A DNA stretch of 64,000 nucleotides, taken from Acetobacteraceae bacterium. GTDB taxonomy: Bacteria > Pseudomonadota > Alphaproteobacteria > Acetobacterales > Acetobacteraceae. The position numbers and the translations under genes were made by a program. This document shows positions 1 through 64,000 of the stretch, piece after piece (within the stretch, counting starts at the first letter, position 1; every line of letters starts with the position of its first letter). The notes under the pieces were generated by a model. It made no database searches, was not told where the DNA came from, and saw only the letters and a program-made list of their open reading frames with translations. Where the stretch lies: assembly GCA_965199555.1 (NCBI GenBank), contig CBDASJ010000029.1, positions 12,357-76,356 of the forward strand, written 5' to 3'.

Positions 1-570
1 ACGGTGCACGAACACCTGGTGCTGCAAACCGATGACGGCTGGCGCGTCGGCTTCGTCGACCCACGCCGCTTCGGCTCGGTTCACCTGGTGCCGACCGGCG
101 CGGAAGACGCCCACCGGCTGTTGGCGGAGCTGGGGCCGGAACCGTTGGACGACGCCTTCTCCGGCGGCGTGCTAGCCCGGGCGCTGGCGGGCAAGCGCAC
201 GCCGATCAAGGCGGCGCTGCTGGACCAGCGGCTGGTCGCCGGGCTGGGCAACATCTATGTGTGCGAGGCGCTGTTCCGGGCCATGATCGCACCCGACCGG
301 CAAGCCGCCACCGTGCCGCGGGCCGGCGCCACCCGCTTGGCAGCGGCCATCAAGGCGACGTTGACGGAAGCGATCGCGGCCGGCGGCTCTTCCTTGCGGG
401 ACTACGTGCAACCGGACGGCGAACTGGGCTATTTCCAGCACGCCTGGAAGGTGTACGGGCGGGAAGGCCAGCCCTGCGAACGCTGCCCAGGACTGCCCGC
501 GTGCCCTGGCGTGGGTCGCATGGTGCAATCGGGGCGCTCGAGCTTCTACTGTCCGCGCACCCAACGCTGA
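1..570 (+). CDS. mutM: Formamidopyrimidine-DNA glycosylase (Fpg/MutM), 3' portion; 5' end lies outside the window
   Basis: The frame of ORF 4..570 is open to base 1. It has an H2TH-type stretch [23 protein letters not shown] and a C-terminal Cys-rich zinc-finger region CERC...FYCPR typical of Fpg. Its position upstream of rpsT-dnaA is common in Alphaproteobacteria. Confidence 0.88.
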
Positions 571-608
571 GTGTTGGGCGCGCGTGCCTTGTCTGGTATG
601 GTCATCGC

Positions 609-974
609 ATGACGGTTGTGTTCGATAAGCTGTCGTTCATGCGGCACCTCGAAAGCGAGGGCACCTTTGCTCGCCCGCAGGCTGAAAAGCTGTCCGAGGC
701 CTTCCACCAGGCGATCCAGGAAACCGTTGCGACGCGCGCCGATATCGAGCGCTTGGAAGCACGGATCGACAACATGGATGCGCGGGTCGATGCCAAACTG
801 GCGGGTGTCGATGCGAAACTGGCAGGTGTCGACGCCAAACTGGCCGGGGTCGATGCCAGGATCACGAGCCTGGAAAGCAAGATCGACGCCGGCTTGGCGA
901 ACTCCAAGGTGTGGACGGTCGGTGCCGTTGCCCTGTTCAGTGCGCTGTCGGCGATCCGCTTCTTCGGGCACTGA
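609..974 (+). CDS. DUF1640-like coiled-coil protein with C-terminal transmembrane helix
   Basis: ATG 609 lies inside ORF 261..974; the upstream part overlaps mutM and looks like Arg/Gly-rich shadow. MTVVFDKLSFMRHLESEGTFARPQAEKLSEAF resembles bacterial DUF1640 N-termini. The protein has heptad repeats and a hydrophobic tail VWTVGAVALFSALSAIRFF. Confidence 0.65.
   Translation: MTVVFDKLSFMRHLESEGTFARPQAEKLSEAFHQAIQETVATRADIERLEARIDNMDARVDAKLAGVDAKLAGVDAKLAGVDARITSLESKIDAGLANSKVWTVGAVALFSALSAIRFFGH
786..860 (+). repeat. In-frame 21-bp tandem repeat, 3 full copies plus a partial one, encoding heptad VDAKLAG
   Basis: Copies are at 786-806, 807-827 and 828-848, with a partial copy at 849-860. Copies differ only at third codon positions (gat/gac, gcc/gcg, gcg/gca/gcc, ggt/ggg). 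Confidence 0.9.
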
Positions 975-1028
975 ACGCTTCCCTGCCGCCGACGACCGGG
1001 CTAGATGGGAGGCAGGGGGACAACGACC

Positions 1029-1796
1029 ATGCCGGAAATGATCCTGGTGGAAACCCACGGCGCCGTCGGGCTGGTCCGCTTGAACCGACCGACCGCGATG
1101 AACGCGCTGTGCGACCAGCTCATGGCCGAACTCGGCGCGCAACTCCTCGACTTCGATGCGGACCCGGATGTCGGCGCCATCGTGCTCACCGGTTCGGAGA
1201 AAGCGTTCGCCGCCGGCGCCGACATCAAGGAAATGCAGACACGCAGCTACCCCGGGCTGCTGCTGGATGATTTCATCGCCAAATGGGAGACGGTGCTCCG
1301 GGTCAAGAAGCCGGTGATCGCCGCCGTCGCCGGCTTCGCATTGGGCGGGGGGTGTGAAGTCGCCATGATGTGCGACTTGATCGTTTGCGCTGACACCGCG
1401 AAGTTCGGCCAGCCGGAGATCACGCTCGGGGTGATGCCCGGTGCCGGCGGCACGCAGCGCTTCACCCGCGCGGTCGGCAAGTCCAAGGCAATGGACATGT
1501 GCCTAACCGGGCGCATGATGGATGCCGCGGAAGCCGAACGCGCCAACCTCGTCAGCCGGGTGTTCCCCGCCGCCACGTTGGTGGAGGAAGCGATCAAGCT
1601 GGCCGCCAAGATCGCCAGCCAGTCACGCACCGCAAGCCTGCTCACCAAACGCGCCGTCAACGCGGCGTTCGACACGACGCTGACCCAGGGGATCGCCACC
1701 GAACGGGCGATGTTCCTGTCCCTGTTCGGCACGCCGGACCAGAAGGAAGGCATGGCCGCCTTTATCGAGAAGCGTAAGCCGACCTTCGCGACATGA
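1029..1796 (+). CDS. Enoyl-CoA hydratase/isomerase (crotonase) family protein
   Basis: ATG 1029 is preceded by AGGGGGA. MPEMILVETHGAVGLVRLNRPTAMNAL...GSEKAFAAGADIKEM...GGGCEVAMMCD is the classic crotonase fold signature. Confidence 0.85.
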   Translation: MPEMILVETHGAVGLVRLNRPTAMNALCDQLMAELGAQLLDFDADPDVGAIVLTGSEKAFAAGADIKEMQTRSYPGLLLDDFIAKWETVLRVKKPVIAAVAGFALGGGCEVAMMCDLIVCADTAKFGQPEITLGVMPGAGGTQRFTRAVGKSKAMDMCLTGRMMDAAEAERANLVSRVFPAATLVEEAIKLAAKIASQSRTASLLTKRAVNAAFDTTLTQGIATERAMFLSLFGTPDQKEGMAAFIEKRKPTFAT

Positions 1797-1927
1797 CTCC
1801 GGGGGCCTTGGCTTCCTTGACTCGCTGGCGCCGCTCCCCTTAGAACACCGCCCTCCGACGAACTGATACGCCGCACCGGCTTTTTGCCGCGCGGGACCGC
1901 ACACGCTGAGAACGAGACACAGACCCG

Positions 1928-2206
1928 ATGGCGAACACTGCTTCCGCGCGCAAGCGCATCCGTCAAACCGAGCGCCGCACGGAGCGCAACCAGGCTCGCA
2001 AGTCGCGGATGCGGACGTTCGTCAAAAAGGTCGAGACGGCGATTGCGAGCGGCGACAAGGCGCAGGCAGCCGCCGCGTTCAAGGCCGCGCAGCCGGAAAT
2101 GCAGCGGGCGGCCGGCAAGGGCATCATCCACCGCAACACGGTGGCGCGTCGCTTGTCCCGCTTGGCAAAGCGCATCAAGGGCCTGGCAGCGCCCGCTACC
2201 GCGTAA
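1928..2206 (+). CDS. rpsT: 30S ribosomal protein S20
   Basis: [36 protein letters not shown] is a typical S20 N-terminus. The product is 92 aa and the gene sits immediately upstream of dnaA. Confidence 0.95.
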
Positions 2207-2257
2207 CATCGGCTGCTCGTCATCCCTGGCGATCCCTGCCAGGGCAAAGTGTGGATT

Positions 2258-2303
2258 GAAAGGCTGGCTGGTTCCCGTTGGAATCGCCCAGCCTTTTATT
2301 TTT
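2258..2303 (+). terminator. Rho-independent terminator after rpsT
   Basis: GGCTGG (2262-2267) pairs with CCAGCC (2288-2293). An inner TTCC/GGAA stem (2272-2275/2280-2283) lies between them. The T-rich run TTTTATTTTT (2294-2303) follows. Confidence 0.65.
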
Positions 2304-2459
2304 GCCTCGTGATGTAATACTTTCGTTTGTCTGTGTGGCTTGGATTCGCATTGCCTGGCCACGCACATTCACCTACACCATTACTGTGCGGTCATGTTCG
2401 ACGAGGAGGGCTTCTCCAGGTCGGCATGCCAGTGCTCGCAACGCTTGAGGCAGGTGGGG

Positions 2460-3908
2460 ATGATCACATTCGGCGGCCCGATCAACCCGCCGAATGGCAG
2501 CGACGCGGCAAATTCCATCGATGCAGACGAAGTCGGATTGGCGGCCCAATGGGCCCGCGTCTGCGACCGGCTGAAATCGGACGTGGGCGAGGTCGAGTAC
2601 CGCACCTGGCTGCGCCAGATGGCGCTGGTCGGGCAAGATGGCGACGAGGTTACCATTCGCCTGCCGACGCGCTTCCTGCGGGACTGGGTCCGCAGCCATT
2701 ACGCCGACAAGCTGACGGCGTTGTGGCGGGCGGAGAACCCAGCGGTGCACCGGGTGGATTTGCGCGTCGGCGCGGCCAGCGCCAGTCCGCCGCCGGTAGC
2801 GGAAGCCATCCCCGTGGAGCCCCTGGTGTCCGCCGCCGCGGCGCGAGCGGAAGACCGCGCGGATCCGCGCACGGCCGAACTGGCCAGCGTGCTGGACCCG
2901 CGCTTCTCCTTTGACGCATTCGTGGTCGGCAAGCCCAACGAGTTCGCCTATGCCTGCGCCCGCCGGGTGGCGGAGCACCCTGCCAGCCAGGGCTTCAACC
3001 CGCTGTTCCTGTATGGCGGGGTTGGCCTCGGCAAGACGCACCTGATGCATGCGGTCGGGCTGGAACTGTCCCGCCGCGATGTCGGCCGGCAAACCAGCGT
3101 CACCTACATGTCGGCCGAGAAGTTCATGTACCGCTTCATCGCCGCGATCCGCAGCCATTCGACCATGGACTTCAAGGACAGCATGCGCTCGGTGGACGTG
3201 CTGATGGTGGACGACGTGCAGTTCCTGATCGGCAAGGACAGCACGCAGGAGGAATTCTTCCACACCTTCAATGCCTTGGTCGACGCCGGCAAGCAGATCG
3301 TGATCTCGTCCGACAAGTCGCCGTCCGACCTGGACGTGGAGCAGAGGCTGCGCACCCGGCTGGCCTGCGGCATGGTGGCCGATCTGCACGCCACGACCTT
3401 CGAGCTGCGCGTGTCCATCCTGGAAGCAAAGGCCGCCCGCGCCGGGGTCGACGTGTCGCGCCGGGTGCTGGAGTTCCTGTCGCACAAAATCACCAGCAAC
3501 GTCCGCGAACTGGAAGGCGCGCTGAACCGCCTGCTCGCCCATGCCAGCCTGTTCGGTCGCCCGGTCACCCTGGAATCGACGCAGGAAGTGCTGCGGGACG
3601 TGCTGAAGGCGCAGGACCGGCGCGTCACGATCGAGGAAATCCAGAAGCGCGTCGCCGAGCACTACCATCTCCGCCTCAGCGAGATGAGCAGCGCGCGCCG
3701 CGCCCGTAACGTCGCCCGGCCGCGCCAGGTGGCGATGTACCTGGCCAAGCAACTCACCAGCCGCTCCCTGCCGGAGATCGGCCGCAAGTTCGGCAACCGC
3801 GACCACACCACGGTGATGCACGCCTGCTCCCGCGTGGCGGAGATCATGGGTGTGGATGCCGGCTTTGCCGAGGACGTGGAATTGCTCCGGCGCATGCTGG
3901 AAAGCTGA
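2460..3908 (+). CDS. dnaA: Chromosomal replication initiator protein DnaA
   Basis: AAA+ Walker A GGVGLGKTHLMHA, box VII and the C-terminal DNA-binding signature ...IGRKFGNRDHTTVMHA are present. Start ATG 2460 is chosen after AGGTGGGGA; alternative in-frame starts exist at 2340 and 2394. Confidence 0.95.
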   Translation: MITFGGPINPPNGSDAANSIDADEVGLAAQWARVCDRLKSDVGEVEYRTWLRQMALVGQDGDEVTIRLPTRFLRDWVRSHYADKLTALWRAENPAVHRVDLRVGAASASPPPVAEAIPVEPLVSAAAARAEDRADPRTAELASVLDPRFSFDAFVVGKPNEFAYACARRVAEHPASQGFNPLFLYGGVGLGKTHLMHAVGLELSRRDVGRQTSVTYMSAEKFMYRFIAAIRSHSTMDFKDSMRSVDVLMVDDVQFLIGKDSTQEEFFHTFNALVDAGKQIVISSDKSPSDLDVEQRLRTRLACGMVADLHATTFELRVSILEAKAARAGVDVSRRVLEFLSHKITSNVRELEGALNRLLAHASLFGRPVTLESTQEVLRDVLKAQDRRVTIEEIQKRVAEHYHLRLSEMSSARRARNVARPRQVAMYLAKQLTSRSLPEIGRKFGNRDHTTVMHACSRVAEIMGVDAGFAEDVELLRRMLES

Positions 3909-4001
3909 CGCGCCATCCGGTTGCGCCCTGCCCCGGCTCTGCTAGGTTGACAGACCGATGAGACAGCGCACCGAGTCCGGCCGCGCAGAAGGACCGAACC
4001 G

Positions 4002-5126
4002 ATGAAGCTCAAGGCCGACCGCGCCAGCCTGATCAAGGCGCTGGCCCATATCCAGAGCGTCGCCGAGAAGCGCAACACGATCCCGATCCTGGCGAATGCG
4101 CTGATCGGCGTGCGGGACGGCAAGCTGAGCTTCACCGCGACCGACATGGAGATTGCCGTGGTGGAGGAAGTCCCCGCCTCGGCCAGCCGCGACGGCGCCA
4201 CCACCGCGCCTGCGATCACCCTCTATGAGATCGTCCGCAAGCTGCCGGACGGCGCCGAGGTCGAGCTGGATTTCCCCGGTGGCGACGCGCAATTGGCGTT
4301 GCGGGCCGGGCGCTACGCCACCAGCCTGGTGACGCTGCCGACCGACGACTTCCCGTCCATGACGGCCGGGCAATTGCCGCATCGTTTCCACTTGTCCGCC
4401 CTGGCGTGGCGTGGGCTGATCGACCGCACCCGTTTCGCGATCAGCACGGAGGAAACGCGTTATTACCTGAATGGCATCTTCCTGCACGCGGCGGAAAGCG
4501 ACGACGGCCGGGTGTTGCGCGCCGTCGCCACCGACGGCCACCGCCTTGCGCGGGTGGAGGAACCGCTGCCCGAAGGCGCTGGCTCCATGCCCGGCGTGAT
4601 CGTGCCGCGCAAAACCGTGGCCGAGCTGCGCAAGCTGCTGGACGAAGCCAGTGGCGATGTGGAATGCGCGCTGTCCGATACCCGCATCCAGTTCACCGTC
4701 GGCAACGTGCAGCTCACCAGCAAGCTGATCGACGGCACGTTCCCGGAGTACGAACGCGTCATCCCGCGTGACAACGAGAAGATTCTGCGCGTTGGCAAGA
4801 AGGACTTTGCTGAAGCGGTGGGCCGCGTCGCCGCCATCAGCAGCGAACGCTCCCGCCCGGTGAAGATGTCGCTGGCGCGTGACCTACTGGTGCTGTCCGC
4901 CGCCAGCCCGGAACAAGGCACCGCCAGCGAGGAGCTGGAAGGCGACCGCGTAAAATACGAGGCCGGCCCGCTGGAGATCGGCTTCCAGGCCCGCTACCTC
5001 AACGACATCACGGACCAGATCGGCGGCGAGGTGGAGTTCCTGTTCAGCGACGGCGCGGCCCCCACCGTGGTGCGCGACGCCGGGGACAGCAGCGCGCTGT
5101 ATGTGCTGATGCCGATGCGCGTCTAG
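4002..5126 (+). CDS. dnaN: DNA polymerase III beta sliding clamp
   Basis: 374 aa with MKLKADRASLIKALAHIQSVAEKRNTIPILANALI and C-terminal ...YVLMPMRV, both typical of DnaN. The gene follows dnaA. Confidence 0.95.
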   Translation: MKLKADRASLIKALAHIQSVAEKRNTIPILANALIGVRDGKLSFTATDMEIAVVEEVPASASRDGATTAPAITLYEIVRKLPDGAEVELDFPGGDAQLALRAGRYATSLVTLPTDDFPSMTAGQLPHRFHLSALAWRGLIDRTRFAISTEETRYYLNGIFLHAAESDDGRVLRAVATDGHRLARVEEPLPEGAGSMPGVIVPRKTVAELRKLLDEASGDVECALSDTRIQFTVGNVQLTSKLIDGTFPEYERVIPRDNEKILRVGKKDFAEAVGRVAAISSERSRPVKMSLARDLLVLSAASPEQGTASEELEGDRVKYEAGPLEIGFQARYLNDITDQIGGEVEFLFSDGAAPTVVRDAGDSSALYVLMPMRV

Positions 5127-5145
5127 CCGGGCCGCGCGGCGGGGC

Positions 5146-6279
5146 GTGCAGCTCAGTCGCCTGGCGCTCACCGAGTTTCGCAACTACCCGACGCTGGTGT
5201 GGCGGCCCACGGCGCGCTTGGTGGTGGTGACCGGGCCGAACGGCAGCGGCAAGACCAACCTGCTAGAAGCGATTTCCCTGCTGGTACCGGGGCGGGGGCT
5301 GCGCAACGCGCGGCTGGCGGACCTGCCGCGGCAGGCGGGCAATGGCCGCTGGGGCGTGGCGGCCGAGTTCGCCGACGGGTTGCGGCTGGCCACCGGCACG
5401 CCGCCGGACGGCCCGGCGGAGCGGCGGGTGTTCCGGCTAGATGACGAGGCCCCAAGATCCCAGGCCGCCATTGCACAACGTTTGGCGGCTGTCTGGCTCA
5501 CCCCGCAAATGGACCGGCTGTTCGGCGAGGGGGCGTCCGGGCGCCGGCGGTTCCTGGACCGCCTGGTTTGGGCGCTGGAGCCGGGCCACGCGCGGGAGAT
5601 CGCCGCCCATGACACGGCGATGGCTGGCCGCAACCGCCTGCTGGCGCAGGGCGGCGCCGACCCGGCCTGGCTGGCCGGGCTGGAGGACAGCATGGTGCGC
5701 CACGCAGTGGCCGCCGCCGCCGCCCGGCGCATGCTTGTCGCCCGGCTGAACGACGCGCTGGAAGCGGGCGCCGCCGACCCATTCCCCGCCGCCCGCATGG
5801 CGCTGCTGGACCCGGTGGCGGAACGGCTGGACACCAGCCCCGCTTTGGCCGTGGAGGACTGGTTGCGGGCCGCCCTGCACGATGCCCGCGCACGCGATGC
5901 CGCGGCGGGGGCGGCCGGGCTGGGTGCGCACCGGGCGGACATGGCCCTGTTCGACGCGGCGTCCAGCGTGTCCGCCACGCTGTCCAGCACGGGGCAGCAA
6001 AAGGCGCTGCTGCTGGGCGTGGTGCTGGGCCATGCCGCCCTGATCACCGCATCCCGCGGCGCGCCGCCGCTGCTGCTGCTGGACGAACCGACCGTCCACC
6101 TGGATGCCGACCGCCGGCGCGACCTGCTGGCGGCGTTGACCACGCTAGGCGGCACGGTGCTGCTGACGGGCACCGACGCGGACGCCTTTGCCGGTGCGCG
6201 CGGCCATGCCGAGGGCTGGCGCACCGGCGGCAACGCGCTGCTGCCCGACCCGGCCTTTCCCCCCATCAGCCCTGTCTAA
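5146..6279 (+). CDS. recF: DNA replication and repair protein RecF
   Basis: GTG start. Walker A GPNGSGKTNLLEAI, the SMC-like signature SSTGQQKALLL and Walker B LLLLDEP are present. The position between dnaN and gyrB is conserved. Confidence 0.9.
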   Translation: MQLSRLALTEFRNYPTLVWRPTARLVVVTGPNGSGKTNLLEAISLLVPGRGLRNARLADLPRQAGNGRWGVAAEFADGLRLATGTPPDGPAERRVFRLDDEAPRSQAAIAQRLAAVWLTPQMDRLFGEGASGRRRFLDRLVWALEPGHAREIAAHDTAMAGRNRLLAQGGADPAWLAGLEDSMVRHAVAAAAARRMLVARLNDALEAGAADPFPAARMALLDPVAERLDTSPALAVEDWLRAALHDARARDAAAGAAGLGAHRADMALFDAASSVSATLSSTGQQKALLLGVVLGHAALITASRGAPPLLLLDEPTVHLDADRRRDLLAALTTLGGTVLLTGTDADAFAGARGHAEGWRTGGNALLPDPAFPPISPV

Positions 6280-6316
6280 CAGGCCGGAATGTGCCTATAT
6301 TGCAACCTGATCCTGA

Positions 6317-8779
<2,463 letters not shown>

Positions 8780-8803
8780 GCTGCTCATGTAGGGGAGATG
8801 TCG

Positions 8804-9094
8804 ATGTCTGGAGAGTACGACAGGGACTTGGCCATCGAGACGACAACGACGGCGCTCGACCGTGCGCATCGGGGTGTGCTCGCCATGGATGCCGCGGAGG
8901 TGCGCCGCGGTCTGCAACTTGCCTTGGCGGCGCTGTCCGATGTCCATGGGGCGGAGTCGGGCGGTGGCGATTCCGCGCCGCAGCCGATCGCGGCAATCAT
9001 CCAGAAGCTGACCAATGCTTTGGCCGACCTCGACCAGGGGGCGCTCGCCGAGATGGAGACCCTTATTGAGGAGGTTCGGACCTCACTCGGTTAG
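8804..9094 (+). CDS. Hypothetical small acidic helical protein
   Basis: ORF 8798..9094. The second ATG (8804) has GGGGAG 6 nt upstream. G/C-rich third codon positions support coding. I recognised no family. Confidence 0.45.
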   Translation: MSGEYDRDLAIETTTTALDRAHRGVLAMDAAEVRRGLQLALAALSDVHGAESGGGDSAPQPIAAIIQKLTNALADLDQGALAEMETLIEEVRTSLG

Positions 9095-9214
9095 AACGAC
9101 CTGCAAGCGGCAACAAGCTTTCCGCTAAGAGGGTCGCAACCGGAAGCATCGACCAGCACCGCAGGTTGCGAACGCGACGCGCGGCGCCGCCTGCGGTCCC
9201 GTTGGTGCCCGGGC

Positions 9215-10150
9215 TCAGTGTGGTTCACCAGCATAGGTTGCGGCGATTGTGAGCGTCCCGATCAGGCTCGTCACCTTCGGCGGATCGTTCAGGAGGTCGA
9301 GGACTGTTTCGGCTGGTACCGGTGGGTCCGCGGTCACCGTCATATCCAACACGTGCTGGGAGCGGGGGAAGTCCTGCGCGAAAGCCACCAGCGCGTCCAC
9401 CGTGCCGGTCGAGGCGTGGGCCAAGGGCAGGAGAGTGCGCAGCGCGGCAATCACCTGCGCCCTGATGCGCTCCGCCGCGGCGCCTGGGTCGTCCGACGGC
9501 AGATGCGTGGCCACGGACATCAAGACGAAGGCCGGAATGAAACGGCGGCTGTCCAAATGCACCTGCACGGATCGCAGCCCGGCCTCGGCAAACAGCTCCG
9601 ACCGGGTGACCCCCGCGACCACCGCGGTCAGTTGCACGTGGCCGATCGACACGCCATCCATCGACAGGCGGTGCAACGTCACCTCGCGCGTGCCAGGGTC
9701 GAAGGCGGCGTCGAACGTGATGTCAAAGGGGAACTGCTGCTGGTCGAACAGCCAGTTCACCTGAGGGCTGTCGGTGTGGAACACCAACCGGATGTTGCGC
9801 GCTTCCACCTGCACCGCCACCGCTCCCTCCGGCAGCGGGTCCCAGCGTGCGGGCAGGCCGTGTTCCGTTATGGTCTCGGCCTCGTAGCCGCGGAATGCCG
9901 GACCAAAATTCGGCAGGCCCAGGAGGTCGTAGAGATCGTGGTCGATCCGGGCCTCGGTAAAACGGCAGCCGCCGTCGCCCAAAGCCTCCACGCCGGGTCG
10001 GGACGCCATCTCGGCAGGCAATAGGTCGCGGCACCGGGCTTGCGCCGCTGTCTCGGGACTGGGCGCCACGGGGCCAGTGGACAAGGGTCCGGACTGAGCC
10101 AAGACCGGTGCGGCAACGAGCAGCAAGATGGCAACGGCGGGGCGGAGCAT
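9215..10150 (-). CDS. Hypothetical exported protein
   Basis: 311 aa with the signal-peptide-like N-terminus MLRPAVAILLLVAAPVLAQS. Codon bias is coherent. I recognised no family. Confidence 0.6.
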   Translation of the reverse strand: MLRPAVAILLLVAAPVLAQSGPLSTGPVAPSPETAAQARCRDLLPAEMASRPGVEALGDGGCRFTEARIDHDLYDLLGLPNFGPAFRGYEAETITEHGLPARWDPLPEGAVAVQVEARNIRLVFHTDSPQVNWLFDQQQFPFDITFDAAFDPGTREVTLHRLSMDGVSIGHVQLTAVVAGVTRSELFAEAGLRSVQVHLDSRRFIPAFVLMSVATHLPSDDPGAAAERIRAQVIAALRTLLPLAHASTGTVDALVAFAQDFPRSQHVLDMTVTADPPVPAETVLDLLNDPPKVTSLIGTLTIAATYAGEPH

Positions 10151-10413
10151 ATGCTAGCCTATACCAAGCCATGGAAAGGCGCCTATCGCGGCCGAGTGCA
10201 ACAGGATCGGCAGGTGCATGAAATCATGGGTTACCTCGGGACACTTGTCGGCCTGCTGCGCGATGGGAGACAGGGAACGCGCGGTGTCTCGTCGAAGCCG
10301 CAGCGACAGCGTGACCCATGTCGCCGGGAGCGCCGCCCGGGACAAGCCAAATCTGCGTCAACGTCGAGCTCAGCATAGTGGGTCGTTCATCGAGCGGAAG
10401 CAGACAAGGCACG

Positions 10414-10734
10414 CTACCCAGCCCTGCCCCGCTGCCAAGGCGCAGCAGGATCGTCCCGCCAAGCGCGCCATCCTTTCGGCAGGTCGGCCAAGTCATTCAA
10501 TGTGCCATCGCGACTCACCATGCTGCGCAGGGCCACCACGGTGGCGTCCTGCACCGTGGGGTCACCGGGTTCATTGTCATGGAACTGCCAGCCCCCATCA
10601 TCGGCATCGTGAGAGACTTGGGCGACCCAGGCGCCATCGTGGACGATGCTTCGCGTCGTGATCACGGCCAGGTTCGGAAGGTCGCCAAACCTCCAATTTT
10701 CGCCCGTGCCTTCTTTGCGCCGCCACAGCCCCAT
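10414..10734 (-). CDS. DUF2185/Imm33-like small protein
   Basis: Internal ATG 10734 of ORF 10414..10785. The motif ...SHDADDGGWQFHDNEPGDP...LADLPKGWRAWRD resembles the D-x-D/GW core I recall for DUF2185. The family assignment is from memory only. Confidence 0.45.
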   Translation of the reverse strand: MGLWRRKEGTGENWRFGDLPNLAVITTRSIVHDGAWVAQVSHDADDGGWQFHDNEPGDPTVQDATVVALRSMVSRDGTLNDLADLPKGWRAWRDDPAAPWQRGRAG

Positions 10735-10886
10735 GCTTGCGGAACAGAATGCCACTATTCGCCGGAGGCGGGGTACCAGGGACAAATGACCAGACCTTCT
10801 GCTACGGGGGGCGACACGAAACGGCCCGTGGCCGTTCGCAGGCTTTGGGATGGCCAGTGTCCGCCTGCTTGTTTAACTTCCCCGGC

Positions 10887-11192
10887 ATGGCACGCTCTCC
10901 TGCCGCCGACCTGGCGCCCCTCATCAAGCTCCTGCAAGCGGGCGTCGCGCCCCAACGCGCCGCCACGGAAATCACCCGCATCCTGGCGGTCTGGACGGCT
11001 GAATTGGCGGATGACGGCGAACAGCTCCAGGAGCGGCTATCCGGCTTGGCCGACCAGATGACGACGGGCATCGAGGAAATGCACGAGGGCATCGCCGAGG
11101 CGAGCGACAAAGGAAAGCCCACGCTGCGCCGAATACTGGCGACGCATCAAGCGGTCTTGGACGAGGTGCGGAAGGCGCAGGCGGCGGGCTAG
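10887..11192 (+). CDS. Hypothetical small helical protein
   Basis: ATG 10887 inside ORF 10737..11192 (MARSPAADLAPLIKLLQAG...). Codon bias is coherent. I recognised no family. Confidence 0.4.
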   Translation: MARSPAADLAPLIKLLQAGVAPQRAATEITRILAVWTAELADDGEQLQERLSGLADQMTTGIEEMHEGIAEASDKGKPTLRRILATHQAVLDEVRKAQAAG

Positions 11193-11198
11193 GCATTG

Positions 11199-11243
11199 CA
11201 CCGGCTCGCCGGAAGCGCTTTTGCAGAACACGCTTCGCCGGTG
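11199..11243. terminator. Imperfect hairpin between convergent genes (possible bidirectional terminator)
   Basis: CACCGGC (11199-11205) pairs with GCCGGTG (11237-11243), and GAAGCG pairs with CGCTTC inside. A left-arm bulge is present and there is no clear U-tract. Confidence 0.3.
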
Positions 11244-11259
11244 GAAGTGACGGGCGCCG

Positions 11260-11964
11260 TTAGGTCCCCGCAATGGCCAGATCAACGGCGGCCTCGGCAT
11301 GGAGCGCGGTCGTGTCGAAAAGCGGCACCGCACTGTCTTCTGGCTTGATCAACAGCATGATCTCCGTGCAACCCAGGATCACAGCCTCTGCCCCGCGTTC
11401 CACCAGGCGTTCGATCACCCTGTGATAAGCCCGGCGTGAGGATGGCTCCACCCGGCCTTGCACCAACTCCTCGTAGATCACCCGATGCACCAGGGCCCGG
11501 TCGTCATCCTCTGGAACCAGCACCTCCAGCCCGTGCCGCTCGGCGAGCCGTCCTTTGTAGAAGGCCTGCTCCATGGTGAAAGCCGTCCCGAGCAGGCCAA
11601 CCTTCTTCAGCCCCGCATTTTTGATCCGCTCCGCGGTCGGGTCGGCGATGTGCAGCAGCGGCATCCCGATTGCCGCCTGAACCTGGTCGGCCATGCGATG
11701 CATCGTGTTCGTGCAGATCACCACGAAATCCGCGCCGCCGCGCTCCAGGCGTTTTGCGGCCGCGATTATCTCGGCGGCGGCATCGTCCCAGCGCCCGGCG
11801 TGCTGCAGCGCCTCGATCTCTCCGAAGTCGAAGGACCAAAGCAGGCAGCGCGCCGACCGCAGGCCACCGAGCCGCGCCCTGACGGTTTGATTGATGATCC
11901 GGTAGTACTCGGCCGAACTCTCCCAACTCATCCCGCCGATCAGGCCGATGACCTTCTGCGACAC
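11260..11964 (-). CDS. Aspartate/glutamate racemase family protein
   Basis: MSQKVIGLIGGMSWESSAEYYRIIN...VVICTNTMH...ILGCTEI carries the two catalytic Cys motifs (CTNTMH / GCTE) typical of Asp/Glu racemases. Confidence 0.85.
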   Translation of the reverse strand: MSQKVIGLIGGMSWESSAEYYRIINQTVRARLGGLRSARCLLWSFDFGEIEALQHAGRWDDAAAEIIAAAKRLERGGADFVVICTNTMHRMADQVQAAIGMPLLHIADPTAERIKNAGLKKVGLLGTAFTMEQAFYKGRLAERHGLEVLVPEDDDRALVHRVIYEELVQGRVEPSSRRAYHRVIERLVERGAEAVILGCTEIMLLIKPEDSAVPLFDTTALHAEAAVDLAIAGT

Positions 11965-12191
11965 GCCACACTCCTCTCGGTAATTAGATCAGGCGAGCCA
12001 AGCACGGCCGAATGGCGAACTCCGCTCCCTCCAAACCTCTCCATGCCCATCGTAGCCGCTGCCGACCAACTGCTGAAGAAGAACGGCGGGGCTGGTTGCT
12101 CCGAAGCGGTCGCCAGACGGCTTGGCCGGGCGAGTCGTAATAAGGCAGCGGCATTGGCAACGCCGCACCCGGCGAACGCGTTCGGCTTTCA

Positions 12192-13127
12192 ATGCGAGCA
12201 AAATCGCCTTTTCCGGACACCACCGCGCTGGTCGCGTTGGCGCGCGCCATTCAAGCCACCGGCTATGAGTTCGTCACGCCGACGCCCGCGACGCATGCCC
12301 GGGTTGTTGCCCGTGCCGAAAGCGCAATGGCACGGGACCTCCGCGACGTTTTCGGTTGGAGCCGACCGTTTGCTGCCGGCGTCCTCCCGAACGCCGTCAT
12401 GGAGGTGGCGGAAGCGGCCGGCGTGCTGGTCCCGGCAAGCGAGGGTTGGCAGAGCCTGGTGCGGCTATCCAGTCTGGATGGGTTGCTGTTCATCCATTCC
12501 GCCTATCCCACGACCGAAGCAGACTCGGTGTTCTTCGGGCCGGACACCTACCGCTTTGCCCGAGCAATCGCTGCCTTGCCCGATCGGCCCGTGCGACGCG
12601 CGGTCGATATCGGCTGCGGCGCCGGCCCGGGCGCAATTCTGATCGCGCGCGCACACCCGGCGGCAGAAATCGTCGCAGTGGACATCAACGACGCGGCGCT
12701 GCGCCTGACGCGGGCCAACGCCGCGCTGGCCGGCGTAAAGGTGGAAGCGGTGAACAGCGACCTGCTCCGCGGCGTACCGGGGGAGTTCGACCTGATCGTG
12801 GCCAATCCGCCCTATTTGGTAGACCCGGCGGCGCGTGCCTATCGGCATGGCGGTGGGGAACTCGGCGCCGACCTGTCGCTGGCGATCCTGGACGCCGGTG
12901 TCGAGCGGCTGGCGCCGGGCGGCAGGTTGTTGCTGTATACGGGTGCAGCGATTGTGAACGGGCGAGACCCGTTGCGCAGCGCCGTTTCCGCCCGACTTGC
13001 CGGGTCCGACCTTCAATGGACCTATCAGGAAATGGACCCGGACGTATTCGGCGAGGAGTTGGCTTTCGGTGCCTATGCGCAGGCCGACCGGATCGCTGCC
13101 GTCATGCTGACGGTCATAAAGCCCTAG
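12192..13127 (+). CDS. Class I SAM-dependent methyltransferase with NPPY (amino-group methyltransferase) motif
   Basis: Motif I VDIGCGAGPGAILIA and motif IV DLIVANPPYLVD, as in HemK/PrmC-type N-methyltransferases. The product is 311 aa. Confidence 0.8.
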   Translation: MRAKSPFPDTTALVALARAIQATGYEFVTPTPATHARVVARAESAMARDLRDVFGWSRPFAAGVLPNAVMEVAEAAGVLVPASEGWQSLVRLSSLDGLLFIHSAYPTTEADSVFFGPDTYRFARAIAALPDRPVRRAVDIGCGAGPGAILIARAHPAAEIVAVDINDAALRLTRANAALAGVKVEAVNSDLLRGVPGEFDLIVANPPYLVDPAARAYRHGGGELGADLSLAILDAGVERLAPGGRLLLYTGAAIVNGRDPLRSAVSARLAGSDLQWTYQEMDPDVFGEELAFGAYAQADRIAAVMLTVIKP

Positions 13128-13148
13128 TAATCGAACAGGATTTCCGCA

Positions 13149-14030
13149 ATGCCAGATGGCAGCTTCGCGTCACTGACAGAAAACGATCGCTGGCATCGCC
13201 AGCTTGCCGCCTTCAACGCTGCGCGTTTCTCTCCAGGCTTGCCCCATCCCGGCTGGAAGGACGAGATCGCCGAGCAGGCCGCTCTCCTGTTGAAGGAAGG
13301 CCACTGGCTCGAGCAGCGCCGGGCTGAAGTTGCCGCCCGCGCTGCCGAAGCGCCGCGGGATGCCGACGGCTTCGTGGCGTGGTTCGAGGGACTGGAACAT
13401 ACCGGGCCGGGGCAGGACGACCCGCTTTTCCCTTGGCTGGCGGAGCAGGCCACCCTGGAGGAAATGCGCTGGTTCCTGACGCAGGAAGTTGCGGGCGAGG
13501 CCGGCTTCGACGACCTAACGGCGGTCACCCAGATGCGCCTGCCAGTCCGCGCCAAGTTGGAGTTGGCGCGCAACTACTGGGATGAGATGGGTCGCGGCAA
13601 CGCCAAAGGCATGCACGGCCCGATGCTGGAACACCTCGCCATGCGACTGGGCCTGCATCCGGCGGTGGAAACCACGGTGTGGGAAGCGCTAGCCCTGGCC
13701 AACACCATGGCCGGGCTGGCGGCAAGCCGACGCTACGCCTACCAGTCCGTGGGCGCACTGGGTGTGATCGAGCAGACGGCGCCGGGCCGGGCCAAACTCG
13801 TGGGTATCGGGCTGAAGCGGCTCGGGGTGAGCGGCAAGGACAGGCACTACTTCGATCTGCATTCAGTGTTGGACATCAAGCACAGTGCCGCGTGGAACGC
13901 CGAAGCCGCTTGGCCGCTGGTCGCCGAGGACCCTTCCAGAGCGCCTGCACTGGCAGAAGGTGCGCTGATGCGGCTGGAGTGCGGAGCGGCGTGCTTCCGG
14001 CGTTACCGCGCGGTGCTTGGAGTTCATTGA
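13149..14030 (+). CDS. Heme-oxygenase-like diiron oxidase/oxygenase (iron-containing redox enzyme family)
   Basis: Ligand-type motifs sit in helical context: EEMRWFLTQEVAGE, YWDEMGRGNAKGMH, VIEQT, HSVLDIKH (H-x3-D-x2-H). The gene starts 21 nt downstream of the methyltransferase, with AGGA upstream. Confidence 0.72.
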   Translation: MPDGSFASLTENDRWHRQLAAFNAARFSPGLPHPGWKDEIAEQAALLLKEGHWLEQRRAEVAARAAEAPRDADGFVAWFEGLEHTGPGQDDPLFPWLAEQATLEEMRWFLTQEVAGEAGFDDLTAVTQMRLPVRAKLELARNYWDEMGRGNAKGMHGPMLEHLAMRLGLHPAVETTVWEALALANTMAGLAASRRYAYQSVGALGVIEQTAPGRAKLVGIGLKRLGVSGKDRHYFDLHSVLDIKHSAAWNAEAAWPLVAEDPSRAPALAEGALMRLECGAACFRRYRAVLGVH

Positions 14031-14059
14031 GGCGTTTGAATCGACTAACCATCCCCCGA

Positions 14060-14486
14060 GGCAAGATTGAGCCGGCCTAGTATCCTGCGAACGGGTTCGG
14101 TGCCCTGGTTGGCCGGTCGCTACCAACGGAGTAGACGTGCCGAATGTCGTCGCTGCGGCAGGCGGCCGGCTCCGTCCGCATGGTTGTGGGACCACCGCGC
14201 GAACGGCCGATCGCCTGGTTTTGCTGCTCCCTTTTGCACCCGCTGCCGAACGGTGGGCACGCACGGCAGAGCTGTCGACCATGGCAAACTCCGGCGGGTC
14301 TTGGCATGCCACAAGCGCCGCCAGCAGTCCCTGCCAGATACCCTTCTCGCTCCAGCGGTCGAAGCGGTTGAAGAGCGTGGTGCGTGGCCCGTACTCGGCT
14401 GGAACAGCCCGCCACCGAAGGCCTTCGCGATACCGATGCAGGATGGGTGAAACCATCCCCGGGGGGAGTTCATGCTGGCGTGGCAT
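14060..14486 (-). pseudogene. IS5-family (DUF4096-type N-terminus) transposase remnant, frameshifted and 3'-truncated
   Basis: One frame reads GMVSPILHRYREGLRWRAVPAEYGPRTTLFNRFDRWSEKGIWQGLLAAL...MVDSSAVRAHRSAAGAKG (the tail of ORF 13863..15968). QAIGRSRGGPTT follows in another frame (14182-14211, ORF 14077..14415). The rest of the DDE domain is absent, and I found no terminal inverted repeats. Confidence 0.6.
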
Positions 14487-15213
14487 GGCATCGTTTGGCC
14501 GCTCTGCTGTTGGTGTACTTGTCCGCAGCCCCGGTCGCCGCCCAGCCCCGGTCGCCGCCCAACCGTCCCGCCTCGTGTGGGCCTGGGAGCGGCCAGAATC
14601 CCTAACTGCATTGCCGCCCGACATCGGCGTTGCGTTCGTGGCAGGCTTCATCCGGCTGAGAGGTGATGTGATCGTTTCCGCGCGGGGGCGCCGCTTCCCG
14701 CTTATGCTCGCGAAGGACCGCGCAGCTTCGGTCACCGTCATCCACATCGAAGTCGACCAGGCCCACGCCTTGGGCTGGACCAGCCAATTATCGGCCCACG
14801 TGGTGGAGGCGGCGCTTTCCTTCGCGCATGATGCGCCGCACGTGCAGCTCGACATGGAAGTGCGGGCCAGCCAGCATGCGGCCGTGCTGGACGTGCTGCG
14901 TGGCTTGCGGGCGGGGTTGCCACCAGGCACGACCCTATCCATGACGGCGCTGGCGTCCTGGTGCGAGAACGAAACCTGGCTGGATGATGCGCCGGTGGAC
15001 GAGATCGTGCCGATGCTGTTCCGCATGGGGCGCCGCGGCGGGGCGCTGCGGGGGAAGCTGGCGACGGGCGGCGATTTCCGGCAGCCGCTCTGCCGCAAGG
15101 CGATCGGCATCGCCACCGACACGCCGACCGCCGTGCCGCCGGGCCGGCGCGTGTATATCTTCAACCCGCGGCCGTGGGATGCGGCCGCGATCGCAGCCCT
15201 CGGCCCAGGATAA
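14485..15213 (+). CDS. Hypothetical protein (possibly DUF3142-like); reading frame separated from its signal peptide by the 17-bp duplication
   Basis: Conserved-looking body ...SRLVWAWERPESLTALPPDIGVAFVAGFIRL... continues to TAA 15211-15213. ATG 14485 is the first start in this frame downstream of the IS remnant. A signal peptide lies in the neighbouring frame from GTG 14480. Confidence 0.5.
   Translation: MASFGRSAVGVLVRSPGRRPAPVAAQPSRLVWAWERPESLTALPPDIGVAFVAGFIRLRGDVIVSARGRRFPLMLAKDRAASVTVIHIEVDQAHALGWTSQLSAHVVEAALSFAHDAPHVQLDMEVRASQHAAVLDVLRGLRAGLPPGTTLSMTALASWCENETWLDDAPVDEIVPMLFRMGRRGGALRGKLATGGDFRQPLCRKAIGIATDTPTAVPPGRRVYIFNPRPWDAAAIAALGPG
14527..14560. repeat. Perfect 17-bp tandem duplication (agccccggtcgccgccc x2)
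   Basis: 14527-14543 is identical to 14544-14560 by direct reading. Confidence 0.95.
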
Positions 15214-15217
15214 CGGC

Positions 15218-17644
15218 ATGACATTTCGATTTCGACGCCCGGTCGCGGCCCTGCTGGCGCTGGCGCTGTTTGCCGGCCCGGCCGGTGCCTCCACCGGTGA
15301 CGCGAGCACCGATTGGGGCCTGAGCGAGTTCGGCGGCTCCACCGCCGATCGGCAGATGCTGTTTGGCGGCACCCCCGGAGTGCTGATGGCAAGCTCCCCG
15401 GCCAGCCTGTTGTTCGTCGGTTGGCGCCGCCTGCACGGGCAAACCGTGGGCACGAAGGCCGGGGAAGCCCTCGCGGTGCCTTGCTGCGGCGGACCGCTGG
15501 GCCCGATGGACGGCATGTTCGCCTGGGTGGACGCCCGCAAAGCCGTGCCCGGCGCGGCGGCGATCGGCACCAGCCTGGACACGGAACGGCCCGGCCCCGA
15601 CTACACCAGCATCCCCAACTGCCTGGACAACGCCTTCCGCACCGCGATCCGGACGCTGAAGGATCGCGTGCAGACCTACGGCGCCGACTCGCCGGACGTC
15701 CGCTTCTGGCTCGGCACGCAGGACGCCGTGTTCCAGGCCTGTTCCAAGCCGGTCGCCGCGCTGCCGGCGTTGCCGGACGCGGCGCCCGCCTGGTTGCAGG
15801 CGGATTACCGTTACCAAACGGCCGCCTTGGCCTTCTACAACGCCGACTTCCCGGCAGCGGCGGACGCGTTCGCCGCCATCGCCGGGGACGCCGCGTCGCC
15901 TTGGCACGACATCGCGCCCTACCTCCGGGTGCGGGCGTTACTGCGCCGCGCGCTCGTGTCCAAGGCAACGAGCGACTTCGCCGCCGCGCGACAGGCCGCG
16001 GCGGCGATCCAGGCCGGTGCGCCGATGCACGACGCAGCCGGGCAATTGGAACAAATGGCGCAACTGCACGGCGAACCCGCCGTGGCGCGGGATCGCCTGG
16101 TGGCGCGGCTGGCCGAACCGGTGCTGGCGGACACGGCGGCGCTCGACTTCAAGGACCTGCAGTCGATCCCCGCGGCGCCGGACAAGCCCGAGCTGCTGGA
16201 CTGGATCGCCACGTTCAAGACCGGCGCCGCCGCCCCGCCGAATCCGCCGGACCCGCAGGGCAGCCCGCTGGACCAGGCCCGTGCCGCCGATGGCCGCCGG
16301 GTGGCCGCGTTGGCCCATGCGCGGGACCGCTACGCCGCCGGGCACGACCCGGCATGGCTGCTGGCCGCGCTGGCACTGGCGCAGCCGGACGACCCGGCAA
16401 ACGTGCCCACGATCACCGACGCAACCGCGCTCGATCCCGCCGCGCCAGCGTATTTAATCGCCTTGTACCACCGCATCCGCTTGACCGCCGTCAGCGCGGA
16501 CCCGGCGGCGACCCGGACGATGCTTGACACGGTGCTGGCCCGCACGGACCTGACCGGCACCACGCGCAACCTGTTCCTGGCGGAGCGGATGCTGGTAGCC
16601 GCAGACAGCGGCGACATGGCCCGCCACGCGCTTCGTGCCGTGCTCTGCGGGCAAAAGGATCCTGGCTGCAAGGCGGATGAGTGGGGCTATGACGGCCGCG
16701 GCAGCGGCTTGTTCGACGCGGATGCGGGCAAGGAAACGCGCGGCCTGGGGGACGACGCCCGCTACCTGATCGACCGGATGGCGCTGGCCAGCCGGGTGGC
16801 GCTAGGCCGCGACCCTGCCCTGCCCGCCCCCATCCAGCTCGACCTAGCGCTGACCAGCTTCGCCCGCGCCGTCCTGGTGCACGACGAGTCCACCGTGGAC
16901 GCGCTCTGCGCCCCGTTGCAGGGGCTGTTGCCGGTGATGTCGGCGGAGTTCGCCGCGATCCCCGCGGCACGGCCGGGGCCGGACCGGCAGTTCGCGGAGT
17001 TCCTGGTGTTCGCGAAGATACCGGGGCTGCGGGTGGACCTGCTGGATTACACCAGGCCGATTGGCAAGATCGCCGAGTTCACCGGCGGTTGGCCGAACTG
17101 GGTGGTGCTGGGCAAGCCTGACCCAGGCATCATCCCGCCCGCCCCGGTGCTGTACGACAGTGCCGGCTACCAGACGGCGGACGTGCCGGCCGGAACGGAT
17201 CTGGGCGACGGCCACGTCCGCATACCGGACGTGGTGTGCAAGGGATTGTGCGGCGCCGGCGGCTTCGTGCCCCACCCGATCGCCTTCCTGTCCGCCACGG
17301 CCGCCCGGGCCTCGCTTGAACGGCACCTGCTTCCACCGCCGGGCCAGTATGCCGACCCGGCGAAACTGTCAGCCGACCGAAGCGCCGCCTTTCCCGCCAG
17401 CCAGGACGCAACGGCCAAGCCAGCCGTCCCGCCACCGGGGTCGGTCTACGTTTGGGACTTCATCCTCGACTATGCCGCACATCACCCGCAGGACCCCCGC
17501 GTGCCGGAAGCGCTGAGTTGGGTGATCCATGTCGGGCATTACGGCCAGGGCCACGACCATTCTGGCAAGCGCGCCTTCATGCTCCTGAAGTCCCGCTACC
17601 CGGACAGCCGATGGGCGAAGGACAATCCCCTGTATTACGACTGA
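15218..17644 (+). CDS. Large exported hypothetical protein (808 aa)
   Basis: ATG 15218 lies 4 nt after the upstream stop. Signal peptide MTFRFRRPVAALLALALFAGPAGAS. The Ala/Leu-rich helical middle part may be TPR-like. I recognised no family. Confidence 0.7.
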   Translation: MTFRFRRPVAALLALALFAGPAGASTGDASTDWGLSEFGGSTADRQMLFGGTPGVLMASSPASLLFVGWRRLHGQTVGTKAGEALAVPCCGGPLGPMDGMFAWVDARKAVPGAAAIGTSLDTERPGPDYTSIPNCLDNAFRTAIRTLKDRVQTYGADSPDVRFWLGTQDAVFQACSKPVAALPALPDAAPAWLQADYRYQTAALAFYNADFPAAADAFAAIAGDAASPWHDIAPYLRVRALLRRALVSKATSDFAAARQAAAAIQAGAPMHDAAGQLEQMAQLHGEPAVARDRLVARLAEPVLADTAALDFKDLQSIPAAPDKPELLDWIATFKTGAAAPPNPPDPQGSPLDQARAADGRRVAALAHARDRYAAGHDPAWLLAALALAQPDDPANVPTITDATALDPAAPAYLIALYHRIRLTAVSADPAATRTMLDTVLARTDLTGTTRNLFLAERMLVAADSGDMARHALRAVLCGQKDPGCKADEWGYDGRGSGLFDADAGKETRGLGDDARYLIDRMALASRVALGRDPALPAPIQLDLALTSFARAVLVHDESTVDALCAPLQGLLPVMSAEFAAIPAARPGPDRQFAEFLVFAKIPGLRVDLLDYTRPIGKIAEFTGGWPNWVVLGKPDPGIIPPAPVLYDSAGYQTADVPAGTDLGDGHVRIPDVVCKGLCGAGGFVPHPIAFLSATAARASLERHLLPPPGQYADPAKLSADRSAAFPASQDATAKPAVPPPGSVYVWDFILDYAAHHPQDPRVPEALSWVIHVGHYGQGHDHSGKRAFMLLKSRYPDSRWAKDNPLYYD

Positions 17645-17678
17645 TCATCGCAACAGACAGCCCTCGGCCCGGGCCAGG

Positions 17679-18070
17679 TCAGCGCACGGTTGCGGTGATA
17701 CCGCCGTCTACGACGAGCTGGGTGGCGTTCACGTAGGCCGACTCGTCCGACGCCAATTACAGGGCCGCGCGGGCAACGTCCCACGCGCTCCCCATCTTGC
17801 CCGTGGGCGACCGCTTGTGGCGTGCGTCCTTCACCTGCTGCATGTCGGGATAGGCCGCGCCTAAGCTGCCCACGATGTGAGGGGTGTCGATGAACCCCGG
17901 CACGATGACGTTGCAGCGAATGCCCTTGCCGGCGTATTGCACCCCGATGCTTTGCGTCGCCCTGGATGGCGGCCGCCTTGCTCGACGCGTAGGCGATATA
18001 GGGCATGCCGAGATCGCGGATGCCGCCGATGCTCGACACGTTGATGATCGACCCGCTTCCTTGCCGCTCC
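17679..18070 (-). pseudogene. Short-chain dehydrogenase/reductase (SDR) remnant: 5'-truncated, one frameshift, one in-frame stop
   Basis: GSGSIINVSSIGGIRDLGMPYIAYASSKAAAIQ carries the YxxxK active site. After a frameshift near 17960 comes ATQSIGVQYAGKGIRCNVIVPGFIDTP...WDVARAAL. An in-frame TAA (17757-17759) follows, then LASDESAYVNATQLVVDGGITATVR and the stop at 17679-17681. The Rossmann N-terminus is absent. Confidence 0.7.
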
Positions 18071-18407
18071 GGGCTTCGACACGAAGGACCGCATCCTGTT
18101 CGTGGTGGACGGGTTCTCCGCGACCCATCACCACCGGCCCGGGCATTGCGGCCTGACCGCGGGTGAACAGCCGATCCCGGATACGGAGATGATGAAGATC
18201 ATAAACGAACTCGCCCTGCAATGGACGCGCTACACCGATGCCGCTACGACCTTCGCCGACCTCGACGAATTGCTGACCCTGTTGCGGCCGCGCTTCATCG
18301 CGCCCGCCCATGGTGCCGTCATCGACCGGTCCGACCTCATGATCCCGTTGATGAAGCGTGCCATGTGCGGAGAGGAGGCCGGCGCGCTGGACCGGGCGGC
18401 GGCTTGA
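18048..18407 (+). pseudogene. 5'-truncated paralog of the MBL-fold gene at 24922..25740
   Basis: GFDTKDRILFVVDGFSATHHHRPGHCGLTAGEQPIPDTEMMKIINELALQWTRYTDAATTFADLDELLTLLRPRFIAPAHGAVID aligns with WAFDTTERTLFVSDAFAFLHYHEAQRCDFLASEQPPPDVAMIKYFNERAMYWTRHTDVSASFADLDEMLRVLDPALIATGHGGVVD. An in-frame stop lies at 18045-18047. Confidence 0.65.
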
Positions 18408-18996
18408 GCGCCGCCGCATCGCTGGATCGGGGCTCGCGTTCGATTACGCTTGCGGATGGTGCGGTGTTCGCGACCGCCGGGTTCGTCCATACCGAGCGGC
18501 CGACATCGTGGATCGATCCGCTTCTATCCGGCTTCCTCGCCACGTCTTGCCATGTCCTGCGTGCCATCGAGGTGCTGCCGACCACGCTTCGCGTGCTGCC
18601 GAAGCAGCATTTGTATGAGCGGAAAACCCGCACGCTGTTCGGTTCGGACACGTGGGGCTTTGTTCCCCAGGCGACGGACATTGCGATGGAATCGTCTGGC
18701 ATCGGGATGAGCGCCTATCCGTTTCCGCCGTCGCGCGGCCCCTCCTGCACCGGTTTGAGTGGCTGGCCGGCGTGGACACGTCGCCGATGCCGGCCGAAAT
18801 CCATGAATTGCTAACCCGCCCGATCGACCGGATCTGCAGCAGCTACGGTTGCGTCATCGAAGGCAGCGCGTTGGTGACGACGGTGTTGCAGAACACGATC
18901 GCCGCCTTGCAGGCGCTGTCCCAAACGGCCCGGGTCGGCAGGATGGACAAGCTCGTCCGCGACAGGATCGCGAACGCGGTGAACGTTGCGCGCTGA
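18408..18996 (+). pseudogene. Decayed paralog of the MBL-fold partner gene at 25745..26689 (internal deletion plus frameshift)
   Basis: ...ADGAVFATAGFVHTERPTSWIDPLLSGFLATSCHVLR | AIEVLPTTLRVLPKQHLYERKTRTLFGSDTWGFVP is followed, after a frameshift near 18705-18720, by ...ARPLLHRFEWLAGVDTSPMPAEIHELLTRPIDRICSSYGCVIEG. This matches the intact gene except for about 108 missing residues. Confidence 0.6.
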
Positions 18997-19800
18997 TCAG
19001 CAGGGCAAGGCGTTGGGCAGGCAATGCAGTGCCCGCAACCCGCCCGGGATGCGGCCGATCTGCTTGCTCAACGCCCCTGCATGGGCCGACAAGCCGGCCA
19101 CCAGTTCTGCCAGATTGTCCAGCGACATGCCGATGCCTGCAACACTGAGGGATGCGATCACCTCGCCGCCTTCCATCCGCACCGGCACCGCGACGGCCCT
19201 GACACCCTCGAAGAATTCGCCGCTGTCCAAGGCGTAGCCGCAATGCTGGACGTTGCGGATTTCCTCGGCAAGCCGGCTCGGCGCGACGATCGTCTTGGAT
19301 GTCAGCGCCACGAAGCCCGCACTGAACACGTACTCGTCCAGCTTGCGCGGATGCAGCGCCGCCAGCATGACCTTGCCGGGTGCAGTGCAGTACGCATCGT
19401 AATGCGCGCCAACCGCGGCGTGCCGCTTCGGGTCCTCGCAGGTATCCGCGCCGGCGACGATGTAGATCTCGGTGCCGTCCAGCACGCTCAGCCGGACGCA
19501 CAAGTCGCGCATGGTCAGCATCTGGCGCAACCGCAGATCCACCACCTCCTGCAAGGCGCGCCGGGCCCGGACGCCTTGGTCGTGCAGGGCCAGCAGGCGT
19601 GGCCCCAGCGTGTAGGCCCCGCCCCGATCCACGCTGACCGCCCCGGCGCCCTGCAACGTGCGGAGCAGGCGGTGGGTGGTGGCGATCGACAGGTTGGCGG
19701 TTGCGGCCGCCGCCCGCAGCGTCACGCCGCCCGGCGTGTTGCACACGACGTCGACAAGGTCGAGCGCCTTGAGGATCGACTTGTTGGTGGGGGTCGTCAT
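18997..19800 (-). CDS. IclR family transcriptional regulator
   Basis: The N-terminal wHTH SILKALDLVDVV...GVTLRAAAATANLSIATTHRLLRTL and the C-terminal effector domain are of typical IclR length (267 aa). Confidence 0.9.
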   Translation of the reverse strand: MTTPTNKSILKALDLVDVVCNTPGGVTLRAAAATANLSIATTHRLLRTLQGAGAVSVDRGGAYTLGPRLLALHDQGVRARRALQEVVDLRLRQMLTMRDLCVRLSVLDGTEIYIVAGADTCEDPKRHAAVGAHYDAYCTAPGKVMLAALHPRKLDEYVFSAGFVALTSKTIVAPSRLAEEIRNVQHCGYALDSGEFFEGVRAVAVPVRMEGGEVIASLSVAGIGMSLDNLAELVAGLSAHAGALSKQIGRIPGGLRALHCLPNALPC

Positions 19801-19895
19801 GCCATTCGATTTGGATTCAGGACATTCTGGGTGGTTCGACCAGGTTCTACCTTAAATGTGGGGCAGCATCGGAAGCAACGTGACGGCGAACGACG

Positions 19896-21830
19896 TCAGT
19901 GCAGGAAAATCGTGGAGATTCCGGGCACGGCGGCAATGACGACCACGCCCAGGGCCAGCACCGCGAGGTAGGGCCAGATCCTGGCCATCCCGGCGGCAGG
20001 GTCGATCCGGCTGATCGCACAGGCCTGATAGTAGCCAATACCGAAGGGCGGCGTGTACAACCCAACGCCCATCGAGAGCACCGCCACGATCGCGTACTGC
20101 ACCTCGTGGATGCCCAGGCTGCGAGCGATCGGGAACAGCATCGGGCCGAACACCACGATGCCGGGAATGCCTTCCAGGAGGCTGCCGGACACCAGGAAGA
20201 CGCAGATGGAGATCGTCCAGAAGCTGAGCTTGCCACCGGGCATGGTGGTGATGCTTTGCGCCAGGTCCTGGGAAAAGCCGGTCTGGGTCAGTGCCCAGGA
20301 CACGGCGTTGGCGGCGGCGAAGATCACCATGATGGCGCCGGCCAACGACGCCGTATCCTTCAGCACGGCATAGGCTCGACGCCAATCGGTCCAGCGGTAA
20401 ACCACCAGCCCGGCCACGACGGTGTAAAGGACGCCGATCGTCGCCACCTCCGTCGCGGTGGCAACCCCCTCCACGACGGCGGTTCGGATCAGGATCGGCA
20501 GCAGCAACCCGGGAGTGGCCATGACCAGTGCCGCCGCGGCCATGCGCCAGGACGCGCGCGGCGGCAAGGTGATCTCCTGGTTGGAGCGGGCGCGGGCGAG
20601 CACGCAGGTCATCAGCGCCAGCACAAGCGCCGGCAGCAGCCCGGCGGTGAACAGGCCGGAAATCGACACCCCGGTGACGGCGCCGACGGTGATCAGCACC
20701 AGGCTGGGCGGGATCGTCTCACTCATCGAGCTGGACGCCGCCAGCAAGGACACCAGCTCCCCATCCGGGATGCCACGGCGGCGCATTTCCGGCACCAGCG
20801 CCGGCGCCACCGCGGCCATGTCGGCCGCTTTGGCCCCGGAGATGCCGGAGATGAGATACATGGCGCCCAGCAGCACGTAGGACAGCCCACCGCGCAGATG
20901 GCCGATCAGGGTGGACAGGAACGCGATCAGGGTACGCGCCATGCCGGTCGCCTCGAACAACAGGCCCAGCACGATGAACATCGGGATTGCCAACAGGATC
21001 AGCGGGGACAATCCAGCCTCGAACCGGCTGGCGACGATGGACAGCGGGACCGACGAGTTCCATTGCAGGAACGCCAGCGTCGACAAGCCGAAGGCAAAGG
21101 CAATGGGCATGCCCAGCGCCACACAAATACCCCCGAGCCCGATGAAGAACAGCACTAGGTCATACGTGCCATCGGTGGCCCAGCTCACGCCATAGCACAG
21201 GGCGACGCCGGCGGCCGTCAGCGCGGCCGCGAAGCCGACCAGAAGCCAGCCGCGTTCGTTGCCGGTCGCGATGACCCGGCACAGGCAGAACACCGCCATC
21301 AGCCCCAGCCCGGCGGGAAGCGCCGCGGCCTTCCACCCGTCGGACAGACCCAAGATCGGGTTCACCGCCCCGGCCGCATCCGCCACGAAGCCGAAGGAGA
21401 AGATGAACAGCAACACAAGGAAAACCAGGCTCAGTGTTTGCGCCACCAGTTCGCGTACGACGTTGTTCCGCGGTGACAGGCGCTTCTCCGCCAGCGTCAA
21501 GCGCAGGTGCTGTTGCCTGGCCAAGGCCACCACGGAGCCCAACATCGACAGCCACACGAACAACAGCGACGCGATGTCGTCCGACCAGGTGAACGGCCGG
21601 CCAAACACGTAGCGTGATATCACGCCGGCGAGCAGGATCAGCAGTTCGGCCAACACGATGATTGCCGCGACGTGCTCGATCGCCGAAACCAGCACTCGCC
21701 CGGCCCCGGCCGTGAAGCGGGCGGTGGCACCATGGTCGCCCCGGGTTCGGCGGACGTCCGCGGCGGTGCCGAGCGGGCCCGCCAAAACGACCCCGCTATC
21801 CAACTGCTCGTTGTGCGGCAGCAGGTTCAT
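19896..21830 (-). CDS. TRAP transporter fused small/large permease (DctQ-DctM fusion)
   Basis: ATG 21830 is preceded by GAGGGGGA. About 644 aa, polytopic. The N-terminal roughly 190 aa are DctQ-like, followed by a DctM-like 12-TM body. Confidence 0.88.
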   Translation of the reverse strand: MNLLPHNEQLDSGVVLAGPLGTAADVRRTRGDHGATARFTAGAGRVLVSAIEHVAAIIVLAELLILLAGVISRYVFGRPFTWSDDIASLLFVWLSMLGSVVALARQQHLRLTLAEKRLSPRNNVVRELVAQTLSLVFLVLLFIFSFGFVADAAGAVNPILGLSDGWKAAALPAGLGLMAVFCLCRVIATGNERGWLLVGFAAALTAAGVALCYGVSWATDGTYDLVLFFIGLGGICVALGMPIAFAFGLSTLAFLQWNSSVPLSIVASRFEAGLSPLILLAIPMFIVLGLLFEATGMARTLIAFLSTLIGHLRGGLSYVLLGAMYLISGISGAKAADMAAVAPALVPEMRRRGIPDGELVSLLAASSSMSETIPPSLVLITVGAVTGVSISGLFTAGLLPALVLALMTCVLARARSNQEITLPPRASWRMAAAALVMATPGLLLPILIRTAVVEGVATATEVATIGVLYTVVAGLVVYRWTDWRRAYAVLKDTASLAGAIMVIFAAANAVSWALTQTGFSQDLAQSITTMPGGKLSFWTISICVFLVSGSLLEGIPGIVVFGPMLFPIARSLGIHEVQYAIVAVLSMGVGLYTPPFGIGYYQACAISRIDPAAGMARIWPYLAVLALGVVVIAAVPGISTIFLH

Positions 21831-22089
21831 GTTCGATTCCCCCTCAGAACGACGCGAGCACCCCCACAAGGGTCAAGACCGTCCTGACGGCGTTAAGAGA
21901 AGCCGCGCACCAGGCAACGATCAAGACCGCAGATGGCAGTTCTCAAATTGTGAGATGAGCCAGCGCGGCGGCTTGCAGTCGGGTCACAGGCAACCCTAGC
22001 TTAAGTCCAGAAGAAATGAGCACCAGCCAGGCTTCGGTTCTCCGAAGAACATCGGCTGAATAGTTCGGTTACGGGACGGAGGAAGCATA

Positions 22090-23109
22090 ATGGCTGTCAT
22101 GACCAGGCGCGGCTTTTCCACGGCGATGACGGCGGGTGCTCTCACCCTGGCCTCGATCGGCCGGGCTTCGGCCGCCGCATTCAATTTCAAGTTGGCTACG
22201 GACATGCCGCCGGCGGACCCAATGACGGCTCGGCTGACCGAGGCGGCCAAGGCCATCGAACAGGAAAGCGGCGGCCGGCTCGCCATCCGCGTGTTTCCCA
22301 GCAGCCAACTCGGCACGATTTCCGAGGAGCTGAACCAGGTGCGCAGTGGCGCCTTGGAACTGTATTGCTGCGGCTACGGCAACCAGATCCCGGTGGCGCC
22401 GCTGGCCGGGATCAACTCGCTCGCCTTTGCCTGGTCCGGCTACGACAAGATCTGGCCAGCCATGGACGGGGAGTTGGGTGCTTTCCTGGCCGCTCAGGTC
22501 GCAAAGACCGGAACCATCCAGCACGTCAGCAAGGCGTTCAACGTCGGCTTCCGGCAGACCACCTCCGGCCACACGCCGATCCATACGCCGGATGACCTCA
22601 AGGGCTTTAAGATACGCGTGCCGCCGGCGCCGATCCTGGCAACGCTGTTCAGCGAGCTCGGGGCCTCGCCGGTCAACCTGAGCCTGGGGGAGCTGTATCC
22701 CGCCTTGCAAACCGGGTTGGTCGAAGGCTCCGACAACCCGCTGTGGACCCTGGCGGCCATGCGGATCTACGAGGTGCAGAAGCACATCACCCTGACGAAC
22801 CATAGCTGGGACGCGTTCGTGGTGGTGGCCAATAGCCGCGCCTGGGCCCGGTTGCCCGAGGATTTGCAGCAACTCGCCAGCAAGCATTTCAGCCTTGCCG
22901 CGGTCGCGCAGCGCGAAGACGTGGCCAAGCTGGAAGTCGAAGCGAATGCGAAGCTGCAGGCCAACGGCATGACGATCTTCCAGCCCCCGGCGGACCTGTT
23001 CCGCACCGCGCTGAGCAAGACGGATTACTACCAGAACTGGCGTCAGAAAATCGGGCCTGAGGGATGGGCGGTGCTGCAACGCACGGCCGGTCTTCAAGGC
23101 CTGGCCTGA
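22090..23109 (+). CDS. TRAP transporter substrate-binding protein (DctP family)
   Basis: Signal peptide MAVMTRRGFSTAMTAGALTLASIGRASA. The DctP-like pattern ...RLAIRVFPSSQLGT... is present. The gene is divergent from the TRAP permease. Confidence 0.88.
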   Translation: MAVMTRRGFSTAMTAGALTLASIGRASAAAFNFKLATDMPPADPMTARLTEAAKAIEQESGGRLAIRVFPSSQLGTISEELNQVRSGALELYCCGYGNQIPVAPLAGINSLAFAWSGYDKIWPAMDGELGAFLAAQVAKTGTIQHVSKAFNVGFRQTTSGHTPIHTPDDLKGFKIRVPPAPILATLFSELGASPVNLSLGELYPALQTGLVEGSDNPLWTLAAMRIYEVQKHITLTNHSWDAFVVVANSRAWARLPEDLQQLASKHFSLAAVAQREDVAKLEVEANAKLQANGMTIFQPPADLFRTALSKTDYYQNWRQKIGPEGWAVLQRTAGLQGLA

Positions 23110-23132
23110 CATCACCGAAGGAGCACGTTCCC

Positions 23133-24167
23133 ATGTATGATGATTATTTCGTTTTCGACAATGTGGTGCACATGTTCGACAACCGTCCGTCGAACAAGCT
23201 TGGCGAGGAAGGCCGCAAGATCATCGACTCGATCTGGGGTGCGGCCAAGCTGTTCTCCAACGACACCTACATCGCCCACCCGACCTTCGGCGACGACTAC
23301 ATCACGACGGAGGAAGCCCACCGCGTGCTGTTCGAGGAGTCGGACACCGACATGGTGATCGCCCAGACCGTGCCGCTGATGGGCTGGTTCAAGGAAGGCT
23401 TCTCCCCCGCCCGCGCCAACCACGCCCTGGCCGCCGCCTATCCCGACCGCGTCGTGTTCTGCGGCGGCGTGGACCCGCTGTACCACGGCTCGCGCGGCGC
23501 GCTGGACGAGATGCAGCGCCAGAAGGACGAGTGGAACGCCCGCTCCTTCAAGTTCTACCAGTCCCAGTTGAACGGCAGCCTGTGGCGCGTCGACGACCGG
23601 CACATCGCCTACCCGCTGTGGGAGAAGTGCCTGGAGCTCGGCGTCACCAACGTGCAGTTCCACAAGGGCCTGCCGTTCGGCCGCCAGTTGCTTGACCACC
23701 AGCGGCCCAACGACATCGAGCAGGCGGCCATCGACTTCCCCGACCTGACCTTCATCATCCACCATTTGGGCATGCCGTTCATCGACGACACGATCAACAT
23801 CGCGTCGCGCCACCCCAACGTGTGGCTGGCCTTGTCGGCCTGGATCAACATCTATCCCATCCAGCCCCGGGTCGCGCTGGACATGCTGGGCAAGTGCCTG
23901 ATGCTGGTCGGCGAGGACCGGCTGCTTTACGGCTCCGAAGCCTTCGTGTGGCCGAGCCTGCAGCCCTACATCAAGGCGTTCGCGGACATGACCATGCCGG
24001 AAGAGCTGCAGGAAGGCTACGGCTACCCGCAGATCACCCGGGAGATGAAGCGCAAGATCTTCGGCGAGAACCAGGCCCGCCTGCTGGGCATCGACATCGA
24101 GAAGAAGAAGCGCGAGCTGGCACCCCGCGCCCGCGCGTCGCAGCCCGAGCTGCAGGCGGCCAAGTGA
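23133..24167 (+). CDS. Amidohydrolase_2 (PF04909-like) family protein
   Basis: ATG 23133 is preceded by GAAGGAG. TIM-barrel amidohydrolase-like pattern ...FIIHHLGMPFIDD...LLYGSEAFVWP...IFGENQARLLGI. The N-terminal metal motif is atypical (FDNVVHMF). Confidence 0.75.
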   Translation: MYDDYFVFDNVVHMFDNRPSNKLGEEGRKIIDSIWGAAKLFSNDTYIAHPTFGDDYITTEEAHRVLFEESDTDMVIAQTVPLMGWFKEGFSPARANHALAAAYPDRVVFCGGVDPLYHGSRGALDEMQRQKDEWNARSFKFYQSQLNGSLWRVDDRHIAYPLWEKCLELGVTNVQFHKGLPFGRQLLDHQRPNDIEQAAIDFPDLTFIIHHLGMPFIDDTINIASRHPNVWLALSAWINIYPIQPRVALDMLGKCLMLVGEDRLLYGSEAFVWPSLQPYIKAFADMTMPEELQEGYGYPQITREMKRKIFGENQARLLGIDIEKKKRELAPRARASQPELQAAK

Positions 24168-24463
24168 GCGGCGCGCAGGACCTCGGCGCCGGCATCACGG
24201 ACGCGCTGGACGGCGTGCGGCGGCGCCTGCGCTCGCATGCCGGCGACGTGGAGGTCGTGTCGGTGTCGGAGGCGGGCGAGGTCACGCTCGCCTTCACCGG
24301 CAACTGCATCAAGTGCCCGGCCCAGGCCATGACCTACGGCGCCAGCATCCTGCCGGTCGTCGAACGCCTGCCCGGCGTCAGCGCCGTGTCGATGCGCAAC
24401 CTGTCCGTGTCGGACGCGGCGGTGCGGCGCATCCGCACCATGTTCAGCGACAAGGTTGCATAA
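24164..24463 (+). CDS. NifU C-terminal-domain-like protein (CxxC)
   Basis: GTG 24164 overlaps the upstream TGA (GTGA). LRSHAGDVEVVSVSEAGEVTLAFTGNCIKCPAQAMTYGASI matches the NifU-C / Nfu pattern. Confidence 0.7.
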   Translation: MSGAQDLGAGITDALDGVRRRLRSHAGDVEVVSVSEAGEVTLAFTGNCIKCPAQAMTYGASILPVVERLPGVSAVSMRNLSVSDAAVRRIRTMFSDKVA

Positions 24464-24464
24464 G

Positions 24465-24896
24465 ATGGCAAGTTACGCAGTGCGCATGATCGACGCCGCC
24501 ACCGCGATCAAGGCGACGGTGGCGGCGACGGAAAAGGCCAAGGAGATCGGCATCGGCATCTGTGCCGCCGTGTACGACAGCTCCTCCCAGCTCAAGGCGT
24601 TCATCCGCATGGACGGAGCGCCGATGCTGTCGGCGCCGATCGCGGAAGACAAGGCGCACACCTCGGCCAGCTTCCGCTCGCCAACGCACGCCCTGTTCGA
24701 GTGGATCTCGAAAGACCCGCCGCTGCTGCACGGGATCACCCAGTATCCGCGCTTCATCGTGTTCGGCGGCGGCTACCCGATCACCGAAGCCGGCGAGCTG
24801 ATCGGCTCCATCGGCGTCAGCGGCGGACACTACAGCCAGGACATGGAATGCGCCAAAGCCGCACTCACCGCAATCAACGCAGAAATCCCAGATTAG
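24465..24896 (+). CDS. GlcG/HbpS-like (DUF336) protein
   Basis: ATG 24465 lies 1 nt after the upstream stop. ...FGGGYPITEAGELIGSIGVSGGHYSQDMECAKAAL is the typical DUF336 C-terminal signature. Confidence 0.75.
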   Translation: MASYAVRMIDAATAIKATVAATEKAKEIGIGICAAVYDSSSQLKAFIRMDGAPMLSAPIAEDKAHTSASFRSPTHALFEWISKDPPLLHGITQYPRFIVFGGGYPITEAGELIGSIGVSGGHYSQDMECAKAALTAINAEIPD

Positions 24897-24921
24897 CGTC
24901 CGCAACCGCGAGCACCCTGCC

Positions 24922-25740
24922 ATGGCCGAAACCCATCGTCATCCGCCCAGCGGCCACTTCCCACGCGTCCTCAGCCCCAGTCTGCTGTGGACGGGCGGGT
25001 GCCTGAACATCACCTACCAGGACCGCGTCGTGCATTCGCACGTGTGCGCCTACCTGGTCGTCGGGTCCGAGAAGACCATGCTGGTCGATACCGGCAACGC
25101 ACCCGACTGGCCGCACATGGAACATGACGTCGAGCGTTTCCTGGACGGGCGACCGCTCGACTACATCTTCCCGACCCACGGTGAGCTTCCGCATTGCGGA
25201 TTGCTCACCCAGTGGCTGTCGAAATACCCGGACGCGCTCGCCGTCGGCGCGCTGCGCGACTTCCCGCTCTACTACCCGCAATACGCCCACCGCATGCGCA
25301 ACGTCGCGGCCGGCGACGCGATTGATTTGGGTGACCGCCGCATCGTGTTCATTCCGCCGGTTTGGCGCGACCTGCGCGACACGCTGTGGGCGTTCGACAC
25401 CACGGAGCGGACGCTGTTCGTGTCCGACGCATTCGCCTTCCTGCACTACCACGAGGCGCAGCGTTGCGATTTCCTGGCCAGTGAGCAGCCACCGCCGGAC
25501 GTGGCGATGATCAAGTATTTCAACGAGCGGGCGATGTACTGGACGCGGCACACCGACGTCTCCGCAAGCTTCGCCGACCTCGACGAAATGCTGCGCGTGC
25601 TCGACCCGGCGTTGATCGCCACCGGGCATGGCGGCGTGGTGGACGTGCACAGCGCCATGGTGCCCCTGGTCAAGGCCGGGATGGACGTGCGTGTGCCCGC
25701 AGTGCCGCCGCCGCTCGCGGTCGCCGTGGCGGCCGAGTGA
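24922..25740 (+). CDS. MBL-fold protein resembling the flavodiiron-protein core domain (H-x-E-x-x-H variant)
   Basis: ...CAYLVVGSEKTMLVDTGNA...LDYIFPTHGELPHCG...TLFVSDAFAF...LIATGHGGVV. The order and spacing resemble the FDP/ODP-type MBL domain rather than a hydrolase HxHxDH. Confidence 0.68.
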   Translation: MAETHRHPPSGHFPRVLSPSLLWTGGCLNITYQDRVVHSHVCAYLVVGSEKTMLVDTGNAPDWPHMEHDVERFLDGRPLDYIFPTHGELPHCGLLTQWLSKYPDALAVGALRDFPLYYPQYAHRMRNVAAGDAIDLGDRRIVFIPPVWRDLRDTLWAFDTTERTLFVSDAFAFLHYHEAQRCDFLASEQPPPDVAMIKYFNERAMYWTRHTDVSASFADLDEMLRVLDPALIATGHGGVVDVHSAMVPLVKAGMDVRVPAVPPPLAVAVAAE

Positions 25741-25744
25741 ACCC

Positions 25745-26689
25745 GTGGTCCCCGCCTCCCTGAGCAGTTCGGTGGCCGCCATCGTGCCCGACGCGATCTA
25801 CGCAGTGGGCGGCGGCGTCCCGGCGGACGTTTCGGTGAGTTGGATCCCCCAGGGGCTTGGGGGATGGATGCCGGTTCAGTGCTTCGTCTTGCGGGACGGG
25901 GGCGAGGCCGTGGTGATGGACAGCGGCCTGGGCGTGCATCGCGCCGTCGTCGAAATCGGGCTGAGCCAGCTTCTGGACGGCCATCCGCCGCCGCGCGCGC
26001 TGATCAGCCGGTGGGAGCCGGACTCCATGGTCAACCTGCCCTGGTTGATCGAGCGGTTCGGCGTCCGCGACGTGCTGTCCTATGGCGGCATCAACCCGCT
26101 GGATTTCTTCGAACGGTTCGAGGAAGCAACCGCCACCGCGCAGGTCGAGGCAGCCGCCGGTTCGGCAAAGCTGGTGCCGATCGGCTTGGGCGAGATGGTC
26201 CATGTCGGCGCGCTTCGCATCGAGGTGGTGCCGGTCAGCCTGCGGCTGCTGCTGGCCGTCTGGTTCTACGAGCACACCACCGGCTCCCTATTCACCGCGG
26301 ACTCATTCGGCTTCCTGCCCAACCCGGCACGCGCCGCCCCGTTCGCCATTCGGCCAGGCGTGGAGATGCTGTCGCCCGCCGTGCTGCACCGCAGCCTCGA
26401 AACCAAGTTCGACTGGCTCATCGGCGCATACAGCGACGCGCTGATCGCCGATTTGGAAGCCTTGCACGCCCGTCTGCCCATCCAGCGCGTGTGCCCCAGC
26501 TTCGGTGGCGTCATCGAAGGCAAGGACAACGTGGCCCGACTGTTCCGCTCCACGGCGACCGCGCTGCACCGATTGGCGGCGGAGCGCCCGCCCAGCCCGC
26601 TTGCCGGCTTCGACTGGCAACACGCCCTTGCAGCCGAAGCCGTCGTGGACCTCGGGAGTCCAGACCGTATGCTGCGCTCCCTGCCTTAA
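25745..26689 (+). CDS. Degenerate MBL-fold partner protein (metal-binding His residues lost)
   Basis: GTG 25745 lies 4 nt after the upstream stop. It has the same fold landmarks as the preceding gene (...QCFVLRDGGEAVVMDSG...ISRWEPDS...SLFTADSFGF...CPSFGGVIEG), with Trp, Ser and Phe in place of the His ligands. Confidence 0.6.
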   Translation: MVPASLSSSVAAIVPDAIYAVGGGVPADVSVSWIPQGLGGWMPVQCFVLRDGGEAVVMDSGLGVHRAVVEIGLSQLLDGHPPPRALISRWEPDSMVNLPWLIERFGVRDVLSYGGINPLDFFERFEEATATAQVEAAAGSAKLVPIGLGEMVHVGALRIEVVPVSLRLLLAVWFYEHTTGSLFTADSFGFLPNPARAAPFAIRPGVEMLSPAVLHRSLETKFDWLIGAYSDALIADLEALHARLPIQRVCPSFGGVIEGKDNVARLFRSTATALHRLAAERPPSPLAGFDWQHALAAEAVVDLGSPDRMLRSLP

Positions 26690-26734
26690 GCACGCGTTGT
26701 TCAAGGGGAACGCGGCGGGCGACCCGCTCGGTCA

Positions 26735-27613
26735 TCAGGCCGGCTTGTAGGCGCTGCCGTCTTCCACACGCTGCGGATCACCGACGTAGCGGCCGTCGCG
26801 CGGAACCGCGATCTTCCCGAAATCGCGGGCCAACATGTGCAGTGCGTCCCGCATCGCGGAGCCGTGCAGGGCGCGGCCGTGGCCGGTGACGACCACCTCC
26901 GGCTCCAGCCCGGCCAGCGTGTGCACCGACCGCTCCGCCGCCTGCCAATCATGGGTGAAGTACTTCGGCGGCCCATGGATTTCGGGCGCTTGCGTGGCAC
27001 TGGCATAGGCGCTCTCCGCCCCGACGGTGACGAAGGCGTCGCCGGCGATCAGCGTGCGGTCGTCCGCCCGCCACAGCGACACGTGGCCGACCGAGTGCCC
27101 GGGCGTGTGCAGCCAACGCCAGCCCGGCAGTTCCGGGATGCTGCCGTCCATCGGCAGGTCGCGTAGCCGGCTGCCGACATCTACCGGGCTGCGCGGGTAA
27201 AGCGGCGACAACAACGCCATCGCCCCGCCGCCGACGGTGGGGTCCGCTTTCGGGTAGGAGGCCGAGCCATCAAGGTACGGACGCTCCAGCTTGTGGGCAT
27301 AGACCGGCACGTTCCACTGCTCCGCCAGCGTTTCCAGCGCGCCCACGTGGTCGAAATGCCCGTGCGTCAGCACGATGGCCCGGGGCGGCGCACCCGCGCC
27401 GAACCTGTCCGCGGCGGCACCGGCGATGCGCCCTGCCATACCGGGAATGCCGGTGTCCACCAGCACCCAATCGGGTTGGCCCGGCTGGCCCACATACACC
27501 ACGTTCACAAACGCCAGCCGGCGGTATGCCACGCCGGGGGCAGCCTCCAACGTGCCGTCTTCGGCCTCAGCCGCAGCGACGCTCCCAGACGCGATGGGCA
27601 CCTGTTCTGTCAT
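26735..27613 (-). CDS. MBL-fold metallo-hydrolase (canonical HxHxDH)
   Basis: VLVDTGIPG...AIVLTHGHFDHVGAL...HTPGHSVGH; 292 aa. Confidence 0.85.
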   Translation of the reverse strand: MTEQVPIASGSVAAAEAEDGTLEAAPGVAYRRLAFVNVVYVGQPGQPDWVLVDTGIPGMAGRIAGAAADRFGAGAPPRAIVLTHGHFDHVGALETLAEQWNVPVYAHKLERPYLDGSASYPKADPTVGGGAMALLSPLYPRSPVDVGSRLRDLPMDGSIPELPGWRWLHTPGHSVGHVSLWRADDRTLIAGDAFVTVGAESAYASATQAPEIHGPPKYFTHDWQAAERSVHTLAGLEPEVVVTGHGRALHGSAMRDALHMLARDFGKIAVPRDGRYVGDPQRVEDGSAYKPA

Positions 27614-27730
27614 GTCTGGCTCCTCAAGTGACGATGAGACAAGCCGGCCACACGCCCGACGTTGCGGACTGCCAAGACAAATAACCGGCAGCGGGCAGCC
27701 GGGGCGAACCGCCCATGCCGCACGTGTGGC

Positions 27731-28246
27731 TCAGCCGTGGCTGGCCTTGGGAAGCTTGCTGCCGAGAAACGCCTTCGCCTCCTCGCTCAGGCCGGTCGTC
27801 GGGAGGGTCATGAATTGGTTCGGCGCCAGGAACAGCATCCAAGCGCCGTCGATCTGCCAAACCGCGACGATGCTCGACCAGGGCAGCGTGCTCGACCCGA
27901 GGTTGGACGCGACGGTCATGGTCGCCGCACCGAAGGTCAACCGCGCTGTGGGCGGGTCCATGGCGCGATAGCGCCCCACGGTGTTCACGAAGTGCGCCCG
28001 CCACACGGCCCCTACTAAGGCGGCCAGGAACACCAGGCTCGCCAAGGCCAGGCCGGTGGCAAAGGAAGGGCCGGTCCATTCGCCGAGGGCCAGGCTCGCC
28101 AGCAGCAAGCCGGCCGCCGCCAGCCACAGCCAGCCGCGCCGCAGCAGCCGGCGCCAAACGAACACGCGCACGGCCCGACGCAGCATCGCCTCGGTATATC
28201 GCAACTCGACGGTGTCGCCGTCCTGCAATCGGGCTGTCCCGTTCAT
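27731..28246 (-). CDS. YcxB-like membrane protein
   Basis: Two adjacent TM helices (WLWLAAAGLLLASLAL / ATGLALASLVFLAALVGAVW) are followed by a soluble tail, as in YcxB-like proteins. The start is ATG 28246 or 28264. Confidence 0.5.
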   Translation of the reverse strand: MNGTARLQDGDTVELRYTEAMLRRAVRVFVWRRLLRRGWLWLAAAGLLLASLALGEWTGPSFATGLALASLVFLAALVGAVWRAHFVNTVGRYRAMDPPTARLTFGAATMTVASNLGSSTLPWSSIVAVWQIDGAWMLFLAPNQFMTLPTTGLSEEAKAFLGSKLPKASHG

Positions 28247-28515
28247 TGCGCGGGCACTCTGCACGCGCCGCCCCGTCGGTCAAATACCCCCGGGTGCCAG
28301 GGTGGCGCCCAGCACTCGGACGTATCGGAACCCTGCGGCCTAACGTATTGGACGCCTTTCCAGGTGGCCGCTTGTATCCGCGCGGGCATCGGTCCGCCTC
28401 CGGGGGCATCGTCGCCCGTGCCGTAGGGGCGGCAGTCACGGACAACGCCCACGGCTTCCGTGGCAATCACGGGCTGATAAGAACGCGGTATGACGCTACG
28501 CATGGGAGAACCCGA

Positions 28516-30606
28516 ATGAACCAGATCGCTGCGGCGCCAGCACGCAACGCCCCGGACGAGCGGCATGACTGGCGGCGCATCCTCTACCTGACGCAATTGT
28601 CGCGCGCGCTGGACCGGATGGAGGAGGAGCGGCTCGTCCCGGAAAAGAAGGTGCTGTACCAGTTCTCGGCCCGCGGCCACGACATGGCGCAGGTCATGCT
28701 CGGCCTGCACCTGACGGACGCGCAAGATGCCGCCTGCGGCTATTACCGGTCGCGCCCGCTGCTGCTGTCGCTGGGGGTGGACGTGGCGGACGCGCTGGGC
28801 TCGGCGATGGGCCGCGCCGGCGGCTACTCGGACGGGCGCGACATCGGCGTGGTGTTTAACTACCCCAACCCGCACGGCGCCTCCGCCCTGCCCATGTGTG
28901 GCGGCGTTGGGGCGCAGTACACCCCCACTGTCGGCTGGGCGCAGGCGATCGAGTATCACCGCACGCAATTGGCCGACGCGGCCTACCAGGACGCGATCGC
29001 CGTGGTGCTCGGCGGCGACGGGTCGGTCGCGTCCAACGGCTTCTGGTCGGCGCTTGTCATCGCCACCACCCAGTCGCTGCCGATGCTGTTCTACATCGAG
29101 GACAACGGCTACGGCATTTCCGTCCCGTCCAGCTTCCAAACGCCCGGCGGCGACATCGCAGCGAACCTCGCGAGTTGGAAGAACCTCGCCATCTTCGACG
29201 GTGACGGCACCGATCCGGCGGAAGCGATCCGCTTGGTGGAACAGGCCACCACCCATGTCCGCGGCCGGCACGGCGCCGCGTTGCTGCGGCTGCGCGTGCC
29301 GCGGCTGCAAGGCCACAGCTTCCAGGACACCCAGGCCTACAAGACCGAGACCTTCGTCGCCAGCGAATGGGAGCGCGACCCGCTGCCCAAGCTGCGCAGC
29401 TTCCTGGTGCCGGCGCTGCTGGACGAGGCGGAATGGGACGAGATCGCCCGCCAGGCCGCCGATGCCGCGGAAGCGGCGCGCGAATCCGCCGAAGCGCGGC
29501 CGGTCGCCCGGCCCGAAGGCGTCACGCGCAACGTGTTCTATGAAGGGCGGCTGCAAACCCAGGGCGGCCAGGCCACCCACGGCTATCGCGCCCCGGACAG
29601 CACCGACCAGCCCAGCCCGGCCGGCCAGCGCATCAACATGGTGACCGCCATTCGCCGCACGCTGGAGCACGAGCTGGACGTCAACCCGCGCGTGGTGCTG
29701 TTCGGCGAGGATATCGGCCCCAAGGGCGGCGTGCACGCCGTGACCCTGGGATTGCAGGAACGCTTCGGCGAAGCGCGCGTGTTCGACACCAGCCTGTCGG
29801 AGGAAGGGATCGTCGGCCGCGCGGTCGGCATGGCGCTGGCCGGGCTGATGCCGGTGCCGGAAATCCAGTTCCGCAAATATGCCGAGCCCGCGACGGAGCA
29901 GATCAACGATTGCGGTTCCATGCGCTGGCGCACCAACAACCGGTTCGCCGCCCCCATGGTGCTGCGCGTGCCTGGCGGCTTCTTTAAATGCGGCGACCCA
30001 TGGCACAGCCAAACCAACGAGGTCGCCTTCGTGCACAGCCCCGGCTGGAAGGTCGCCGTGCCCTCCAACGCCCAGGACGCGGTCGGCCTGCTGCGCACGG
30101 CGTTGCGGGGCAATGACCCGGTGCTGTTTTTCGAGCACCGGGCGATGCTGGACTTCGCCTGGGCACGGCGCCCCTATCCCGGCGACGATTTCGCCCTGCC
30201 GTTCGGCCAGGCCAGCCTGCTCCGCACCGGGGGCGACGCCACGCCCTCCCTGATCACGATCGTCACCTGGGGCGCGATGGTGCCGCGATGCGAGGAAGCC
30301 GCGTCGGCCACGTCCGCCGACATCCTGGACCTGCGCACCCTGATGCCGTGGGACAAGGCGGCGGTGCTGGCCTCCGTCCGGCGCACCCGGCGCTGCCTGA
30401 TCGTGCACGAGGATTTGCGCACCGCCGGGTTCGGCGCGGAGATCGCCGCCGTGGTGGCGGACGAGGCGTTCATGGACCTGGACGCCCCGGTGTCGCGCCT
30501 CACCATGCCGGACATCCCCAGCCCGCATAACCCGGTGCTGATGGAATGGGCGCTGCCTTCCGTGGAGCGCATCCGCGATAAGATCGACGAGCTGGTGGGG
30601 TTCTGA
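28516..30606 (+). CDS. 2-oxoacid dehydrogenase E1 component, fused alpha/beta subunits (TPP-dependent)
   Basis: ATG 28516 follows GGGAGAA. The alpha part carries the TPP motif GGDGSVASNGFWSALVIATTQSLPMLFYIEDNGYGIS. The beta part has ...VFGEDIGPKGGVHAVT...FDTSLSEEGIVG.... The product is 696 aa. Confidence 0.85.
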   Translation: MNQIAAAPARNAPDERHDWRRILYLTQLSRALDRMEEERLVPEKKVLYQFSARGHDMAQVMLGLHLTDAQDAACGYYRSRPLLLSLGVDVADALGSAMGRAGGYSDGRDIGVVFNYPNPHGASALPMCGGVGAQYTPTVGWAQAIEYHRTQLADAAYQDAIAVVLGGDGSVASNGFWSALVIATTQSLPMLFYIEDNGYGISVPSSFQTPGGDIAANLASWKNLAIFDGDGTDPAEAIRLVEQATTHVRGRHGAALLRLRVPRLQGHSFQDTQAYKTETFVASEWERDPLPKLRSFLVPALLDEAEWDEIARQAADAAEAARESAEARPVARPEGVTRNVFYEGRLQTQGGQATHGYRAPDSTDQPSPAGQRINMVTAIRRTLEHELDVNPRVVLFGEDIGPKGGVHAVTLGLQERFGEARVFDTSLSEEGIVGRAVGMALAGLMPVPEIQFRKYAEPATEQINDCGSMRWRTNNRFAAPMVLRVPGGFFKCGDPWHSQTNEVAFVHSPGWKVAVPSNAQDAVGLLRTALRGNDPVLFFEHRAMLDFAWARRPYPGDDFALPFGQASLLRTGGDATPSLITIVTWGAMVPRCEEAASATSADILDLRTLMPWDKAAVLASVRRTRRCLIVHEDLRTAGFGAEIAAVVADEAFMDLDAPVSRLTMPDIPSPHNPVLMEWALPSVERIRDKIDELVGF

Positions 30607-30610
30607 CGCG

Positions 30611-31873
30611 ATGACCGACATCCTCGTCCCGTTCGAACAGGAAGGCACCAAGGCCGTCGTCCGGTCGTGGCTGAAGCAGGTCGGCGACACCGTGGCCGAG
30701 CACGACCCGCTGGTGGAGCTGGAAACCGATAAGGTCACGCAGGAGGTGCCGGCCCCGGCGGCCGGCGTGCTGACCGAAATTCTGCTCGACACGGATGCGG
30801 AAGCGTTGCCCGGCATGGTGCTGGGCCGCCTGGCGCCCGCCGCGGGCGCGCCTCCCCTGGCGGAGCCGGACACGACGCAGCCGGCCGAGGACACCGATGG
30901 CCCGGGCGAGTCGGCAAGCGGCCTGGCCTTGTCCGGCGACGTCGTGTGGGCCACCGCGCCACAAACCGCCTTGTCCCCTTCGGTGCGCCGGGCCGTCAGG
31001 CAGCACGGCATCGACCCGTCCACCATCGCCGGCACCGGCCGGGGCGGGCGGCTGACCCGGGCCGACGTGGACCGCGCGGTGGCCGAGGGCGCCACCGCCA
31101 AGCCGGTTCCACCCGCGGACCAGCCGGCCCTGCCACCCGCCGCCGAGCCACTACCGCCCGCGGCACCAGGCGGCACGCGCACGGTGCCGCACGACCGCAT
31201 GCGCCTGCTGATCGCGCAGAACATGCTGCAATCGGTCACCGTCGCACCGCACGTCACGGCCGTGTTCGAGTGCGACTTCAGCGCCATCGCCGCGCACCGG
31301 CGCGCCAACAAGGCGGCGTTCGAGCAGAACGGCGCCAACCTCACCTACACCGCCTACATGATCGCCGCCGCCGTGCAGGCGATGCGCGTGGCGCCCGTCA
31401 TCAACAGCCGCTGGTTCGAAGACCGGCTGGAGCTCTATGACGACGTGAGCGTCGGCGTCGGCACCGCGCTGGGCGACAAGGGGCTGGTGGTGCCGGTGGT
31501 CGCCGGCGCGCAGAACCTGTCCCTGCTGGGCGTCGCGGCCCGGCTGACGGACCTCACGGCGCGGGCGCGGACCGGCAAGCTGGTCCCCGCCGACATGCGC
31601 GGCGGCACGTTCACCATCTCCAATCACGGCGTGTCCGGCTCGCTGCTGGCGACGCCCATCATCATCAACCAGCCGCAATCCGCCATCCTGGGCGTGGGCA
31701 AGCTGGAAAAGCGCGTGGTGGTGCGGGAGGTGGACGGCGTCGACACGATCCAGATCCGGCCGATGTGCTACGTCTCGCTGACCATCGACCACCGGGTGGT
31801 GGACGGCCACGGCACCAATGCCTGGCTGTCCCGCTTCGTGGAAGTCGTGGAAGGGTGGCCTGCCCGAGAATAG
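30611..31873 (+). CDS. Dihydrolipoamide acyltransferase (E2) component
   Basis: Lipoyl domain LVELETDKVTQEVPAPAAGVL, Ala/Pro linkers, E3-binding-like SPSVRRAVRQHGIDPSTIAGTGRGGRLTRADV and catalytic LTIDHRVVDG. Confidence 0.9.
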   Translation: MTDILVPFEQEGTKAVVRSWLKQVGDTVAEHDPLVELETDKVTQEVPAPAAGVLTEILLDTDAEALPGMVLGRLAPAAGAPPLAEPDTTQPAEDTDGPGESASGLALSGDVVWATAPQTALSPSVRRAVRQHGIDPSTIAGTGRGGRLTRADVDRAVAEGATAKPVPPADQPALPPAAEPLPPAAPGGTRTVPHDRMRLLIAQNMLQSVTVAPHVTAVFECDFSAIAAHRRANKAAFEQNGANLTYTAYMIAAAVQAMRVAPVINSRWFEDRLELYDDVSVGVGTALGDKGLVVPVVAGAQNLSLLGVAARLTDLTARARTGKLVPADMRGGTFTISNHGVSGSLLATPIIINQPQSAILGVGKLEKRVVVREVDGVDTIQIRPMCYVSLTIDHRVVDGHGTNAWLSRFVEVVEGWPARE

Positions 31874-32016
31874 GGCGCCGGGCCAGTCGGCCACGCCGCC
31901 GCCCGTGCAGCTCAGCCGTCTGGTCCGTCCAGTTAAGCTATTTGGGCTGCCATGATTTGTGTTCCCCACCCGGATGGTGGCAGGGTGGCCCCAACGCAAG
32001 AACGGAGGGGGAAGCC

Positions 32017-33744
32017 ATGCACCAGGACGTTTATGACTTCGTGATCGTGGGCGGGGGTACGGCGGGGTGCGTGTTGGCGGGCCGCTTGTCCGCCGACCCC
32101 GACAACCGCGTGCTCTTGCTTGAAGCGGGCGACGACATGCCGCCGGGGCGCGAGCCGCGCTCGATCCGGGACCCGTTCCCGTCCTCCTATGGCGATCCGC
32201 GGTTTGCTTGGAAGCACCTGCTGGCGGAGGTCGGCACCGATCGGGGCGACGGCGCGCCGGTGCTGACGCGGCAGTTCACCCAGGGCCGCCTCATGGGCGG
32301 CAGTTCCAGCATCATGGGCATGATGGCGCAGCGCGGGCTGCCATCCGACTTCGACGAATGGCAACGGCTGGGTGCGGACGGATGGAGCTGGGCCGACGTC
32401 CTGCCGTTCTTCAACCGACTGGAAAACGACTGGGATTTCGACGGGCCGCTGCATGGCAAGTCCGGACCGATCCCGATCCGGCGCTACAAGCGGGAGGTGT
32501 GGCCGCCTTTCGTGCGCGCGGTCGCGGCGGCGATGGAGGAGGAGGGATTCCAGTTCAACCCCGACTTCAACGGGTTCTTCGGCGATTGCGTGACCACCGT
32601 GCCGATGAACAACACGCCGACGCAACGCGTGTCCGCCGCAATGGGCTATTTGGACGAGGCGGCGCGGCGCCGGCCCAACCTGACGATCCGCGCCAACGCC
32701 AGCGCCGAACGGCTGGTGCTCGACGGCAAGCGCGCCACCGGCGTCGTGGTCCAGACACCCGGCGGCACGGAAACGGTGTTCGGCCGGGAAATCCTGGTGT
32801 GCGCCGGCGCCATCCACTCGCCGGCGCTGCTGATGCGCTCCGGCATCGGGCCGGCCGACGCTCTGCGTCGGGTCGGCGTCGAACCGGTGGTGGACCGCGG
32901 TGGCGTCGGGCAGAACCTGTTCAACCACGCCATCGCCCACATCGCGATCCACCTGCCCCGCTCGTCCAAGCAGGACCGCACGCTCACCTCCTGGGCGTTC
33001 GCCATGCTGCGCTACTCGTCCGGCCATCCGGGATGCCCGGCCGGGGACATGCAGGTGTTCCCCACCAACCGCACGTCCTGGCACCCGCTCGGCCGGCGCA
33101 TCGGCGCGCTGGGAGTCTGCTTGTACAAGCCGTTTTCCACCGGCACCGTCGCGCTCAAGAGCACCGACCCGGCGGTGGAGCCGGAGGTGAAGTTCCGCCT
33201 GCTGTCGGACCCCCGCGACTTCGACCGCATGGTGGACGGGCTGGGCATGGCGGCTGGCCTGCTGCGCAGCCGTCACGTGCGGGCGGTCGCCAACGAGGCG
33301 TTCCTGCCCAGCGGCGGGCAGGCCAACAAGCTGAACCGGCCGAGCCGGTTCAACTGGCTGAAGAGCGCGGTCATCAGCACGCTGTTTGACTTGCCGTTCG
33401 GGCTGCGCCGCACCCTGCTGGCCCGCAGCGTGATCGACCTGGAGCGGCTGGCGACGGACCGCGCCGCCTGCGAGGAGGTGATCCACCGCGTCGGCGCCGG
33501 CGTGCACCACGTGTCCGGAACCTGCCGCATCGGCCGCTCCGACGACCCGGCCGCCGTAGTCGATCCGTCCTGCCGGGTGCATGGCGTGGCCGGGCTGCGG
33601 GTGGTCGACGCGTCCGTCATGCCAACCGTGGTGAGCGCCAACACGCATTTGGCCGTGCTGATGATCGGGGAGAAGGTCGCCCAAACCATCCTGGACGAAC
33701 GGGCGACGAGCGGCCAACGGCCGCAGATGGGGGTAGCCGCATGA
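32017..33744 (+). CDS. GMC family FAD-dependent oxidoreductase (choline-dehydrogenase-like)
   Basis: ATG 32017 follows GGAGGGGGA. YDFVIVGGGTAGCVLAGRLSADP...VLLLEAG is present, together with the GMC signature near the C-terminus ...HVSGTCRIG.... Confidence 0.85.
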   Translation: MHQDVYDFVIVGGGTAGCVLAGRLSADPDNRVLLLEAGDDMPPGREPRSIRDPFPSSYGDPRFAWKHLLAEVGTDRGDGAPVLTRQFTQGRLMGGSSSIMGMMAQRGLPSDFDEWQRLGADGWSWADVLPFFNRLENDWDFDGPLHGKSGPIPIRRYKREVWPPFVRAVAAAMEEEGFQFNPDFNGFFGDCVTTVPMNNTPTQRVSAAMGYLDEAARRRPNLTIRANASAERLVLDGKRATGVVVQTPGGTETVFGREILVCAGAIHSPALLMRSGIGPADALRRVGVEPVVDRGGVGQNLFNHAIAHIAIHLPRSSKQDRTLTSWAFAMLRYSSGHPGCPAGDMQVFPTNRTSWHPLGRRIGALGVCLYKPFSTGTVALKSTDPAVEPEVKFRLLSDPRDFDRMVDGLGMAAGLLRSRHVRAVANEAFLPSGGQANKLNRPSRFNWLKSAVISTLFDLPFGLRRTLLARSVIDLERLATDRAACEEVIHRVGAGVHHVSGTCRIGRSDDPAAVVDPSCRVHGVAGLRVVDASVMPTVVSANTHLAVLMIGEKVAQTILDERATSGQRPQMGVAA

Positions 33745-34607
33745 AGATCGCCCGGTTCTCCCACGCGGGCCACCCGCCCCGGCTCGGGGTCGTGGAAGGC
33801 GACAGCGTGGTGGACGTGCTCGACGCCTGCCCCGGCCTGCCGGCGGACCTGCGGGCCTGGTTGCCAGGGGGCACACGCTCCTGGGCGTTCCTCGCCTCGC
33901 TGCTGCCGGACGCGCCCCGCATCCCGCTTGCGGAGGTCGTGCTCCACCCGCCGGTGACCCCGGGCAAGCTGATGGGGCTCGGCGCGAACTACCAGGCGCA
34001 CCTGGACGAGGTGGCGCATCTCGGGCTGCGGCCCATGCCGCACCAGATCTGGTTCAACAAGCAGGTCAGCTCGCTCAACGATCCGTTCGCCGACATCCTG
34101 ATCCCGGCCGCCTCGGACCAGGTCGACTACGAAGGGGAGTTGGCGGTGGTGATCGGCCGCCGCGCGCGCAGGGTGTCCGCCGCCGACGCCTTGTCTGTGG
34201 TGGCCGGCTACACCGTTTGCAACGACGTCAGCGTCCGCGACGTGCAGATGCGCACGCCGACCCACACGCTGGGCAAGTCGTTCGACACGCATGGCCCGCT
34301 CGGCCCCTGGATGGTCACCGCCGACGAGATCCCCAACCCGCAGGACCTCATGATCCGCACCTGGGTCAATGACGAGCTGCGGCAGGAAGCCAGCACCGCC
34401 ACCATGATCCACTCGGTTGCCGCGCAGATCGCCGAGCTGAGCGCGACCTTGACGCTGGAGCCGGGCGACGTGCTCGCCACCGGAACCCCGGCGGGCTGCG
34501 CCATCGGCATGCAGCCACCCCGCTACCTGGTCGATGGCGACGTGGTGCGGATCGAGGTCGAACGGATCGGCACCATCCGCGGGCGCATGGTCCGCAGCTC
34601 CGGCTGA
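33741..34607 (+). CDS. Fumarylacetoacetate hydrolase (FAH) family protein
   Basis: The ATG overlaps the upstream TGA (ATGA). ...DYEGELAVVIGRRA...VAGYTVCNDVSVRD...GDVLATGTPAGCA is the typical FAH C-domain. Confidence 0.85.
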   Translation: MKIARFSHAGHPPRLGVVEGDSVVDVLDACPGLPADLRAWLPGGTRSWAFLASLLPDAPRIPLAEVVLHPPVTPGKLMGLGANYQAHLDEVAHLGLRPMPHQIWFNKQVSSLNDPFADILIPAASDQVDYEGELAVVIGRRARRVSAADALSVVAGYTVCNDVSVRDVQMRTPTHTLGKSFDTHGPLGPWMVTADEIPNPQDLMIRTWVNDELRQEASTATMIHSVAAQIAELSATLTLEPGDVLATGTPAGCAIGMQPPRYLVDGDVVRIEVERIGTIRGRMVRSSG

Positions 34608-34614
34608 GGCCGCC

Positions 34615-35451
34615 ATGCGGATCGCCCACTTCTCCGTCGATGGCCGAACCGCCTGGGGCGTGGAACACGGCACGGAACTGATCGAGGTGCCGACACCCAA
34701 CGGCCTCGCCGGATTGCTGGAAATGCCGGCGGACCGGCTGGCGGCGGCAGCCGGCCTGCGTCACGCCCGGGACCAGGTCGCGCTGCTGTGTCCCGCGGCC
34801 GGCGCCGGCAAGATCCTTGGCATCGGCATGAACTACCATGACGCCGTCGCGGAAGCGCAGGCCGCCGGCGTCGTGCTGCCGGCGGACACCATCTGGTTCG
34901 GCCGCCCGGCCGGCGCGCTGTGCGGCCCGTCGGACCCGGTGTGGTTCCCACGGGGATGCGACGACCTGGATTACGAAGGCGAGCTGGTGATCGTTATCGG
35001 CAAACGGTGCCACGGCCTGACCGCCGAACAGGCCCGAAACGCCATCGGCGGCTACGCCGTCGGCAACGACGTGACGATGCGCCGGCGGGCGTTCCGATCC
35101 CCGGTGCTCGGCAAATACTACGACAACCAGGCGCCGGTCGGCCCGGTGGTCGTCACCGCCGACGAGATCGCCGACCCGCAGGCGCTCGGCGTCCGTACCT
35201 GGCTGAACGGCGAGCTGCGTCAATCCGGCAACACCGCCGGCATGCTGATGGATTGCGCCGCGATCGTCGCCGCGTTGAGCCAGGTCATGATCCTGGACCC
35301 GGGCGACATCATCTTCACCGGCACCCCGGCCGGCATCGGCGGATTGGCCGCCCCACCCCGCTTCCTGCGGCCCGGCGACGTGGTGCGCGTGGAGGTGGAC
35401 GGCATCGGCAGCATCGAGAACCAGGTGGTCGCCACGCCCTCCGTCGGCTGA
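34615..35451 (+). CDS. Fumarylacetoacetate hydrolase (FAH) family protein (second copy)
   Basis: ATG 34615. ...DYEGELVIVIGKRC...IGGYAVGNDVTMR...GDIIFTGTPAGIG. Confidence 0.85.
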   Translation: MRIAHFSVDGRTAWGVEHGTELIEVPTPNGLAGLLEMPADRLAAAAGLRHARDQVALLCPAAGAGKILGIGMNYHDAVAEAQAAGVVLPADTIWFGRPAGALCGPSDPVWFPRGCDDLDYEGELVIVIGKRCHGLTAEQARNAIGGYAVGNDVTMRRRAFRSPVLGKYYDNQAPVGPVVVTADEIADPQALGVRTWLNGELRQSGNTAGMLMDCAAIVAALSQVMILDPGDIIFTGTPAGIGGLAAPPRFLRPGDVVRVEVDGIGSIENQVVATPSVG

Positions 35452-35460
35452 GCCGCCGCG

Positions 35461-36381
35461 TCATGCCGCGGGCGTGACGCCTCCCGGCAGGACTGCCTGG
35501 CGGAACACCTCCACCAGCGGGGAAGCGTCCCCCCGCCGGGACAGCCAATGCAGCCCGATGCGGCACGCCTCGTCGGCCAACGGCCGGTAGATGACGCCCG
35601 AGCGCTTGATGCGGGCCATGACCCCCGGGATGACCGCCACGCCAGCGCCGCTGGACACGAGGCCGATCACCGCCGCCAGGTCCGGCACCTCGATCGCGAT
35701 GTCCGGCACGAAACCGGCCGCCCGGCAGAACCGCATCACGGTGCGGAAGATCGCGGAGCCGTTGTCCTGCGTCACCATGATGAACGGCTCGGCCGCCAGG
35801 GACGCCAAGGGCAGCGCCCCGGCCTGGCGCCCCGCCGCATGCCCGCGTGGCAAGGCCGCCACCATGGCTTCCGTCCGGACCAGTTCGCAATCGAGGGACG
35901 CACCCGGGCGCGGGTCCGGCGCCCAAGCGAACCCGACATCGAGCTGTCCGGCTTCCAGCGCCGCGAACTGCGCCGCGGAAGACATGGGGCGCAGCGCCCA
36001 CGTCACGCGCGGCCGCTCCGTGCGCACCCGCTGCACGGCTTCCAGCACCACGTCCATGTGCACGGCGGATTCGGTGTAGCCGATCCGCAGCTCCCCCGTG
36101 GTGCCGCCGGCGGCGTTCGCCAGCGCCGCCTTGATGCCGGCCAGCTCGTTCAACAGCCGCCGGGCATGCCCGACCAGCTCCCGCCCGGCCGCCGTCAGCA
36201 GCACGCGCTGCTTGTTGCGTTCGAACAGCCGCACTTCCAGCAGCGCTTCCAACTGCTGGATCTGCGTGGTCAACGGCGGCTGGCTAATGTGCAGGCGGGC
36301 CGCGGCGCCGCGAAAGCTCAGCTCCTCCGCCACGGCCACGAAGTAGCGGAGGTGGCGCAACTCCAGCCGCCGCAGGAGCAT
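35461..36381 (-). CDS. LysR family transcriptional regulator
   Basis: MLLRRLELRHLRYFVAVAEELSFRGAAARLHISQPPLTTQIQQLE is a typical LysR HTH. An alternative start is at 36417. Confidence 0.85.
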   Translation of the reverse strand: MLLRRLELRHLRYFVAVAEELSFRGAAARLHISQPPLTTQIQQLEALLEVRLFERNKQRVLLTAAGRELVGHARRLLNELAGIKAALANAAGGTTGELRIGYTESAVHMDVVLEAVQRVRTERPRVTWALRPMSSAAQFAALEAGQLDVGFAWAPDPRPGASLDCELVRTEAMVAALPRGHAAGRQAGALPLASLAAEPFIMVTQDNGSAIFRTVMRFCRAAGFVPDIAIEVPDLAAVIGLVSSGAGVAVIPGVMARIKRSGVIYRPLADEACRIGLHWLSRRGDASPLVEVFRQAVLPGGVTPAA

Positions 36382-36513
36382 GTCCCCTTCCGTGCTGCTG
36401 GCGGCTCCGGCGGTCATGGCGCTTCCTAGTCCACGGAGAAAAACGGTCGCTCCCCAGGATAAGGCATCTCGACCCTCAAGATCGACCAGCACCGCGCATC
36501 TGAACGCCCGCGC

Positions 36514-37827
36514 CTACGCCGCGGGAACACCCCCGGGCACCAGCGGGCGGTCCAAGCCGTCCGCCATCCGGTGCGCGTCCCGCCTTATGGTGCGGATCGC
36601 CAACCCGTACAGCACCGCCGCGGGCAGGGTGCAGCTGATCGGCAGCAGGATGGCGTAGCGGATCGCCAGCACGCCGTAGCGGGGGGTGAGGTAGTCCGAC
36701 ATCATGCCGATCATCAGCGCGCCCAGCCCCAACCCGCCGATCGTGCCGAGCAGGTTGTGGATGGAGGTCGCGAAGGACAGCATCTGCGGCCGTGCCACGG
36801 CCTGGTAGACCGCGTAGATCGGCCCCAGCAGCGACATCAGCAGGAAGGAGCCGATTCCCAGGCAAACCAACGCGACCGTGCGGGAGTCCGTCATCGGCAT
36901 CGCGATCAGGAACGGCGCCGAGGTCAGGCAGGCCATCGCCGGCTCCCCGGCTTTCCAGCGGTCGTCGCCCCGGCCAAGCCGCGTGACCAGCATCCCGCCA
37001 GCCACCGTGCCGGCGGCGCCGCACAAACCCAGCATGGTGCCGACGAACACGCCCACCTGCGACGGCGGCATGCCGTAGACGCGGGCGAACAGCGACGGCG
37101 TCCACACGAACAGCCCGTTCAAGGCGAAGCCGCTGAAGAAGCTGCCGGTGATGCCGAGCACGTAGGACGGCTGGGAGAACAAAAACCGCAGCGTCTGCCA
37201 AACCGGCTCCGCGGTGCGCGGCCCGGTGGCACCGCCCACGCGCGGCAGCGGCCCGGCCGTGGCCAGCAGCCCCGCCACGATCAAGCCCGGCACCCCGGCA
37301 AGGAACAGCGCCCCCCGCCAGCCGAACCAGTTGTTCGCCAGGCCGCCGACCATGATGCCGAAGAACACGCCCAGCGGCACGCCCAGGTTCAGGATGCTCA
37401 GCGCCCGTGGCCGCTCGTCCTTAGTAAACAGGTCCGACATCATGGCGATGGAAGGGGCCGTGCCCGCCGCCTCGCCGATGCCGACGCCGGTCCGCGCCAA
37501 GGCGAGTTGCACGCCGGATTGCGCCACCCCGCCAAGCGCGGTCGCGACGCTCCACAACGCGATCCCGAACGCGACCACGCCGCGGCGGCCGCGCAAATCG
37601 GCCAACCGGCCGAGCGGCACCCCGAGAATGGCATAAAGCAGCACGAAGCCCAGCCCGGCGATGAAGCCTAGGGCCGTGTCGGAAAGCTGCATCTCCTTCT
37701 TGATCGATTCCAGCAGCACGTTGACGATGGAACGATCAAAGAAGTTCAGCACGAACGCGATCGTCAGCAGGACCAGGAAATAGTTCCGGCTGCGCTTGGC
37801 GGTTGCCAGGCCCTCGTGCTCGAGCAT
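36514..37827 (-). CDS. MFS transporter
   Basis: About 12 TM segments with MFS motif A-like GRLADLRGRRGV. Start ATG 37827 (MLEHEG...); the ORF extends to 37917. Confidence 0.8.
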   Translation of the reverse strand: MLEHEGLATAKRSRNYFLVLLTIAFVLNFFDRSIVNVLLESIKKEMQLSDTALGFIAGLGFVLLYAILGVPLGRLADLRGRRGVVAFGIALWSVATALGGVAQSGVQLALARTGVGIGEAAGTAPSIAMMSDLFTKDERPRALSILNLGVPLGVFFGIMVGGLANNWFGWRGALFLAGVPGLIVAGLLATAGPLPRVGGATGPRTAEPVWQTLRFLFSQPSYVLGITGSFFSGFALNGLFVWTPSLFARVYGMPPSQVGVFVGTMLGLCGAAGTVAGGMLVTRLGRGDDRWKAGEPAMACLTSAPFLIAMPMTDSRTVALVCLGIGSFLLMSLLGPIYAVYQAVARPQMLSFATSIHNLLGTIGGLGLGALMIGMMSDYLTPRYGVLAIRYAILLPISCTLPAAVLYGLAIRTIRRDAHRMADGLDRPLVPGGVPAA

Positions 37828-37967
37828 GGACGCGTCTCCCTTCGACACAGGATTGCGGCGCAACGGCCGGTTCGTGCTGATTTCCTCCAGCGTCGCCTTC
37901 ACCAAACCGGATGTCAAGCCAGTTGTGGCGTCTGGTCTGTCCAGTGTTGTTACTGGCGCGGGAACGC

Positions 37968-38657
37968 TCAGGCCTGTTCGCGGTAGGTCCGGGCAACGAA
38001 GGTCAGGTGCTCGGACATGGCGGCGTCGGCCTGTTCCGGGCTACGGGCCTGCACGGCGGTGAAGATCGCCTCGTGGTGACCATACGCACGCCGGACCGCG
38101 CCGCGTGCCCGCATGCCGATCCGGCGCTGGTCCGCCAGCCAATCCGAAAAGGCGTTGCCCAGCGCGACGAAGATGTTGTTCTGCGGAATCTCGGCAAGGA
38201 CCGCATGAAACGACAGATCGGTCGCCACGAACTGCTCCAGATCGCCGATCGCCCGCCGGTTGGCGAGCAGCGAATCGCCCAGCCGCTCGATCTCCTTGGG
38301 CGAGGCGTGGCGGGCGGCGTATCGGACCAGCCCGCATTCGAACAGGATGCGCGCTTCCTGGACGTTGGACATGCCGCCCGGTGTGGCAACCAGCGCGTGG
38401 GCCATGACCGCCAGCGGCGCCAGCATCGTCTGCGTGTCGAGCTTGCGAACCCGCGCCCGCGCGCGCTCCCGCATCTCGATAAGGCCGGACGAGCGCAGCG
38501 ACGACAGCGCCTCCCGCACGGACATGCGGCTGGCGCTGTAACGCTCCACGAGATCCCGTTCCGACGGCAGCAACGCGCCCTCGGGAAGCTGCCCCGACCT
38601 GATCTCGTCCGAAAGGCTGTCGGCGATACGCTGGGACACCCGGGGCTGCCGGACCAT
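37968..38657 (-). CDS. GntR family (FadR/FCD subfamily) transcriptional regulator
   Basis: N-terminal wHTH ...LPSERDLVERYSASRMSVREALSSLRSSGLIEMR plus an all-helical FCD-like C-domain. Confidence 0.85.
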   Translation of the reverse strand: MVRQPRVSQRIADSLSDEIRSGQLPEGALLPSERDLVERYSASRMSVREALSSLRSSGLIEMRERARARVRKLDTQTMLAPLAVMAHALVATPGGMSNVQEARILFECGLVRYAARHASPKEIERLGDSLLANRRAIGDLEQFVATDLSFHAVLAEIPQNNIFVALGNAFSDWLADQRRIGMRARGAVRRAYGHHEAIFTAVQARSPEQADAAMSEHLTFVARTYREQA

Positions 38658-38716
38658 GCTGACCGACCTTGGAAATGAAGGCGCGGTTTATGCCCCAGCC
38701 AAACTGGTCCGTCCAG

Positions 38717-39598
38717 TCACGCGACGTTGCAGCGGCGGGGAACGCCGCGCTCGCCGGGCTGCAGGCGGAGCAGCGCCCCGGCCAGCGGTTCCTGCCGGCG
38801 CTGCTCGGGCGTCAGCTTGTCGGTCGCGGTGGTGACGTAAAGCTCCGCCAAATCCGGCCCGGCGAAGCAGCACATGGTGGGCTGGCTGACCGGCAAGGCC
38901 ACCGTGCGGTCCAGCGAGCCGTCCGCGTGGAACCGGCGCAGGCTGCCGCCGCCGTGCAGGGCGCACCAATAGCCGCCCGCGGTGTCGACCGCGGCGCCGT
39001 CCGGCAGGCCGTCCGCTTCGGGGATCGTTGCGAATACGGCCTTGTCGCCGATGCGTCCGCCGGCATAGGCGAAGCGGTGGATGGTGCCGCGGTTGCTGTG
39101 GGACAGGAACATGCGGGCGCCGTCGGCACTCCAGGCCATGCCGTTGTGCAACTCGGCCAGGTCCGGCTCCGCCCGCAAGCCGCCGGCGCGCGTGTAGCTG
39201 TGCAGCGCGCCCTTCAACGGTGGGCTGGCCGGGTCGGCGGGATCGAACATCACGCCCACCCAGAACCGGCCATCCGGATCGCAGCCGCCCTCGTTGAAGC
39301 GGTGCATCGCCGGGTCGAACGGCGGCGGGGCGACCAGCGCCGTGTCGCCTGTGGCAAAGTCCAACCGGTGCAGGCCGCTGCGCAAGGCGACCAACGCCCC
39401 GTCGCCGCCCGGCAGCAGGGCAAAGCCGCCGATGTCGGACCCCACCGTCCAGCGATCGAGCTTGCCGGAGCCGGGATGGAGCCGGAACAGCGCCGGGGCC
39501 TTCACGTCGATGAAGTAGAGCGTCCCCTCCCCGGCCGACCAGGTCGGCGACTCCCCTATGATGGTGTTCGCCTGAAGCACGACCTCGATATCCGCCAT
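38717..39598 (-). CDS. SMP-30/gluconolactonase/LRE family protein
   Basis: ATG 39598 (MADIEVVLQANTIIGESPTW...). Beta-propeller-type repeats and ...FNEGGCDPDGRFWVG... are typical of lactonases. Confidence 0.8.
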   Translation of the reverse strand: MADIEVVLQANTIIGESPTWSAGEGTLYFIDVKAPALFRLHPGSGKLDRWTVGSDIGGFALLPGGDGALVALRSGLHRLDFATGDTALVAPPPFDPAMHRFNEGGCDPDGRFWVGVMFDPADPASPPLKGALHSYTRAGGLRAEPDLAELHNGMAWSADGARMFLSHSNRGTIHRFAYAGGRIGDKAVFATIPEADGLPDGAAVDTAGGYWCALHGGGSLRRFHADGSLDRTVALPVSQPTMCCFAGPDLAELYVTTATDKLTPEQRRQEPLAGALLRLQPGERGVPRRCNVA

Positions 39599-39628
39599 GG
39601 CTGCCAGTCTTCCGATCCGGGACGCGGC

Positions 39629-39658
39629 CAAACGCATGGCCGTTTGTTCACCGAACAA
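39629..39658. promoter_or_regulatory. Two overlapping palindromes in a divergent intergenic region (candidate GntR-type operator)
   Basis: CAAACG-n6-CGTTTG lies at 39629-39646 and TTGTTC-acc-GAACAA at 39644-39658. They sit between the SMP-30 gene (-) and the PoxB-like gene (+). A GntR regulator lies downstream of the SMP-30 gene on the same strand. Confidence 0.3.
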
Positions 39659-39729
39659 CGCAGTTCGGGCTGAAACGGCTTTCCAGGCCGCACGTAATAC
39701 CGTGGTGGGTAGCGCACGGGAGCCTGGGC

Positions 39730-41520
39730 ATGAGCATGACCGTCAGTGAGTTCGTTTGGCACCGGTTGGCCGAGTGGGGCATCAAGCGGGTGTTCGGCTA
39801 CCCCGGGGACGGCGTGGGCGGATTGGACGTGGCGCTGGAAAAGGCCCAGGCCGCCGACGGCATCGAATACGTGCAGGTGCGGCACGAGGAAATGGCGGCC
39901 TTCATGGCCTCGGCCCACGCCAAGTTCACCGGCGAGGTCGGCGTTTGCTATGCCACCTCCGGCCCCGGTGCCACCCACCTGTTGACCGGGCTGTACGACG
40001 CAAAGATGGACCACGTGCCGGTCGTCGCCATCGTGGGCCAGCAGGCGCGCACCGCCATCGGCGCGAACTACCAGCAAGAGGTCGACCTGCAATCCGCGTT
40101 CAAGGACGTGGCCAGCGAGTTCGTCGTCACCGCCATGGTGCCGCAGCAGATCCGCCACCTAGTCGACCGCGCAGTGCGGATCGCATCCAGCACCCGCAGC
40201 GTCACCTGCATCATCATCCCGAACGACTTGCAACTGCTGGATTACGCCGATCCGCCGCTGGCCCATGGCACCACCCACACCGGCGTCGGCTACGCCATGA
40301 CCGCAAAGACGCCGGACGGGGACGCGCTGGCCCAAGCGGCGGCGGTGCTGAACGCGGGCAAGAAGGTGGCCATGCTGGTCGGCGCCGGCGCCTTGAACGC
40401 GACCGAGGAGGTGACGGCCGTGGCCGAGCGCCTGCAGGCCGGCGTGGCCAAGGCGCTGCTGGGCAAGGCGGTGCTGCCGGACGACCTGCCTTGGGTGACG
40501 GGCGGCATCGGGCTGCTTGGCACCGCGCCGTCCTGGAACCTGATGCAGGACTGCGACACGCTGCTGATGGTCGGCTCGTCCTTTCCGTACAGCGAGTTCC
40601 TGCCCAAACCCGGCAACGCCCGCGGCGTGCAGATCGACAGCGACCCCACCCGGCTTTCCCTGCGCTACCCGATGGAGGTGAACGTTGCCGGCGACAGCGC
40701 GGCCAGTTTACGCGCCCTGCTGCCCCTGCTGGAGCAGAAGGAAGCGGGCGCATGGCGCAAGGACATCGCCACGGATGTCGGCAAGTGGTGGGAGACGTTG
40801 GAAACGCGGGCCATGATCCCGGCCGAGCCGATCAACCCGCAGCGTGTGTTCTGGGAATGCTCCAAGCGGCTGCCCGAGAACACCATCATGACGGGCGACA
40901 GTGGCTCGGTGGCGAACTGGTATGGCCGCGACATCAAGATGCGACGCGGCATGATGGGTTCGCTATCGGGCAGCCTCGCCTCCCTGGGGGCCGCAACGCC
41001 CTATGCCGTAGCGGCCAAGTTCGCGTTTCCGGATCGCGTGGTGCTGGGCTTCATCGGCGACGGCGCGATGCAGATGAACGGACTGAACGTGATGATCACC
41101 GTGTCCAAATACTGGCGGCGGTGGTCGAACCCCAAATTCATCATCATGGTGCTCAACAACCAGGACCTGAACCAGGTGACCTGGGAGGAGCGGGTTCAAC
41201 TCGGCACCGGCAAGACGGAGTCGACGCAGGCCATTCCGGATTTCGCCTATCACAGCTACGCCGAGTTGCTGGGCTTGAAGGGCATCGTGGTGCGCGACCC
41301 GGAGCAATTGGGCGCAGCGTGGGACGAGGCGTTCAATGCCGACCGCCCGGTGATCATGAACGTCTATGCGGATCCCAACGTGCCGCCGCTGCCGCCGCAT
41401 ATCACCTTCAAGGACGCGAAGAACTTCGTGACCATGATCGGCAGCGAACCTGAACTGGGCAGCGTACTCAAGAACAGCGTGAAGCAGGTGCTGGCCGGCG
41501 TGCTGCCTGGCCACCACTGA
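39730..41520 (+). CDS. Thiamine-pyrophosphate enzyme, pyruvate oxidase / pyruvate dehydrogenase (quinone) PoxB-like
   Basis: ...RVFGYPGDGVGGL...YVQVRHEEMAAFMASAHAKFTGEVGVCYATSGPGATHLLTGLYDAKMDHVPVVAIVGQ..., with the TPP motif GFIGDGAMQMNGLNVMIT...NN. The product is 596 aa. Confidence 0.85.
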   Translation: MSMTVSEFVWHRLAEWGIKRVFGYPGDGVGGLDVALEKAQAADGIEYVQVRHEEMAAFMASAHAKFTGEVGVCYATSGPGATHLLTGLYDAKMDHVPVVAIVGQQARTAIGANYQQEVDLQSAFKDVASEFVVTAMVPQQIRHLVDRAVRIASSTRSVTCIIIPNDLQLLDYADPPLAHGTTHTGVGYAMTAKTPDGDALAQAAAVLNAGKKVAMLVGAGALNATEEVTAVAERLQAGVAKALLGKAVLPDDLPWVTGGIGLLGTAPSWNLMQDCDTLLMVGSSFPYSEFLPKPGNARGVQIDSDPTRLSLRYPMEVNVAGDSAASLRALLPLLEQKEAGAWRKDIATDVGKWWETLETRAMIPAEPINPQRVFWECSKRLPENTIMTGDSGSVANWYGRDIKMRRGMMGSLSGSLASLGAATPYAVAAKFAFPDRVVLGFIGDGAMQMNGLNVMITVSKYWRRWSNPKFIIMVLNNQDLNQVTWEERVQLGTGKTESTQAIPDFAYHSYAELLGLKGIVVRDPEQLGAAWDEAFNADRPVIMNVYADPNVPPLPPHITFKDAKNFVTMIGSEPELGSVLKNSVKQVLAGVLPGHH

Positions 41521-41523
41521 ACC

Positions 41524-42621
41524 GTGCCGGGCATCTCCACGGTCCACGCGCGGGCCTTCACGATTCCGACGGACGCGCCGGAGGCGGATGGCACGGCGAC
41601 GTGGGACAAGACCACACTCGTTGTGGTGACTATACAGGCCGGCAAATGGCAAGGCTCCGGTTATACCTACGCTGATCCAGCCGCTGCCGCGGTGATCAGT
41701 GGCAAGCTCGCCGAAGTAGTGGCCGGCCGGGACGCCATAGACCCACCCGGCGCATGGCGATCCATGGTTCACGCCGTGCGAAATCTTGGCCGCGATGGGC
41801 TGTGCGCCATGGCGATATCGGCCGTCGACACCGCACTGTGGGACTTGAAGGCGCGCGTCCTGGGCGTGCCGCTGGCGCTGTTGTTGGGCCGCTACCGTGA
41901 GTCGGTGCCGATCTACGGCAGCGGGGGCTTCACCAGCTACGACGACACGACGCTGGCCCGGCAGCTCTCGAGTTGGGTGGAGCGGGATGGCTGCCGCTGG
42001 GTCAAGATGAAGATCGGCAGCGAGCCGGACCGCGATCCCGCCCGGGTGCAAGCAGCCAAGGCCGCCATCGGCGACGCTGCCCTCTTCGTCGATGCCAACG
42101 GTGCGCTGTCCGTGAAGCAGGCGCAGCACCTCGCCACGGTGTTTGCGGCCGAAGCCGATGTGCGCTGGTTTGAGGAGCCGGTGTCCTCCGACGATCTGGA
42201 CGGGCTGCACCGTATGCGCGAGGGCGTGCCCGCCCCGATGGAGGTCGCCGCCGGAGAGTACGGCTACGCGCCGGGATATTTCACCCGCATGCTGGCCGCC
42301 GGTGCGGTGGACGTGTTGCAAGCGGACGCTACGCGCTGCGGCGGCGTAACCGGCTTCCTGCACGTGGCGTCGATCTGCGAAGGCTTCCACTCCGACCTGT
42401 CGGCCCATTGCGCGCCGTCCCTGCATCGGCATCTCGGTTGTGCCGCTTCCCGGTTCCGGCACGTGGAATGGTTCCACGATCACGTCCGGATCGAGCAGAT
42501 GCTGTTCGACGGCGCCCCAATTGCCGCGGGCGGACAGATCGCACCGGATTGGCAGCGGCCGGGATTGGGGCTGGAACTGAAAGAAGCCGACGCCGCACGC
42601 TTCGAAGTGAGGGCCGCATGA
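41524..42621 (+). CDS. Enolase superfamily enzyme (mandelate racemase/muconate lactonizing family)
   Basis: GTG start 3 nt after the upstream stop. ...AISAVDTALWDLKARVLGVPLALLLG..., with metal ligands in FVDANGA / WFEEP / AAGEY context. Confidence 0.85.
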   Translation: MPGISTVHARAFTIPTDAPEADGTATWDKTTLVVVTIQAGKWQGSGYTYADPAAAAVISGKLAEVVAGRDAIDPPGAWRSMVHAVRNLGRDGLCAMAISAVDTALWDLKARVLGVPLALLLGRYRESVPIYGSGGFTSYDDTTLARQLSSWVERDGCRWVKMKIGSEPDRDPARVQAAKAAIGDAALFVDANGALSVKQAQHLATVFAAEADVRWFEEPVSSDDLDGLHRMREGVPAPMEVAAGEYGYAPGYFTRMLAAGAVDVLQADATRCGGVTGFLHVASICEGFHSDLSAHCAPSLHRHLGCAASRFRHVEWFHDHVRIEQMLFDGAPIAAGGQIAPDWQRPGLGLELKEADAARFEVRAA

Positions 42622-43568
42622 ACACGCGCAACACCACCGCCGTGGCGGTGTCCGGCCTGGCCCTGCTGGGGCTGTCGGCCATGACCCTCAGCCGCCCGCG
42701 CGCGCAGAAATCCGCCTTGGTTCCGGTCATGCCGGCGCTGGACCCCAAGGCCAGCGTGCGCGCGGCACAGCGGCTCAACCGGGCGGCGGGCGTGCTGGCC
42801 GCCTCGGTGCTGGCGGATAGCGCGGTGGAGCATTACCGCGGCGCTTTTGCCAACCGGGCCATGTTCACCCCGCTGGTGACGGCCAGCCTGTCGCTCGCCG
42901 TCAGCGCGCACGGCAATGCGGACCATCGGCCAGTGCCGCACCGGGTTCGCGACACCATCTACTGCCTGGCGGCGCTGACGGGCGTGGTCGGCACGGCGTT
43001 CCACGCCTACAATGTGGGGAAGAAGCCCGGCGGCTTCTCCTGGCAAAACCTGTTCTATTCCGCCCCGCTGGGCGCCCCGGCAGCGCTCAGCCTGTCCGGC
43101 GCGATGGGCTTTCTGGCCGAGCGTGTGCGCGACACCAGGCCGGGCCAGGCGCCCACCATCCTAGGCCTGCCAGCCGGCCGCGTAGTGGCGGCCGCAACGG
43201 GCGCCGGCCTGTTGGGCACGGTTGGGGAAGCGGGGCTGCTGCACTTCCGCGGCGCGTTCAACAACCCGGCCATGTATGCCCCCGTAACCATCCCACCCGT
43301 CACCGCTGTCCTGTTGGGTGGGGCGGCACTGGGCCGCACCGGGCAGCGCCGCCCGGCGCTCCGCTGGTGGCTGCGACTGACCGCCGTCATGGGTTACGTC
43401 GGTGCCGGCTTCCACGTGCGCGGGGTGGCGCGGCAGATGGGCGGCTGGCGCAACTGGAGCCAGAACGTGCTGAACGGGCCGCCAATCCCCGCCCCGCCCA
43501 GCTTCACCGGCCTGGCCCTGGCTGGCCTCGCGGCCCTGGGCCTGATGGAGGACCATCCCGATGACTGA
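42618..43568 (+). CDS. Polytopic membrane protein with an internal two-fold repeat (function unknown)
   Basis: The ATG overlaps the upstream TGA (ATGA). 316 aa and hydrophobic. Residues 56-165 and 193-302 are homologous at a constant offset of 137 aa. Confidence 0.65.
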   Translation: MNTRNTTAVAVSGLALLGLSAMTLSRPRAQKSALVPVMPALDPKASVRAAQRLNRAAGVLAASVLADSAVEHYRGAFANRAMFTPLVTASLSLAVSAHGNADHRPVPHRVRDTIYCLAALTGVVGTAFHAYNVGKKPGGFSWQNLFYSAPLGAPAALSLSGAMGFLAERVRDTRPGQAPTILGLPAGRVVAAATGAGLLGTVGEAGLLHFRGAFNNPAMYAPVTIPPVTAVLLGGAALGRTGQRRPALRWWLRLTAVMGYVGAGFHVRGVARQMGGWRNWSQNVLNGPPIPAPPSFTGLALAGLAALGLMEDHPDD

Positions 43569-44202
43569 CCGCTATCCCGGCTATGACGTGCTGGCCAAGC
43601 AGGACACGCCGTCCTGGGACCAGGTGACCCGAGACGTGGTGGCCAAGCGGCTCGCCGTCCCCCGCCATCCGCGCTTCTTCACCGAGGCCGAGTGGGAAAC
43701 GCTGGCGGCGCTGTGCGACCGCATCATGCCGCAACCCGCCACGCGCCCGAAGGTGCCGCTGCCCGCCTACGTGGACGCCAAAATCACCGAGCAGCATCTG
43801 GACGGCTACCGCTACGCAGCCCTGCCCAAGCAGGGCGAGGCCTGGCAACGCGGCCTCGCGGCCCTGGACCGGGAAGCGCTGGACGCGCATGGCGCCCGCT
43901 TCCACACCCTGCCCGGCGACCAACAAGACGCCCTGATCACCCGCATGCAGCACGGCGAGCTGAAAAGCGAGGTCTGGAGCGGCATGCCGTGCAAGCTGTT
44001 CTTCGAACACCGGGTGATCGCCGACATCACCCATGCCTACTACGCCCATCCGACGGCCTGGAATGAACTCGGTTTCGGCGGCCCGGCCAGTCCGCGCGGC
44101 TATGTCCGCATGGGCTTGGACCGGCGAGACCCGTGGGAAGCGGCCGAAGCCAAGCCCGGCGAGGAAGCCCGCGGCCGGCGGGAGAACACGCGTGGCATCT
44201 AA
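43561..44202 (+). CDS. Gluconate 2-dehydrogenase subunit 3 family protein (no Tat signal)
   Basis: ...EAEWETLAALCDRIMPQ...FHTLPGDQQDALITRMQ...FFEHRVIADITHAYYAHPTAWNELGFGGPASPRGY resembles the small subunit of membrane FAD-dehydrogenases. It overlaps the upstream gene by 8 nt. Confidence 0.72.
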   Translation: MTDRYPGYDVLAKQDTPSWDQVTRDVVAKRLAVPRHPRFFTEAEWETLAALCDRIMPQPATRPKVPLPAYVDAKITEQHLDGYRYAALPKQGEAWQRGLAALDREALDAHGARFHTLPGDQQDALITRMQHGELKSEVWSGMPCKLFFEHRVIADITHAYYAHPTAWNELGFGGPASPRGYVRMGLDRRDPWEAAEAKPGEEARGRRENTRGI

Positions 44203-44284
44203 CCCCTCCACCGACCCGTCCGCCGCACCGCGCGCCACGGGCGGCCGCGCGCCGGACGTGTTCAAGGTCGGCGGCTGGGTGCCG

Positions 44285-45859
44285 ATGGCGCAGTTCCGCG
44301 AAGACGAGGAGGTGGATTTCGTTGTCGTCGGCACGGGTGCCGGTGGCGGCCCCGTCATCGCCGGGCTGGCGGAGGCCGGCTTCTCCGTCATCGGCTTCGA
44401 TGCCGGGCCGTATTTTCGTCCGCTGGAGGATTTCGCCTCCGACGAGACGGAGCAGAACAAGCTGTATTGGACGGACGAGCGTGTCGTGGACGGTGCCAAT
44501 CCCATGGTGATGGGTGGCAAGAACAGCGGCAAGGCCGTCGGCGGCAGCACCGTCCACTTCGCCATGGTGTCGCTGCGCTTCCGGCCCGAATGGTTCAAGT
44601 CCCGCAGCGTAATGGGCTACGGCGCCGACTGGCCGCTCGATTGGCGGGAGATGTGGGATTATTACGGCCGGGCGGAACGGGCGCTCAGCATTTCCGGCCC
44701 GGTTAACTATCCCTGGGGCCCGTCCCGCCCGCGCTACCCGTACCGCGCGCACGAGTTAAACGGCGCTGCCGAAATCCTGGGCCGCGGGGCCGAGGCGATG
44801 GGGTATCGCTGGTCGCCCACGCCGCTGGCCACCGTATCCGCCCCGCACGGCAAATCCCCGCCTTGCGTGTATCGCGGCTTCTGCCGCTTTGGCTGCTCCA
44901 CCAATGCCAAGCAAAGCCAGTTGGTCACCTTCATCCCCCGTGCATTGAAGGCCGGTGCGGAAATCCGCGACCTGGCCATGGTCGGTCGGATCGAGGTGAA
45001 GGACGGCCGGGCGACCGGCGTGCACTACATGCGTGAAGGCCAGTGGCGCTTCCAGCGCGCGCGCAACGTGATGGTGTCGGGTTACGCAGTGGAAACCCCT
45101 CGCCTGCTGCTCGCCTCCGCCACCGACCGGTATCCGGACGGGCTGGCCAACGGCTCCGGCCTGGTCGGCAAGAACCTGATGACGCAGTCCAACCAGGCCG
45201 TGTTCGGCACGATGGCGCAGGAGGTGCGATGGAACAAGGCGCCGCCTTCGCTGTCCATCACGGAACACTGGAATTACCAGGACAAGAAGGATTTCCACGG
45301 CGGCTATTGCTGGATGGCGCAGGGGCCGCTGCCGATCGAGTGGGCCACCATCCAGACCGGCTCCCGCGGCCTGTGGGGCCAGGCGCTGCGGGACGAGATG
45401 GAGAAGTACAACCACAGCGTCGGCTTGAAGATGGTTGGCGAGATGCTGCCGGACGAGCGCAACCGGGTGACGCTGGCCGACGACACCGACCAGTACGGCC
45501 TGCGCGTCGCCCGCGTGACCTATAGCTGGGGCGACAACGACAAGGAACTGATCCAGCACGCGCTGGACCAGATGCAGACCAGCCTGGAGTTGGTGGGCGC
45601 GCGGGACGTGTTCCGGCAAGAAAACGACACCAACCATCTGGGCGGCACCGCCCGCATGGGGTTCGACCGAGACACCAGCGTCGTCGACGCGGATTGCCGC
45701 AGTTGGGACATCCCGAACCTTTGGGTGTGCGACGGCTCCGTGTTCCCGACCGTGGGCGGCGTCAACCCCCATTTGACGATCACGGCGATCGCGATGCGGA
45801 CCGCGGACCGGATCAAGGCACTGGCCGCCGCCGGAGCGTTGCACCCGCGAGCCAATTAA
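44285..45859 (+). CDS. GMC family FAD-dependent oxidoreductase (large subunit of subunit-3-type dehydrogenases)
   Basis: VDFVVVGTGAGGGPVIAGLAEAGFSVIGFDAGP (Rossmann fold) and a C-terminal GMC pattern ...HLGGTARMG...WVCDGSVFPT. An alternative GTG start is at 44258. Confidence 0.85.
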   Translation: MAQFREDEEVDFVVVGTGAGGGPVIAGLAEAGFSVIGFDAGPYFRPLEDFASDETEQNKLYWTDERVVDGANPMVMGGKNSGKAVGGSTVHFAMVSLRFRPEWFKSRSVMGYGADWPLDWREMWDYYGRAERALSISGPVNYPWGPSRPRYPYRAHELNGAAEILGRGAEAMGYRWSPTPLATVSAPHGKSPPCVYRGFCRFGCSTNAKQSQLVTFIPRALKAGAEIRDLAMVGRIEVKDGRATGVHYMREGQWRFQRARNVMVSGYAVETPRLLLASATDRYPDGLANGSGLVGKNLMTQSNQAVFGTMAQEVRWNKAPPSLSITEHWNYQDKKDFHGGYCWMAQGPLPIEWATIQTGSRGLWGQALRDEMEKYNHSVGLKMVGEMLPDERNRVTLADDTDQYGLRVARVTYSWGDNDKELIQHALDQMQTSLELVGARDVFRQENDTNHLGGTARMGFDRDTSVVDADCRSWDIPNLWVCDGSVFPTVGGVNPHLTITAIAMRTADRIKALAAAGALHPRAN

Positions 45860-46003
45860 TCCACGGGCGGTCAGAAGTCTGATGCTTCAGCTCACACCCG
45901 CTAAGGTTGTGGCACAGAGCAGGGTGCTCAAGCGCAAGGGCGGGTTCGGCATCATCCTGATCGAAATCTGGCGAAGCCGGTGAGTCAACGACTGGCCTGC
46001 TCG

Positions 46004-46687
46004 TCAGCCGCCCGGCTGCTCGACACTTAGGTTCAGACTTAGCCGCGCGCGGACCACGTGTGCGCGCATCAGCCGTTCCGCCCCATCCGCATCGCGCGCG
46101 TGCAAGGCCGCCAATATCTGCCGGTGCTCCAGGGCCGCACCGGCCCGCTCCCGCGTCACGCCGCTCCGGGCGCGATACAGCCGCAGCAGCCCATACATGT
46201 CGCGGCACAGGTACTGGATCAGTTGCCGGTTGCGGCTTCCTTCCGCGATCCGCACGTGGAAGTCGTCGGTGCTGGGAAACGGCAGGTCGCCGCCGGTCCG
46301 CGCGGGGGAATGGTACACGTCGGCGCAGGAGCCAAGTGCCTCCAACTCCGCCGCCGTCATGTGCTGGGCCGCCAGGCGGCATGCCAACCCTTCCAGCACC
46401 TCGCGCATCAACAGGATCTCGTTCACCTCACCGTCGGAAAGGCTGACGACCCGCACGCCGCTATGCGGCACGCGCTGCACCAGCCTGCGCCCTTCCAGGC
46501 GGTTGATCGCTTCACGCAGCGGCCCGCGGCTGATGCCGAGTTTCCCGGCCAGTTCCGCCTCGCCCAACTGCACGCCCGGCGCCAACTGGCCGCTCATGAT
46601 GGCCCGGTCCAGCGTGTGGCAGGCGCGGTCCGCCAGCGTTTGCACGTCGATCCGCTCCACGCCCGCCTCCGTCCTGCTCGGTGGCAT
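46004..46687 (-). CDS. GntR family (FCD subfamily) transcriptional regulator
   Basis: ATG 46687. ...LGEAELAGKLGISRGPLREAINRLEGRRLVQRVPHSG.... The longer ORF up to 47209 is an Arg-rich shadow. Confidence 0.85.
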   Translation of the reverse strand: MPPSRTEAGVERIDVQTLADRACHTLDRAIMSGQLAPGVQLGEAELAGKLGISRGPLREAINRLEGRRLVQRVPHSGVRVVSLSDGEVNEILLMREVLEGLACRLAAQHMTAAELEALGSCADVYHSPARTGGDLPFPSTDDFHVRIAEGSRNRQLIQYLCRDMYGLLRLYRARSGVTRERAGAALEHRQILAALHARDADGAERLMRAHVVRARLSLNLSVEQPGG

Positions 46688-46721
46688 CGTTGAACCACGA
46701 CATCTCGTGCATGTAAAACGT

Positions 46722-46737
46722 TGATTGTTGACAATCA
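46722..46737. promoter_or_regulatory. 16-bp palindrome TGATTGT-TG-ACAATCA with embedded TTGACA (candidate GntR operator / -35)
   Basis: Perfect 7-bp arms with a GT...AC core, as in GntR-family operators. It lies in the divergent region between the GntR gene and the LeuC-like gene. TTGACA is at 46728-46733. Confidence 0.4.
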
Positions 46738-46785
46738 TGTCGTGCGCTTGGCAGGTTGCCCGGACGTCGCCGAGACGACGGAGGG

Positions 46786-48189
46786 ATGGAACGGGTGCCC
46801 ACGCTTTTCGCCAAGATATGGCAGGATCACCTCGTCGGCCGCCGCGCCGATGGGCGTGAGCTGATCTACGTGGACCGTCACGTGCTGCACGACCTGCACG
46901 CCCCCCATGCCTTCGCCAAGCTGCGCGACTCAGGCCATCCCGTCCGGCGGCCAGACCTGACCGTTGCCGTGGCGGACCACACCGTCGCGACGACGCCCGG
47001 CCGCACGAATGACAGCCGGGCGGAAAGCGCCGCGTCCCTTTCCGCGACCCACACCGGGGCCGCAGCACTGGGCATTCGCATGCTCGGGCTCGACTCGCCG
47101 CTGCAAGGCATCGTTCACGTCGTCTCGCCGGAGCTGGGCCTGGCGCTGCCCGGCAGCACCGTTTCCTGCCCGGACAGCCACGCCTGCACCGTCGGCGGCA
47201 TCGGCGCATTGGGGCTTGCCACCGGCACGACGGAACTGGTGCACGTGCTGGCGACGCAGACGCTGGCGTTGAAGCGCCCCAAGGACATGCGCATCACGCT
47301 CGACGGCACCCTTGCGCCGGACGTGACGGCGAAGGACCTGATCCTGTTCCTGATCGGTCGCTTCGGCTCGAACATGGCGCGGGGCTGCGCGGTGGAGTTC
47401 GCCGGCCCGGTCGCTCGCGCCCTGCCCGTCGAAGGGCGCTTGACGCTTTGCAACATGATCACCGAGCTGGGCGGACGCACCGGCCTGGTCGCGCCGGACG
47501 ACAGCGTCTTCGCCTGGCTGCAGGGCCGCCCCTGCGTTCCGGCGGGCGACGACTGGCACCGGGCCGTGGCCGAATGGCAGGCCCTCGCCTCCGACGCCGA
47601 TGCCGTGTTCGATACGGATCTACGCGTGGAATGCGACGCGATCGAGCCGCAGATCACCTGGGGGATCGACCCCGCCCACGTGATCGGCATTTCCGCCCGC
47701 ATCCCGGACCCGGCGCTGTGCCCGCCGGCGCAGCGCGACGAGATGGCCCGTGCGCTGGACTACATGCACCTGCAGCCGGGCGCGCCTATCGCCGGCCTGC
47801 CGATCGACCGCGTGTTCATCGGCTCCTGCACCAACGCCCGGCTGAGCGACCTGCAGGCCGCGGCGGCCGTGGTGGCCGGCGGGCACGTCGCGGCCGGGGT
47901 GCGCGCCTCCGTGGTGCCGGGGTCGAGCACGGTGAAGCGGGACGCCGAAGCGCTCGGGCTCGATGCCGTATTCCGCGACGCTGGCTTTGAATGGCTGGAA
48001 TCCGGGTGTTCCATGTGCGCTGGGGTGAACGGTGACGATGGCCAGCCCGGGCAACGCGTGGTGTCCACCACAAACCGCAACTTCGCCGGCCGGCAAGGCC
48101 CAGGCGTCATGACCCACCTCGCCAACCCGGCCACCGCCGCGGCCGCCGCGCTGGCGGGCCGGATCGTCGGCCGCGGCGGCACGCCCTGA
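46786..48189 (+). CDS. Aconitase-family hydro-lyase large subunit (LeuC-like)
   Basis: ...TLFAKIWQDHLV..., with Fe-S Cys motifs IGSCTNAR and SGCSMCAG. An alternative GTG start is at 46795. Confidence 0.85.
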   Translation: MERVPTLFAKIWQDHLVGRRADGRELIYVDRHVLHDLHAPHAFAKLRDSGHPVRRPDLTVAVADHTVATTPGRTNDSRAESAASLSATHTGAAALGIRMLGLDSPLQGIVHVVSPELGLALPGSTVSCPDSHACTVGGIGALGLATGTTELVHVLATQTLALKRPKDMRITLDGTLAPDVTAKDLILFLIGRFGSNMARGCAVEFAGPVARALPVEGRLTLCNMITELGGRTGLVAPDDSVFAWLQGRPCVPAGDDWHRAVAEWQALASDADAVFDTDLRVECDAIEPQITWGIDPAHVIGISARIPDPALCPPAQRDEMARALDYMHLQPGAPIAGLPIDRVFIGSCTNARLSDLQAAAAVVAGGHVAAGVRASVVPGSSTVKRDAEALGLDAVFRDAGFEWLESGCSMCAGVNGDDGQPGQRVVSTTNRNFAGRQGPGVMTHLANPATAAAAALAGRIVGRGGTP

Positions 48190-48797
48190 TGCGCCGGTTC
48201 GAACCCGTGCACGGCGTCGCGGCGTTGTTGGACCAGGACAACATCGACACCGACCAGATGCTGCCGTCCTCCTACCTGCGCGGCGCCAACCCGGATTACG
48301 CCGCCGGGCTGTTTGGGGTGTGGCGACGCGACCCCGCCTTCGTGCTCAGCCGCCCGGGCTTCGGGGCCACGCGCATCCTGGTGTCAGGCGAGAATTTCGG
48401 CTGCGGCAGCACGCGGGAACATGCCTGCTGGGCGTTGGACAGGTTCGGCATCCGCGTGCTGATCGCCGCCAGCTATGCCGAAGTGTTTCGCGAGAACTGC
48501 CTCAAGAATGCCTTGCTGCCCATCACGGCCGAGCCTGACAATTTGGCGCGCCTGGCCGCCATCCTGCGCGACGCGGCCTCCCCCGTGCATCTCGGCGTCG
48601 ACCTGGCGGAACAGCGCGTGACCGGCCCGGACGGGTTCGCGTTCCCGTTCGACCTGGCACCCGTGGAGAAGCTGGCGCTGCTGGAAGGCTTGGACGACAT
48701 CGGCATGACCCTGCGGGAGCAGGACGCGATCGCATCCTGGGAACTGGCCGAGCAGGCGCGGCGCCCCTGGCGGCAAACGCTGCGGCCGCCACAATGA
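48189..48797 (+). CDS. Aconitase-family hydro-lyase small subunit (LeuD-like)
   Basis: The ATG overlaps the upstream TGA (TGATG). ...ILVSGENFGCGSTREHACWAL is the typical LeuD motif. Confidence 0.85.
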   Translation: MRRFEPVHGVAALLDQDNIDTDQMLPSSYLRGANPDYAAGLFGVWRRDPAFVLSRPGFGATRILVSGENFGCGSTREHACWALDRFGIRVLIAASYAEVFRENCLKNALLPITAEPDNLARLAAILRDAASPVHLGVDLAEQRVTGPDGFAFPFDLAPVEKLALLEGLDDIGMTLREQDAIASWELAEQARRPWRQTLRPPQ

Positions 48798-49804
48798 AAA
48801 TGGGAGCGACGGCGATGACATCGAGGATCGGCCGCAAATGGACCGCGGCGTTCGCGGCGCTTGGCTTGGCGACGGCGACCCCCGCCACCATCCGGCCGGC
48901 CAACGCGGAAGATCTGGTGGTCTCGCATTACGGCGACATCATGTACGGCACGCCCTGGGCCATCGCGCTGAAGAAGGGGTTCCTGAAGGCGCACGGCCTG
49001 AACGTCACCGGCTTCATCTCGTCCGACGGCGGCGGCACCACGATCCGCAACATGATGGCGGGCGACCTGCCCTACGCCGAAACGGCACTGAGCGCCGCGG
49101 TTGGCGCCATCCAGGACGGCATCCCGCTGAAGATCGTCGATGGCGCCGTCAATACGGCGGCGGACCTCGTCTGGGTGGTGCTGCCGAACTCCCCGCTGAA
49201 GACGATCCACGACCTGGCCGGCCACAAGATCGCCTACACCCGCGCAAAGTCGACCACGGAACTGTTCGGCCGGCTGGCGCTGCGCGCGTCGGGCGTGGAC
49301 AACGTCAAGATGCTGGCGCTGGGCACGGTGGGCGGCGGGTTGACCGCCTTGTCGGAGGGCGCGGTTGACGCGGCACCCGAACTGGAGCCGCTGGTCGCGC
49401 GCAACGAGGCGAAGTACCGCGTCCTGTTCTCGGTGGCCGATATCCTGCCGCCGATCACCCAGCATGTCGGCGTGGTCAACGCCGCCTTCCTTCATGACCA
49501 TCCCGACCAGGTCCGCGCATTGATCCAGGCCCGGCGCGAAGGCGTGGCCTATCTCTACGCCCACCCCGACGAGGCCGCGGAGATCGAGGCCGATGCGCTC
49601 GACGTGCCCGTCCCGGTCATCAAACGCGCTTTGACCCGGCTGATCGCCGCGCATTACTGGAGCGACGGGCGGCTGGACTACGACGCCATGGCGCGGTCGA
49701 TCGCCGGCCTGCACGAGATCGGCGCCTTTCCCACTGCCACGGTGGACTGGAAAACCATGGTCGATGAATCGGCCCTGCCCGCCGACCTCCGCAGCACGCC
49801 ATGA
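48794..49804 (+). CDS. ABC transporter substrate-binding protein (NitT/TauT, NMT1-like)
   Basis: ATGA overlap with the upstream stop. A signal peptide ends ...ATIRPANA. The fold pattern is NMT1/THI5-like. Confidence 0.78.
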   Translation: MKMGATAMTSRIGRKWTAAFAALGLATATPATIRPANAEDLVVSHYGDIMYGTPWAIALKKGFLKAHGLNVTGFISSDGGGTTIRNMMAGDLPYAETALSAAVGAIQDGIPLKIVDGAVNTAADLVWVVLPNSPLKTIHDLAGHKIAYTRAKSTTELFGRLALRASGVDNVKMLALGTVGGGLTALSEGAVDAAPELEPLVARNEAKYRVLFSVADILPPITQHVGVVNAAFLHDHPDQVRALIQARREGVAYLYAHPDEAAEIEADALDVPVPVIKRALTRLIAAHYWSDGRLDYDAMARSIAGLHEIGAFPTATVDWKTMVDESALPADLRSTP

Positions 49805-50637
49805 GCGCGGCGCTCCAGCGCGCGCCGTCGCTCGCCCCCGCCGGCACGGGCATGCGCATTGACGGCACCCGGCTGGAGCGCCGGTTCCAGCGGCCGGACG
49901 GCACGGTTCTGCAAGCGCTGGGGCCGTTGGACCTGTCGCTGCGCGCCGGCGAGTTCTTCTCCATCGTCGGCCCATCCGGCTGCGGGAAGTCCACCTTGAT
50001 CGACGTCCTGTCGGGCCTGTCGCCACCCGATGGCGGATCGCTCGCCGCCGACGGCGTGCCCTATGCCGGAACGGTGCCCAAGGGCGTCGGCTTGGTGTTG
50101 CAGGAGGATGCGAGCTTCCCGTGGCTGTCGGTGTGGAACAACGTGGCGTTCGGTTTGCGCCGGGAAGGACGCAACGCGGCCGAGATCGAGCGGTCGGTGT
50201 CCCATGCGGTGGACTTCATGGGGCTGCACGATTTCGCGCATGCTCGCCCGTCCCAACTGTCCGGCGGCATGCGCCAACGCATGTGCATCGCGCGCACCCT
50301 GGTGATGCAGCCGCGCTTCCTGTTGCTGGACGAACCGTTCGGCGCGCTGGACCAGCAGACCCGGCTGTTGATGGCAGACGAGCTGCTGCGGCTGTGGCGC
50401 GAAACCGGGGCGACCATCCTGTTGATCACCCATTCCCTGGACGAGGCCGCCCTGCTGTCCGACCGCATCGGCATCATGTCCGCGCGCCCCGGCCGCATCA
50501 TGGAGGTGGTGGAAACGGACTGGCCCGCCGAACGCGACAGCACGATCGCCAGCACCCCGGCCTTCGGCCGCATCACCGCCCGGTTGTGGGAGCGGCTGCG
50601 CGGCGAGACCATGAAGTCCATGCGACGCCAGGGATGA
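49801..50637 (+). CDS. ABC transporter ATP-binding protein (NitT/TauT family)
   Basis: Walker A GPSGCGKST, signature LSGGMRQRMCIART and Walker B FLLLDEP. ATGA overlap with the upstream stop. Confidence 0.9.
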   Translation: MSAALQRAPSLAPAGTGMRIDGTRLERRFQRPDGTVLQALGPLDLSLRAGEFFSIVGPSGCGKSTLIDVLSGLSPPDGGSLAADGVPYAGTVPKGVGLVLQEDASFPWLSVWNNVAFGLRREGRNAAEIERSVSHAVDFMGLHDFAHARPSQLSGGMRQRMCIARTLVMQPRFLLLDEPFGALDQQTRLLMADELLRLWRETGATILLITHSLDEAALLSDRIGIMSARPGRIMEVVETDWPAERDSTIASTPAFGRITARLWERLRGETMKSMRRQG

Positions 50638-51407
50638 GGCCGCGCCGTGCCGTGCGGGTGGCCGCGATCCAGGCCGGCCTGGTGCTGGGCGCATTGCTGC
50701 TGCTGGAAGCGCTCTGCCGCACCGGGATCGTCGGCCGCATCACCATGGTGGCACCCAGCCTGATGGTGATTGCGGCGGTTCGCGCGATGGCCGACCCGGC
50801 GCTGCGCGGCGCCCTGCTGATCACCGCGAGCGAGCTGCTATCCGCCACCGCGTTGTCGGTGGTGCTGGGGGCGGCGGTCGGCGTTGGGTTGTTCCTGTTG
50901 CCGCCGCTTCGCCGCATCGCGGACCCGGTGCTTGGCGCCTGGTATGCCGTCCCGCTGTTCGTCTTCTACCCGGTCATGATCGTGCTGTTCGGCGTCGGGC
51001 AAGCGCCGATCGTCGCCATCGCGTTCGTGTTCTCGGTTGGCGCGATGGTGACCTCCACCCTGTCCGCGCTGGACCGCATCCCGCGCGCGCTGTTCCGCGT
51101 GGCCCGCATCCACCAACTGGGCCTGGCACGCCGGATCGCCTTCGTGCTGCTCCCGGCAGCGCTGCCGCATCTGGTGGTTGGCTTGCGGTTGGTGGTGGCC
51201 TACTCGTTGATCGCGGCCGTTGCCGGGGAGTTCATCCTGTCCAGCGTCGGCATCGGCCACGAGATCGCCTTCGCCTACGACAATTTCGAAACGGCCAAGA
51301 TGTATGGCCTGATCGTGCTAGTCATCCTGCTGGCCACCATACTGAACGGTCTCCTGAGCGCCGGCACCCGGCGGCTGGACCGCGCGCAGGTCGCCGCCCG
51401 TGGCTGA
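50634..51407 (+). CDS. ABC transporter permease
   Basis: ATGA overlap with the upstream stop. About 6 TM segments and a BPD-type permease pattern. Confidence 0.8.
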   Translation: MRPRRAVRVAAIQAGLVLGALLLLEALCRTGIVGRITMVAPSLMVIAAVRAMADPALRGALLITASELLSATALSVVLGAAVGVGLFLLPPLRRIADPVLGAWYAVPLFVFYPVMIVLFGVGQAPIVAIAFVFSVGAMVTSTLSALDRIPRALFRVARIHQLGLARRIAFVLLPAALPHLVVGLRLVVAYSLIAAVAGEFILSSVGIGHEIAFAYDNFETAKMYGLIVLVILLATILNGLLSAGTRRLDRAQVAARG

Positions 51408-52194
51408 CGCCGCCTCCGTAGAGCGGGCCTTCGCCCCGGCCGCATTGCCCGGGCGGAGGCTGATCCAGCGTATGCCGGCGCCGCTGCTGGCCGCCATCGC
51501 CTGCCTCGTGATCTGGCAGGCCGCGGCATGGCTGATGGGCGCGGACGCCTTGTCGGCCCCCATGCCCTCCGCGCTGCGGCTTTGGGCCATGCTGGGCGCC
51601 CCCCGCTACCGCCCGGACTTCGCCGCCACCGGGATGGCGTTCGGCATTGCGTTGCTGATCGTTTGGCTCAGTGGCCTGCTGCTGGCCGTTTGGCTCGGCC
51701 TCAGCCGACTGGCCAACGACGTGGCCGAGCCGATGCTGGTGTCGTTCTACGCCATCCCGAAGGTGACGCTGTATCCGGTCGTGCTGCTGCTGTTCGGCAT
51801 CGGCGTGAACGCCGTGGTGGCGTTCGGCGTCATGCACGGCATCGTGCCGGTGGCGTTGATCGGCATCGCGGCGATCCGCAACCTCAAGCCGTTCCTGCTG
51901 CGCACGGCACGCGGCATGCGGCTCAGCCGGTCCAGCACCGTGCTGCACGTGCTGCTGCCGGCCATCATGCCGGAGCTGCTGAACGCCATGCGGATCGGTT
52001 TTTCCTTGACGTTGCTGGGCGTGTTGATCGGGGAAATGTTCGGGGGCAAGCACGGCTTGGGCTTCCTGCTGATGCGGGCGATCGACAACGCCGACAACGA
52101 CACCATCATGGCCATCGCGCTGCTGCTGCTGACCGTGGCCATCACCGCCAACGCGGCGCTGGGCCGCCTGGCGCGCCGCTTCGCCGATATCTGA
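51400..52194 (+). CDS. ABC transporter permease (second)
   Basis: GTG 51400 overlaps the upstream gene end. About 6 TM segments. The EAA-like loop is ...RTARGMRLSRSSTVLHVLLPA. Confidence 0.8.
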   Translation: MADAASVERAFAPAALPGRRLIQRMPAPLLAAIACLVIWQAAAWLMGADALSAPMPSALRLWAMLGAPRYRPDFAATGMAFGIALLIVWLSGLLLAVWLGLSRLANDVAEPMLVSFYAIPKVTLYPVVLLLFGIGVNAVVAFGVMHGIVPVALIGIAAIRNLKPFLLRTARGMRLSRSSTVLHVLLPAIMPELLNAMRIGFSLTLLGVLIGEMFGGKHGLGFLLMRAIDNADNDTIMAIALLLLTVAITANAALGRLARRFADI

Positions 52195-52216
52195 ACCCTT
52201 GGCAGGAGACCTTGCC

Positions 52217-53098
52217 GTGACCCCTTCGCCGCATCCTGGGCACCGCCTGCGCGCCTTGCTGGCCGCGCCGGAAGTCGTCGTGATGCCCGGCATCTATGAT
52301 GCCGTTTCCGCCCGGCTCGCCTCTGCGCACGGCTTCGGGGCGGTGGTCGCCGGCGGCAACGCCGCGACGGGGACGCTGCTGGGCGCGCCGGATCTGGGCC
52401 AACTCGGCATGCGCGACTACGCGGACCATTATGCGCGCCTGGCGGCGGCGTCGGACGTGCCGCTGCTGGCGGACGCGGACACCGGCTTCGGCGGCGTGCA
52501 CAACGTGGTGCAAACGGTGCGGGCGTTTGAGCGTGCCGGTGCCGCCGGGCTGTTCATCGAGGACCAGTCCTTTCCTAAGCGGTGCGGCTACCTTGCAGGC
52601 AAGTCCGTCATTCCCGCGCAGGACCAGGTCGCCAAGCTCGTGGCCGCGCTGGACGCCCGGCGCGATCCGGCCTTCGTCATCTGCGCCCGCACCGACGCGC
52701 TGGCGGTCGAAGGGCTGGACGGGGCGATCGACCGCGCCGGGCGCTATCGCGACGCCGGCGTCGACATGGTGTTCGTCCAGGGCGCCGACACGGTGGAAAC
52801 CCTGACGAAGGTCTGCCAGGCCGTGCCCGGCTGGCACATCGCCAACATCTCCCAGGCCGGGAGCGGCCGCCCGCTGACGCTGGCCGAGTGCCAAGCCTGC
52901 GGAGCGGCGGCAGCGCTGTTCCCGATCGCCGCCATGCTGGCCGCCGCCGCGGCGGTGGAGCGCATGCTGCTCACGCTCAAGCGCGACCACGGGCTGGACG
53001 CGGCGATGCCCGAGATGATGCCGATGAGCCGCTACAACGAGGTGGTCGGCCTGTCCCGCCTAGGCGCCGACGAGCTTCGCTACACGTCAGCGCAATAG
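52217..53098 (+). CDS. Isocitrate lyase / PEP mutase family enzyme
   Basis: GTG 52217 lies 7 nt after AGGAGA. ...VVMPGIYDAVSARLA...LLADADTGFGG...AAGLFIEDQSFPKRCGYLAGK is the family signature. Confidence 0.8.
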   Translation: MTPSPHPGHRLRALLAAPEVVVMPGIYDAVSARLASAHGFGAVVAGGNAATGTLLGAPDLGQLGMRDYADHYARLAAASDVPLLADADTGFGGVHNVVQTVRAFERAGAAGLFIEDQSFPKRCGYLAGKSVIPAQDQVAKLVAALDARRDPAFVICARTDALAVEGLDGAIDRAGRYRDAGVDMVFVQGADTVETLTKVCQAVPGWHIANISQAGSGRPLTLAECQACGAAAALFPIAAMLAAAAAVERMLLTLKRDHGLDAAMPEMMPMSRYNEVVGLSRLGADELRYTSAQ

Positions 53099-53107
53099 GG
53101 CTTCCAG

Positions 53108-54106
53108 TCAGGAGGCTTGCAGCTTGAGCAGCCGGTCCGCGTTGCCGTGCGCGAGCTTGATCTTGTCCGCCGTCGGGATCGGCAGCGAGCGGAGGAAGTC
53201 GGTGCCTTTCGCGTTCGGGCTGAACGGGTAATCGACCGAGAACAGCACCCGGTCCGCACCGAACGTGCTCAGCAACGCCACCAAGGGCGGCAGGCTGAAG
53301 AACCCGCTGGTCGTCACCCACACCTGGTCCGTCATGGTCGCCGTCACCGTGCGGCTCAGTCGGTCGCGTGCCTCGTCGGCGAACACCTGGTCGCAGCGGG
53401 CGAACATGGCGGGCAGCCCTTCGCCCATGTGGCCGATGATGAGCTTGAGCCTGGGGTGCCGATCCAGGGTACCCGACAGCACCAGGCGCAGCACGTGGAT
53501 CGCGGTTTCCGAATGCCAGCCCCAACCGGCAATGGACAGCAGCAGGCTGGAATGCCCGGGCAGGCCGTCATAATACGCCGCGCGCACCGCCGGCGGGGGC
53601 GGCGCCGGATGGAGGTAGAGCGGCACGTCCAGTTGCTCGAACCGGGCCAGCAGCGGCTCGAATTTCGGATCGTCCAGGAACAGCCCGCCCGTGGTGCCGT
53701 TGACCATGCCGCCCAGAAAGCCGTGCCGCGTCACGCAGCGTTCCAGCTCGTCCGCCGCGCGTTCGGGCGCGGATGTCGGCAGATGCGTGAAGGCGGCATA
53801 CCGGTCCGGCTGCCCGGCGACGGTGCGGGCGAGTGCGTCATTGATGTCACGGGCGAGGGAGGACCCTTCCTCCCCCGGCAGCAGGTCGGCCCCGGCCTGC
53901 GCCACGGACAGCACCTGCACCGTGATGCCGGCCGCATCCATGTCGGCCAGCCGACCTGCGCCCACATCCTGCAGTTGCTCACGCCGCGCCACCACGGGGG
54001 GCTGATGGCCGCCCGGTGTCAGCCCGCGGGCGCGGATCGCGTCCGGCCCGATCCGCGCCGCAAGGTCGGGGAACGTGCAATGCTCTTCCAGGGCGACGAT
54101 CCGCAT
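53108..54106 (-). CDS. Amidohydrolase_2 family protein (ACMSD / gamma-resorcylate decarboxylase-like)
   Basis: ATG 54106. MRIVALEEHCTFPD resembles the N-terminus of non-oxidative decarboxylases of PF04909. ...LKLIIGHMGEGLP...VLFSVDYPF. Confidence 0.8.
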   Translation of the reverse strand: MRIVALEEHCTFPDLAARIGPDAIRARGLTPGGHQPPVVARREQLQDVGAGRLADMDAAGITVQVLSVAQAGADLLPGEEGSSLARDINDALARTVAGQPDRYAAFTHLPTSAPERAADELERCVTRHGFLGGMVNGTTGGLFLDDPKFEPLLARFEQLDVPLYLHPAPPPPAVRAAYYDGLPGHSSLLLSIAGWGWHSETAIHVLRLVLSGTLDRHPRLKLIIGHMGEGLPAMFARCDQVFADEARDRLSRTVTATMTDQVWVTTSGFFSLPPLVALLSTFGADRVLFSVDYPFSPNAKGTDFLRSLPIPTADKIKLAHGNADRLLKLQAS

Positions 54107-54122
54107 GGTGGGCTCTCCGATT

Positions 54123-55412
54123 TCAGGCAACGATGGCGCGGTGACGTGCCGGCGCGGCGTAGCGTGGCATCGCCAACGCCGCGATCGCGGCAACCAAGCT
54201 GAGCACCGTGAGCAACACCAGCCCCGGCCGATAGCCGCCGAGATAGTCGAAGCTCGCCCCCATGGACACCGGGCCGATCGCCGTGCCGAGGATGTACAAG
54301 CCGAACGCGATGCCATACAGCCGCCCGAACGCCGCCTGGTCGAAGTAGCGGCGCACCAGGAACGACACGAAATCCACCTCCGCCCCGATGGTGGAGCCGA
54401 GCAACACGGCCGCGAGGTAGCCGATCGCCGGCCCTTGCCCGTAGGCGAGCAGCAACGGAACGACCCCGGCGATCACCGCCACGAGGGCGAGCACGTAGGG
54501 TGCGTGGACCCGGTCCAACACCCAGCCGATGCCGCCGCGCACCACCACTACGGACAGCCCGGACAACCCGGCGATGCGCGCCGCTTCGGCCGGCGTGAAG
54601 CCATGGTCCACCATCATGGGCACGAGGTGCGCGAGCACGCCGACGCCGACCGTGCCGAGCAGCACGAAGCAGACTGCCATCAGGACATAGGCGCGCGTGC
54701 GCAGCATGGGTGCAACCGACAGCGCGGCACCGCCCCGGCGGCGGACCGGGCCGGGCACGTTGCGCGTGGCGATCAGCGCGGCGGGCAGCGTGACCACGAA
54801 GGTCAACACCCCCAGCGCCACGTAGGCCGAGCGCCAGCCGAACTCGGCGAGCAGGAACTGCGCGAGCGGCGGCAGCATGGCGCCGCCAAGCCCGACGCCC
54901 AGCAAGGACAGCCCCAGCGCGAAGCCGAGCTTGCGGTCGAACCGCCGCACCATGACGGCCGAATAGCCCAGCGGGGACGCGCCACCGCCCAGCAGCGGAA
55001 TGGCAAGGAACACGAGGTAGAGCTGCCAGATGTTGCCGCTCAGCAAACCGAGTGAGGCAACCAGCCCCGCCAGCGCCATGAGCGAGAACAGGATCACCCA
55101 GCGCGGACCGAAGCGATCCAGGATCACGCCCCAAACCGGCGACGAAAAGGCCAAACCGAATTGGAAGAACGACAGCGCGCCGAACAAGCCAGTGCGGGTC
55201 CAGCCGAACTCCGCCGTCAACGGGCGAACGAACACGCCGAACGAGTAAAGTGCCAAAGTCCCGACGCACAGCACCATGCCGACGGCCGAGGCGCCCACGG
55301 CCAGCCAATCGCGGTCCAACGTTCCCGCAGCACCGACCGGGGTAAGTTCCAGATTTGAGGACGCGACAGCAAAGCCGGGCGGCGCTGCCGTGTCATCCAA
55401 TCCATTCCCCAT
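54123..55412 (-). CDS. MFS transporter
   Basis: 429 aa with about 12 TM segments. It lies 16 nt upstream of the amidohydrolase gene on the same strand. Confidence 0.8.
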   Translation of the reverse strand: MGNGLDDTAAPPGFAVASSNLELTPVGAAGTLDRDWLAVGASAVGMVLCVGTLALYSFGVFVRPLTAEFGWTRTGLFGALSFFQFGLAFSSPVWGVILDRFGPRWVILFSLMALAGLVASLGLLSGNIWQLYLVFLAIPLLGGGASPLGYSAVMVRRFDRKLGFALGLSLLGVGLGGAMLPPLAQFLLAEFGWRSAYVALGVLTFVVTLPAALIATRNVPGPVRRRGGAALSVAPMLRTRAYVLMAVCFVLLGTVGVGVLAHLVPMMVDHGFTPAEAARIAGLSGLSVVVVRGGIGWVLDRVHAPYVLALVAVIAGVVPLLLAYGQGPAIGYLAAVLLGSTIGAEVDFVSFLVRRYFDQAAFGRLYGIAFGLYILGTAIGPVSMGASFDYLGGYRPGLVLLTVLSLVAAIAALAMPRYAAPARHRAIVA

Positions 55413-55548
55413 CGTCCGCTCCCGTGCTCAGCCAGTTCTTTTGCACGACGGATCAGGGCGACCCTGCCCGCCGCTCTGGTCAGGTAGCCTTACTGTAGCG
55501 GCTGGGCTTCTTCACGCAAGGCGTCACGCGGCGCGGTTGCCGGCTTGG

Positions 55549-56316
55549 CTAGCGGGCGGCTTCGCGTGCCAGCTTGACGTGCCCGGCATAGGCGGCGCGG
55601 AACACGGCGGCGTCGTTGCCCGGCGTGACCAGGTGGAAGCCCTGCTTCACCCGCATCTGCGCCGCCGTCCCGTCCGAACAGAAGATGCCGGCCAGCAGGC
55701 CGCGGGCCACCACCGCGGCGCGGATACGTTCCACGGCCCCGCTCACCTCCGGGTGGTCGTGCTCCGACCGTGGCGCCTGCCCCAGTTCGATGGCCAAGTC
55801 GTTCGGCCCGACGTAAACGCCGTCCAGTCCCGGCGTGGCGAGGATCGCGTCCAGATTGGCCAGCGCCTCGCGCGTTTCGATCATCGCGAGCACGAGGATT
55901 TCCTCGTTTGCACGGTCGAAGTAATCCGCCCCGCCATACAGCGCCCCACGCGCCGGGCCGAAGGAGCGGCTGCCGACCGGCGGGTAGCGGCAAGCGGACA
56001 CCAATTGGGCGGCCTGCGCCGCGGTGGAGATCATCGGGCAGATCACGCCATAGGCCCCGGCGTCCAGGAACCGCATGATCTGCGCCGGATCGTTGGCACT
56101 GGGCCGCACCATCGGCACGGCGTCCGTGGTGCCGATGGCCTGGAACATGGCGATGGCATCGGCGAAGCCCACCATGCCGTGCTGGCAATCCACCGTGGCG
56201 GCGTCCACCCCGGTGTGGCACGCCACCTCGCTGGCATAGGCCGACGGGATGGACAGCCAGGCATTGACGATGGGCTGCCCGTCCCGGTGCATCCGCCGCA
56301 GCTTGTTGGGGCGCAT
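55549..56316 (-). CDS. HpcH/HpaI family class II aldolase
   Basis: ...NAWLSIPSAYASEVACHTGVDAATVDCQHG...PMVRPSANDP...AMIETREALANLDAILATPGLDGVYVGPNDL. Confidence 0.85.
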   Translation of the reverse strand: MRPNKLRRMHRDGQPIVNAWLSIPSAYASEVACHTGVDAATVDCQHGMVGFADAIAMFQAIGTTDAVPMVRPSANDPAQIMRFLDAGAYGVICPMISTAAQAAQLVSACRYPPVGSRSFGPARGALYGGADYFDRANEEILVLAMIETREALANLDAILATPGLDGVYVGPNDLAIELGQAPRSEHDHPEVSGAVERIRAAVVARGLLAGIFCSDGTAAQMRVKQGFHLVTPGNDAAVFRAAYAGHVKLAREAAR

Positions 56317-57464
56317 TACTCCGCCGCCATCGCCGGCAACGGCGGCAGCAGCCGCTTGAGCGCGACGTAGCCGTTATGGTCCATGCCGCGCCCGGCCTCC
56401 GCCGCACGGCCCACTAGCTCCGGCGCCCAGGTGACCAGCTTGCGGGCGTCGCCCGGCAGCAGGACGGCGATCTCCGCCGGCCGGTCGCCGGTCGCGGTGA
56501 TGGACCGCCAGGCCCCCGCCGGGACGGAAAAGAAGTCCTGCGCGTTCACCTGCACCGCGACTTCCTGCCCCGGCTCGTTGACCTTGACCTCGAAGCTGCC
56601 CTCGAAGCCGATCAGCACCTGCTTTTCCGCGACCTGGAACGGACCCACGGTATTGCCGGGCTGGATACGCAGGAACTCGACGGAAAAGCCGTGCGGGTTG
56701 CTGACTGGCACTTCGTGGTTGCGATCTTCCGTCATGCCGTAGCCCAGCACCGGCGCCATCTCGCTGGCATGGCCGGGCAGGCAGCTATCCAGCAACGCCC
56801 GGTCGGACCATTGCCGGTCCGCCACCGTCACCACGCGCTTGCGCATCTGCTCCGGCGTGTACGACCGGAAACTCTCCACGGTCGCCCGGTCGATAGGCTG
56901 CAGCAGCTCCTCCTGCCGCGGCTTGGCCGCGCCGGCTTCGGTATCCACCAGCATGTTGTCGGCGGTCAGATACAGCCCGAACCGCCCGGCGGTTTCCAGG
57001 ATCGACGGGTGCCAGATGATGCCGCCCGTGTCGTCGCCGCCCAGCGCGGTGAAGATCCAGCCATCCTCGTTGCCCGAGTTGGTAAAGCCACGGAAGATCC
57101 AGGTGGGGATGCTGACCACGTCGCCGGCGCGGCCGACGATCTCTCCGTCCTTGCCGTCGGCGCCCCAGCGGAACGTCCACTCGCCCTTGTAGATCATGAA
57201 CACTTCGGCGGTGTAGTGGACGTGCAGGTTGTTCACCGTGCCCGGCGGCATGGCGGCGACGCCCATGCTGAAGCCGTGCGGCTCCGTGATGTTCACCACC
57301 TGATCGGCGGACTGGCTGACGCCGGAACCGATCAGGGAATAGTTCTCCTTGGCCTGCGAGCCCGGCATCTTGCAGTCGATGAAGGCCACCTTGCACGCGA
57401 CCATGTCGGAGCGCTTCACCAGTCGCTGGCGAGCCGTTTCCGGGGTGAGTGGCATGTCGTTCAT
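56316..57464 (-). CDS. Bicupin protein (N-terminal cupin with HxH...E metal motif)
   Basis: ATG 57464 follows GAGGGAGA. PGTVNNLHVHYTAEVFMIYKGE is the metal motif. The second cupin (...FLRIQPGNTVGPFQVAEKQVLIGFEG) lacks the His residues. The stop overlaps the aldolase start (TAATG). Confidence 0.7.
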   Translation of the reverse strand: MNDMPLTPETARQRLVKRSDMVACKVAFIDCKMPGSQAKENYSLIGSGVSQSADQVVNITEPHGFSMGVAAMPPGTVNNLHVHYTAEVFMIYKGEWTFRWGADGKDGEIVGRAGDVVSIPTWIFRGFTNSGNEDGWIFTALGGDDTGGIIWHPSILETAGRFGLYLTADNMLVDTEAGAAKPRQEELLQPIDRATVESFRSYTPEQMRKRVVTVADRQWSDRALLDSCLPGHASEMAPVLGYGMTEDRNHEVPVSNPHGFSVEFLRIQPGNTVGPFQVAEKQVLIGFEGSFEVKVNEPGQEVAVQVNAQDFFSVPAGAWRSITATGDRPAEIAVLLPGDARKLVTWAPELVGRAAEAGRGMDHNGYVALKRLLPPLPAMAAE

Positions 57465-57475
57465 GGAAATCTCCC

Positions 57476-58567
57476 TCAATTGCCGGATACGAGTTCCGGC
57501 ACGCGCGACGCCATCTCGTGCAGGCGCAGCCCGCTTTCGGCGTCGAACAAATGCAACTGCCTGCCATCGGCCCGCAAGCCGACGGCACCATCGGCCCCCG
57601 CACGGAAGCCACGGTCGGTGCGGGCGATCACCCGCGCCGGACCGATCTGCGCGGTGACCAGGACCGCCTCACCCGTCAGTTCGGTGGTGAACACGGTGCC
57701 GGCCATGTGCCCTTCGCCCACGGCGGTGATCGCCAGGCATTCCGGCCGCACGCCCAGCACCACCCCGTCGCGCGACCCGATGCCGGCGCCGGGCAGGTTC
57801 ACGCCCGGGGCCATGAAGGTGCCGTCCACCAAGGCGCCGGTGATCAGGTTCATCGGCGGCGAGCCGATGAAGCCAGCGACGAACAGGTTGGCCGGCTGGT
57901 CATACACCTCCGCCGGCGGGGCGATCTGCTGCACCACCCCGTTCTTCATCACGGCCACACGGTGCGCCAGGGTCATTGCCTCGATCTGGTCATGCGTCAC
58001 GTAGATTGTGGTGATGCCCAGCTCGGCTTGCAGGTGCTTGATCTCGGCGCGCATGGTGACGCGTAGCTTGGCGTCCAGGTTGGATAGCGGCTCGTCCATC
58101 AGGAACACCGCCGGGGTGCGCACGATCGCCCGGGCCAGCGCCACGCGCTGCCGCTGGCCGCCGGACAACTCCCGCGGACGCCGGTGCAGCAGATTGCCCA
58201 GCTCCACCTTGCCCGCGGCCTCCGCCACGCGACGGGCGCGGTCCGCCCGCGCTACGCCGCGCACGCGCAGGGGATAGGCGATGTTCTCCCCCACCGTCAG
58301 GTGCGGATACAAGCCGTAATTCTGGAACACCATGGCGATGTCCCGGTCCTTCGGCATCACGTCGTTCACGCAGCGGTCGCCGATCCAGATTTCGCCGCTG
58401 CTCGGCTCCTCCAGCCCAGCGACCATGCGCATGGTCGTGGTCTTGCCGCAGCCGGACGGGCCCAGCAGCACCAGGAACTCGCCGTCCGCGACGGTCAACG
58501 ATTGCCGGGCGACCGCGACGAAGCTGGCCCAGCGCTTTTCCACATCCTTTAGGACGACCTGCGCCAT
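57476..58567 (-). CDS. ABC transporter ATP-binding protein (MalK/UgpC-like, CUT1)
   Basis: ATG 58567. GPSGCGKTT, LSGGQRQRVALARA and FLMDEP are present, with a C-terminal regulatory domain. Confidence 0.9.
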   Translation of the reverse strand: MAQVVLKDVEKRWASFVAVARQSLTVADGEFLVLLGPSGCGKTTTMRMVAGLEEPSSGEIWIGDRCVNDVMPKDRDIAMVFQNYGLYPHLTVGENIAYPLRVRGVARADRARRVAEAAGKVELGNLLHRRPRELSGGQRQRVALARAIVRTPAVFLMDEPLSNLDAKLRVTMRAEIKHLQAELGITTIYVTHDQIEAMTLAHRVAVMKNGVVQQIAPPAEVYDQPANLFVAGFIGSPPMNLITGALVDGTFMAPGVNLPGAGIGSRDGVVLGVRPECLAITAVGEGHMAGTVFTTELTGEAVLVTAQIGPARVIARTDRGFRAGADGAVGLRADGRQLHLFDAESGLRLHEMASRVPELVSGN

Positions 58568-59385
58568 CAGCGAACCGCTCCCATGGTCATGCCTTGCACG
58601 AAATGCTTCTGCACCAGCAAGGCCAGCACGATCATCGGCGCCATGATCAGCAGCCCAGCGGCGGAAAGCAGGTGCCACTGCATCCCTTCCTGCCCGTTGA
58701 ACAACTGCAATCCCACCGGCAGCGTCACCGCGTCACGCCGGGTCAGGATCAGCGCGAACAGGAACTCGTTCCAGGAGATGATGAAGGCAAAGATGGCGGC
58801 AGTGATGATGCCCGGCGCCGCCATCGGCAGCACGACCCGGCGCAGCACCTGCAACCGGGTGGAACCGTCCACCAATGCCGCTTCCTCCGTTTCCAGCGGG
58901 ATGCCGTCGACGAAACCTTTGATCATCCAGACCGCGAACGGCATGACGATGGCGGTGTCCACCAGGATCAGCGCCGACCGCGTGTCCAGCATGCCCAGGT
59001 CGCGGAACATCAGGAAGAATGGCAGCACGATCACCACGGCCGGCACGAACTGGGTCGCCAGGATGGTGACCAGCATCACCCGCTCCCCCCGCATGCGGAA
59101 CCGCGAAAAGGCATAGGCGGCGCAGGTCGCCAGGGGGATTGAGATGAGCACGACGCTGAGGGAGACGATGGCGCTGTTCAGCAGCTTCTGGTGGATCAGG
59201 TAGGGCGCCTCGAAGATGGTGACGAAGTTCTCCAGCGTCGGGGTGAAGAACAGCTTCAACTGGAACACGTCCACGCTGGTCTTGAACGCCGCCAGCGCGA
59301 TCCAGACGATCGGCAGCAGCACCAGCATCGCGGCCAGCACCACCAGCCCATCCTGGACGCGACGCCAGCCGCCTTTCCGCTTCAT
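58567..59385 (-). CDS. Carbohydrate-type ABC transporter permease (MalG/UgpE-like)
   Basis: ATG 59385. The EAA loop is ...ETEEAALVDGSTRLQVLRRVVLP. 272 aa. Confidence 0.85.
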   Translation of the reverse strand: MKRKGGWRRVQDGLVVLAAMLVLLPIVWIALAAFKTSVDVFQLKLFFTPTLENFVTIFEAPYLIHQKLLNSAIVSLSVVLISIPLATCAAYAFSRFRMRGERVMLVTILATQFVPAVVIVLPFFLMFRDLGMLDTRSALILVDTAIVMPFAVWMIKGFVDGIPLETEEAALVDGSTRLQVLRRVVLPMAAPGIITAAIFAFIISWNEFLFALILTRRDAVTLPVGLQLFNGQEGMQWHLLSAAGLLIMAPMIVLALLVQKHFVQGMTMGAVR

Positions 59386-60341
59386 GCCGCCCTCCGGAAC
59401 ACGAACTTGATGTAAAGGAAGGTCAGCCCCAGCATCGGTATCACCATCAGCCAGGACACGGCGGCGGCAAAACCCATGTCGTAGTATTTGAAGCCGTTCA
59501 GATAGGCGTAATACACCAGCGTCTGCGTCGCATGGCCCGGCCCGCCTTGCGTGAGCATGAAGATCACGTCGAACTGCTTCAACGCGAAGATCGTCTTGAG
59601 GATAATCACCACCACCAGCACCGGGCGGAGCTGCGGGATGATGATGCCGAACAGGATGCGCCAGGCGGGCGAGCCGTCCATCTGCGCCGCCTCGATCGTG
59701 TCCTGCGGCAGGGAAGCCAGGCCGCCAATCAGGATCAGGCACATGAACGGCGTCCAGGCCCACACGTCCGCCATCACCAGGGCGGAGAACGCCAGCGCCG
59801 GGGTGGATAGCCAGTTGATCCCGGACAGCGGCGGGATCAGCGTGCCGAACAGGGCGGCGAACAGGCCGAATTCCGGGTTGAACAGGAACCGCCAGGAAAT
59901 GCCGACCAGCGCCGGGCTCATGGCGAAGGGCAGGATCAGCAGCGTTTGCACCGCACGCCGCAGCAACCCGCCCCGCACCAGCAGCAGCGCCAGGCTGAGC
60001 GCCAGGACGGTGGTCAGCGTGACGCTGAGCAGCACGAACAGCGCGCTGTTGCCGACCGACAGCCAGAACTCGCTCGTGCCGAAGGCCTGTGCGTAATTGG
60101 CCCAGCCGGTGAACGGACCCGGCACCGGCGACCGTGCCAGCCGCCAGGTGCGGAACGACAGCATAAGGGAATATATCAGCGGCCACACCGCCGTGCCGGC
60201 CACCACCAGCATGGCGGGCAGCACCAGGAGGTATTTGACCTGGTTGTCGCGCAGGTCCGGCAGGCGCACGAAGCGGCGCGGCGGCACGGCCATGGTGGCC
60301 GCCGCCTGCGCCGTCGTCGTGGCACCTGCCATCGCGTCCAT
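59382..60341 (-). CDS. Carbohydrate-type ABC transporter permease (MalF/UgpA-like)
   Basis: ATG 60341 overlaps the SBP stop. The EAA loop is ...IEAAQMDGSPAWRILFGIIIP. Confidence 0.85.
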   Translation of the reverse strand: MDAMAGATTTAQAAATMAVPPRRFVRLPDLRDNQVKYLLVLPAMLVVAGTAVWPLIYSLMLSFRTWRLARSPVPGPFTGWANYAQAFGTSEFWLSVGNSALFVLLSVTLTTVLALSLALLLVRGGLLRRAVQTLLILPFAMSPALVGISWRFLFNPEFGLFAALFGTLIPPLSGINWLSTPALAFSALVMADVWAWTPFMCLILIGGLASLPQDTIEAAQMDGSPAWRILFGIIIPQLRPVLVVVIILKTIFALKQFDVIFMLTQGGPGHATQTLVYYAYLNGFKYYDMGFAAAVSWLMVIPMLGLTFLYIKFVFRRAA

Positions 60342-61678
60342 CAGTTGTAGCCAGCCTGCTTCAGCACGCTCGTGGCATCCGCGGCAGCCTTGGTCATCAA
60401 GGCGCGCACGTCGCCGCCGCCAGCCGCCTGTTCGATGGCGTTGGCCAGCAGATCGCCCACCTGCGGCCATTCCGCGATCATCGGCAGCGTGTCGGATTCC
60501 TTGAGGCTTTCGTAGCAGGCCTTCGGCACCCCGGCATTCGCGGCGTTGACCTCCGGATCAAGGAAGTTCTCCGTCACGTTGACGACGTTGTTGATGATCT
60601 TCAACCCGCCGATCTCGCGCACGATGGCATTGGACTTGTCCATCACCGGGTTTGACAGCCACTTCATGAATTCCCACGCGGCGTCCTGCTTGCGGGAAAA
60701 GCTGTTGAGAGAGAAGGGCAGCGTGGACGCGCAGGTGACGGCGCGGCCCTGATAGGTCGGCCACTTGCTGAACCCGACCTGCGCCGCCGTCAACACGGAC
60801 TGGCCCGGCGTCACCATCGGCGAGTATGCCCATTCCCAAATCGGGATCATGGCGGACTTGCCCTGCTGGAAGGACACGCGCGCATCCTGCTCCACGAAGG
60901 AGATGGAGGCTGGGTTCGCCACCTTCTCCTTGGTCAACAGGCCGACATAGAACTCGGTGGCCTTAATGGCACCGTCCGTCGTCCAGGCCGGGCGCATCTT
61001 GTCGTCCAGGATCTGGTTGCCGGACGACCAGATGAAGTCGCACCAGTGGAACAGCGACTGCCGCGTGCCATCGTTGTGGTACGACAGCGCCAGCGGCTCG
61101 ATATCGGTGCGCTTGGCACGGATCGCCTTGCCGGCGGCGACCACGTCGTCCCAGGTTTCCGGCGCCTTGAGGCCGAGCGGCTCGAACACGTCCTTGCGGT
61201 AATAGAACAGTTGCCCATGGCTGCGCATCGGCAGGCCCGTCACCTCGGACTTGAAAGACGACGCCTTGATGAAGCCGGGCAGATACCGGTCCATCGACAA
61301 GCCATCGCGCTTGAGCAGCGGCGCCAGCTTGACGAACCAATGCGCGTTGGACGGCCCCCAGCCGTCGAGGTAGTTCACCACGTCATACGTGTCGTCCGAG
61401 CCGACGCCGATCGACGTGACCTTATCCTGCAATGCGGGAAACGGCACGAAATCCCAGGTCGCGGTGATACCGGTAAGCTCGGTGAACTCCGCCTGTCGCT
61501 TCTGCAAGGCCTGGAACTGCGGCGTCACCACCGCCAGGATGTTCAGCTTGGCACCGTTGAACGGCTTGCCGGCCTTTAAGCCATACGGGGCGCTGCCCGG
61601 CGGCGTACCCTGGGCCAGCGCCGGCAGCGCCGCCGTGGCGGCGGAAGCGGCAAGCAGCGAGCGGCGTGTAAGGTGCAA
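60341..61678 (-). CDS. ABC transporter substrate-binding protein (family 1, sugar-type) with Tat-like signal
   Basis: MHLTRRSLLAASAATAALPALAQG. 445 aa. First gene of the ABC operon. Confidence 0.85.
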   Translation of the reverse strand: MHLTRRSLLAASAATAALPALAQGTPPGSAPYGLKAGKPFNGAKLNILAVVTPQFQALQKRQAEFTELTGITATWDFVPFPALQDKVTSIGVGSDDTYDVVNYLDGWGPSNAHWFVKLAPLLKRDGLSMDRYLPGFIKASSFKSEVTGLPMRSHGQLFYYRKDVFEPLGLKAPETWDDVVAAGKAIRAKRTDIEPLALSYHNDGTRQSLFHWCDFIWSSGNQILDDKMRPAWTTDGAIKATEFYVGLLTKEKVANPASISFVEQDARVSFQQGKSAMIPIWEWAYSPMVTPGQSVLTAAQVGFSKWPTYQGRAVTCASTLPFSLNSFSRKQDAAWEFMKWLSNPVMDKSNAIVREIGGLKIINNVVNVTENFLDPEVNAANAGVPKACYESLKESDTLPMIAEWPQVGDLLANAIEQAAGGGDVRALMTKAAADATSVLKQAGYN

Positions 61679-61873
61679 GGTGTTCCTCCCGCATGGCAGG
61701 CCGCGAGGGCGCCCTGCCGGTTGTTGCGATTCGTAAAGGTGATGTCAGACCACCCGCCGTTCGCCCGCTTGCAGGAAAACGACATTTCCTTTGAATAAGC
61801 GGGCCAAGTCGTAGATGCCGTCCTGCGACCCGCGTCCAAAGGAGCTTCGACCCTGATCAACACCGAGCTTCGC

Positions 61874-62977
61874 TTGAGTGACCGCCCGGCCGGCGTTCGG
61901 CTCGCCGTGGGCATCATCCCACTGCAGAACTTCACCATCACCACCTTCTCGGGCTTCATCGACATGCTGCGGCTGGCGGCGGATGAGGGCGACCGATCCC
62001 GGCAGAACGCCTGCGCCTGGACCGTGCTGGGGTTGGACCGCAACCCGGTGCGCTCGTCCTGCGGCATCGAGGTGCAGCCGCAGGAGCCGCTGGGCGCGCC
62101 GGACCGCTTCGACGTCATCGTCGTCGCCGGCGGCCGCCTGCCGCCGCCCGGCGACCGGATGTTGAACGATCACGCCCGCGCCTTTCTACGGGCGGCTGCC
62201 GAGGCCGGGGTGGAGTTGATCGGCATCTGCACCGGCAGCCTGGCGCTGGTGGAGGCCGGCATGCTGCGCCCGGGCGCGCGCTGCTGCGTGTCCTGGTATC
62301 ACTATCCCGACTTGCAGGAGCGGTTTCCGGGCGTGACACCGGTGGCGGACCGGCTTTGGGTGCGCGAAGGGCTTATCACCACCTGCGCCGGTGGTCTGGC
62401 AGCGGTGGACCTGGCCGCCACGCTGATCCAGGAGCGGTTGGGCGGCGCCGTCGCGCAGAAAAGCCTGCACATCCTGCTTGCGGAAGGGCCACGCTCCGGC
62501 GCGGCCACGCAGCCGCAGCCGCCCAACATGCTGCCGGTGCGGGACCAGCGGGTCCGGCGCGCCATGCTGCTGATGGAACAGAACCTGTCCTCGCCGCTCA
62601 ATGCCGGGCAACTGGCTCTGGAGGTTGCGGTGTCGAAGCGCCAGTTGGAGCGGCTGTTCCGCCGCGACCTCGGCGTCGGCATCCAACAGTTCGGCCGCGA
62701 CATGCGGCTGTTCTACGCGGTGTGGCTGATGACGCACGCCGCCAGCCGCACCAGCGACATCGCCGCCCAATGCGGCTTCGCGGACGCCGCACATTTCAGC
62801 CGCACCTTCCGCACCGCATTCGGCGACAGCCCGGTCGCTGTGCGACGGCGCGGCACGACGGCGTTGCAGGCCATGCTGGAAGACTGGTGGCCCTACGGGC
62901 AACTACCGAAGGCCGCAAAATCCCCCGCGCAGCCACCCTCCTTCCCCATGTCCGGGGACCGCCGCCCTTACCTTTAG
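61874..62977 (+). CDS. GlxA-type AraC family transcriptional regulator (DJ-1/PfpI-like domain plus HTH)
   Basis: The N-terminal domain has ...LIGICTGSLALVEAG.... The C-terminal AraC HTH is ...TSDIAAQCGFADAAHFSRTFRTAFGDSP. The start codon is uncertain (TTG 61874). Confidence 0.85.
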   Translation: MSDRPAGVRLAVGIIPLQNFTITTFSGFIDMLRLAADEGDRSRQNACAWTVLGLDRNPVRSSCGIEVQPQEPLGAPDRFDVIVVAGGRLPPPGDRMLNDHARAFLRAAAEAGVELIGICTGSLALVEAGMLRPGARCCVSWYHYPDLQERFPGVTPVADRLWVREGLITTCAGGLAAVDLAATLIQERLGGAVAQKSLHILLAEGPRSGAATQPQPPNMLPVRDQRVRRAMLLMEQNLSSPLNAGQLALEVAVSKRQLERLFRRDLGVGIQQFGRDMRLFYAVWLMTHAASRTSDIAAQCGFADAAHFSRTFRTAFGDSPVAVRRRGTTALQAMLEDWWPYGQLPKAAKSPAQPPSFPMSGDRRPYL

Positions 62978-63131
62978 GGTCGAATTTGGCACCCGAAACC
63001 CGGCAATAATCCCGATCGAAATCAGCGCGCATCCCTGATCGGCGAGTGTGGGAAGAGCGGTTTGCTGACTGCAACGTTCCCAATCACCGACGTATGTTAA
63101 AGGCAAGTCGCCCGCTGGACGGTCTGCCGGG

Positions 63132-63548
63132 CTATCTCGGCGATGGTGCTGGGCCAATGCCGGCCAAGGTCATGCCGTAATCCATGACGGCTGCGTCGGA
63201 CTTCCGCAGTTCAACACGGACGGGTGTCGCCAATGGGTTTGGGGATCGCGAGCCGGTGACAAGCCAGGTCGCACCGCGATCCTCGACCAGGAACGGTCCC
63301 TGCAGATCGAAGGAGCGCTGCCCTTCGGTGGCGAGGACGACCTGCTGGGCGTAGGCAAGCGCGGCTTCCGGGGTCGTCAAAGGAATGCGGTCGTCGGCGC
63401 CGCGTACGCGGGGCAACAGGCGCTCGAAGAAACTGTCCTCCTGCGTCGGGGTGAGGTGTCCGATCGGGTCGGGCGGGAACTGAGCCATGACGACACTTTC
63501 TACAAAAAGAGCTGTCGCAAGAACGAAAACCAGGGCCAGTGGGCTCAT
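63132..63548 (-). CDS. Small exported hypothetical protein (possibly NTF2-fold-like)
   Basis: ATG 63548 inside ORF 63132..63932. Signal peptide MSPLALVFVLATALFVESVVMA. ...PEAALAYAQQVVL...PFLVEDRGATWLVTG...VRVELRKSDAAVM is reminiscent of small NTF2-like proteins; this is from memory only. Confidence 0.45.
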   Translation of the reverse strand: MSPLALVFVLATALFVESVVMAQFPPDPIGHLTPTQEDSFFERLLPRVRGADDRIPLTTPEAALAYAQQVVLATEGQRSFDLQGPFLVEDRGATWLVTGSRSPNPLATPVRVELRKSDAAVMDYGMTLAGIGPAPSPR

Positions 63549-64000
63549 TCTACGATCGTCATCAGGTCCGCCATGTCTCCGGGGTAAAACATCGATCACC
63601 CGGTAAGGCTGTCCTTGCAAGGCGTAGATGACCATTATGGATAGAGGAGGCAGCGGTGAATTTACCGGAAGCCCTGCAGAAGTGTGCAATCCAAGCAACC
63701 GAGAATGACCGCGATACAACTGCTTAGAGTCAAACAGACTTAACGGCCCTCGCCTTTGCCTGTCCAAACCTGCCTTTCTCCTTTTGGCCCCGACGCGGAC
63801 TTGGGCCAAACATGAGGCTTCGCACTCCCTGATCGGCAGTAACACATCACCTACAGCACCGCCACCTGACGTCGGGCGTCGCCCATGAGGTCGGCCACAG
63901 GCGCGCTTAACCTGGCTTCGCCGCCGCCCCACGCTGGTGTGCGATGATCTGCTTCCAGATCACCACCTCGTCGATCGTGATCCATTCCTGCCGCACCCGC

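Follow-up and report, generated by a model that had tools for sequence, protein, structure and literature searches.

A TRAP-linked operon with an inferred role in organic acid breakdown, its two two-protein enzymes conserved from soil alphaproteobacteria to Mycobacterium smegmatis

The closest described relatives of the operon reported here belong to several known systems. In the protocatechuate 4,5-cleavage pathway, the amidohydrolase_2 (PF04909) enzymes LigI and LigJ perform a hydrolase/hydratase step that yields a tertiary hydroxy-polycarboxylate, which the lyase LigK then splits. Flavodiiron proteins (FprA/ROO/NorV) are homodimers with an MBL-like core, which they share with the oxygen-binding diiron protein ODP (PF19583); ODP acts in chemotaxis as a sensor and has a peroxo-diiron state. 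The NifU-C domain (PF01106) of Nfu/NifU-C carriers is known from Fe-S cluster delivery, and PaaD (DUF59) is a small Fe-S-assembly-type protein of the phenylacetyl-CoA oxygenase operon. HMG-CoA lyase and succinate-hydroxymethylglutarate CoA-transferase act as a pair in leucine and HMG catabolism. Finally, GlcG of the E. coli glycolate operon, EfgA, PduO-C and NahX form part of family PF03928 (DUF336), and clusters with accessory genes of the GlcG/PduO-C/OrfU2 type often produce reactive aldehydes (PMC8153426). Relatives of most of these proteins meet in the operon described below and in its counterparts, yet no characterised homologue or operon was found in the PDB, NCBIfam or the literature searched, in line with an earlier sequence-only reading that knew of no described counterpart.

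The locus lies in a 64-kb stretch of Acetobacteraceae DNA, referred to as the window, and comprises eight genes. On the minus strand, a fused DctQ-DctM TRAP permease gene (19896-21869; PF04290, 100.6 bits, and PF06808, 302.9 bits, in a single ORF) is followed downstream by a gene for an IclR-family transcriptional regulator (18997-19800; PF01614, 99.5 bits; PF09339, 36.5 bits), which among NCBIfam models comes nearest to the PcaR/PcaU/PobR subfamily, at a score under the cutoff. The permease ORF opens at TTG 21869, and the ENA gene call gives 644 aa; the true start is probably the ATG at 21830. The plus strand carries genes for the TRAP solute-binding protein DctP (22090-23109; PF03480, 206.8 bits; TIGR00787, 190 against a cutoff of 175), an amidohydrolase_2, hereafter AH2 (23133-24167; PF04909, 108.6 bits), a small NifU-C (Nfu)-like protein (24164-24463; PF01106, 44.9 bits), a GlcG/HbpS-like DUF336 protein (24465-24896; PF03928, 117.5 bits), MBL-A (24922-25740; PF19583, the ODP family, 44.4 bits; PF00753) and MBL-B (25745-26689; no Pfam match and no PDB sequence match). 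The divergent intergenic region (21870-22089, read directly) is presumed from its position alone to be the promoter/operator region; it holds no match to the sigma-70 consensus, a result that is uninformative for a genome of ~68% G+C.

Junctions on the plus strand are tight. Read directly, GGAG stands 9 nt ahead of the AH2 ATG, and AH2 and the NifU-like gene share a GTGA overlap; gaps of 1, 25 and 4 nt then separate the NifU-like, DUF336, MBL-A and MBL-B genes in turn. With genes that overlap or almost abut in this way, co-translation is the likely arrangement. MBL-B starts with GTG, and its gene call is matched exactly by the independent ENA/Logan record P0120 (314 aa, 100% identity). The region has 9 terminator-like sites, close to the 5.4 +/- 2.2 of shuffled sequence, and both of those on the plus strand fall within coding sequence. 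The sequence-only reading had named these eight genes, assigned them to these Pfam families and taken the six on the plus strand for one compact operon that faces away from the permease and regulator genes, and the ORF list, the Pfam/NCBIfam scans and the junctions bear it out. A TRAP system (DctP with fused DctQM) under an IclR regulator is linked to the enzyme genes. In related loci (L001, L011, L012 and L013), DctQM orthologues (61-72% identity) are likewise divergent from DctP; L011 has an IclR gene in the equivalent place (68% identity), and in L001, L012 and L013 such genes are found close by. We read the locus as an operon that its substrate induces and that serves the catabolism of a small carboxylic acid, built of separately conserved modules, and put the probability of this reading at about 0.5.

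One of these modules is the MBL-A/MBL-B pair. The two genes are adjacent in 112 of 116 cases, at 83 loci and in either order, and four fusion clusters or lineages encode the pair as a single B-A protein. Because of this strict adjacency and these natural fusions, MBL-A and MBL-B very probably form a 1:1 heteromer. The two families are paralogous (hhalign probability 99.3%, E 3e-20). The top Foldseek matches of both AF2 models (MBL-A, pLDDT 89.5, E 1e-15; MBL-B, pLDDT 81.3) are flavodiiron proteins, with PqsE, an Fe-Fe thioesterase, among the next-best, and the hydrolase motif HxHxDH is absent from both subunits. The pair had been described from sequence as flavodiiron-core-like, non-hydrolase and two-subunit. 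The first two points agree with these results; as for the third, the heteromer is very probable, whereas equivalence of the subunits is not supported, since MBL-B has degenerated and none of the histidine ligands is left in it.

MBL-A is invariant at H86, E88, P90, H91, D150, D169, H175, H177, E188 and H236. It has in common with flavodiiron proteins and ODP how the motif starts (H-x-E...H), the bridging aspartate D169 and the final histidine H236; its score also exceeds the ODP Pfam threshold. In contrast to the ancestral H-x-E-x-D-H, its motif reads H-x-E-x-P-H, an invariant Pro replacing Asp85, and an invariant Asp (D150) aligns with the His148 ligand of M. thermoacetica FprA; H175, H177 and E188 are additional invariant positions. 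The pair also differs in lacking a flavodoxin/FMN domain and rubredoxin, in joining MBL-A obligately to a ligand-less paralogue rather than to itself, and in a genomic context that is catabolic and not one of detoxification or chemotaxis. MBL-A is predicted from its residues to keep a modified two-metal site of flavodiiron/ODP ancestry, and MBL-B to have none. Two canonical flavodiiron ligands are missing from MBL-A, so that binding of two irons and any reaction with O2 are uncertain, although O2 activation by the pair is plausible. MBL-B, with its own invariant residues (R89, E91, D93, K221, D223, R248 and C250), is presumed to be a non-catalytic or substrate-binding partner subunit.

Elsewhere the pair occurs in highly diverse neighbourhoods, among them sugar-acid-like and N-heterocycle-like ones. 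These contexts, too, are carboxylate-catabolic, with genes for TctC binding proteins, HpaI-type aldolase, LeuCD-like hydratase, Mo-hydroxylase and isochorismatase/amidase; three genomes have the pair in one operon with the genes of cytochrome bd oxidase (MarR-cydA-cydB-MBL-A-MBL-B). This diversity fits a generic reaction and points to no specific chemistry. No recurring reductase or ferredoxin gene was found in the annotated neighbourhoods, which makes an O2-using reaction without external reductant the likeliest. The same observation also suits a rather doubtful alternative, in which MBL-A/B is a non-redox enzyme (a lactone, enol-lactone, cyclic-imide or thioester hydrolase, a hydratase or a decarboxylase) that would prepare the substrate for AH2 and the lyases with oxygen uninvolved. 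MBL-fold enzymes in catabolic clusters are mostly hydrolases, downstream aldolases and lyases accept hydroxy-acids of the kind that ring opening would give, and both the PqsE match and the two missing diiron ligands are consistent with such chemistry. However, neither subunit has the hydrolase signature, MBL-A carries at motif position 3 the Glu that marks flavodiiron/ODP proteins, every one of its top matches, whether by sequence or by structure, is a diiron protein that reacts with O2 or NO, and the cytochrome bd operons also speak against a non-redox role.

The second module is AH2 with its NifU-C-like partner. The atypical N-terminal metal motif noticed earlier in AH2, FDNVVHMF, is real, as F8, D9 and H13 are invariant in 82/82 homologues; their alignment gives D9, H13, H177, H210, H211 and E269 as candidate metal or catalytic residues. 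AH2 reached no NCBIfam model, and sequence and profile searches of the PDB alike gave a single relative, BB4693 (3irs), itself uncharacterised, so that similarity to LigI/LigJ falls below detection despite the common PF04909 family. It further differs from these enzymes in having D9...H13 for the N-terminal HxH and E269 for the strand-8 Asp, and in its obligate NifU-C partner; we know of no characterised PF04909 enzyme with such a partner. AH2, which is 63% identical to its M. smegmatis orthologue, belongs to a distinct subfamily of the amidohydrolase_2 fold.

A NifU-C homologue lies directly 3' of AH2 in 80/84 loci, with a 4-nt overlap in 50 of the 80, and nearly all of these loci have no MBL-A/B pair. 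AH2 and the NifU-C-like protein are thus an obligate two-gene unit of their own. The latter keeps the PF01106 fold and CxxC motif of Nfu carriers, and its invariant residues are H25, C48, C51, T57 and R89; it differs in that, aligned to plant Nfu and to 1xhj, the canonical DGGD/DGGN has become H-A-G-D, with H25 as the invariant His. A His/Cys/Cys site is possible. AH2 has no invariant cysteine, which makes it unlikely that AH2 receives a classical Fe-S cluster. In a paralogous sister clade of AH2, a DUF59 protein takes the place of NifU. PaaD offers a parallel, as a small Fe-S-assembly-type protein in a catabolic operon, its gene next to that of the metalloenzyme for which it presumably works.

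The DUF336 protein has as PDB relatives NahX (7e-22), the formaldehyde sensor EfgA (6e-18), PduO-C, OrfY and HbpS. As with GlcG, PduO-C and OrfU2, its gene is an accessory member of a catabolic cluster; it has no adenosyltransferase fusion and, unlike HbpS, no secretion signal. It is kept in all block-bearing relatives and in M. smegmatis (47-81% identity) and probably binds a small molecule, with haem, cobalamin and an aldehyde as candidate ligands.

This distribution bears on the proposal in the sequence-only reading that MBL-A/B is a possibly oxygen-activating two-subunit metalloenzyme, with the NifU-C-like and DUF336 proteins as its dedicated metallocentre and cofactor helpers, a version in which AH2 would be a separate pathway enzyme. 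Such an arrangement would suit the packing of the five genes in a single operon, their co-occurrence in six lineages including M. smegmatis, the flavodiiron-like fold and partial ligand set of MBL-A, and the part that NifU-C domains play in Fe-S delivery. Nevertheless, it is improbable: NifU-C tracks AH2 in loci without the MBL pair and hence is no helper of the MBL enzyme, the DUF59 protein replaces it beside the sister AH2 clade, and about 75 of the MBL-pair loci retrieved via MBL-A lack NifU, DUF336 and AH2 genes within 10 kb. The DUF336 gene, too, stands beside AH2-NifU where no MBL pair is seen, on contigs that are mostly short.

We give similarly little credence to a role for MBL-A/B as an O2-, NO- or Fe(II)-binding sensor or scavenger that guards or regulates oxygen-sensitive steps and is no pathway enzyme. 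The ODP match, the cytochrome bd operons and a peroxiredoxin gene 3' of the M. smegmatis cluster are compatible with it, but in annotated loci neither an MCP nor a kinase nor a flavodoxin domain was seen as a partner for signalling, the pair is translationally coupled inside a wide variety of catabolic operons that adjoin genes for solute-binding proteins, and the invariant charged residues of MBL-B suggest a substrate pocket.

The whole block, from DctP to MBL-B, recurs with its order and tight spacing in four other alphaproteobacterial lineages: Ancylobacter pratisalsi, Bosea (two genomes), an Acetobacteraceae MAG and one further MAG. In the actinobacterium M. smegmatis, the five enzyme genes are present with an MFS transporter gene instead of TRAP. 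The cluster is therefore conserved from soil alphaproteobacteria to M. smegmatis, and its genes co-occur far beyond chance, as expected from the operon reading proposed earlier. Independent modules have been combined in the operon, which has two two-protein enzymes, neither characterised before. At 18072-18984 on the plus strand, tblastn revealed pseudogene remnants of a second MBL-A'/MBL-B' pair, orthologous to the relatives' intact second pair adjoining an MFS transporter gene: a C-terminal half-copy of MBL-A' (18072-18404, with 73% identity to the second copy in L008) and MBL-B' in three pieces (18440-18984) with an internal deletion and a frameshift. Although this local decay and the separate occurrence of the modules elsewhere would fit a chance juxtaposition or recent mosaic of six genes without common function, that view is hardly tenable given the recurrent order and spacing, the five genes shared with an actinobacterium and the near-touching junctions.

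Clues to the end of the pathway come from relatives. In Ancylobacter, Bosea and M. smegmatis, two further genes accompany the cluster, one for a CoA-transferase of family III and one for an HMGL-like lyase, and compact metagenomic operons combine them as GntR | AH2-NifU-CoAT-HMGL and as AH2-NifU-CoAT-DUF336-HMGL. Mycolicibacterium and alphaproteobacterial versions of the CoA-transferase share 58-61% identity, and its nearest model is succinate--glutarate CoA-transferase; the lyase scores 247.2 against an HMG-CoA lyase subfamily cutoff of 246, with HMG-CoA lyase as best PDB match (6e-60). The leucine/HMG pair comprises the closest characterised relatives of the two enzymes, both of which score below or just at the equivalog/subfamily cutoffs. 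Together they point to a 3-hydroxy-3-substituted dicarboxylate intermediate. Neither gene was found within the 64-kb window, so the pathway end is extrapolated from relatives; in the source organism they would lie beyond the window or be absent. The hydroxy-polycarboxylate-then-lyase logic, with lyase genes co-located in the relatives' clusters, resembles that of LigI/LigJ and their aldolase, except that the HMG-CoA-lyase-like enzyme acts on a CoA ester and not on a free oxo-acid.

On the transport side, DctP has a signal peptide-like N-terminus, and its best solved relative is 4OAN (E 1.8e-81 over residues 27-334, at an identity of only ~50%), an entry modelled with (S)-2-acetolactate, for which there is only 'modelled density'. 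2-Acetolactate is a TRAP ligand class (review PMC5812351). In the catabolic operon that we favour, the imported acid would first be transformed by MBL-A/B, the order of steps being a guess, most likely through oxidation or ring/C-C opening that uses O2 without external reductant, with non-redox ring opening as the main alternative. By analogy with LigI/LigJ, AH2 would then hydrate, hydrolyse or decarboxylate the MBL product to a 3-hydroxy-3-substituted C5-C6 dicarboxylate, while the NifU-like partner with its His/Cys/Cys site would supply metal to AH2 or stabilise it. The DUF336 protein would not mature the MBL enzyme but bind a cofactor or a carbonyl intermediate that is reactive, and in relatives the CoA-transferase and HMG-CoA-lyase-like enzyme would yield acetyl-CoA and an oxo-acid. 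For the bacteria that carry it, we infer that the cluster serves the breakdown of a small organic acid.

The operon under study comprises an IclR-type regulator gene (18997-19800, minus strand), a fused DctQ-DctM permease gene (19896-21869, minus strand; probable start at 21830, compare the 644-aa ENA call) and six genes on the plus strand. The latter encode DctP (22090-23109), an Amidohydrolase_2 protein of family PF04909 (AH2; 23133-24167), a NifU-C/Nfu-like small protein (NifU-C; 24164-24463), a GlcG/HbpS-like DUF336 protein (24465-24896) and two adjacent MBL-fold proteins, MBL-A (24922-25740; 272 aa) and MBL-B (25745-26689; 314 aa). Each gene lies where a sequence-only reading had placed it, and the calls are reproduced by an ORF list together with Pfam and NCBIfam scans. 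The TRAP components are complete, with a TIGR00787 score of 190 against a cutoff of 175, and PF04290 and PF06808 within one fused ORF. An in-house gene caller, which mis-starts some genes, served only for counts of neighbour families and never for coordinates in the window.

Inspected base by base, the junctions show a GGAG upstream of the AH2 start, a GTGA overlap between AH2 and NifU-C, a single base between NifU-C and DUF336, 25 bases ahead of MBL-A, and a GTG start codon for MBL-B 4 bases after MBL-A. These packed and overlapping junctions bear out the earlier proposal of a single operon. A promoter and terminator scan of the region was uninformative; terminator-like matches were about as frequent as in shuffled sequence, and the two on the plus strand fall within coding sequence. 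A near-identical metagenome contig (ENA ERZ24825755, 85.7 kb) carries concordant, independent gene calls, and its MBL-B is identical to that of the window across 314/314 residues.

The arrangement of DctQM beside DctP-AH2-NifU-DUF336-MBL-A-MBL-B is also found in Ancylobacter pratisalsi, two Bosea genomes and an Acetobacteraceae MAG, while another MAG has a short contig taken up by the five enzyme genes in unchanged order. In Mycolicibacterium smegmatis, an MFS transporter gene heads a string of MBL-B, MBL-A, AH2, NifU and DUF336, and divergent to this string lie genes for a CoA-transferase, an HMG-CoA-lyase-like (HMGL-like) lyase and a GntR regulator; the M. smegmatis AH2 is 63% identical to that of the window. 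Absence of conserved co-occurrence in other genomes had been named as grounds for abandoning the operon interpretation, and these grounds fall away because the cross-genome check found the block conserved in relatives. In the M. smegmatis cluster, the next gene after DUF336 encodes a peroxiredoxin (AhpC/TSA-Redoxin; locus L090, 10023-10694), which would fit a peroxide-producing pathway. An apparent natural NifU-MBL-A fusion (P0119) was rejected as an artefact; its source contig (ENA ERZ25039595 contig_6585) is a long-read assembly riddled with frameshifts, which break nearly every gene of the cluster.

Judged by sequence, MBL-A and MBL-B are paralogues, aligning over their full length with 18% identity (hhalign probability 99.3%, E 3e-20). 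Their AlphaFold models, described as confident (pLDDT 89.5 for MBL-A and 81.3 for MBL-B), match the MBL-like core of flavodiiron proteins best among PDB structures; PqsE and the diiron sensor ODP (oxygen-binding diiron protein) rank next. MBL-A also matches flavodiiron proteins by sequence and lies above the gathering threshold of the ODP family PF19583 (44.4 bits, cutoff 27.2; profile positions 3-194 of 194 aligned). The Pfam scan gave no PF19583 match for MBL-B, and sequence searches of Pfam and the PDB gave it no match at all.

Both proteins differ from each of the known systems that they resemble. The structural overlap with the ~400-aa flavodiiron proteins is limited to the N-terminal core of the latter (TM-score 0.6-0.7 by query, 0.45-0.5 by target), which also carry a C-terminal flavodoxin (FMN) domain, whereas neither MBL-A nor MBL-B has any flavodoxin Pfam match. 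Hydrolytic metallo-beta-lactamases (PF00753 core) bear an HxHxDH zinc motif that is absent from both. ODP senses O2/Fe as a stand-alone protein coupled to chemoreceptors, a signalling context without counterpart around MBL-A, and neither the window nor the relatives carrying the same block have an MCP or Che gene next to the MBL pair. In a Falsiroseomonas locus, che genes lie ~4 kb downstream of an MBL pair, past TctC and permease genes on the opposite strand.

The metal-site residues set the two paralogues apart. Conserved in MBL-A across 32 diverse homologues are H86, E88, H91, D169 and H236, corresponding to the first, second and fourth flavodiiron ligands, the bridging one and the last. 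Flavodiiron proteins possess the full set H-x-E-x-D-H ... H ... D ... H, but neither MBL-A nor MBL-B does. In MBL-A the motif reads H86-G-E88-L-P90-H91, with an invariant Pro at the position of the ligand Asp, and an invariant D150 stands at the position of His148 in the Moorella flavodiiron protein FprA; H175, H177 and E188 are three additional invariant residues. MBL-B has lost all histidine ligands: its site reads R89-W-E91-P-D93-S, and F253 replaces the last His. It conserves a charged set consisting of R89, E91, D93, K221, D223 and R248.

Pairing of the two proteins was counted in 83 non-redundant loci from Alphaproteobacteria and Actinomycetota. MBL-B lies directly adjacent and on the same strand for 112 of the 116 MBL-A genes (A-then-B in 42, B-then-A in 70), and within 1.5 kb for the remaining 4. 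Only 645 MBL-B relatives came out of a profile search through 1.84 billion representative proteins, and four of these relatives are fusions of 555-580 aa with a full-length MBL-B as N-terminal half and a full-length MBL-A as C-terminal half. In these single-chain proteins (P0323, P0326, P0331 and P0347 of the representative library) the linker is Pro/Ala-rich. Strict pairing in both orders and natural fusions are strong evidence that MBL-A and MBL-B very likely form a 1:1 heteromer of a metal-binding and a degenerate subunit. Together with the missing HxHxDH motif, they also make very likely the earlier suggestion of a heteromeric MBL pair that is not of the hydrolase type.

The common thread of the contexts in which the MBL pair occurs outside the closest clade is carboxylate catabolism with terminal aldol-type C-C cleavage. 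Its neighbours include TctC-type carboxylate-binding proteins in 29 loci, HpaI-type aldolases in 25, LeuC/LeuD-like hydratases in Roseomonas, molybdenum hydroxylase, isochorismatase and hydantoinase genes in Falsiroseomonas, and luciferase-like monooxygenases in Neorhizobium. About 30 loci of the Arthrobacter group combine two tandem MBL pairs with genes for a peptide-type ABC transporter and for isochorismatase-family, maleate-isomerase-like, deacetylase-like and amidase proteins. In Arthrobacter, Sinomonas and Paenarthrobacter loci (L031-L055 and others) the two MBL-B/MBL-A pairs lie ~3 kb apart, and the cluster around them, which also holds maleate-isomerase/Amdase-like, polysaccharide-deacetylase-like, HpcH-type aldolase and class IV aminotransferase genes, recalls the maleamate branch of pyridine-ring breakdown. 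The genes cydA-cydB stand beside the MBL pair in three genomes. In these loci from Roseomonas and relatives (L009, 6298-11813; L028; L030), the pair is co-operonic with the cytochrome bd-type oxidase, in the order MarR-cydA-cydB-MBL-A-MBL-B(-TctC).

No reductase or ferredoxin gene recurs among the MBL-pair neighbourhoods listed. Because of this, and because of the flavodiiron/ODP ancestry of the site, an O2-dependent reaction that proceeds without external reductant is favoured for the pair. A serious rival is a non-redox ring-opening or hydration, which would agree with the loss of two canonical ligands from MBL-A and with the general habits of the MBL superfamily; the ancestry of the site and the missing redox partner are what incline us towards the use of O2.

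The small proteins of the operon had been taken for helpers of the MBL enzyme, an assignment that their distribution contradicts. Outside the closest clade, no AH2, NifU or DUF336 gene was found near the MBL pair in the fetched loci. NifU-C instead tracks AH2. The AH2 subfamily, with 688 clusters at E <= 1e-10, far exceeds the MBL family in size and was sampled through 80 metagenomic loci fetched by AH2 profile, along with genomic loci. Among the 84 loci with at least 250 nt of sequence downstream of AH2, a NifU-C gene follows immediately in 80, with an overlap of 4 nt in 50 cases and of 1 nt in 8, and only a handful of AH2-NifU loci contain a DUF336 gene or an MBL pair. In Ramlibacter and on a Shinella plasmid, AH2-NifU stands in quite different clusters. 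A role of NifU-C in maturation of the MBL enzyme thus finds no support, and DUF336 fares no better as an MBL helper, being absent from the fetched MBL-pair loci outside the closest clade. Since the pairing is this tight and mostly occurs without the MBL pair, NifU-C most simply belongs with AH2, as a candidate His/Cys/Cys metallochaperone or subunit.

Both partners have unusual conserved residues. AH2 scores 108.6 bits against PF04909 (cutoff 26.4), although only residues 98-320 align, and 82 homologues share the invariant set D9...H13, H177, H210/H211 and E269. The canonical PF04909 ligands, an N-terminal HxH, two further His and a strand-8 Asp, are similar but differ at both ends. NifU-C reaches 44.9 bits against PF01106 (cutoff 27) and falls far under the NCBIfam NifU/NfuA equivalog cutoffs (21 bits against 273). 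Its CxxC cysteines, C48 and C51, are invariant in 80/80 sequences; H25, T57 and R89 are likewise invariant, and H25 replaces the first residue of the DGGD/DGGN motif of canonical Nfu proteins. A [4Fe-4S] cluster bridging the NifU CxxC and an AH2 cysteine was ruled out, there being no invariant cysteine among the 82 AH2 sequences (C110 is conserved in <90%). In a sister clade, an AH2 paralogue 28-32% identical to the AH2 of the window lies beside a small gene of the Fe-S assembly type PF01883 (DUF59), which follows the paralogue in three of four metagenomic loci (L104, L107, L155) and precedes it in L105; an AH2-NifU pair is often present in the same locus.

The remaining components bear on the possible substrate. 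The nearest solved relative of DctP is 4OAN (E 2e-81), reportedly a Rhodopseudomonas palustris protein (RPB_2686 of strain HaA2) with density modelled as (S)-2-acetolactate. This hints, and does no more than hint, at a small branched hydroxy- or oxo-acid as the DctP ligand. A review lists 2-acetolactate among TRAP ligand classes (PMC5812351). The DUF336 protein matches PF03928 with 117.5 bits (cutoff 25), and among solved structures it is closest to NahX, the formaldehyde sensor EfgA, PduO-C, OrfY and HbpS. According to the EfgA paper, DUF336 genes occur within catabolic clusters that often generate reactive aldehydes, and their role is one in small-molecule sensing (PMC8153426). On the strength of these relatives and of the EfgA work, the DUF336 protein is read as a putative binder of a reactive carbonyl intermediate or cofactor.

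In Ancylobacter and Bosea, genes for a family III CoA-transferase and an HMGL-like lyase adjoin the permease gene; neither was detected by tblastn in the 64-kb window. The M. smegmatis CoA-transferase is 58-61% identical to the alphaproteobacterial ones. Succinate--glutarate and succinyl-CoA:mesaconate CoA-transferases are the nearest matches of the cluster's CoA-transferase. The lyase attains the HMG-CoA lyase subfamily cutoff and has HMG-CoA lyase as its best PDB match. Two compact metagenomic operons, AH2-NifU-CoA-transferase-HMGL-lyase beside a GntR gene and AH2-NifU-CoA-transferase-DUF336-lyase, indicate that the AH2 product would enter CoA-transferase and lyase steps. LigI and LigJ are established precedents among PF04909 enzymes. 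By analogy with them, AH2 would yield a 3-hydroxy-3-substituted dicarboxylate through hydration, hydrolysis or decarboxylation. The substrate, metals and reaction types of the cluster are inferred.

Several features flank the operon. Remnants of a second pair, MBL-A'/MBL-B', occupy 18072-18984 (plus strand): MBL-A' retains its C-terminal half only, and MBL-B' is reduced to three pieces, showing a frameshift and an internal deletion. The Acetobacteraceae MAG and Ancylobacter have an intact second pair, beside an MFS gene homologous to the transporter gene of the M. smegmatis cluster. Adjoining the decayed pair is a fragment of a short-chain dehydrogenase (C-terminal part; 17757-18146, minus strand), and a similar 78-aa fragment adjoins the IclR gene in Ancylobacter. 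Further upstream, an Ala/Pro-rich 886-aa ORF (14984-17644, plus strand; called by ENA at 808 aa) is signal-like in its N-terminal region and has no Pfam family on record. Convergent to the operon lie genes for a classical MBL hydrolase (26735-27613, minus strand; THGHFDH motif, PF00753 125 bits) and then a YcxB-like small membrane protein (27731-28264, minus strand), both probably unrelated because they are not conserved beside the operon in relatives. What looks like a second catabolic cluster (28246-35400, plus strand) encodes fused E1 (alpha+beta) and E2 of a 2-oxoacid/acetoin-type dehydrogenase complex, followed by a GMC oxidoreductase and two fumarylacetoacetate-hydrolase-family proteins, with a LysR gene downstream. 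In Ramlibacter a fused E1 gene, 32% identical to that of the window, directly follows AH2-NifU; in the closest relative the E1/E2 genes are not conserved downstream of the block. A functional link to the operon is a weak lead.

The uncharacterised status claimed for the system holds. All five enzyme proteins fall short of every NCBIfam equivalog model, and their genes are annotated generically as 'MBL fold metallo-hydrolase', 'hypothetical protein' or 'NifU family protein'. PDB relatives amount to one uncharacterised entry for AH2 and none for MBL-B. Literature searches returned no description of the cluster, of heterodimeric MBL diiron oxygenases or of a PF04909-NifU pairing, and nothing on the M. 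smegmatis accession numbers or 4OAN. Two ideas were dropped along the way: PicB, the four-component 6-hydroxypicolinate monooxygenase, is not an MBL-type enzyme, the paper showing it to be a Rieske oxygenase, and a D-apiose/apionate reading of sugar-type AH2-NifU contexts led nowhere in the literature.

Every fold in the operon is a known one, but no known system has these architectures or combines them. The fullest reading, to which we give about one chance in four, comprises two undescribed enzyme architectures. One is an O2-using, flavodiiron-core MBL-A with a ligand-less MBL-B, which would cleave or oxidise small carboxylic acids without flavin or reductase; the other is an AH2 obligately needing an Nfu-type (in the sister clade, DUF59-type) His/Cys/Cys metallochaperone or subunit. 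With the DUF336 carbonyl binder, they would turn a branched C5-C6 acid into an HMG-like CoA ester by a hitherto unknown pathway, common to soil alphaproteobacteria and mycobacteria.

Both the AH2-Nfu/DUF59 association and a flavodiiron-derived heteromer without redox partner would surprise specialists. M. smegmatis, which is genetically tractable, carries the same gene set and offers direct experimental access, and the module structure is a basis for improved family definitions. AH2 is broadly associated with NifU-C or DUF59, over hundreds of protein clusters and many sugar-acid-like and organic-acid operons, and this association implies a metal-delivery or subunit requirement that annotation as 'amidohydrolase family protein' ignores. 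If MBL-A/MBL-B uses O2, it would be a bacterial MBL-fold example of a catalytic subunit with a 'dead' paralogue, and flavodiiron-type metal sites would extend from O2/NO detoxification and sensing to reductase-free catabolic chemistry.

Follow-up and report, generated by a model that had tools for sequence, protein, structure and literature searches.

A conserved pair of flavodiiron-type core proteins, one without histidine ligands, in bacterial catabolic gene clusters

Two adjacent genes in the window (the whole 64,000-nucleotide stretch of Acetobacteraceae DNA analysed here) encode very distant paralogs, MBL-A and MBL-B, whose predicted fold is that of the core of the flavodiiron proteins (FDPs). 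On balance we favour the view that they form an obligate heteromer of a catalytic di-metal subunit (MBL-A) and a pseudo-subunit (MBL-B), which probably activates O2 and acts on an organic acid. This view draws on homology, the equivalence of ligand columns, sequence conservation, strict pairing, natural fusions and genomic contexts. What is new is a conserved, flavin-free, probably two-subunit version of the FDP core, with a fixed non-canonical ligand set, housed in degradation clusters. It points to unexplored O2 chemistry on the FDP scaffold and may be the missing step in several orphan pathways of acid or aromatic catabolism. The pair would also offer a clean bacterial case of a metalloenzyme that retains a ligand-less paralog as obligate partner, to be set beside Flv1/Flv3, which still awaits an explanation. 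Some of its carriers are in culture (Ancylobacter pratisalsi, Bosea psychrotolerans and Rhodococcus species), so that the question is directly testable.

Relationship of MBL-A and MBL-B to flavodiiron proteins

The gene for MBL-A, the proposed catalytic metal subunit (24922..25740, forward strand; 272 residues), was assigned as FDP-core-like and a member of the ODP family from Pfam, profile, AF2 and Foldseek results. It matches PF19583 (ODP) with an E-value of 2.3e-11 over model positions 3-194 of 194, and its score of 44.4 bits exceeds the curated gathering threshold of 27.2 bits. When a profile of the MBL-A family was compared with the PDB, FprA (2ohh, F420H2 oxidase) was matched over the whole core with an E-value of 4.5e-22; the single sequence of MBL-A matches Moorella FprA (1ycf) at 3.5e-8. 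The AF2 model has a single domain with a pLDDT of 93.2, and its best Foldseek match is again 2ohh (E 3.8e-16, TM 0.68). ODP itself was matched by the profile (E 1e-6) more weakly than were the FDPs, and by Foldseek with an E-value of 9e-11.

The gene for MBL-B, the proposed non-catalytic partner (25745..26689, forward strand; 314 residues), begins with a GTG 4 nt past the stop codon of MBL-A, and a recorded 314-residue protein that is 99% identical to MBL-B has the same start. Its assignment comes from hhalign, AF2, Foldseek and conservation. BLASTP of the two single sequences gave only one match, of 51 residues (4e-5), so that a comparison of profiles was needed to establish paralogy; hhalign aligned the two families over 226 columns at 18% identity, with a probability of 99.3% and an E-value of 4e-20. 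The AF2 model of MBL-B likewise has one domain (pLDDT 83), and its best Foldseek match is ROO (1e5d; E 1e-11, TM 0.62). MBL-B is thus a genuine, very distant paralog of MBL-A with the same predicted fold, and both models indicate an MBL-like core of FDP type. In the Pfam search MBL-B of the window did not match PF19583, and MBL-B partners in one surveyed locus (L007) are annotated with it. Neither the Pfam matches, which are confined to ODP/Lactamase_B, nor the single-domain AF2 models of the two proteins include the C-terminal flavodoxin-like FMN domain.

Ligand positions in MBL-A

The translation of 24922-25740 contains T85-H86-G87-E88-L89-P90-H91, V147-W-R-D150, L-F-V-S-D169-A-F and A-T-G-H236-G-G, and that from the GTG at 25745 contains R89-W90-E91-P92-D93-S94, L-F-T-A-D186-S-F and C250-P-S-F253-G-G, all exactly where an initial annotation of this DNA had placed them. 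The canonical FDP ligand set is H-x-E-x-D-H ... H ... D ... H (His four times, Asp twice and Glu once), and profile and fold comparisons, with hhalign for MBL-B, confirmed that the annotated residues lie in these ligand columns. In the profile alignment the first FDP motif corresponds to H86-x-E88-x-P90-H91 of MBL-A, the middle His to D150, the bridging Asp to D169 and the last His to H236. The full set of seven is found in neither protein: MBL-A has five identical ligands (H, E, H, D, H), with P90 in place of the Asp and D150 in place of the middle His, and MBL-B has three. MBL-A had been described as lacking the Asp and one His; the first of these losses is real, but the middle column is filled by an invariant Asp.

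Among 110 MBL-A homologs H86, E88, H91, D150, D169 and H236 are invariant, and P90 is kept in 109. Beyond the FDP ligand columns H175, H177 and E188 are also invariant in the family, and C27, C182, H38 and H40 are near-invariant. Because the replacements by Pro90 and Asp150 are fixed family-wide and are accompanied by three extra invariant residues, the pattern of conservation is that of a remodelled and not a decayed site; the modification proposed in the initial annotation is upheld, while its description as degeneration is not. The H-x-H-x-D-H zinc motif of classical MBL hydrolases is absent from both proteins, the corresponding residues being H-G-E-L-P-H in MBL-A and R-W-E-P-D-S in MBL-B, and their separation from such hydrolases stands: it is the unrelated MBL neighbour (26735..27613, reverse strand; Pfam Lactamase_B, 4e-36) that has such a motif, THGHFDH.

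Gene clusters that house the pair

The operon in the window opens with a gene for the TRAP solute-binding protein DctP (22090..23109, forward strand), whose PDB matches are DctP proteins, the best being 4oan (1.8e-81). Transcribed divergently is an open reading frame for a fused TRAP membrane component DctQM (19896..21869, reverse strand), the Ancylobacter counterpart of which, in the same arrangement, has PF04290 and PF06808; an IclR-family regulator (18997..19800, reverse strand; PF09339 and PF01614) flanks the cluster. Between dctP and MBL-A, all on the forward strand, lie genes for an Amidohydro_2-family enzyme of decarboxylase, lactonase or hydratase type (23133..24167; PF04909, 6.5e-31), for a small Nfu-type protein resembling the NifU C-terminus and bearing CxxC (24164..24463; PF01106, 1.3e-11), and for an HbpS/GlcG-like (DUF336) protein (24465..24896; PF03928, 5e-34). 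The GTG of the NifU-like gene overlaps the stop codon of the gene before it (GTGA), and this gene is kept in the Ancylobacter and Bosea operons. An HbpS/GlcG-like gene lies upstream of MBL-A in 6 of 30 loci.

The Amidohydro_2 enzyme was dropped as a guide to function, its best PDB match being the uncharacterised BB4693 (3irs, 2.8e-10) and NCBIfam giving no match. DctP orthologs of at least 66% identity are on contigs that also bear an A/B pair; the operon-linked orthologs end at 66% identity, the next group has at most 50%, and two relatives from the group at about 45% do not adjoin A/B pairs. In view of this gap and of the two members that lack an adjoining pair, transfer to this DctP of the ligand of 4oan, which we take to be a modelled 2-acetolactate, was rejected. 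The idea that the NifU-like protein, the HbpS-like protein, MBL-A and MBL-B make up the "four-component" 6-hydroxypicolinate monooxygenase PicB was likewise discarded, PicB being a Rieske oxygenase. A search of the literature for the A/B family found no specific paper or experiment.

Related loci, among them those found with an alignment of 26 closer MBL-A sequences, show that the pair sits in catabolic clusters with acid transporters, and its genes are often joined to the other cluster genes by overlapping start and stop codons. The neighbours include TRAP and TctC transporters, Amidohydro_2 and Amidohydro_1/3 enzymes and alpha/beta hydrolases; FAD_binding_2 flavoproteins, MoCo hydroxylases and a luciferase-like monooxygenase with a flavin reductase; a Baeyer-Villiger monooxygenase with an esterase; and an extradiol dioxygenase with a meta-cleavage-type hydrolase and an aldolase. 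Amidohydrolases and esterases often adjoin the pair, and a binuclear His/carboxylate site is capable of hydrolysis as well. Across the loci surveyed there is no constant reductase partner, so that monooxygenase-type chemistry would need a donor that is not encoded adjacently.

The lack of such a partner would suit a non-redox binuclear metalloenzyme (a lactonase, esterase, hydratase or decarboxylase) using a pair of Fe, Mn or Zn ions as Lewis acid, in common with many enzymes of the MBL fold, which is mostly hydrolytic; so would the amidohydrolases, the alpha/beta hydrolases and the Baeyer-Villiger monooxygenases, which make esters and lactones. We nevertheless consider this unlikely, since MBL-A lacks HxHxDH, its sequence and predicted fold are nearest to the redox FDP/ODP clade and not to lactonases, and dedicated hydrolases are already present in several loci. 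In addition, replacement of His by Glu in motif 2, together with a further His to Asp change, is typical of redox sites that stabilise Fe(III) (PMC7785958).

MBL-B and the constancy of the pairing

Alignment of the families by hhalign places R89/E91/D93/S94, L168, D186 and F253 of MBL-B in the FDP ligand columns: every His ligand is lost and the carboxylates E91, D93 and D186 are kept, as originally noted. The family signature is (S/T)-R89-x-E91-x-D93 together with D186, and also K221-F-D-W224 and C250-P. Conservation was counted on 136 representatives of a family of 641 clusters, and is close to complete for R89 (135/136), E91 (127/136), D93 (123/136) and D186 (134/136). The three carboxylates might yet accommodate a hard cation. 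In the wider family the last His is kept in 63 of the 136 (about 46%) and position 94 is Cys in 55; other charged residues, R167, K221, D223, R248 and E258, are invariant. MBL-B is a stable His-less partner with a signature of its own. The two sites had been called complementary, which is true of a single column, in which MBL-B keeps the Asp that MBL-A has lost; each chain of this fold forms its own pocket, so that supply of ligands from one subunit to the other is not obvious.

Both genes were readable in 30 loci, each of which encodes one HxExPH protein next to one (S/T)RxExD protein. The gene order is A-B in Alphaproteobacteria and B-A in Actinobacteria, and natural fusions occur, as B-A proteins of 555-580 residues and as one A-B protein of 582 residues. 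Values of dN/dS are about 0.07-0.13 for MBL-A and about 0.15-0.25 for MBL-B, and the dN of MBL-B is 2-3.4 times that of MBL-A, as expected for a constrained, non-catalytic partner. Adjacency in every readable locus, fusion, and purifying selection on both genes bear out the original treatment of the two proteins as a pair, and in these loci a ligand-bearing and a ligand-poor paralog co-occur without exception. The pair is rare and patchy, with 3 carriers among 25 genomes of the same genus (including the source genome) and 1 among 400 others of the class. All named hosts belong to typically aerobic groups, and horizontal transfer has carried the module among aerobic members of the Alphaproteobacteria and Actinobacteria.

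Such an arrangement had been thought unusual, but it has a precedent in the class C FDPs of cyanobacteria, Flv1/Flv3 and Flv2/Flv4, in which a subunit with canonical ligands is teamed with a ligand-less one (PMC4390876, PMC7785958, PMC6616624). There too the genes are paired, ligand positions are substituted by residues that include Arg and Lys, and neither partner is dispensable in vivo (PMC4390876, PMC6616624, PMC7785958). Flv1/Flv3 is the closest precedent for the A/B pair, in uniting a ligand-bearing with a ligand-substituted paralog. The Flv proteins, however, retain their flavodoxin and flavin-reductase domains and serve photoprotection by reducing O2, whereas MBL-A and MBL-B are bare cores, the ligand-bearing partner is itself non-canonical, and the setting is one of imported-acid catabolism.

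The near-invariance of E91, D93 and D186, the frequent retention of the last His or presence of Cys94, and the many more invariant charged residues of MBL-B could instead mean that both subunits are active, a carboxylate-only site in MBL-B holding Mn2+, Mg2+ or Ca2+ and serving a second step or the binding of substrate in a bifunctional enzyme. We regard this as distinctly unlikely, because a cation would face electrostatic competition from Arg89 in a ligand column, the column of the middle ligand is hydrophobic, and MBL-B evolves faster than MBL-A. Flv1, moreover, carries substitutions to Arg/Lys, and its core, as crystallised, is reported to be unable to bind metal (PMC6616624, PMC7785958).

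A proposed structure and role for the complex

The favoured heteromer would unite two ancient FDP-core paralogs and lack the flavodoxin domain; we infer its geometry, the identity and number of its metals, its O2 chemistry and its substrate. By homology the first putative metal site of MBL-A would comprise H86, E88, D150 and the bridging D169, which is the FDP set with His changed to Asp. The second would comprise H91, D169 and H236, with Pro90 in the column of the fourth FDP ligand, and would be left resembling a 2-His-1-carboxylate site in which some coordination positions are open. H175, H177 or E188 could occupy these, as could a substrate, a carboxylate or hydroxy acid, that chelates the metal. 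In MBL-B, Arg89 in the column of the first His is probably salt-bridged to the remaining E91, D93 and D186, and MBL-B may stabilise, cap or gate MBL-A with no catalysis of its own. The complex would most likely be an O2-activating oxygenase or oxidase with an organic acid as its substrate; in this window the adjoining TRAP system would take up that acid. In operons of this type the NifU-like protein may be a donor of Fe/Fe-S, iron or electrons to MBL-A.

More tentatively, the pair may represent a new class of oxygenase on the flavodiiron scaffold, heteromeric and flavin-free, with an Fe/Fe or Mn/Fe centre. The change of Asp to Pro would free one metal to chelate a hydroxy- or carboxy-acid substrate, the substrate could, in the manner of MIOX or PhnZ, drive turnover with no dedicated reductase, and the Arg-plugged MBL-B would gate or shape the pocket. 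In a stronger variant of this proposal C27, C182, H38 and H40 of MBL-A may form a third metal site or an Fe-S site, which the NifU-like protein would serve.

Comparison with other MBL-fold systems

Both proteins share the MBL-like core fold of FDPs such as FprA (2ohh, 1ycf), ROO (1e5d) and E. coli flavorubredoxin (4d02), and FDP cores are the best Foldseek matches of each. To our knowledge, FDP-type cores are otherwise O2 or NO reductases, and in one case (ODP) a sensor. The A/B pair differs from the FDPs in having no flavodoxin/FMN domain, in Pro90, Asp150 and the extra invariant H175, H177 and E188 of MBL-A, and in being a probably heteromeric pair of aerobes encoded in catabolic operons, where FDPs occur in contexts of O2/NO detoxification. 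An FDP-type scavenger of O2, NO or H2O2, shielding oxygen-sensitive enzymes of the operon and drawing electrons from the adjacent NifU-like protein or a flavoprotein, would have the sole demonstrated chemistry of the nearest solved relatives, and redox proteins often adjoin the pair. It is a very unlikely role for proteins that have no FMN domain, whose hosts are aerobes, and whose iron ligands are altered, one to Pro and one to Asp; the occurrence of the pair in diverse, substrate-specific catabolic clusters and its extreme patchiness are also unlike a general detoxifier.

Like MBL-A, the Thermotoga maritima protein ODP (6qrq, 6qnm) consists of an FDP-like core alone, of about 250 residues and without a flavin domain, but its gene accompanies those of receptors and it acts as a sensor in chemotaxis, whereas MBL-A and MBL-B form a probably heteromeric module in catabolic clusters. 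That the pair is an ODP-like sensor of O2 or Fe(II) regulating the operon or chemotaxis, and not an enzyme, is highly improbable despite the membership of MBL-A in the Pfam ODP family and the GntR or IclR regulators that adjoin the pair in many loci, given that the pair lies mid-operon between enzymes and transporters, that no ODP heteromer with a ligand-less paralog is known, and that no MCP or che genes lie beside it in the window and, in the surveyed loci, no che genes except about 4 kb away in one (L008).

The heteromeric oxygenase or oxidase favoured here has a partial counterpart in CmlA, a diiron beta-hydroxylase which shows that a diiron site in the MBL fold can support true oxygenase chemistry on an organic substrate, and which is the only MBL-fold diiron oxygenase known to us. 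It possesses an additional N-terminal domain, and its substrates are amino acids bound to a carrier protein. The comparison with CmlA-type enzymes suggested by the initial annotation gave no detectable homology: CmlA is not among the PDB matches of the MBL-A profile (E up to 1) or the top 50 Foldseek hits. The combination of an active MBL-fold subunit with an inactive paralog that lacks metal ligands is also seen in CPSF-73/CPSF-100 and IntS11/IntS9, which are eukaryotic beta-CASP zinc nucleases of a different MBL subclass and are unrelated in function to the A/B pair.

Metal-site columns of MBL-A and MBL-B

MBL-A (24922-25740, plus strand, 272 aa) matches the Pfam family of oxygen-binding diiron proteins (ODP) as a single sequence with 44.4 bits, above the cut-off of 27.2 bits, and solved flavodiiron proteins (FDPs) with E 3.5e-8. 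A profile of 110 homologues (33-88% identity) aligns over the entire MBL core with the F420H2 oxidase FprA (2ohh, E 4.5e-22), and also with E. coli flavorubredoxin, Moorella FprA and ROO; the top structural matches of the confident AF2 model (pLDDT 93.2) are FDP cores (2ohh, E 3.8e-16, TM 0.68), followed by ODP. MBL-B (25745-26689, plus strand, 314 aa) taken alone has no significant Pfam match (Lactamase_B, at E 0.033, is under the cut-off) and no match among PDB sequences. The B-family profile aligns with that of the A family (probability 99.3%, E 4e-20, 226 columns, 18% identity), and FDP cores are again the top structural match of the AF2 model (pLDDT 83; ROO 1e5d, E 1e-11). The initial annotation had placed its noted residues at the FDP metal site, and the profile alignments and structural matches bear this out; all of its residues and numbering agree with the translations.

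On these alignments the ligand positions are assigned to FDP metal-site columns as follows. The first His of the FDP motif H-x-E-x-D-H corresponds to H86 in MBL-A and R89 in MBL-B, the Glu to E88 and E91, the Asp to P90 and D93, the second His to H91 and S94, the middle His to D150 and L168, the bridging Asp to D169 and D186, and the last His to H236 and F253. P192 and P194 of MBL-B align with H175 and H177 of MBL-A.

Conservation within the two families

The five MBL-A residues originally noted (H86, E88, H91, D169 and H236) are invariant in all 110 homologues, as are D150, H177, E188, R15, W23, W156 and W207; near-invariant are P90 and H175 (each 109/110), H40 (106/110), C27 (105/110), H38 and C182 (each 104/110), and Y32 keeps the column of the FDP second-sphere Tyr. 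Both departures from the FDP set, P90 and D150, are thus fixed family-wide and are features of the family rather than decay, so that "degeneration" does not describe MBL-A; D150 could plausibly serve as a metal ligand in place of the middle His. Nothing among the FDP ligands corresponds to C27, H38, H40, C182, E188 or R15, and C27 and C182 co-occur in 101 of the 110 homologues. These extra residues might bind another metal or an Fe-S cluster, make a disulfide or contact the substrate.

The family to which MBL-B belongs is large: at 50% identity it falls into 641 clusters, of which 261 reach E <=1e-30. Among 136 full-length representatives, R89 is present in 135, D186 in 134, E91 in 127 and D93 in 123 (with Glu in 11 more). 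Position 94 is chiefly Cys, Ser or Thr, His being absent from its seven commonest residues; hydrophobic residues dominate the middle-ligand column; and the last-His column holds His in 63, Tyr in 23, and Phe and Arg in 18 each. The B family thus has a signature of its own, (S/T)-R-x-E-x-D: carboxylates stay in the pocket, and Arg stands in a former metal-ligand column. By these counts the A-family site is remodelled and the B-family site stripped.

Pairing, fusion and precedent

The genes for A and B are obligately paired. They occur together in 30 loci, in Alphaproteobacteria (Acetobacteraceae, Bosea, Ancylobacter, Rhizobiaceae, Beijerinckiaceae, Salipiger) and Actinobacteria (Rhodococcus, Tomitella, Pseudonocardia, Saccharomonospora, Microbacterium, Solirubrobacterales), and every locus with both genes readable has one HxExPH and one (S/T)RxExD protein. 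The genes are mostly adjacent with overlapping stop and start, in the order A-B in Alphaproteobacteria and B-A in Actinobacteria. Natural B-A fusions of 555-580 aa are found in four representatives (P0192, P0196, P0200, P0216), and a 582-aa A-B fusion in one Rhizobiaceae locus (L023 6953-8701). The B half of the B-A fusions keeps the last His in three cases (APTHG or APAHG) and reads APSRG in the fourth.

B evolves faster than A: identity to the window proteins is 82% for A and 65% for B in Acetobacteraceae homologues, and 76% and 51% in those of Ancylobacter. The dN/dS values, about 0.15-0.25 for B and 0.07-0.13 for A and rough because dS is near saturation, indicate that B is under purifying selection despite its faster change.

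Cyanobacterial Flv1/Flv3 and Flv2/Flv4 are a direct precedent for pairing a ligand-bearing subunit with a ligand-less paralogue, and CPSF-73/CPSF-100 is another example. The proposal of an active subunit with a structural partner is partly right and survives as a conserved active/pseudo-subunit pair with a non-canonical site and a predicted function; the terms "complementary degeneration" and "unusual arrangement" go too far. The Flv1/Flv2 class lacks the canonical ligands, bearing Arg, Lys, Ser or Asn substitutions instead, and metal binding by the Flv1 core is reported to be impossible (PMC4390876, PMC6616624, PMC7785958). None of the papers searched describes the bacterial A/B family.

Genomic context

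In the window the pair ends a tightly packed plus-strand operon (22090-26689) that begins with the TRAP binding-protein gene dctP (22090-23109), followed by genes for an Amidohydro_2 protein (23133-24167), a NifU C-terminal-like protein with CxxC (24164-24463; its GTG start overlaps the preceding stop as GTGA) and, after 1 nt, an HbpS/GlcG-like protein (24465-24896). MBL-B starts with GTG, 4 nt past the MBL-A stop. Upstream, the minus strand encodes a DctQM fusion (19896-21869) and, at 18997-19800, an IclR regulator. The convergent minus-strand gene at 26735-27613 encodes, as first annotated, a canonical HxHxDH hydrolase of the metallo-beta-lactamase fold (Lactamase_B, 4e-36); it has no counterpart adjoining the pair in the other loci examined and is therefore probably unrelated to it. 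Operon-linked DctP orthologues reach down to 66% identity; a sharp gap follows, and the next group is at <=50%. Across this gap lies 4oan (E 1.8e-81), the closest relative with a solved structure, and two proteins of that distant group have no linked A/B pair, so transfer of its ligand was rejected and none can be inferred for DctP.

Neighbours vary by locus yet are catabolic throughout. They include TRAP or TctC carboxylate transporters, GntR or IclR regulators, non-redox enzymes (Amidohydro_2, arylmalonate-decarboxylase-like, HpcH/HpaI or DHDPS-type aldolases, HMG-CoA-lyase-like with CoA-transferase, BKACE, PrpD) and redox enzymes (FAD_binding_2 flavoproteins, MoCo hydroxylases and a luciferase-like monooxygenase with flavin reductase). 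Actinobacterial loci have DUF2889, an esterase and a Baeyer-Villiger monooxygenase; those of Beijerinckiaceae have an extradiol dioxygenase together with a hydrolase of the meta-cleavage type. Only loci with the window's operon type, 6 of 30, have NifU-like and HbpS-like genes alongside the pair. Four Rhodococcus/Tomitella loci (L025, L027, L028, L038) share the order DUF2889, B, A, alpha/beta-hydrolase-fold esterase, Baeyer-Villiger-type flavin monooxygenase of ~645 aa, GntR; their B proteins retain the last His (APAHG or APGHG).

Proposed mechanism and alternatives

Homology, ligand columns, conservation, pairing and fusions are all observed. Beyond these observations, A and B would form a heteromer whose di-metal site is carried by A, site 1 being H86/E88/D150/D169 and site 2 H91/D169/H236. 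The Asp-to-Pro change would leave site 2 2-His-1-carboxylate-like, with free positions that could be taken by H175, H177, E188 or a chelating acid substrate. B would be a pseudo-subunit, Arg89 filling the former site in salt bridges to E91, D93 and D186. We lean modestly towards O2-activating chemistry, as an oxygenase or oxidase, because the hosts are aerobes, the redox FDP/ODP clade is the nearest one, the ligands are rich in carboxylates and the contexts are oxidative-catabolic. No constant reductase partner recurs across loci, which leaves two options: turnover driven by the substrate, as in MIOX or PhnZ, or a flexible choice of electron donors.

A non-redox binuclear hydrolase or lyase is an unlikely alternative. 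An enzyme with two active sites, in which B would hold a hard cation, is more doubtful. Slightly less probable still is an FDP-like O2/NO scavenger: neither protein has a flavodoxin domain or the canonical ligand set, so neither is an FDP in the strict sense. As for the ODP family (PF19583), of which MBL-A is formally a member, an ODP-like sensor is very improbable.

Distribution and other copies

Apart from the window's genome the module is rare and patchy: it occurs in 3 of 25 same-genus genomes (the window's included), in none of 16 from other families of the class, and in 1 of 400 others sampled evenly across the class, a pattern in keeping with an accessory catabolic module that moves horizontally. 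Besides the operon's pair, the window's genome carries a second, intact one on another contig and, inside the window, a third that has decayed. The second (C8:235910-237468; L016 9905-11556) has THGELPH in A2 and TRREAD in B2; a 500-aa FAD-binding flavoprotein gene directly upstream, a branched-chain-type ABC transporter also upstream and a 577-aa D-aminoacylase-like amidohydrolase downstream give it a different catabolic context. The third (18072-18966) abuts the IclR gene. Its A remnant (18072-18365) covers only residues 157-254, 49% identical to MBL-A; its B remnant lacks residues about 51-158 and with them the R-x-E-x-D motif, 18461-18562 running straight into 18566-18670, with a frameshift ahead of the C-terminal part (18709-18921).
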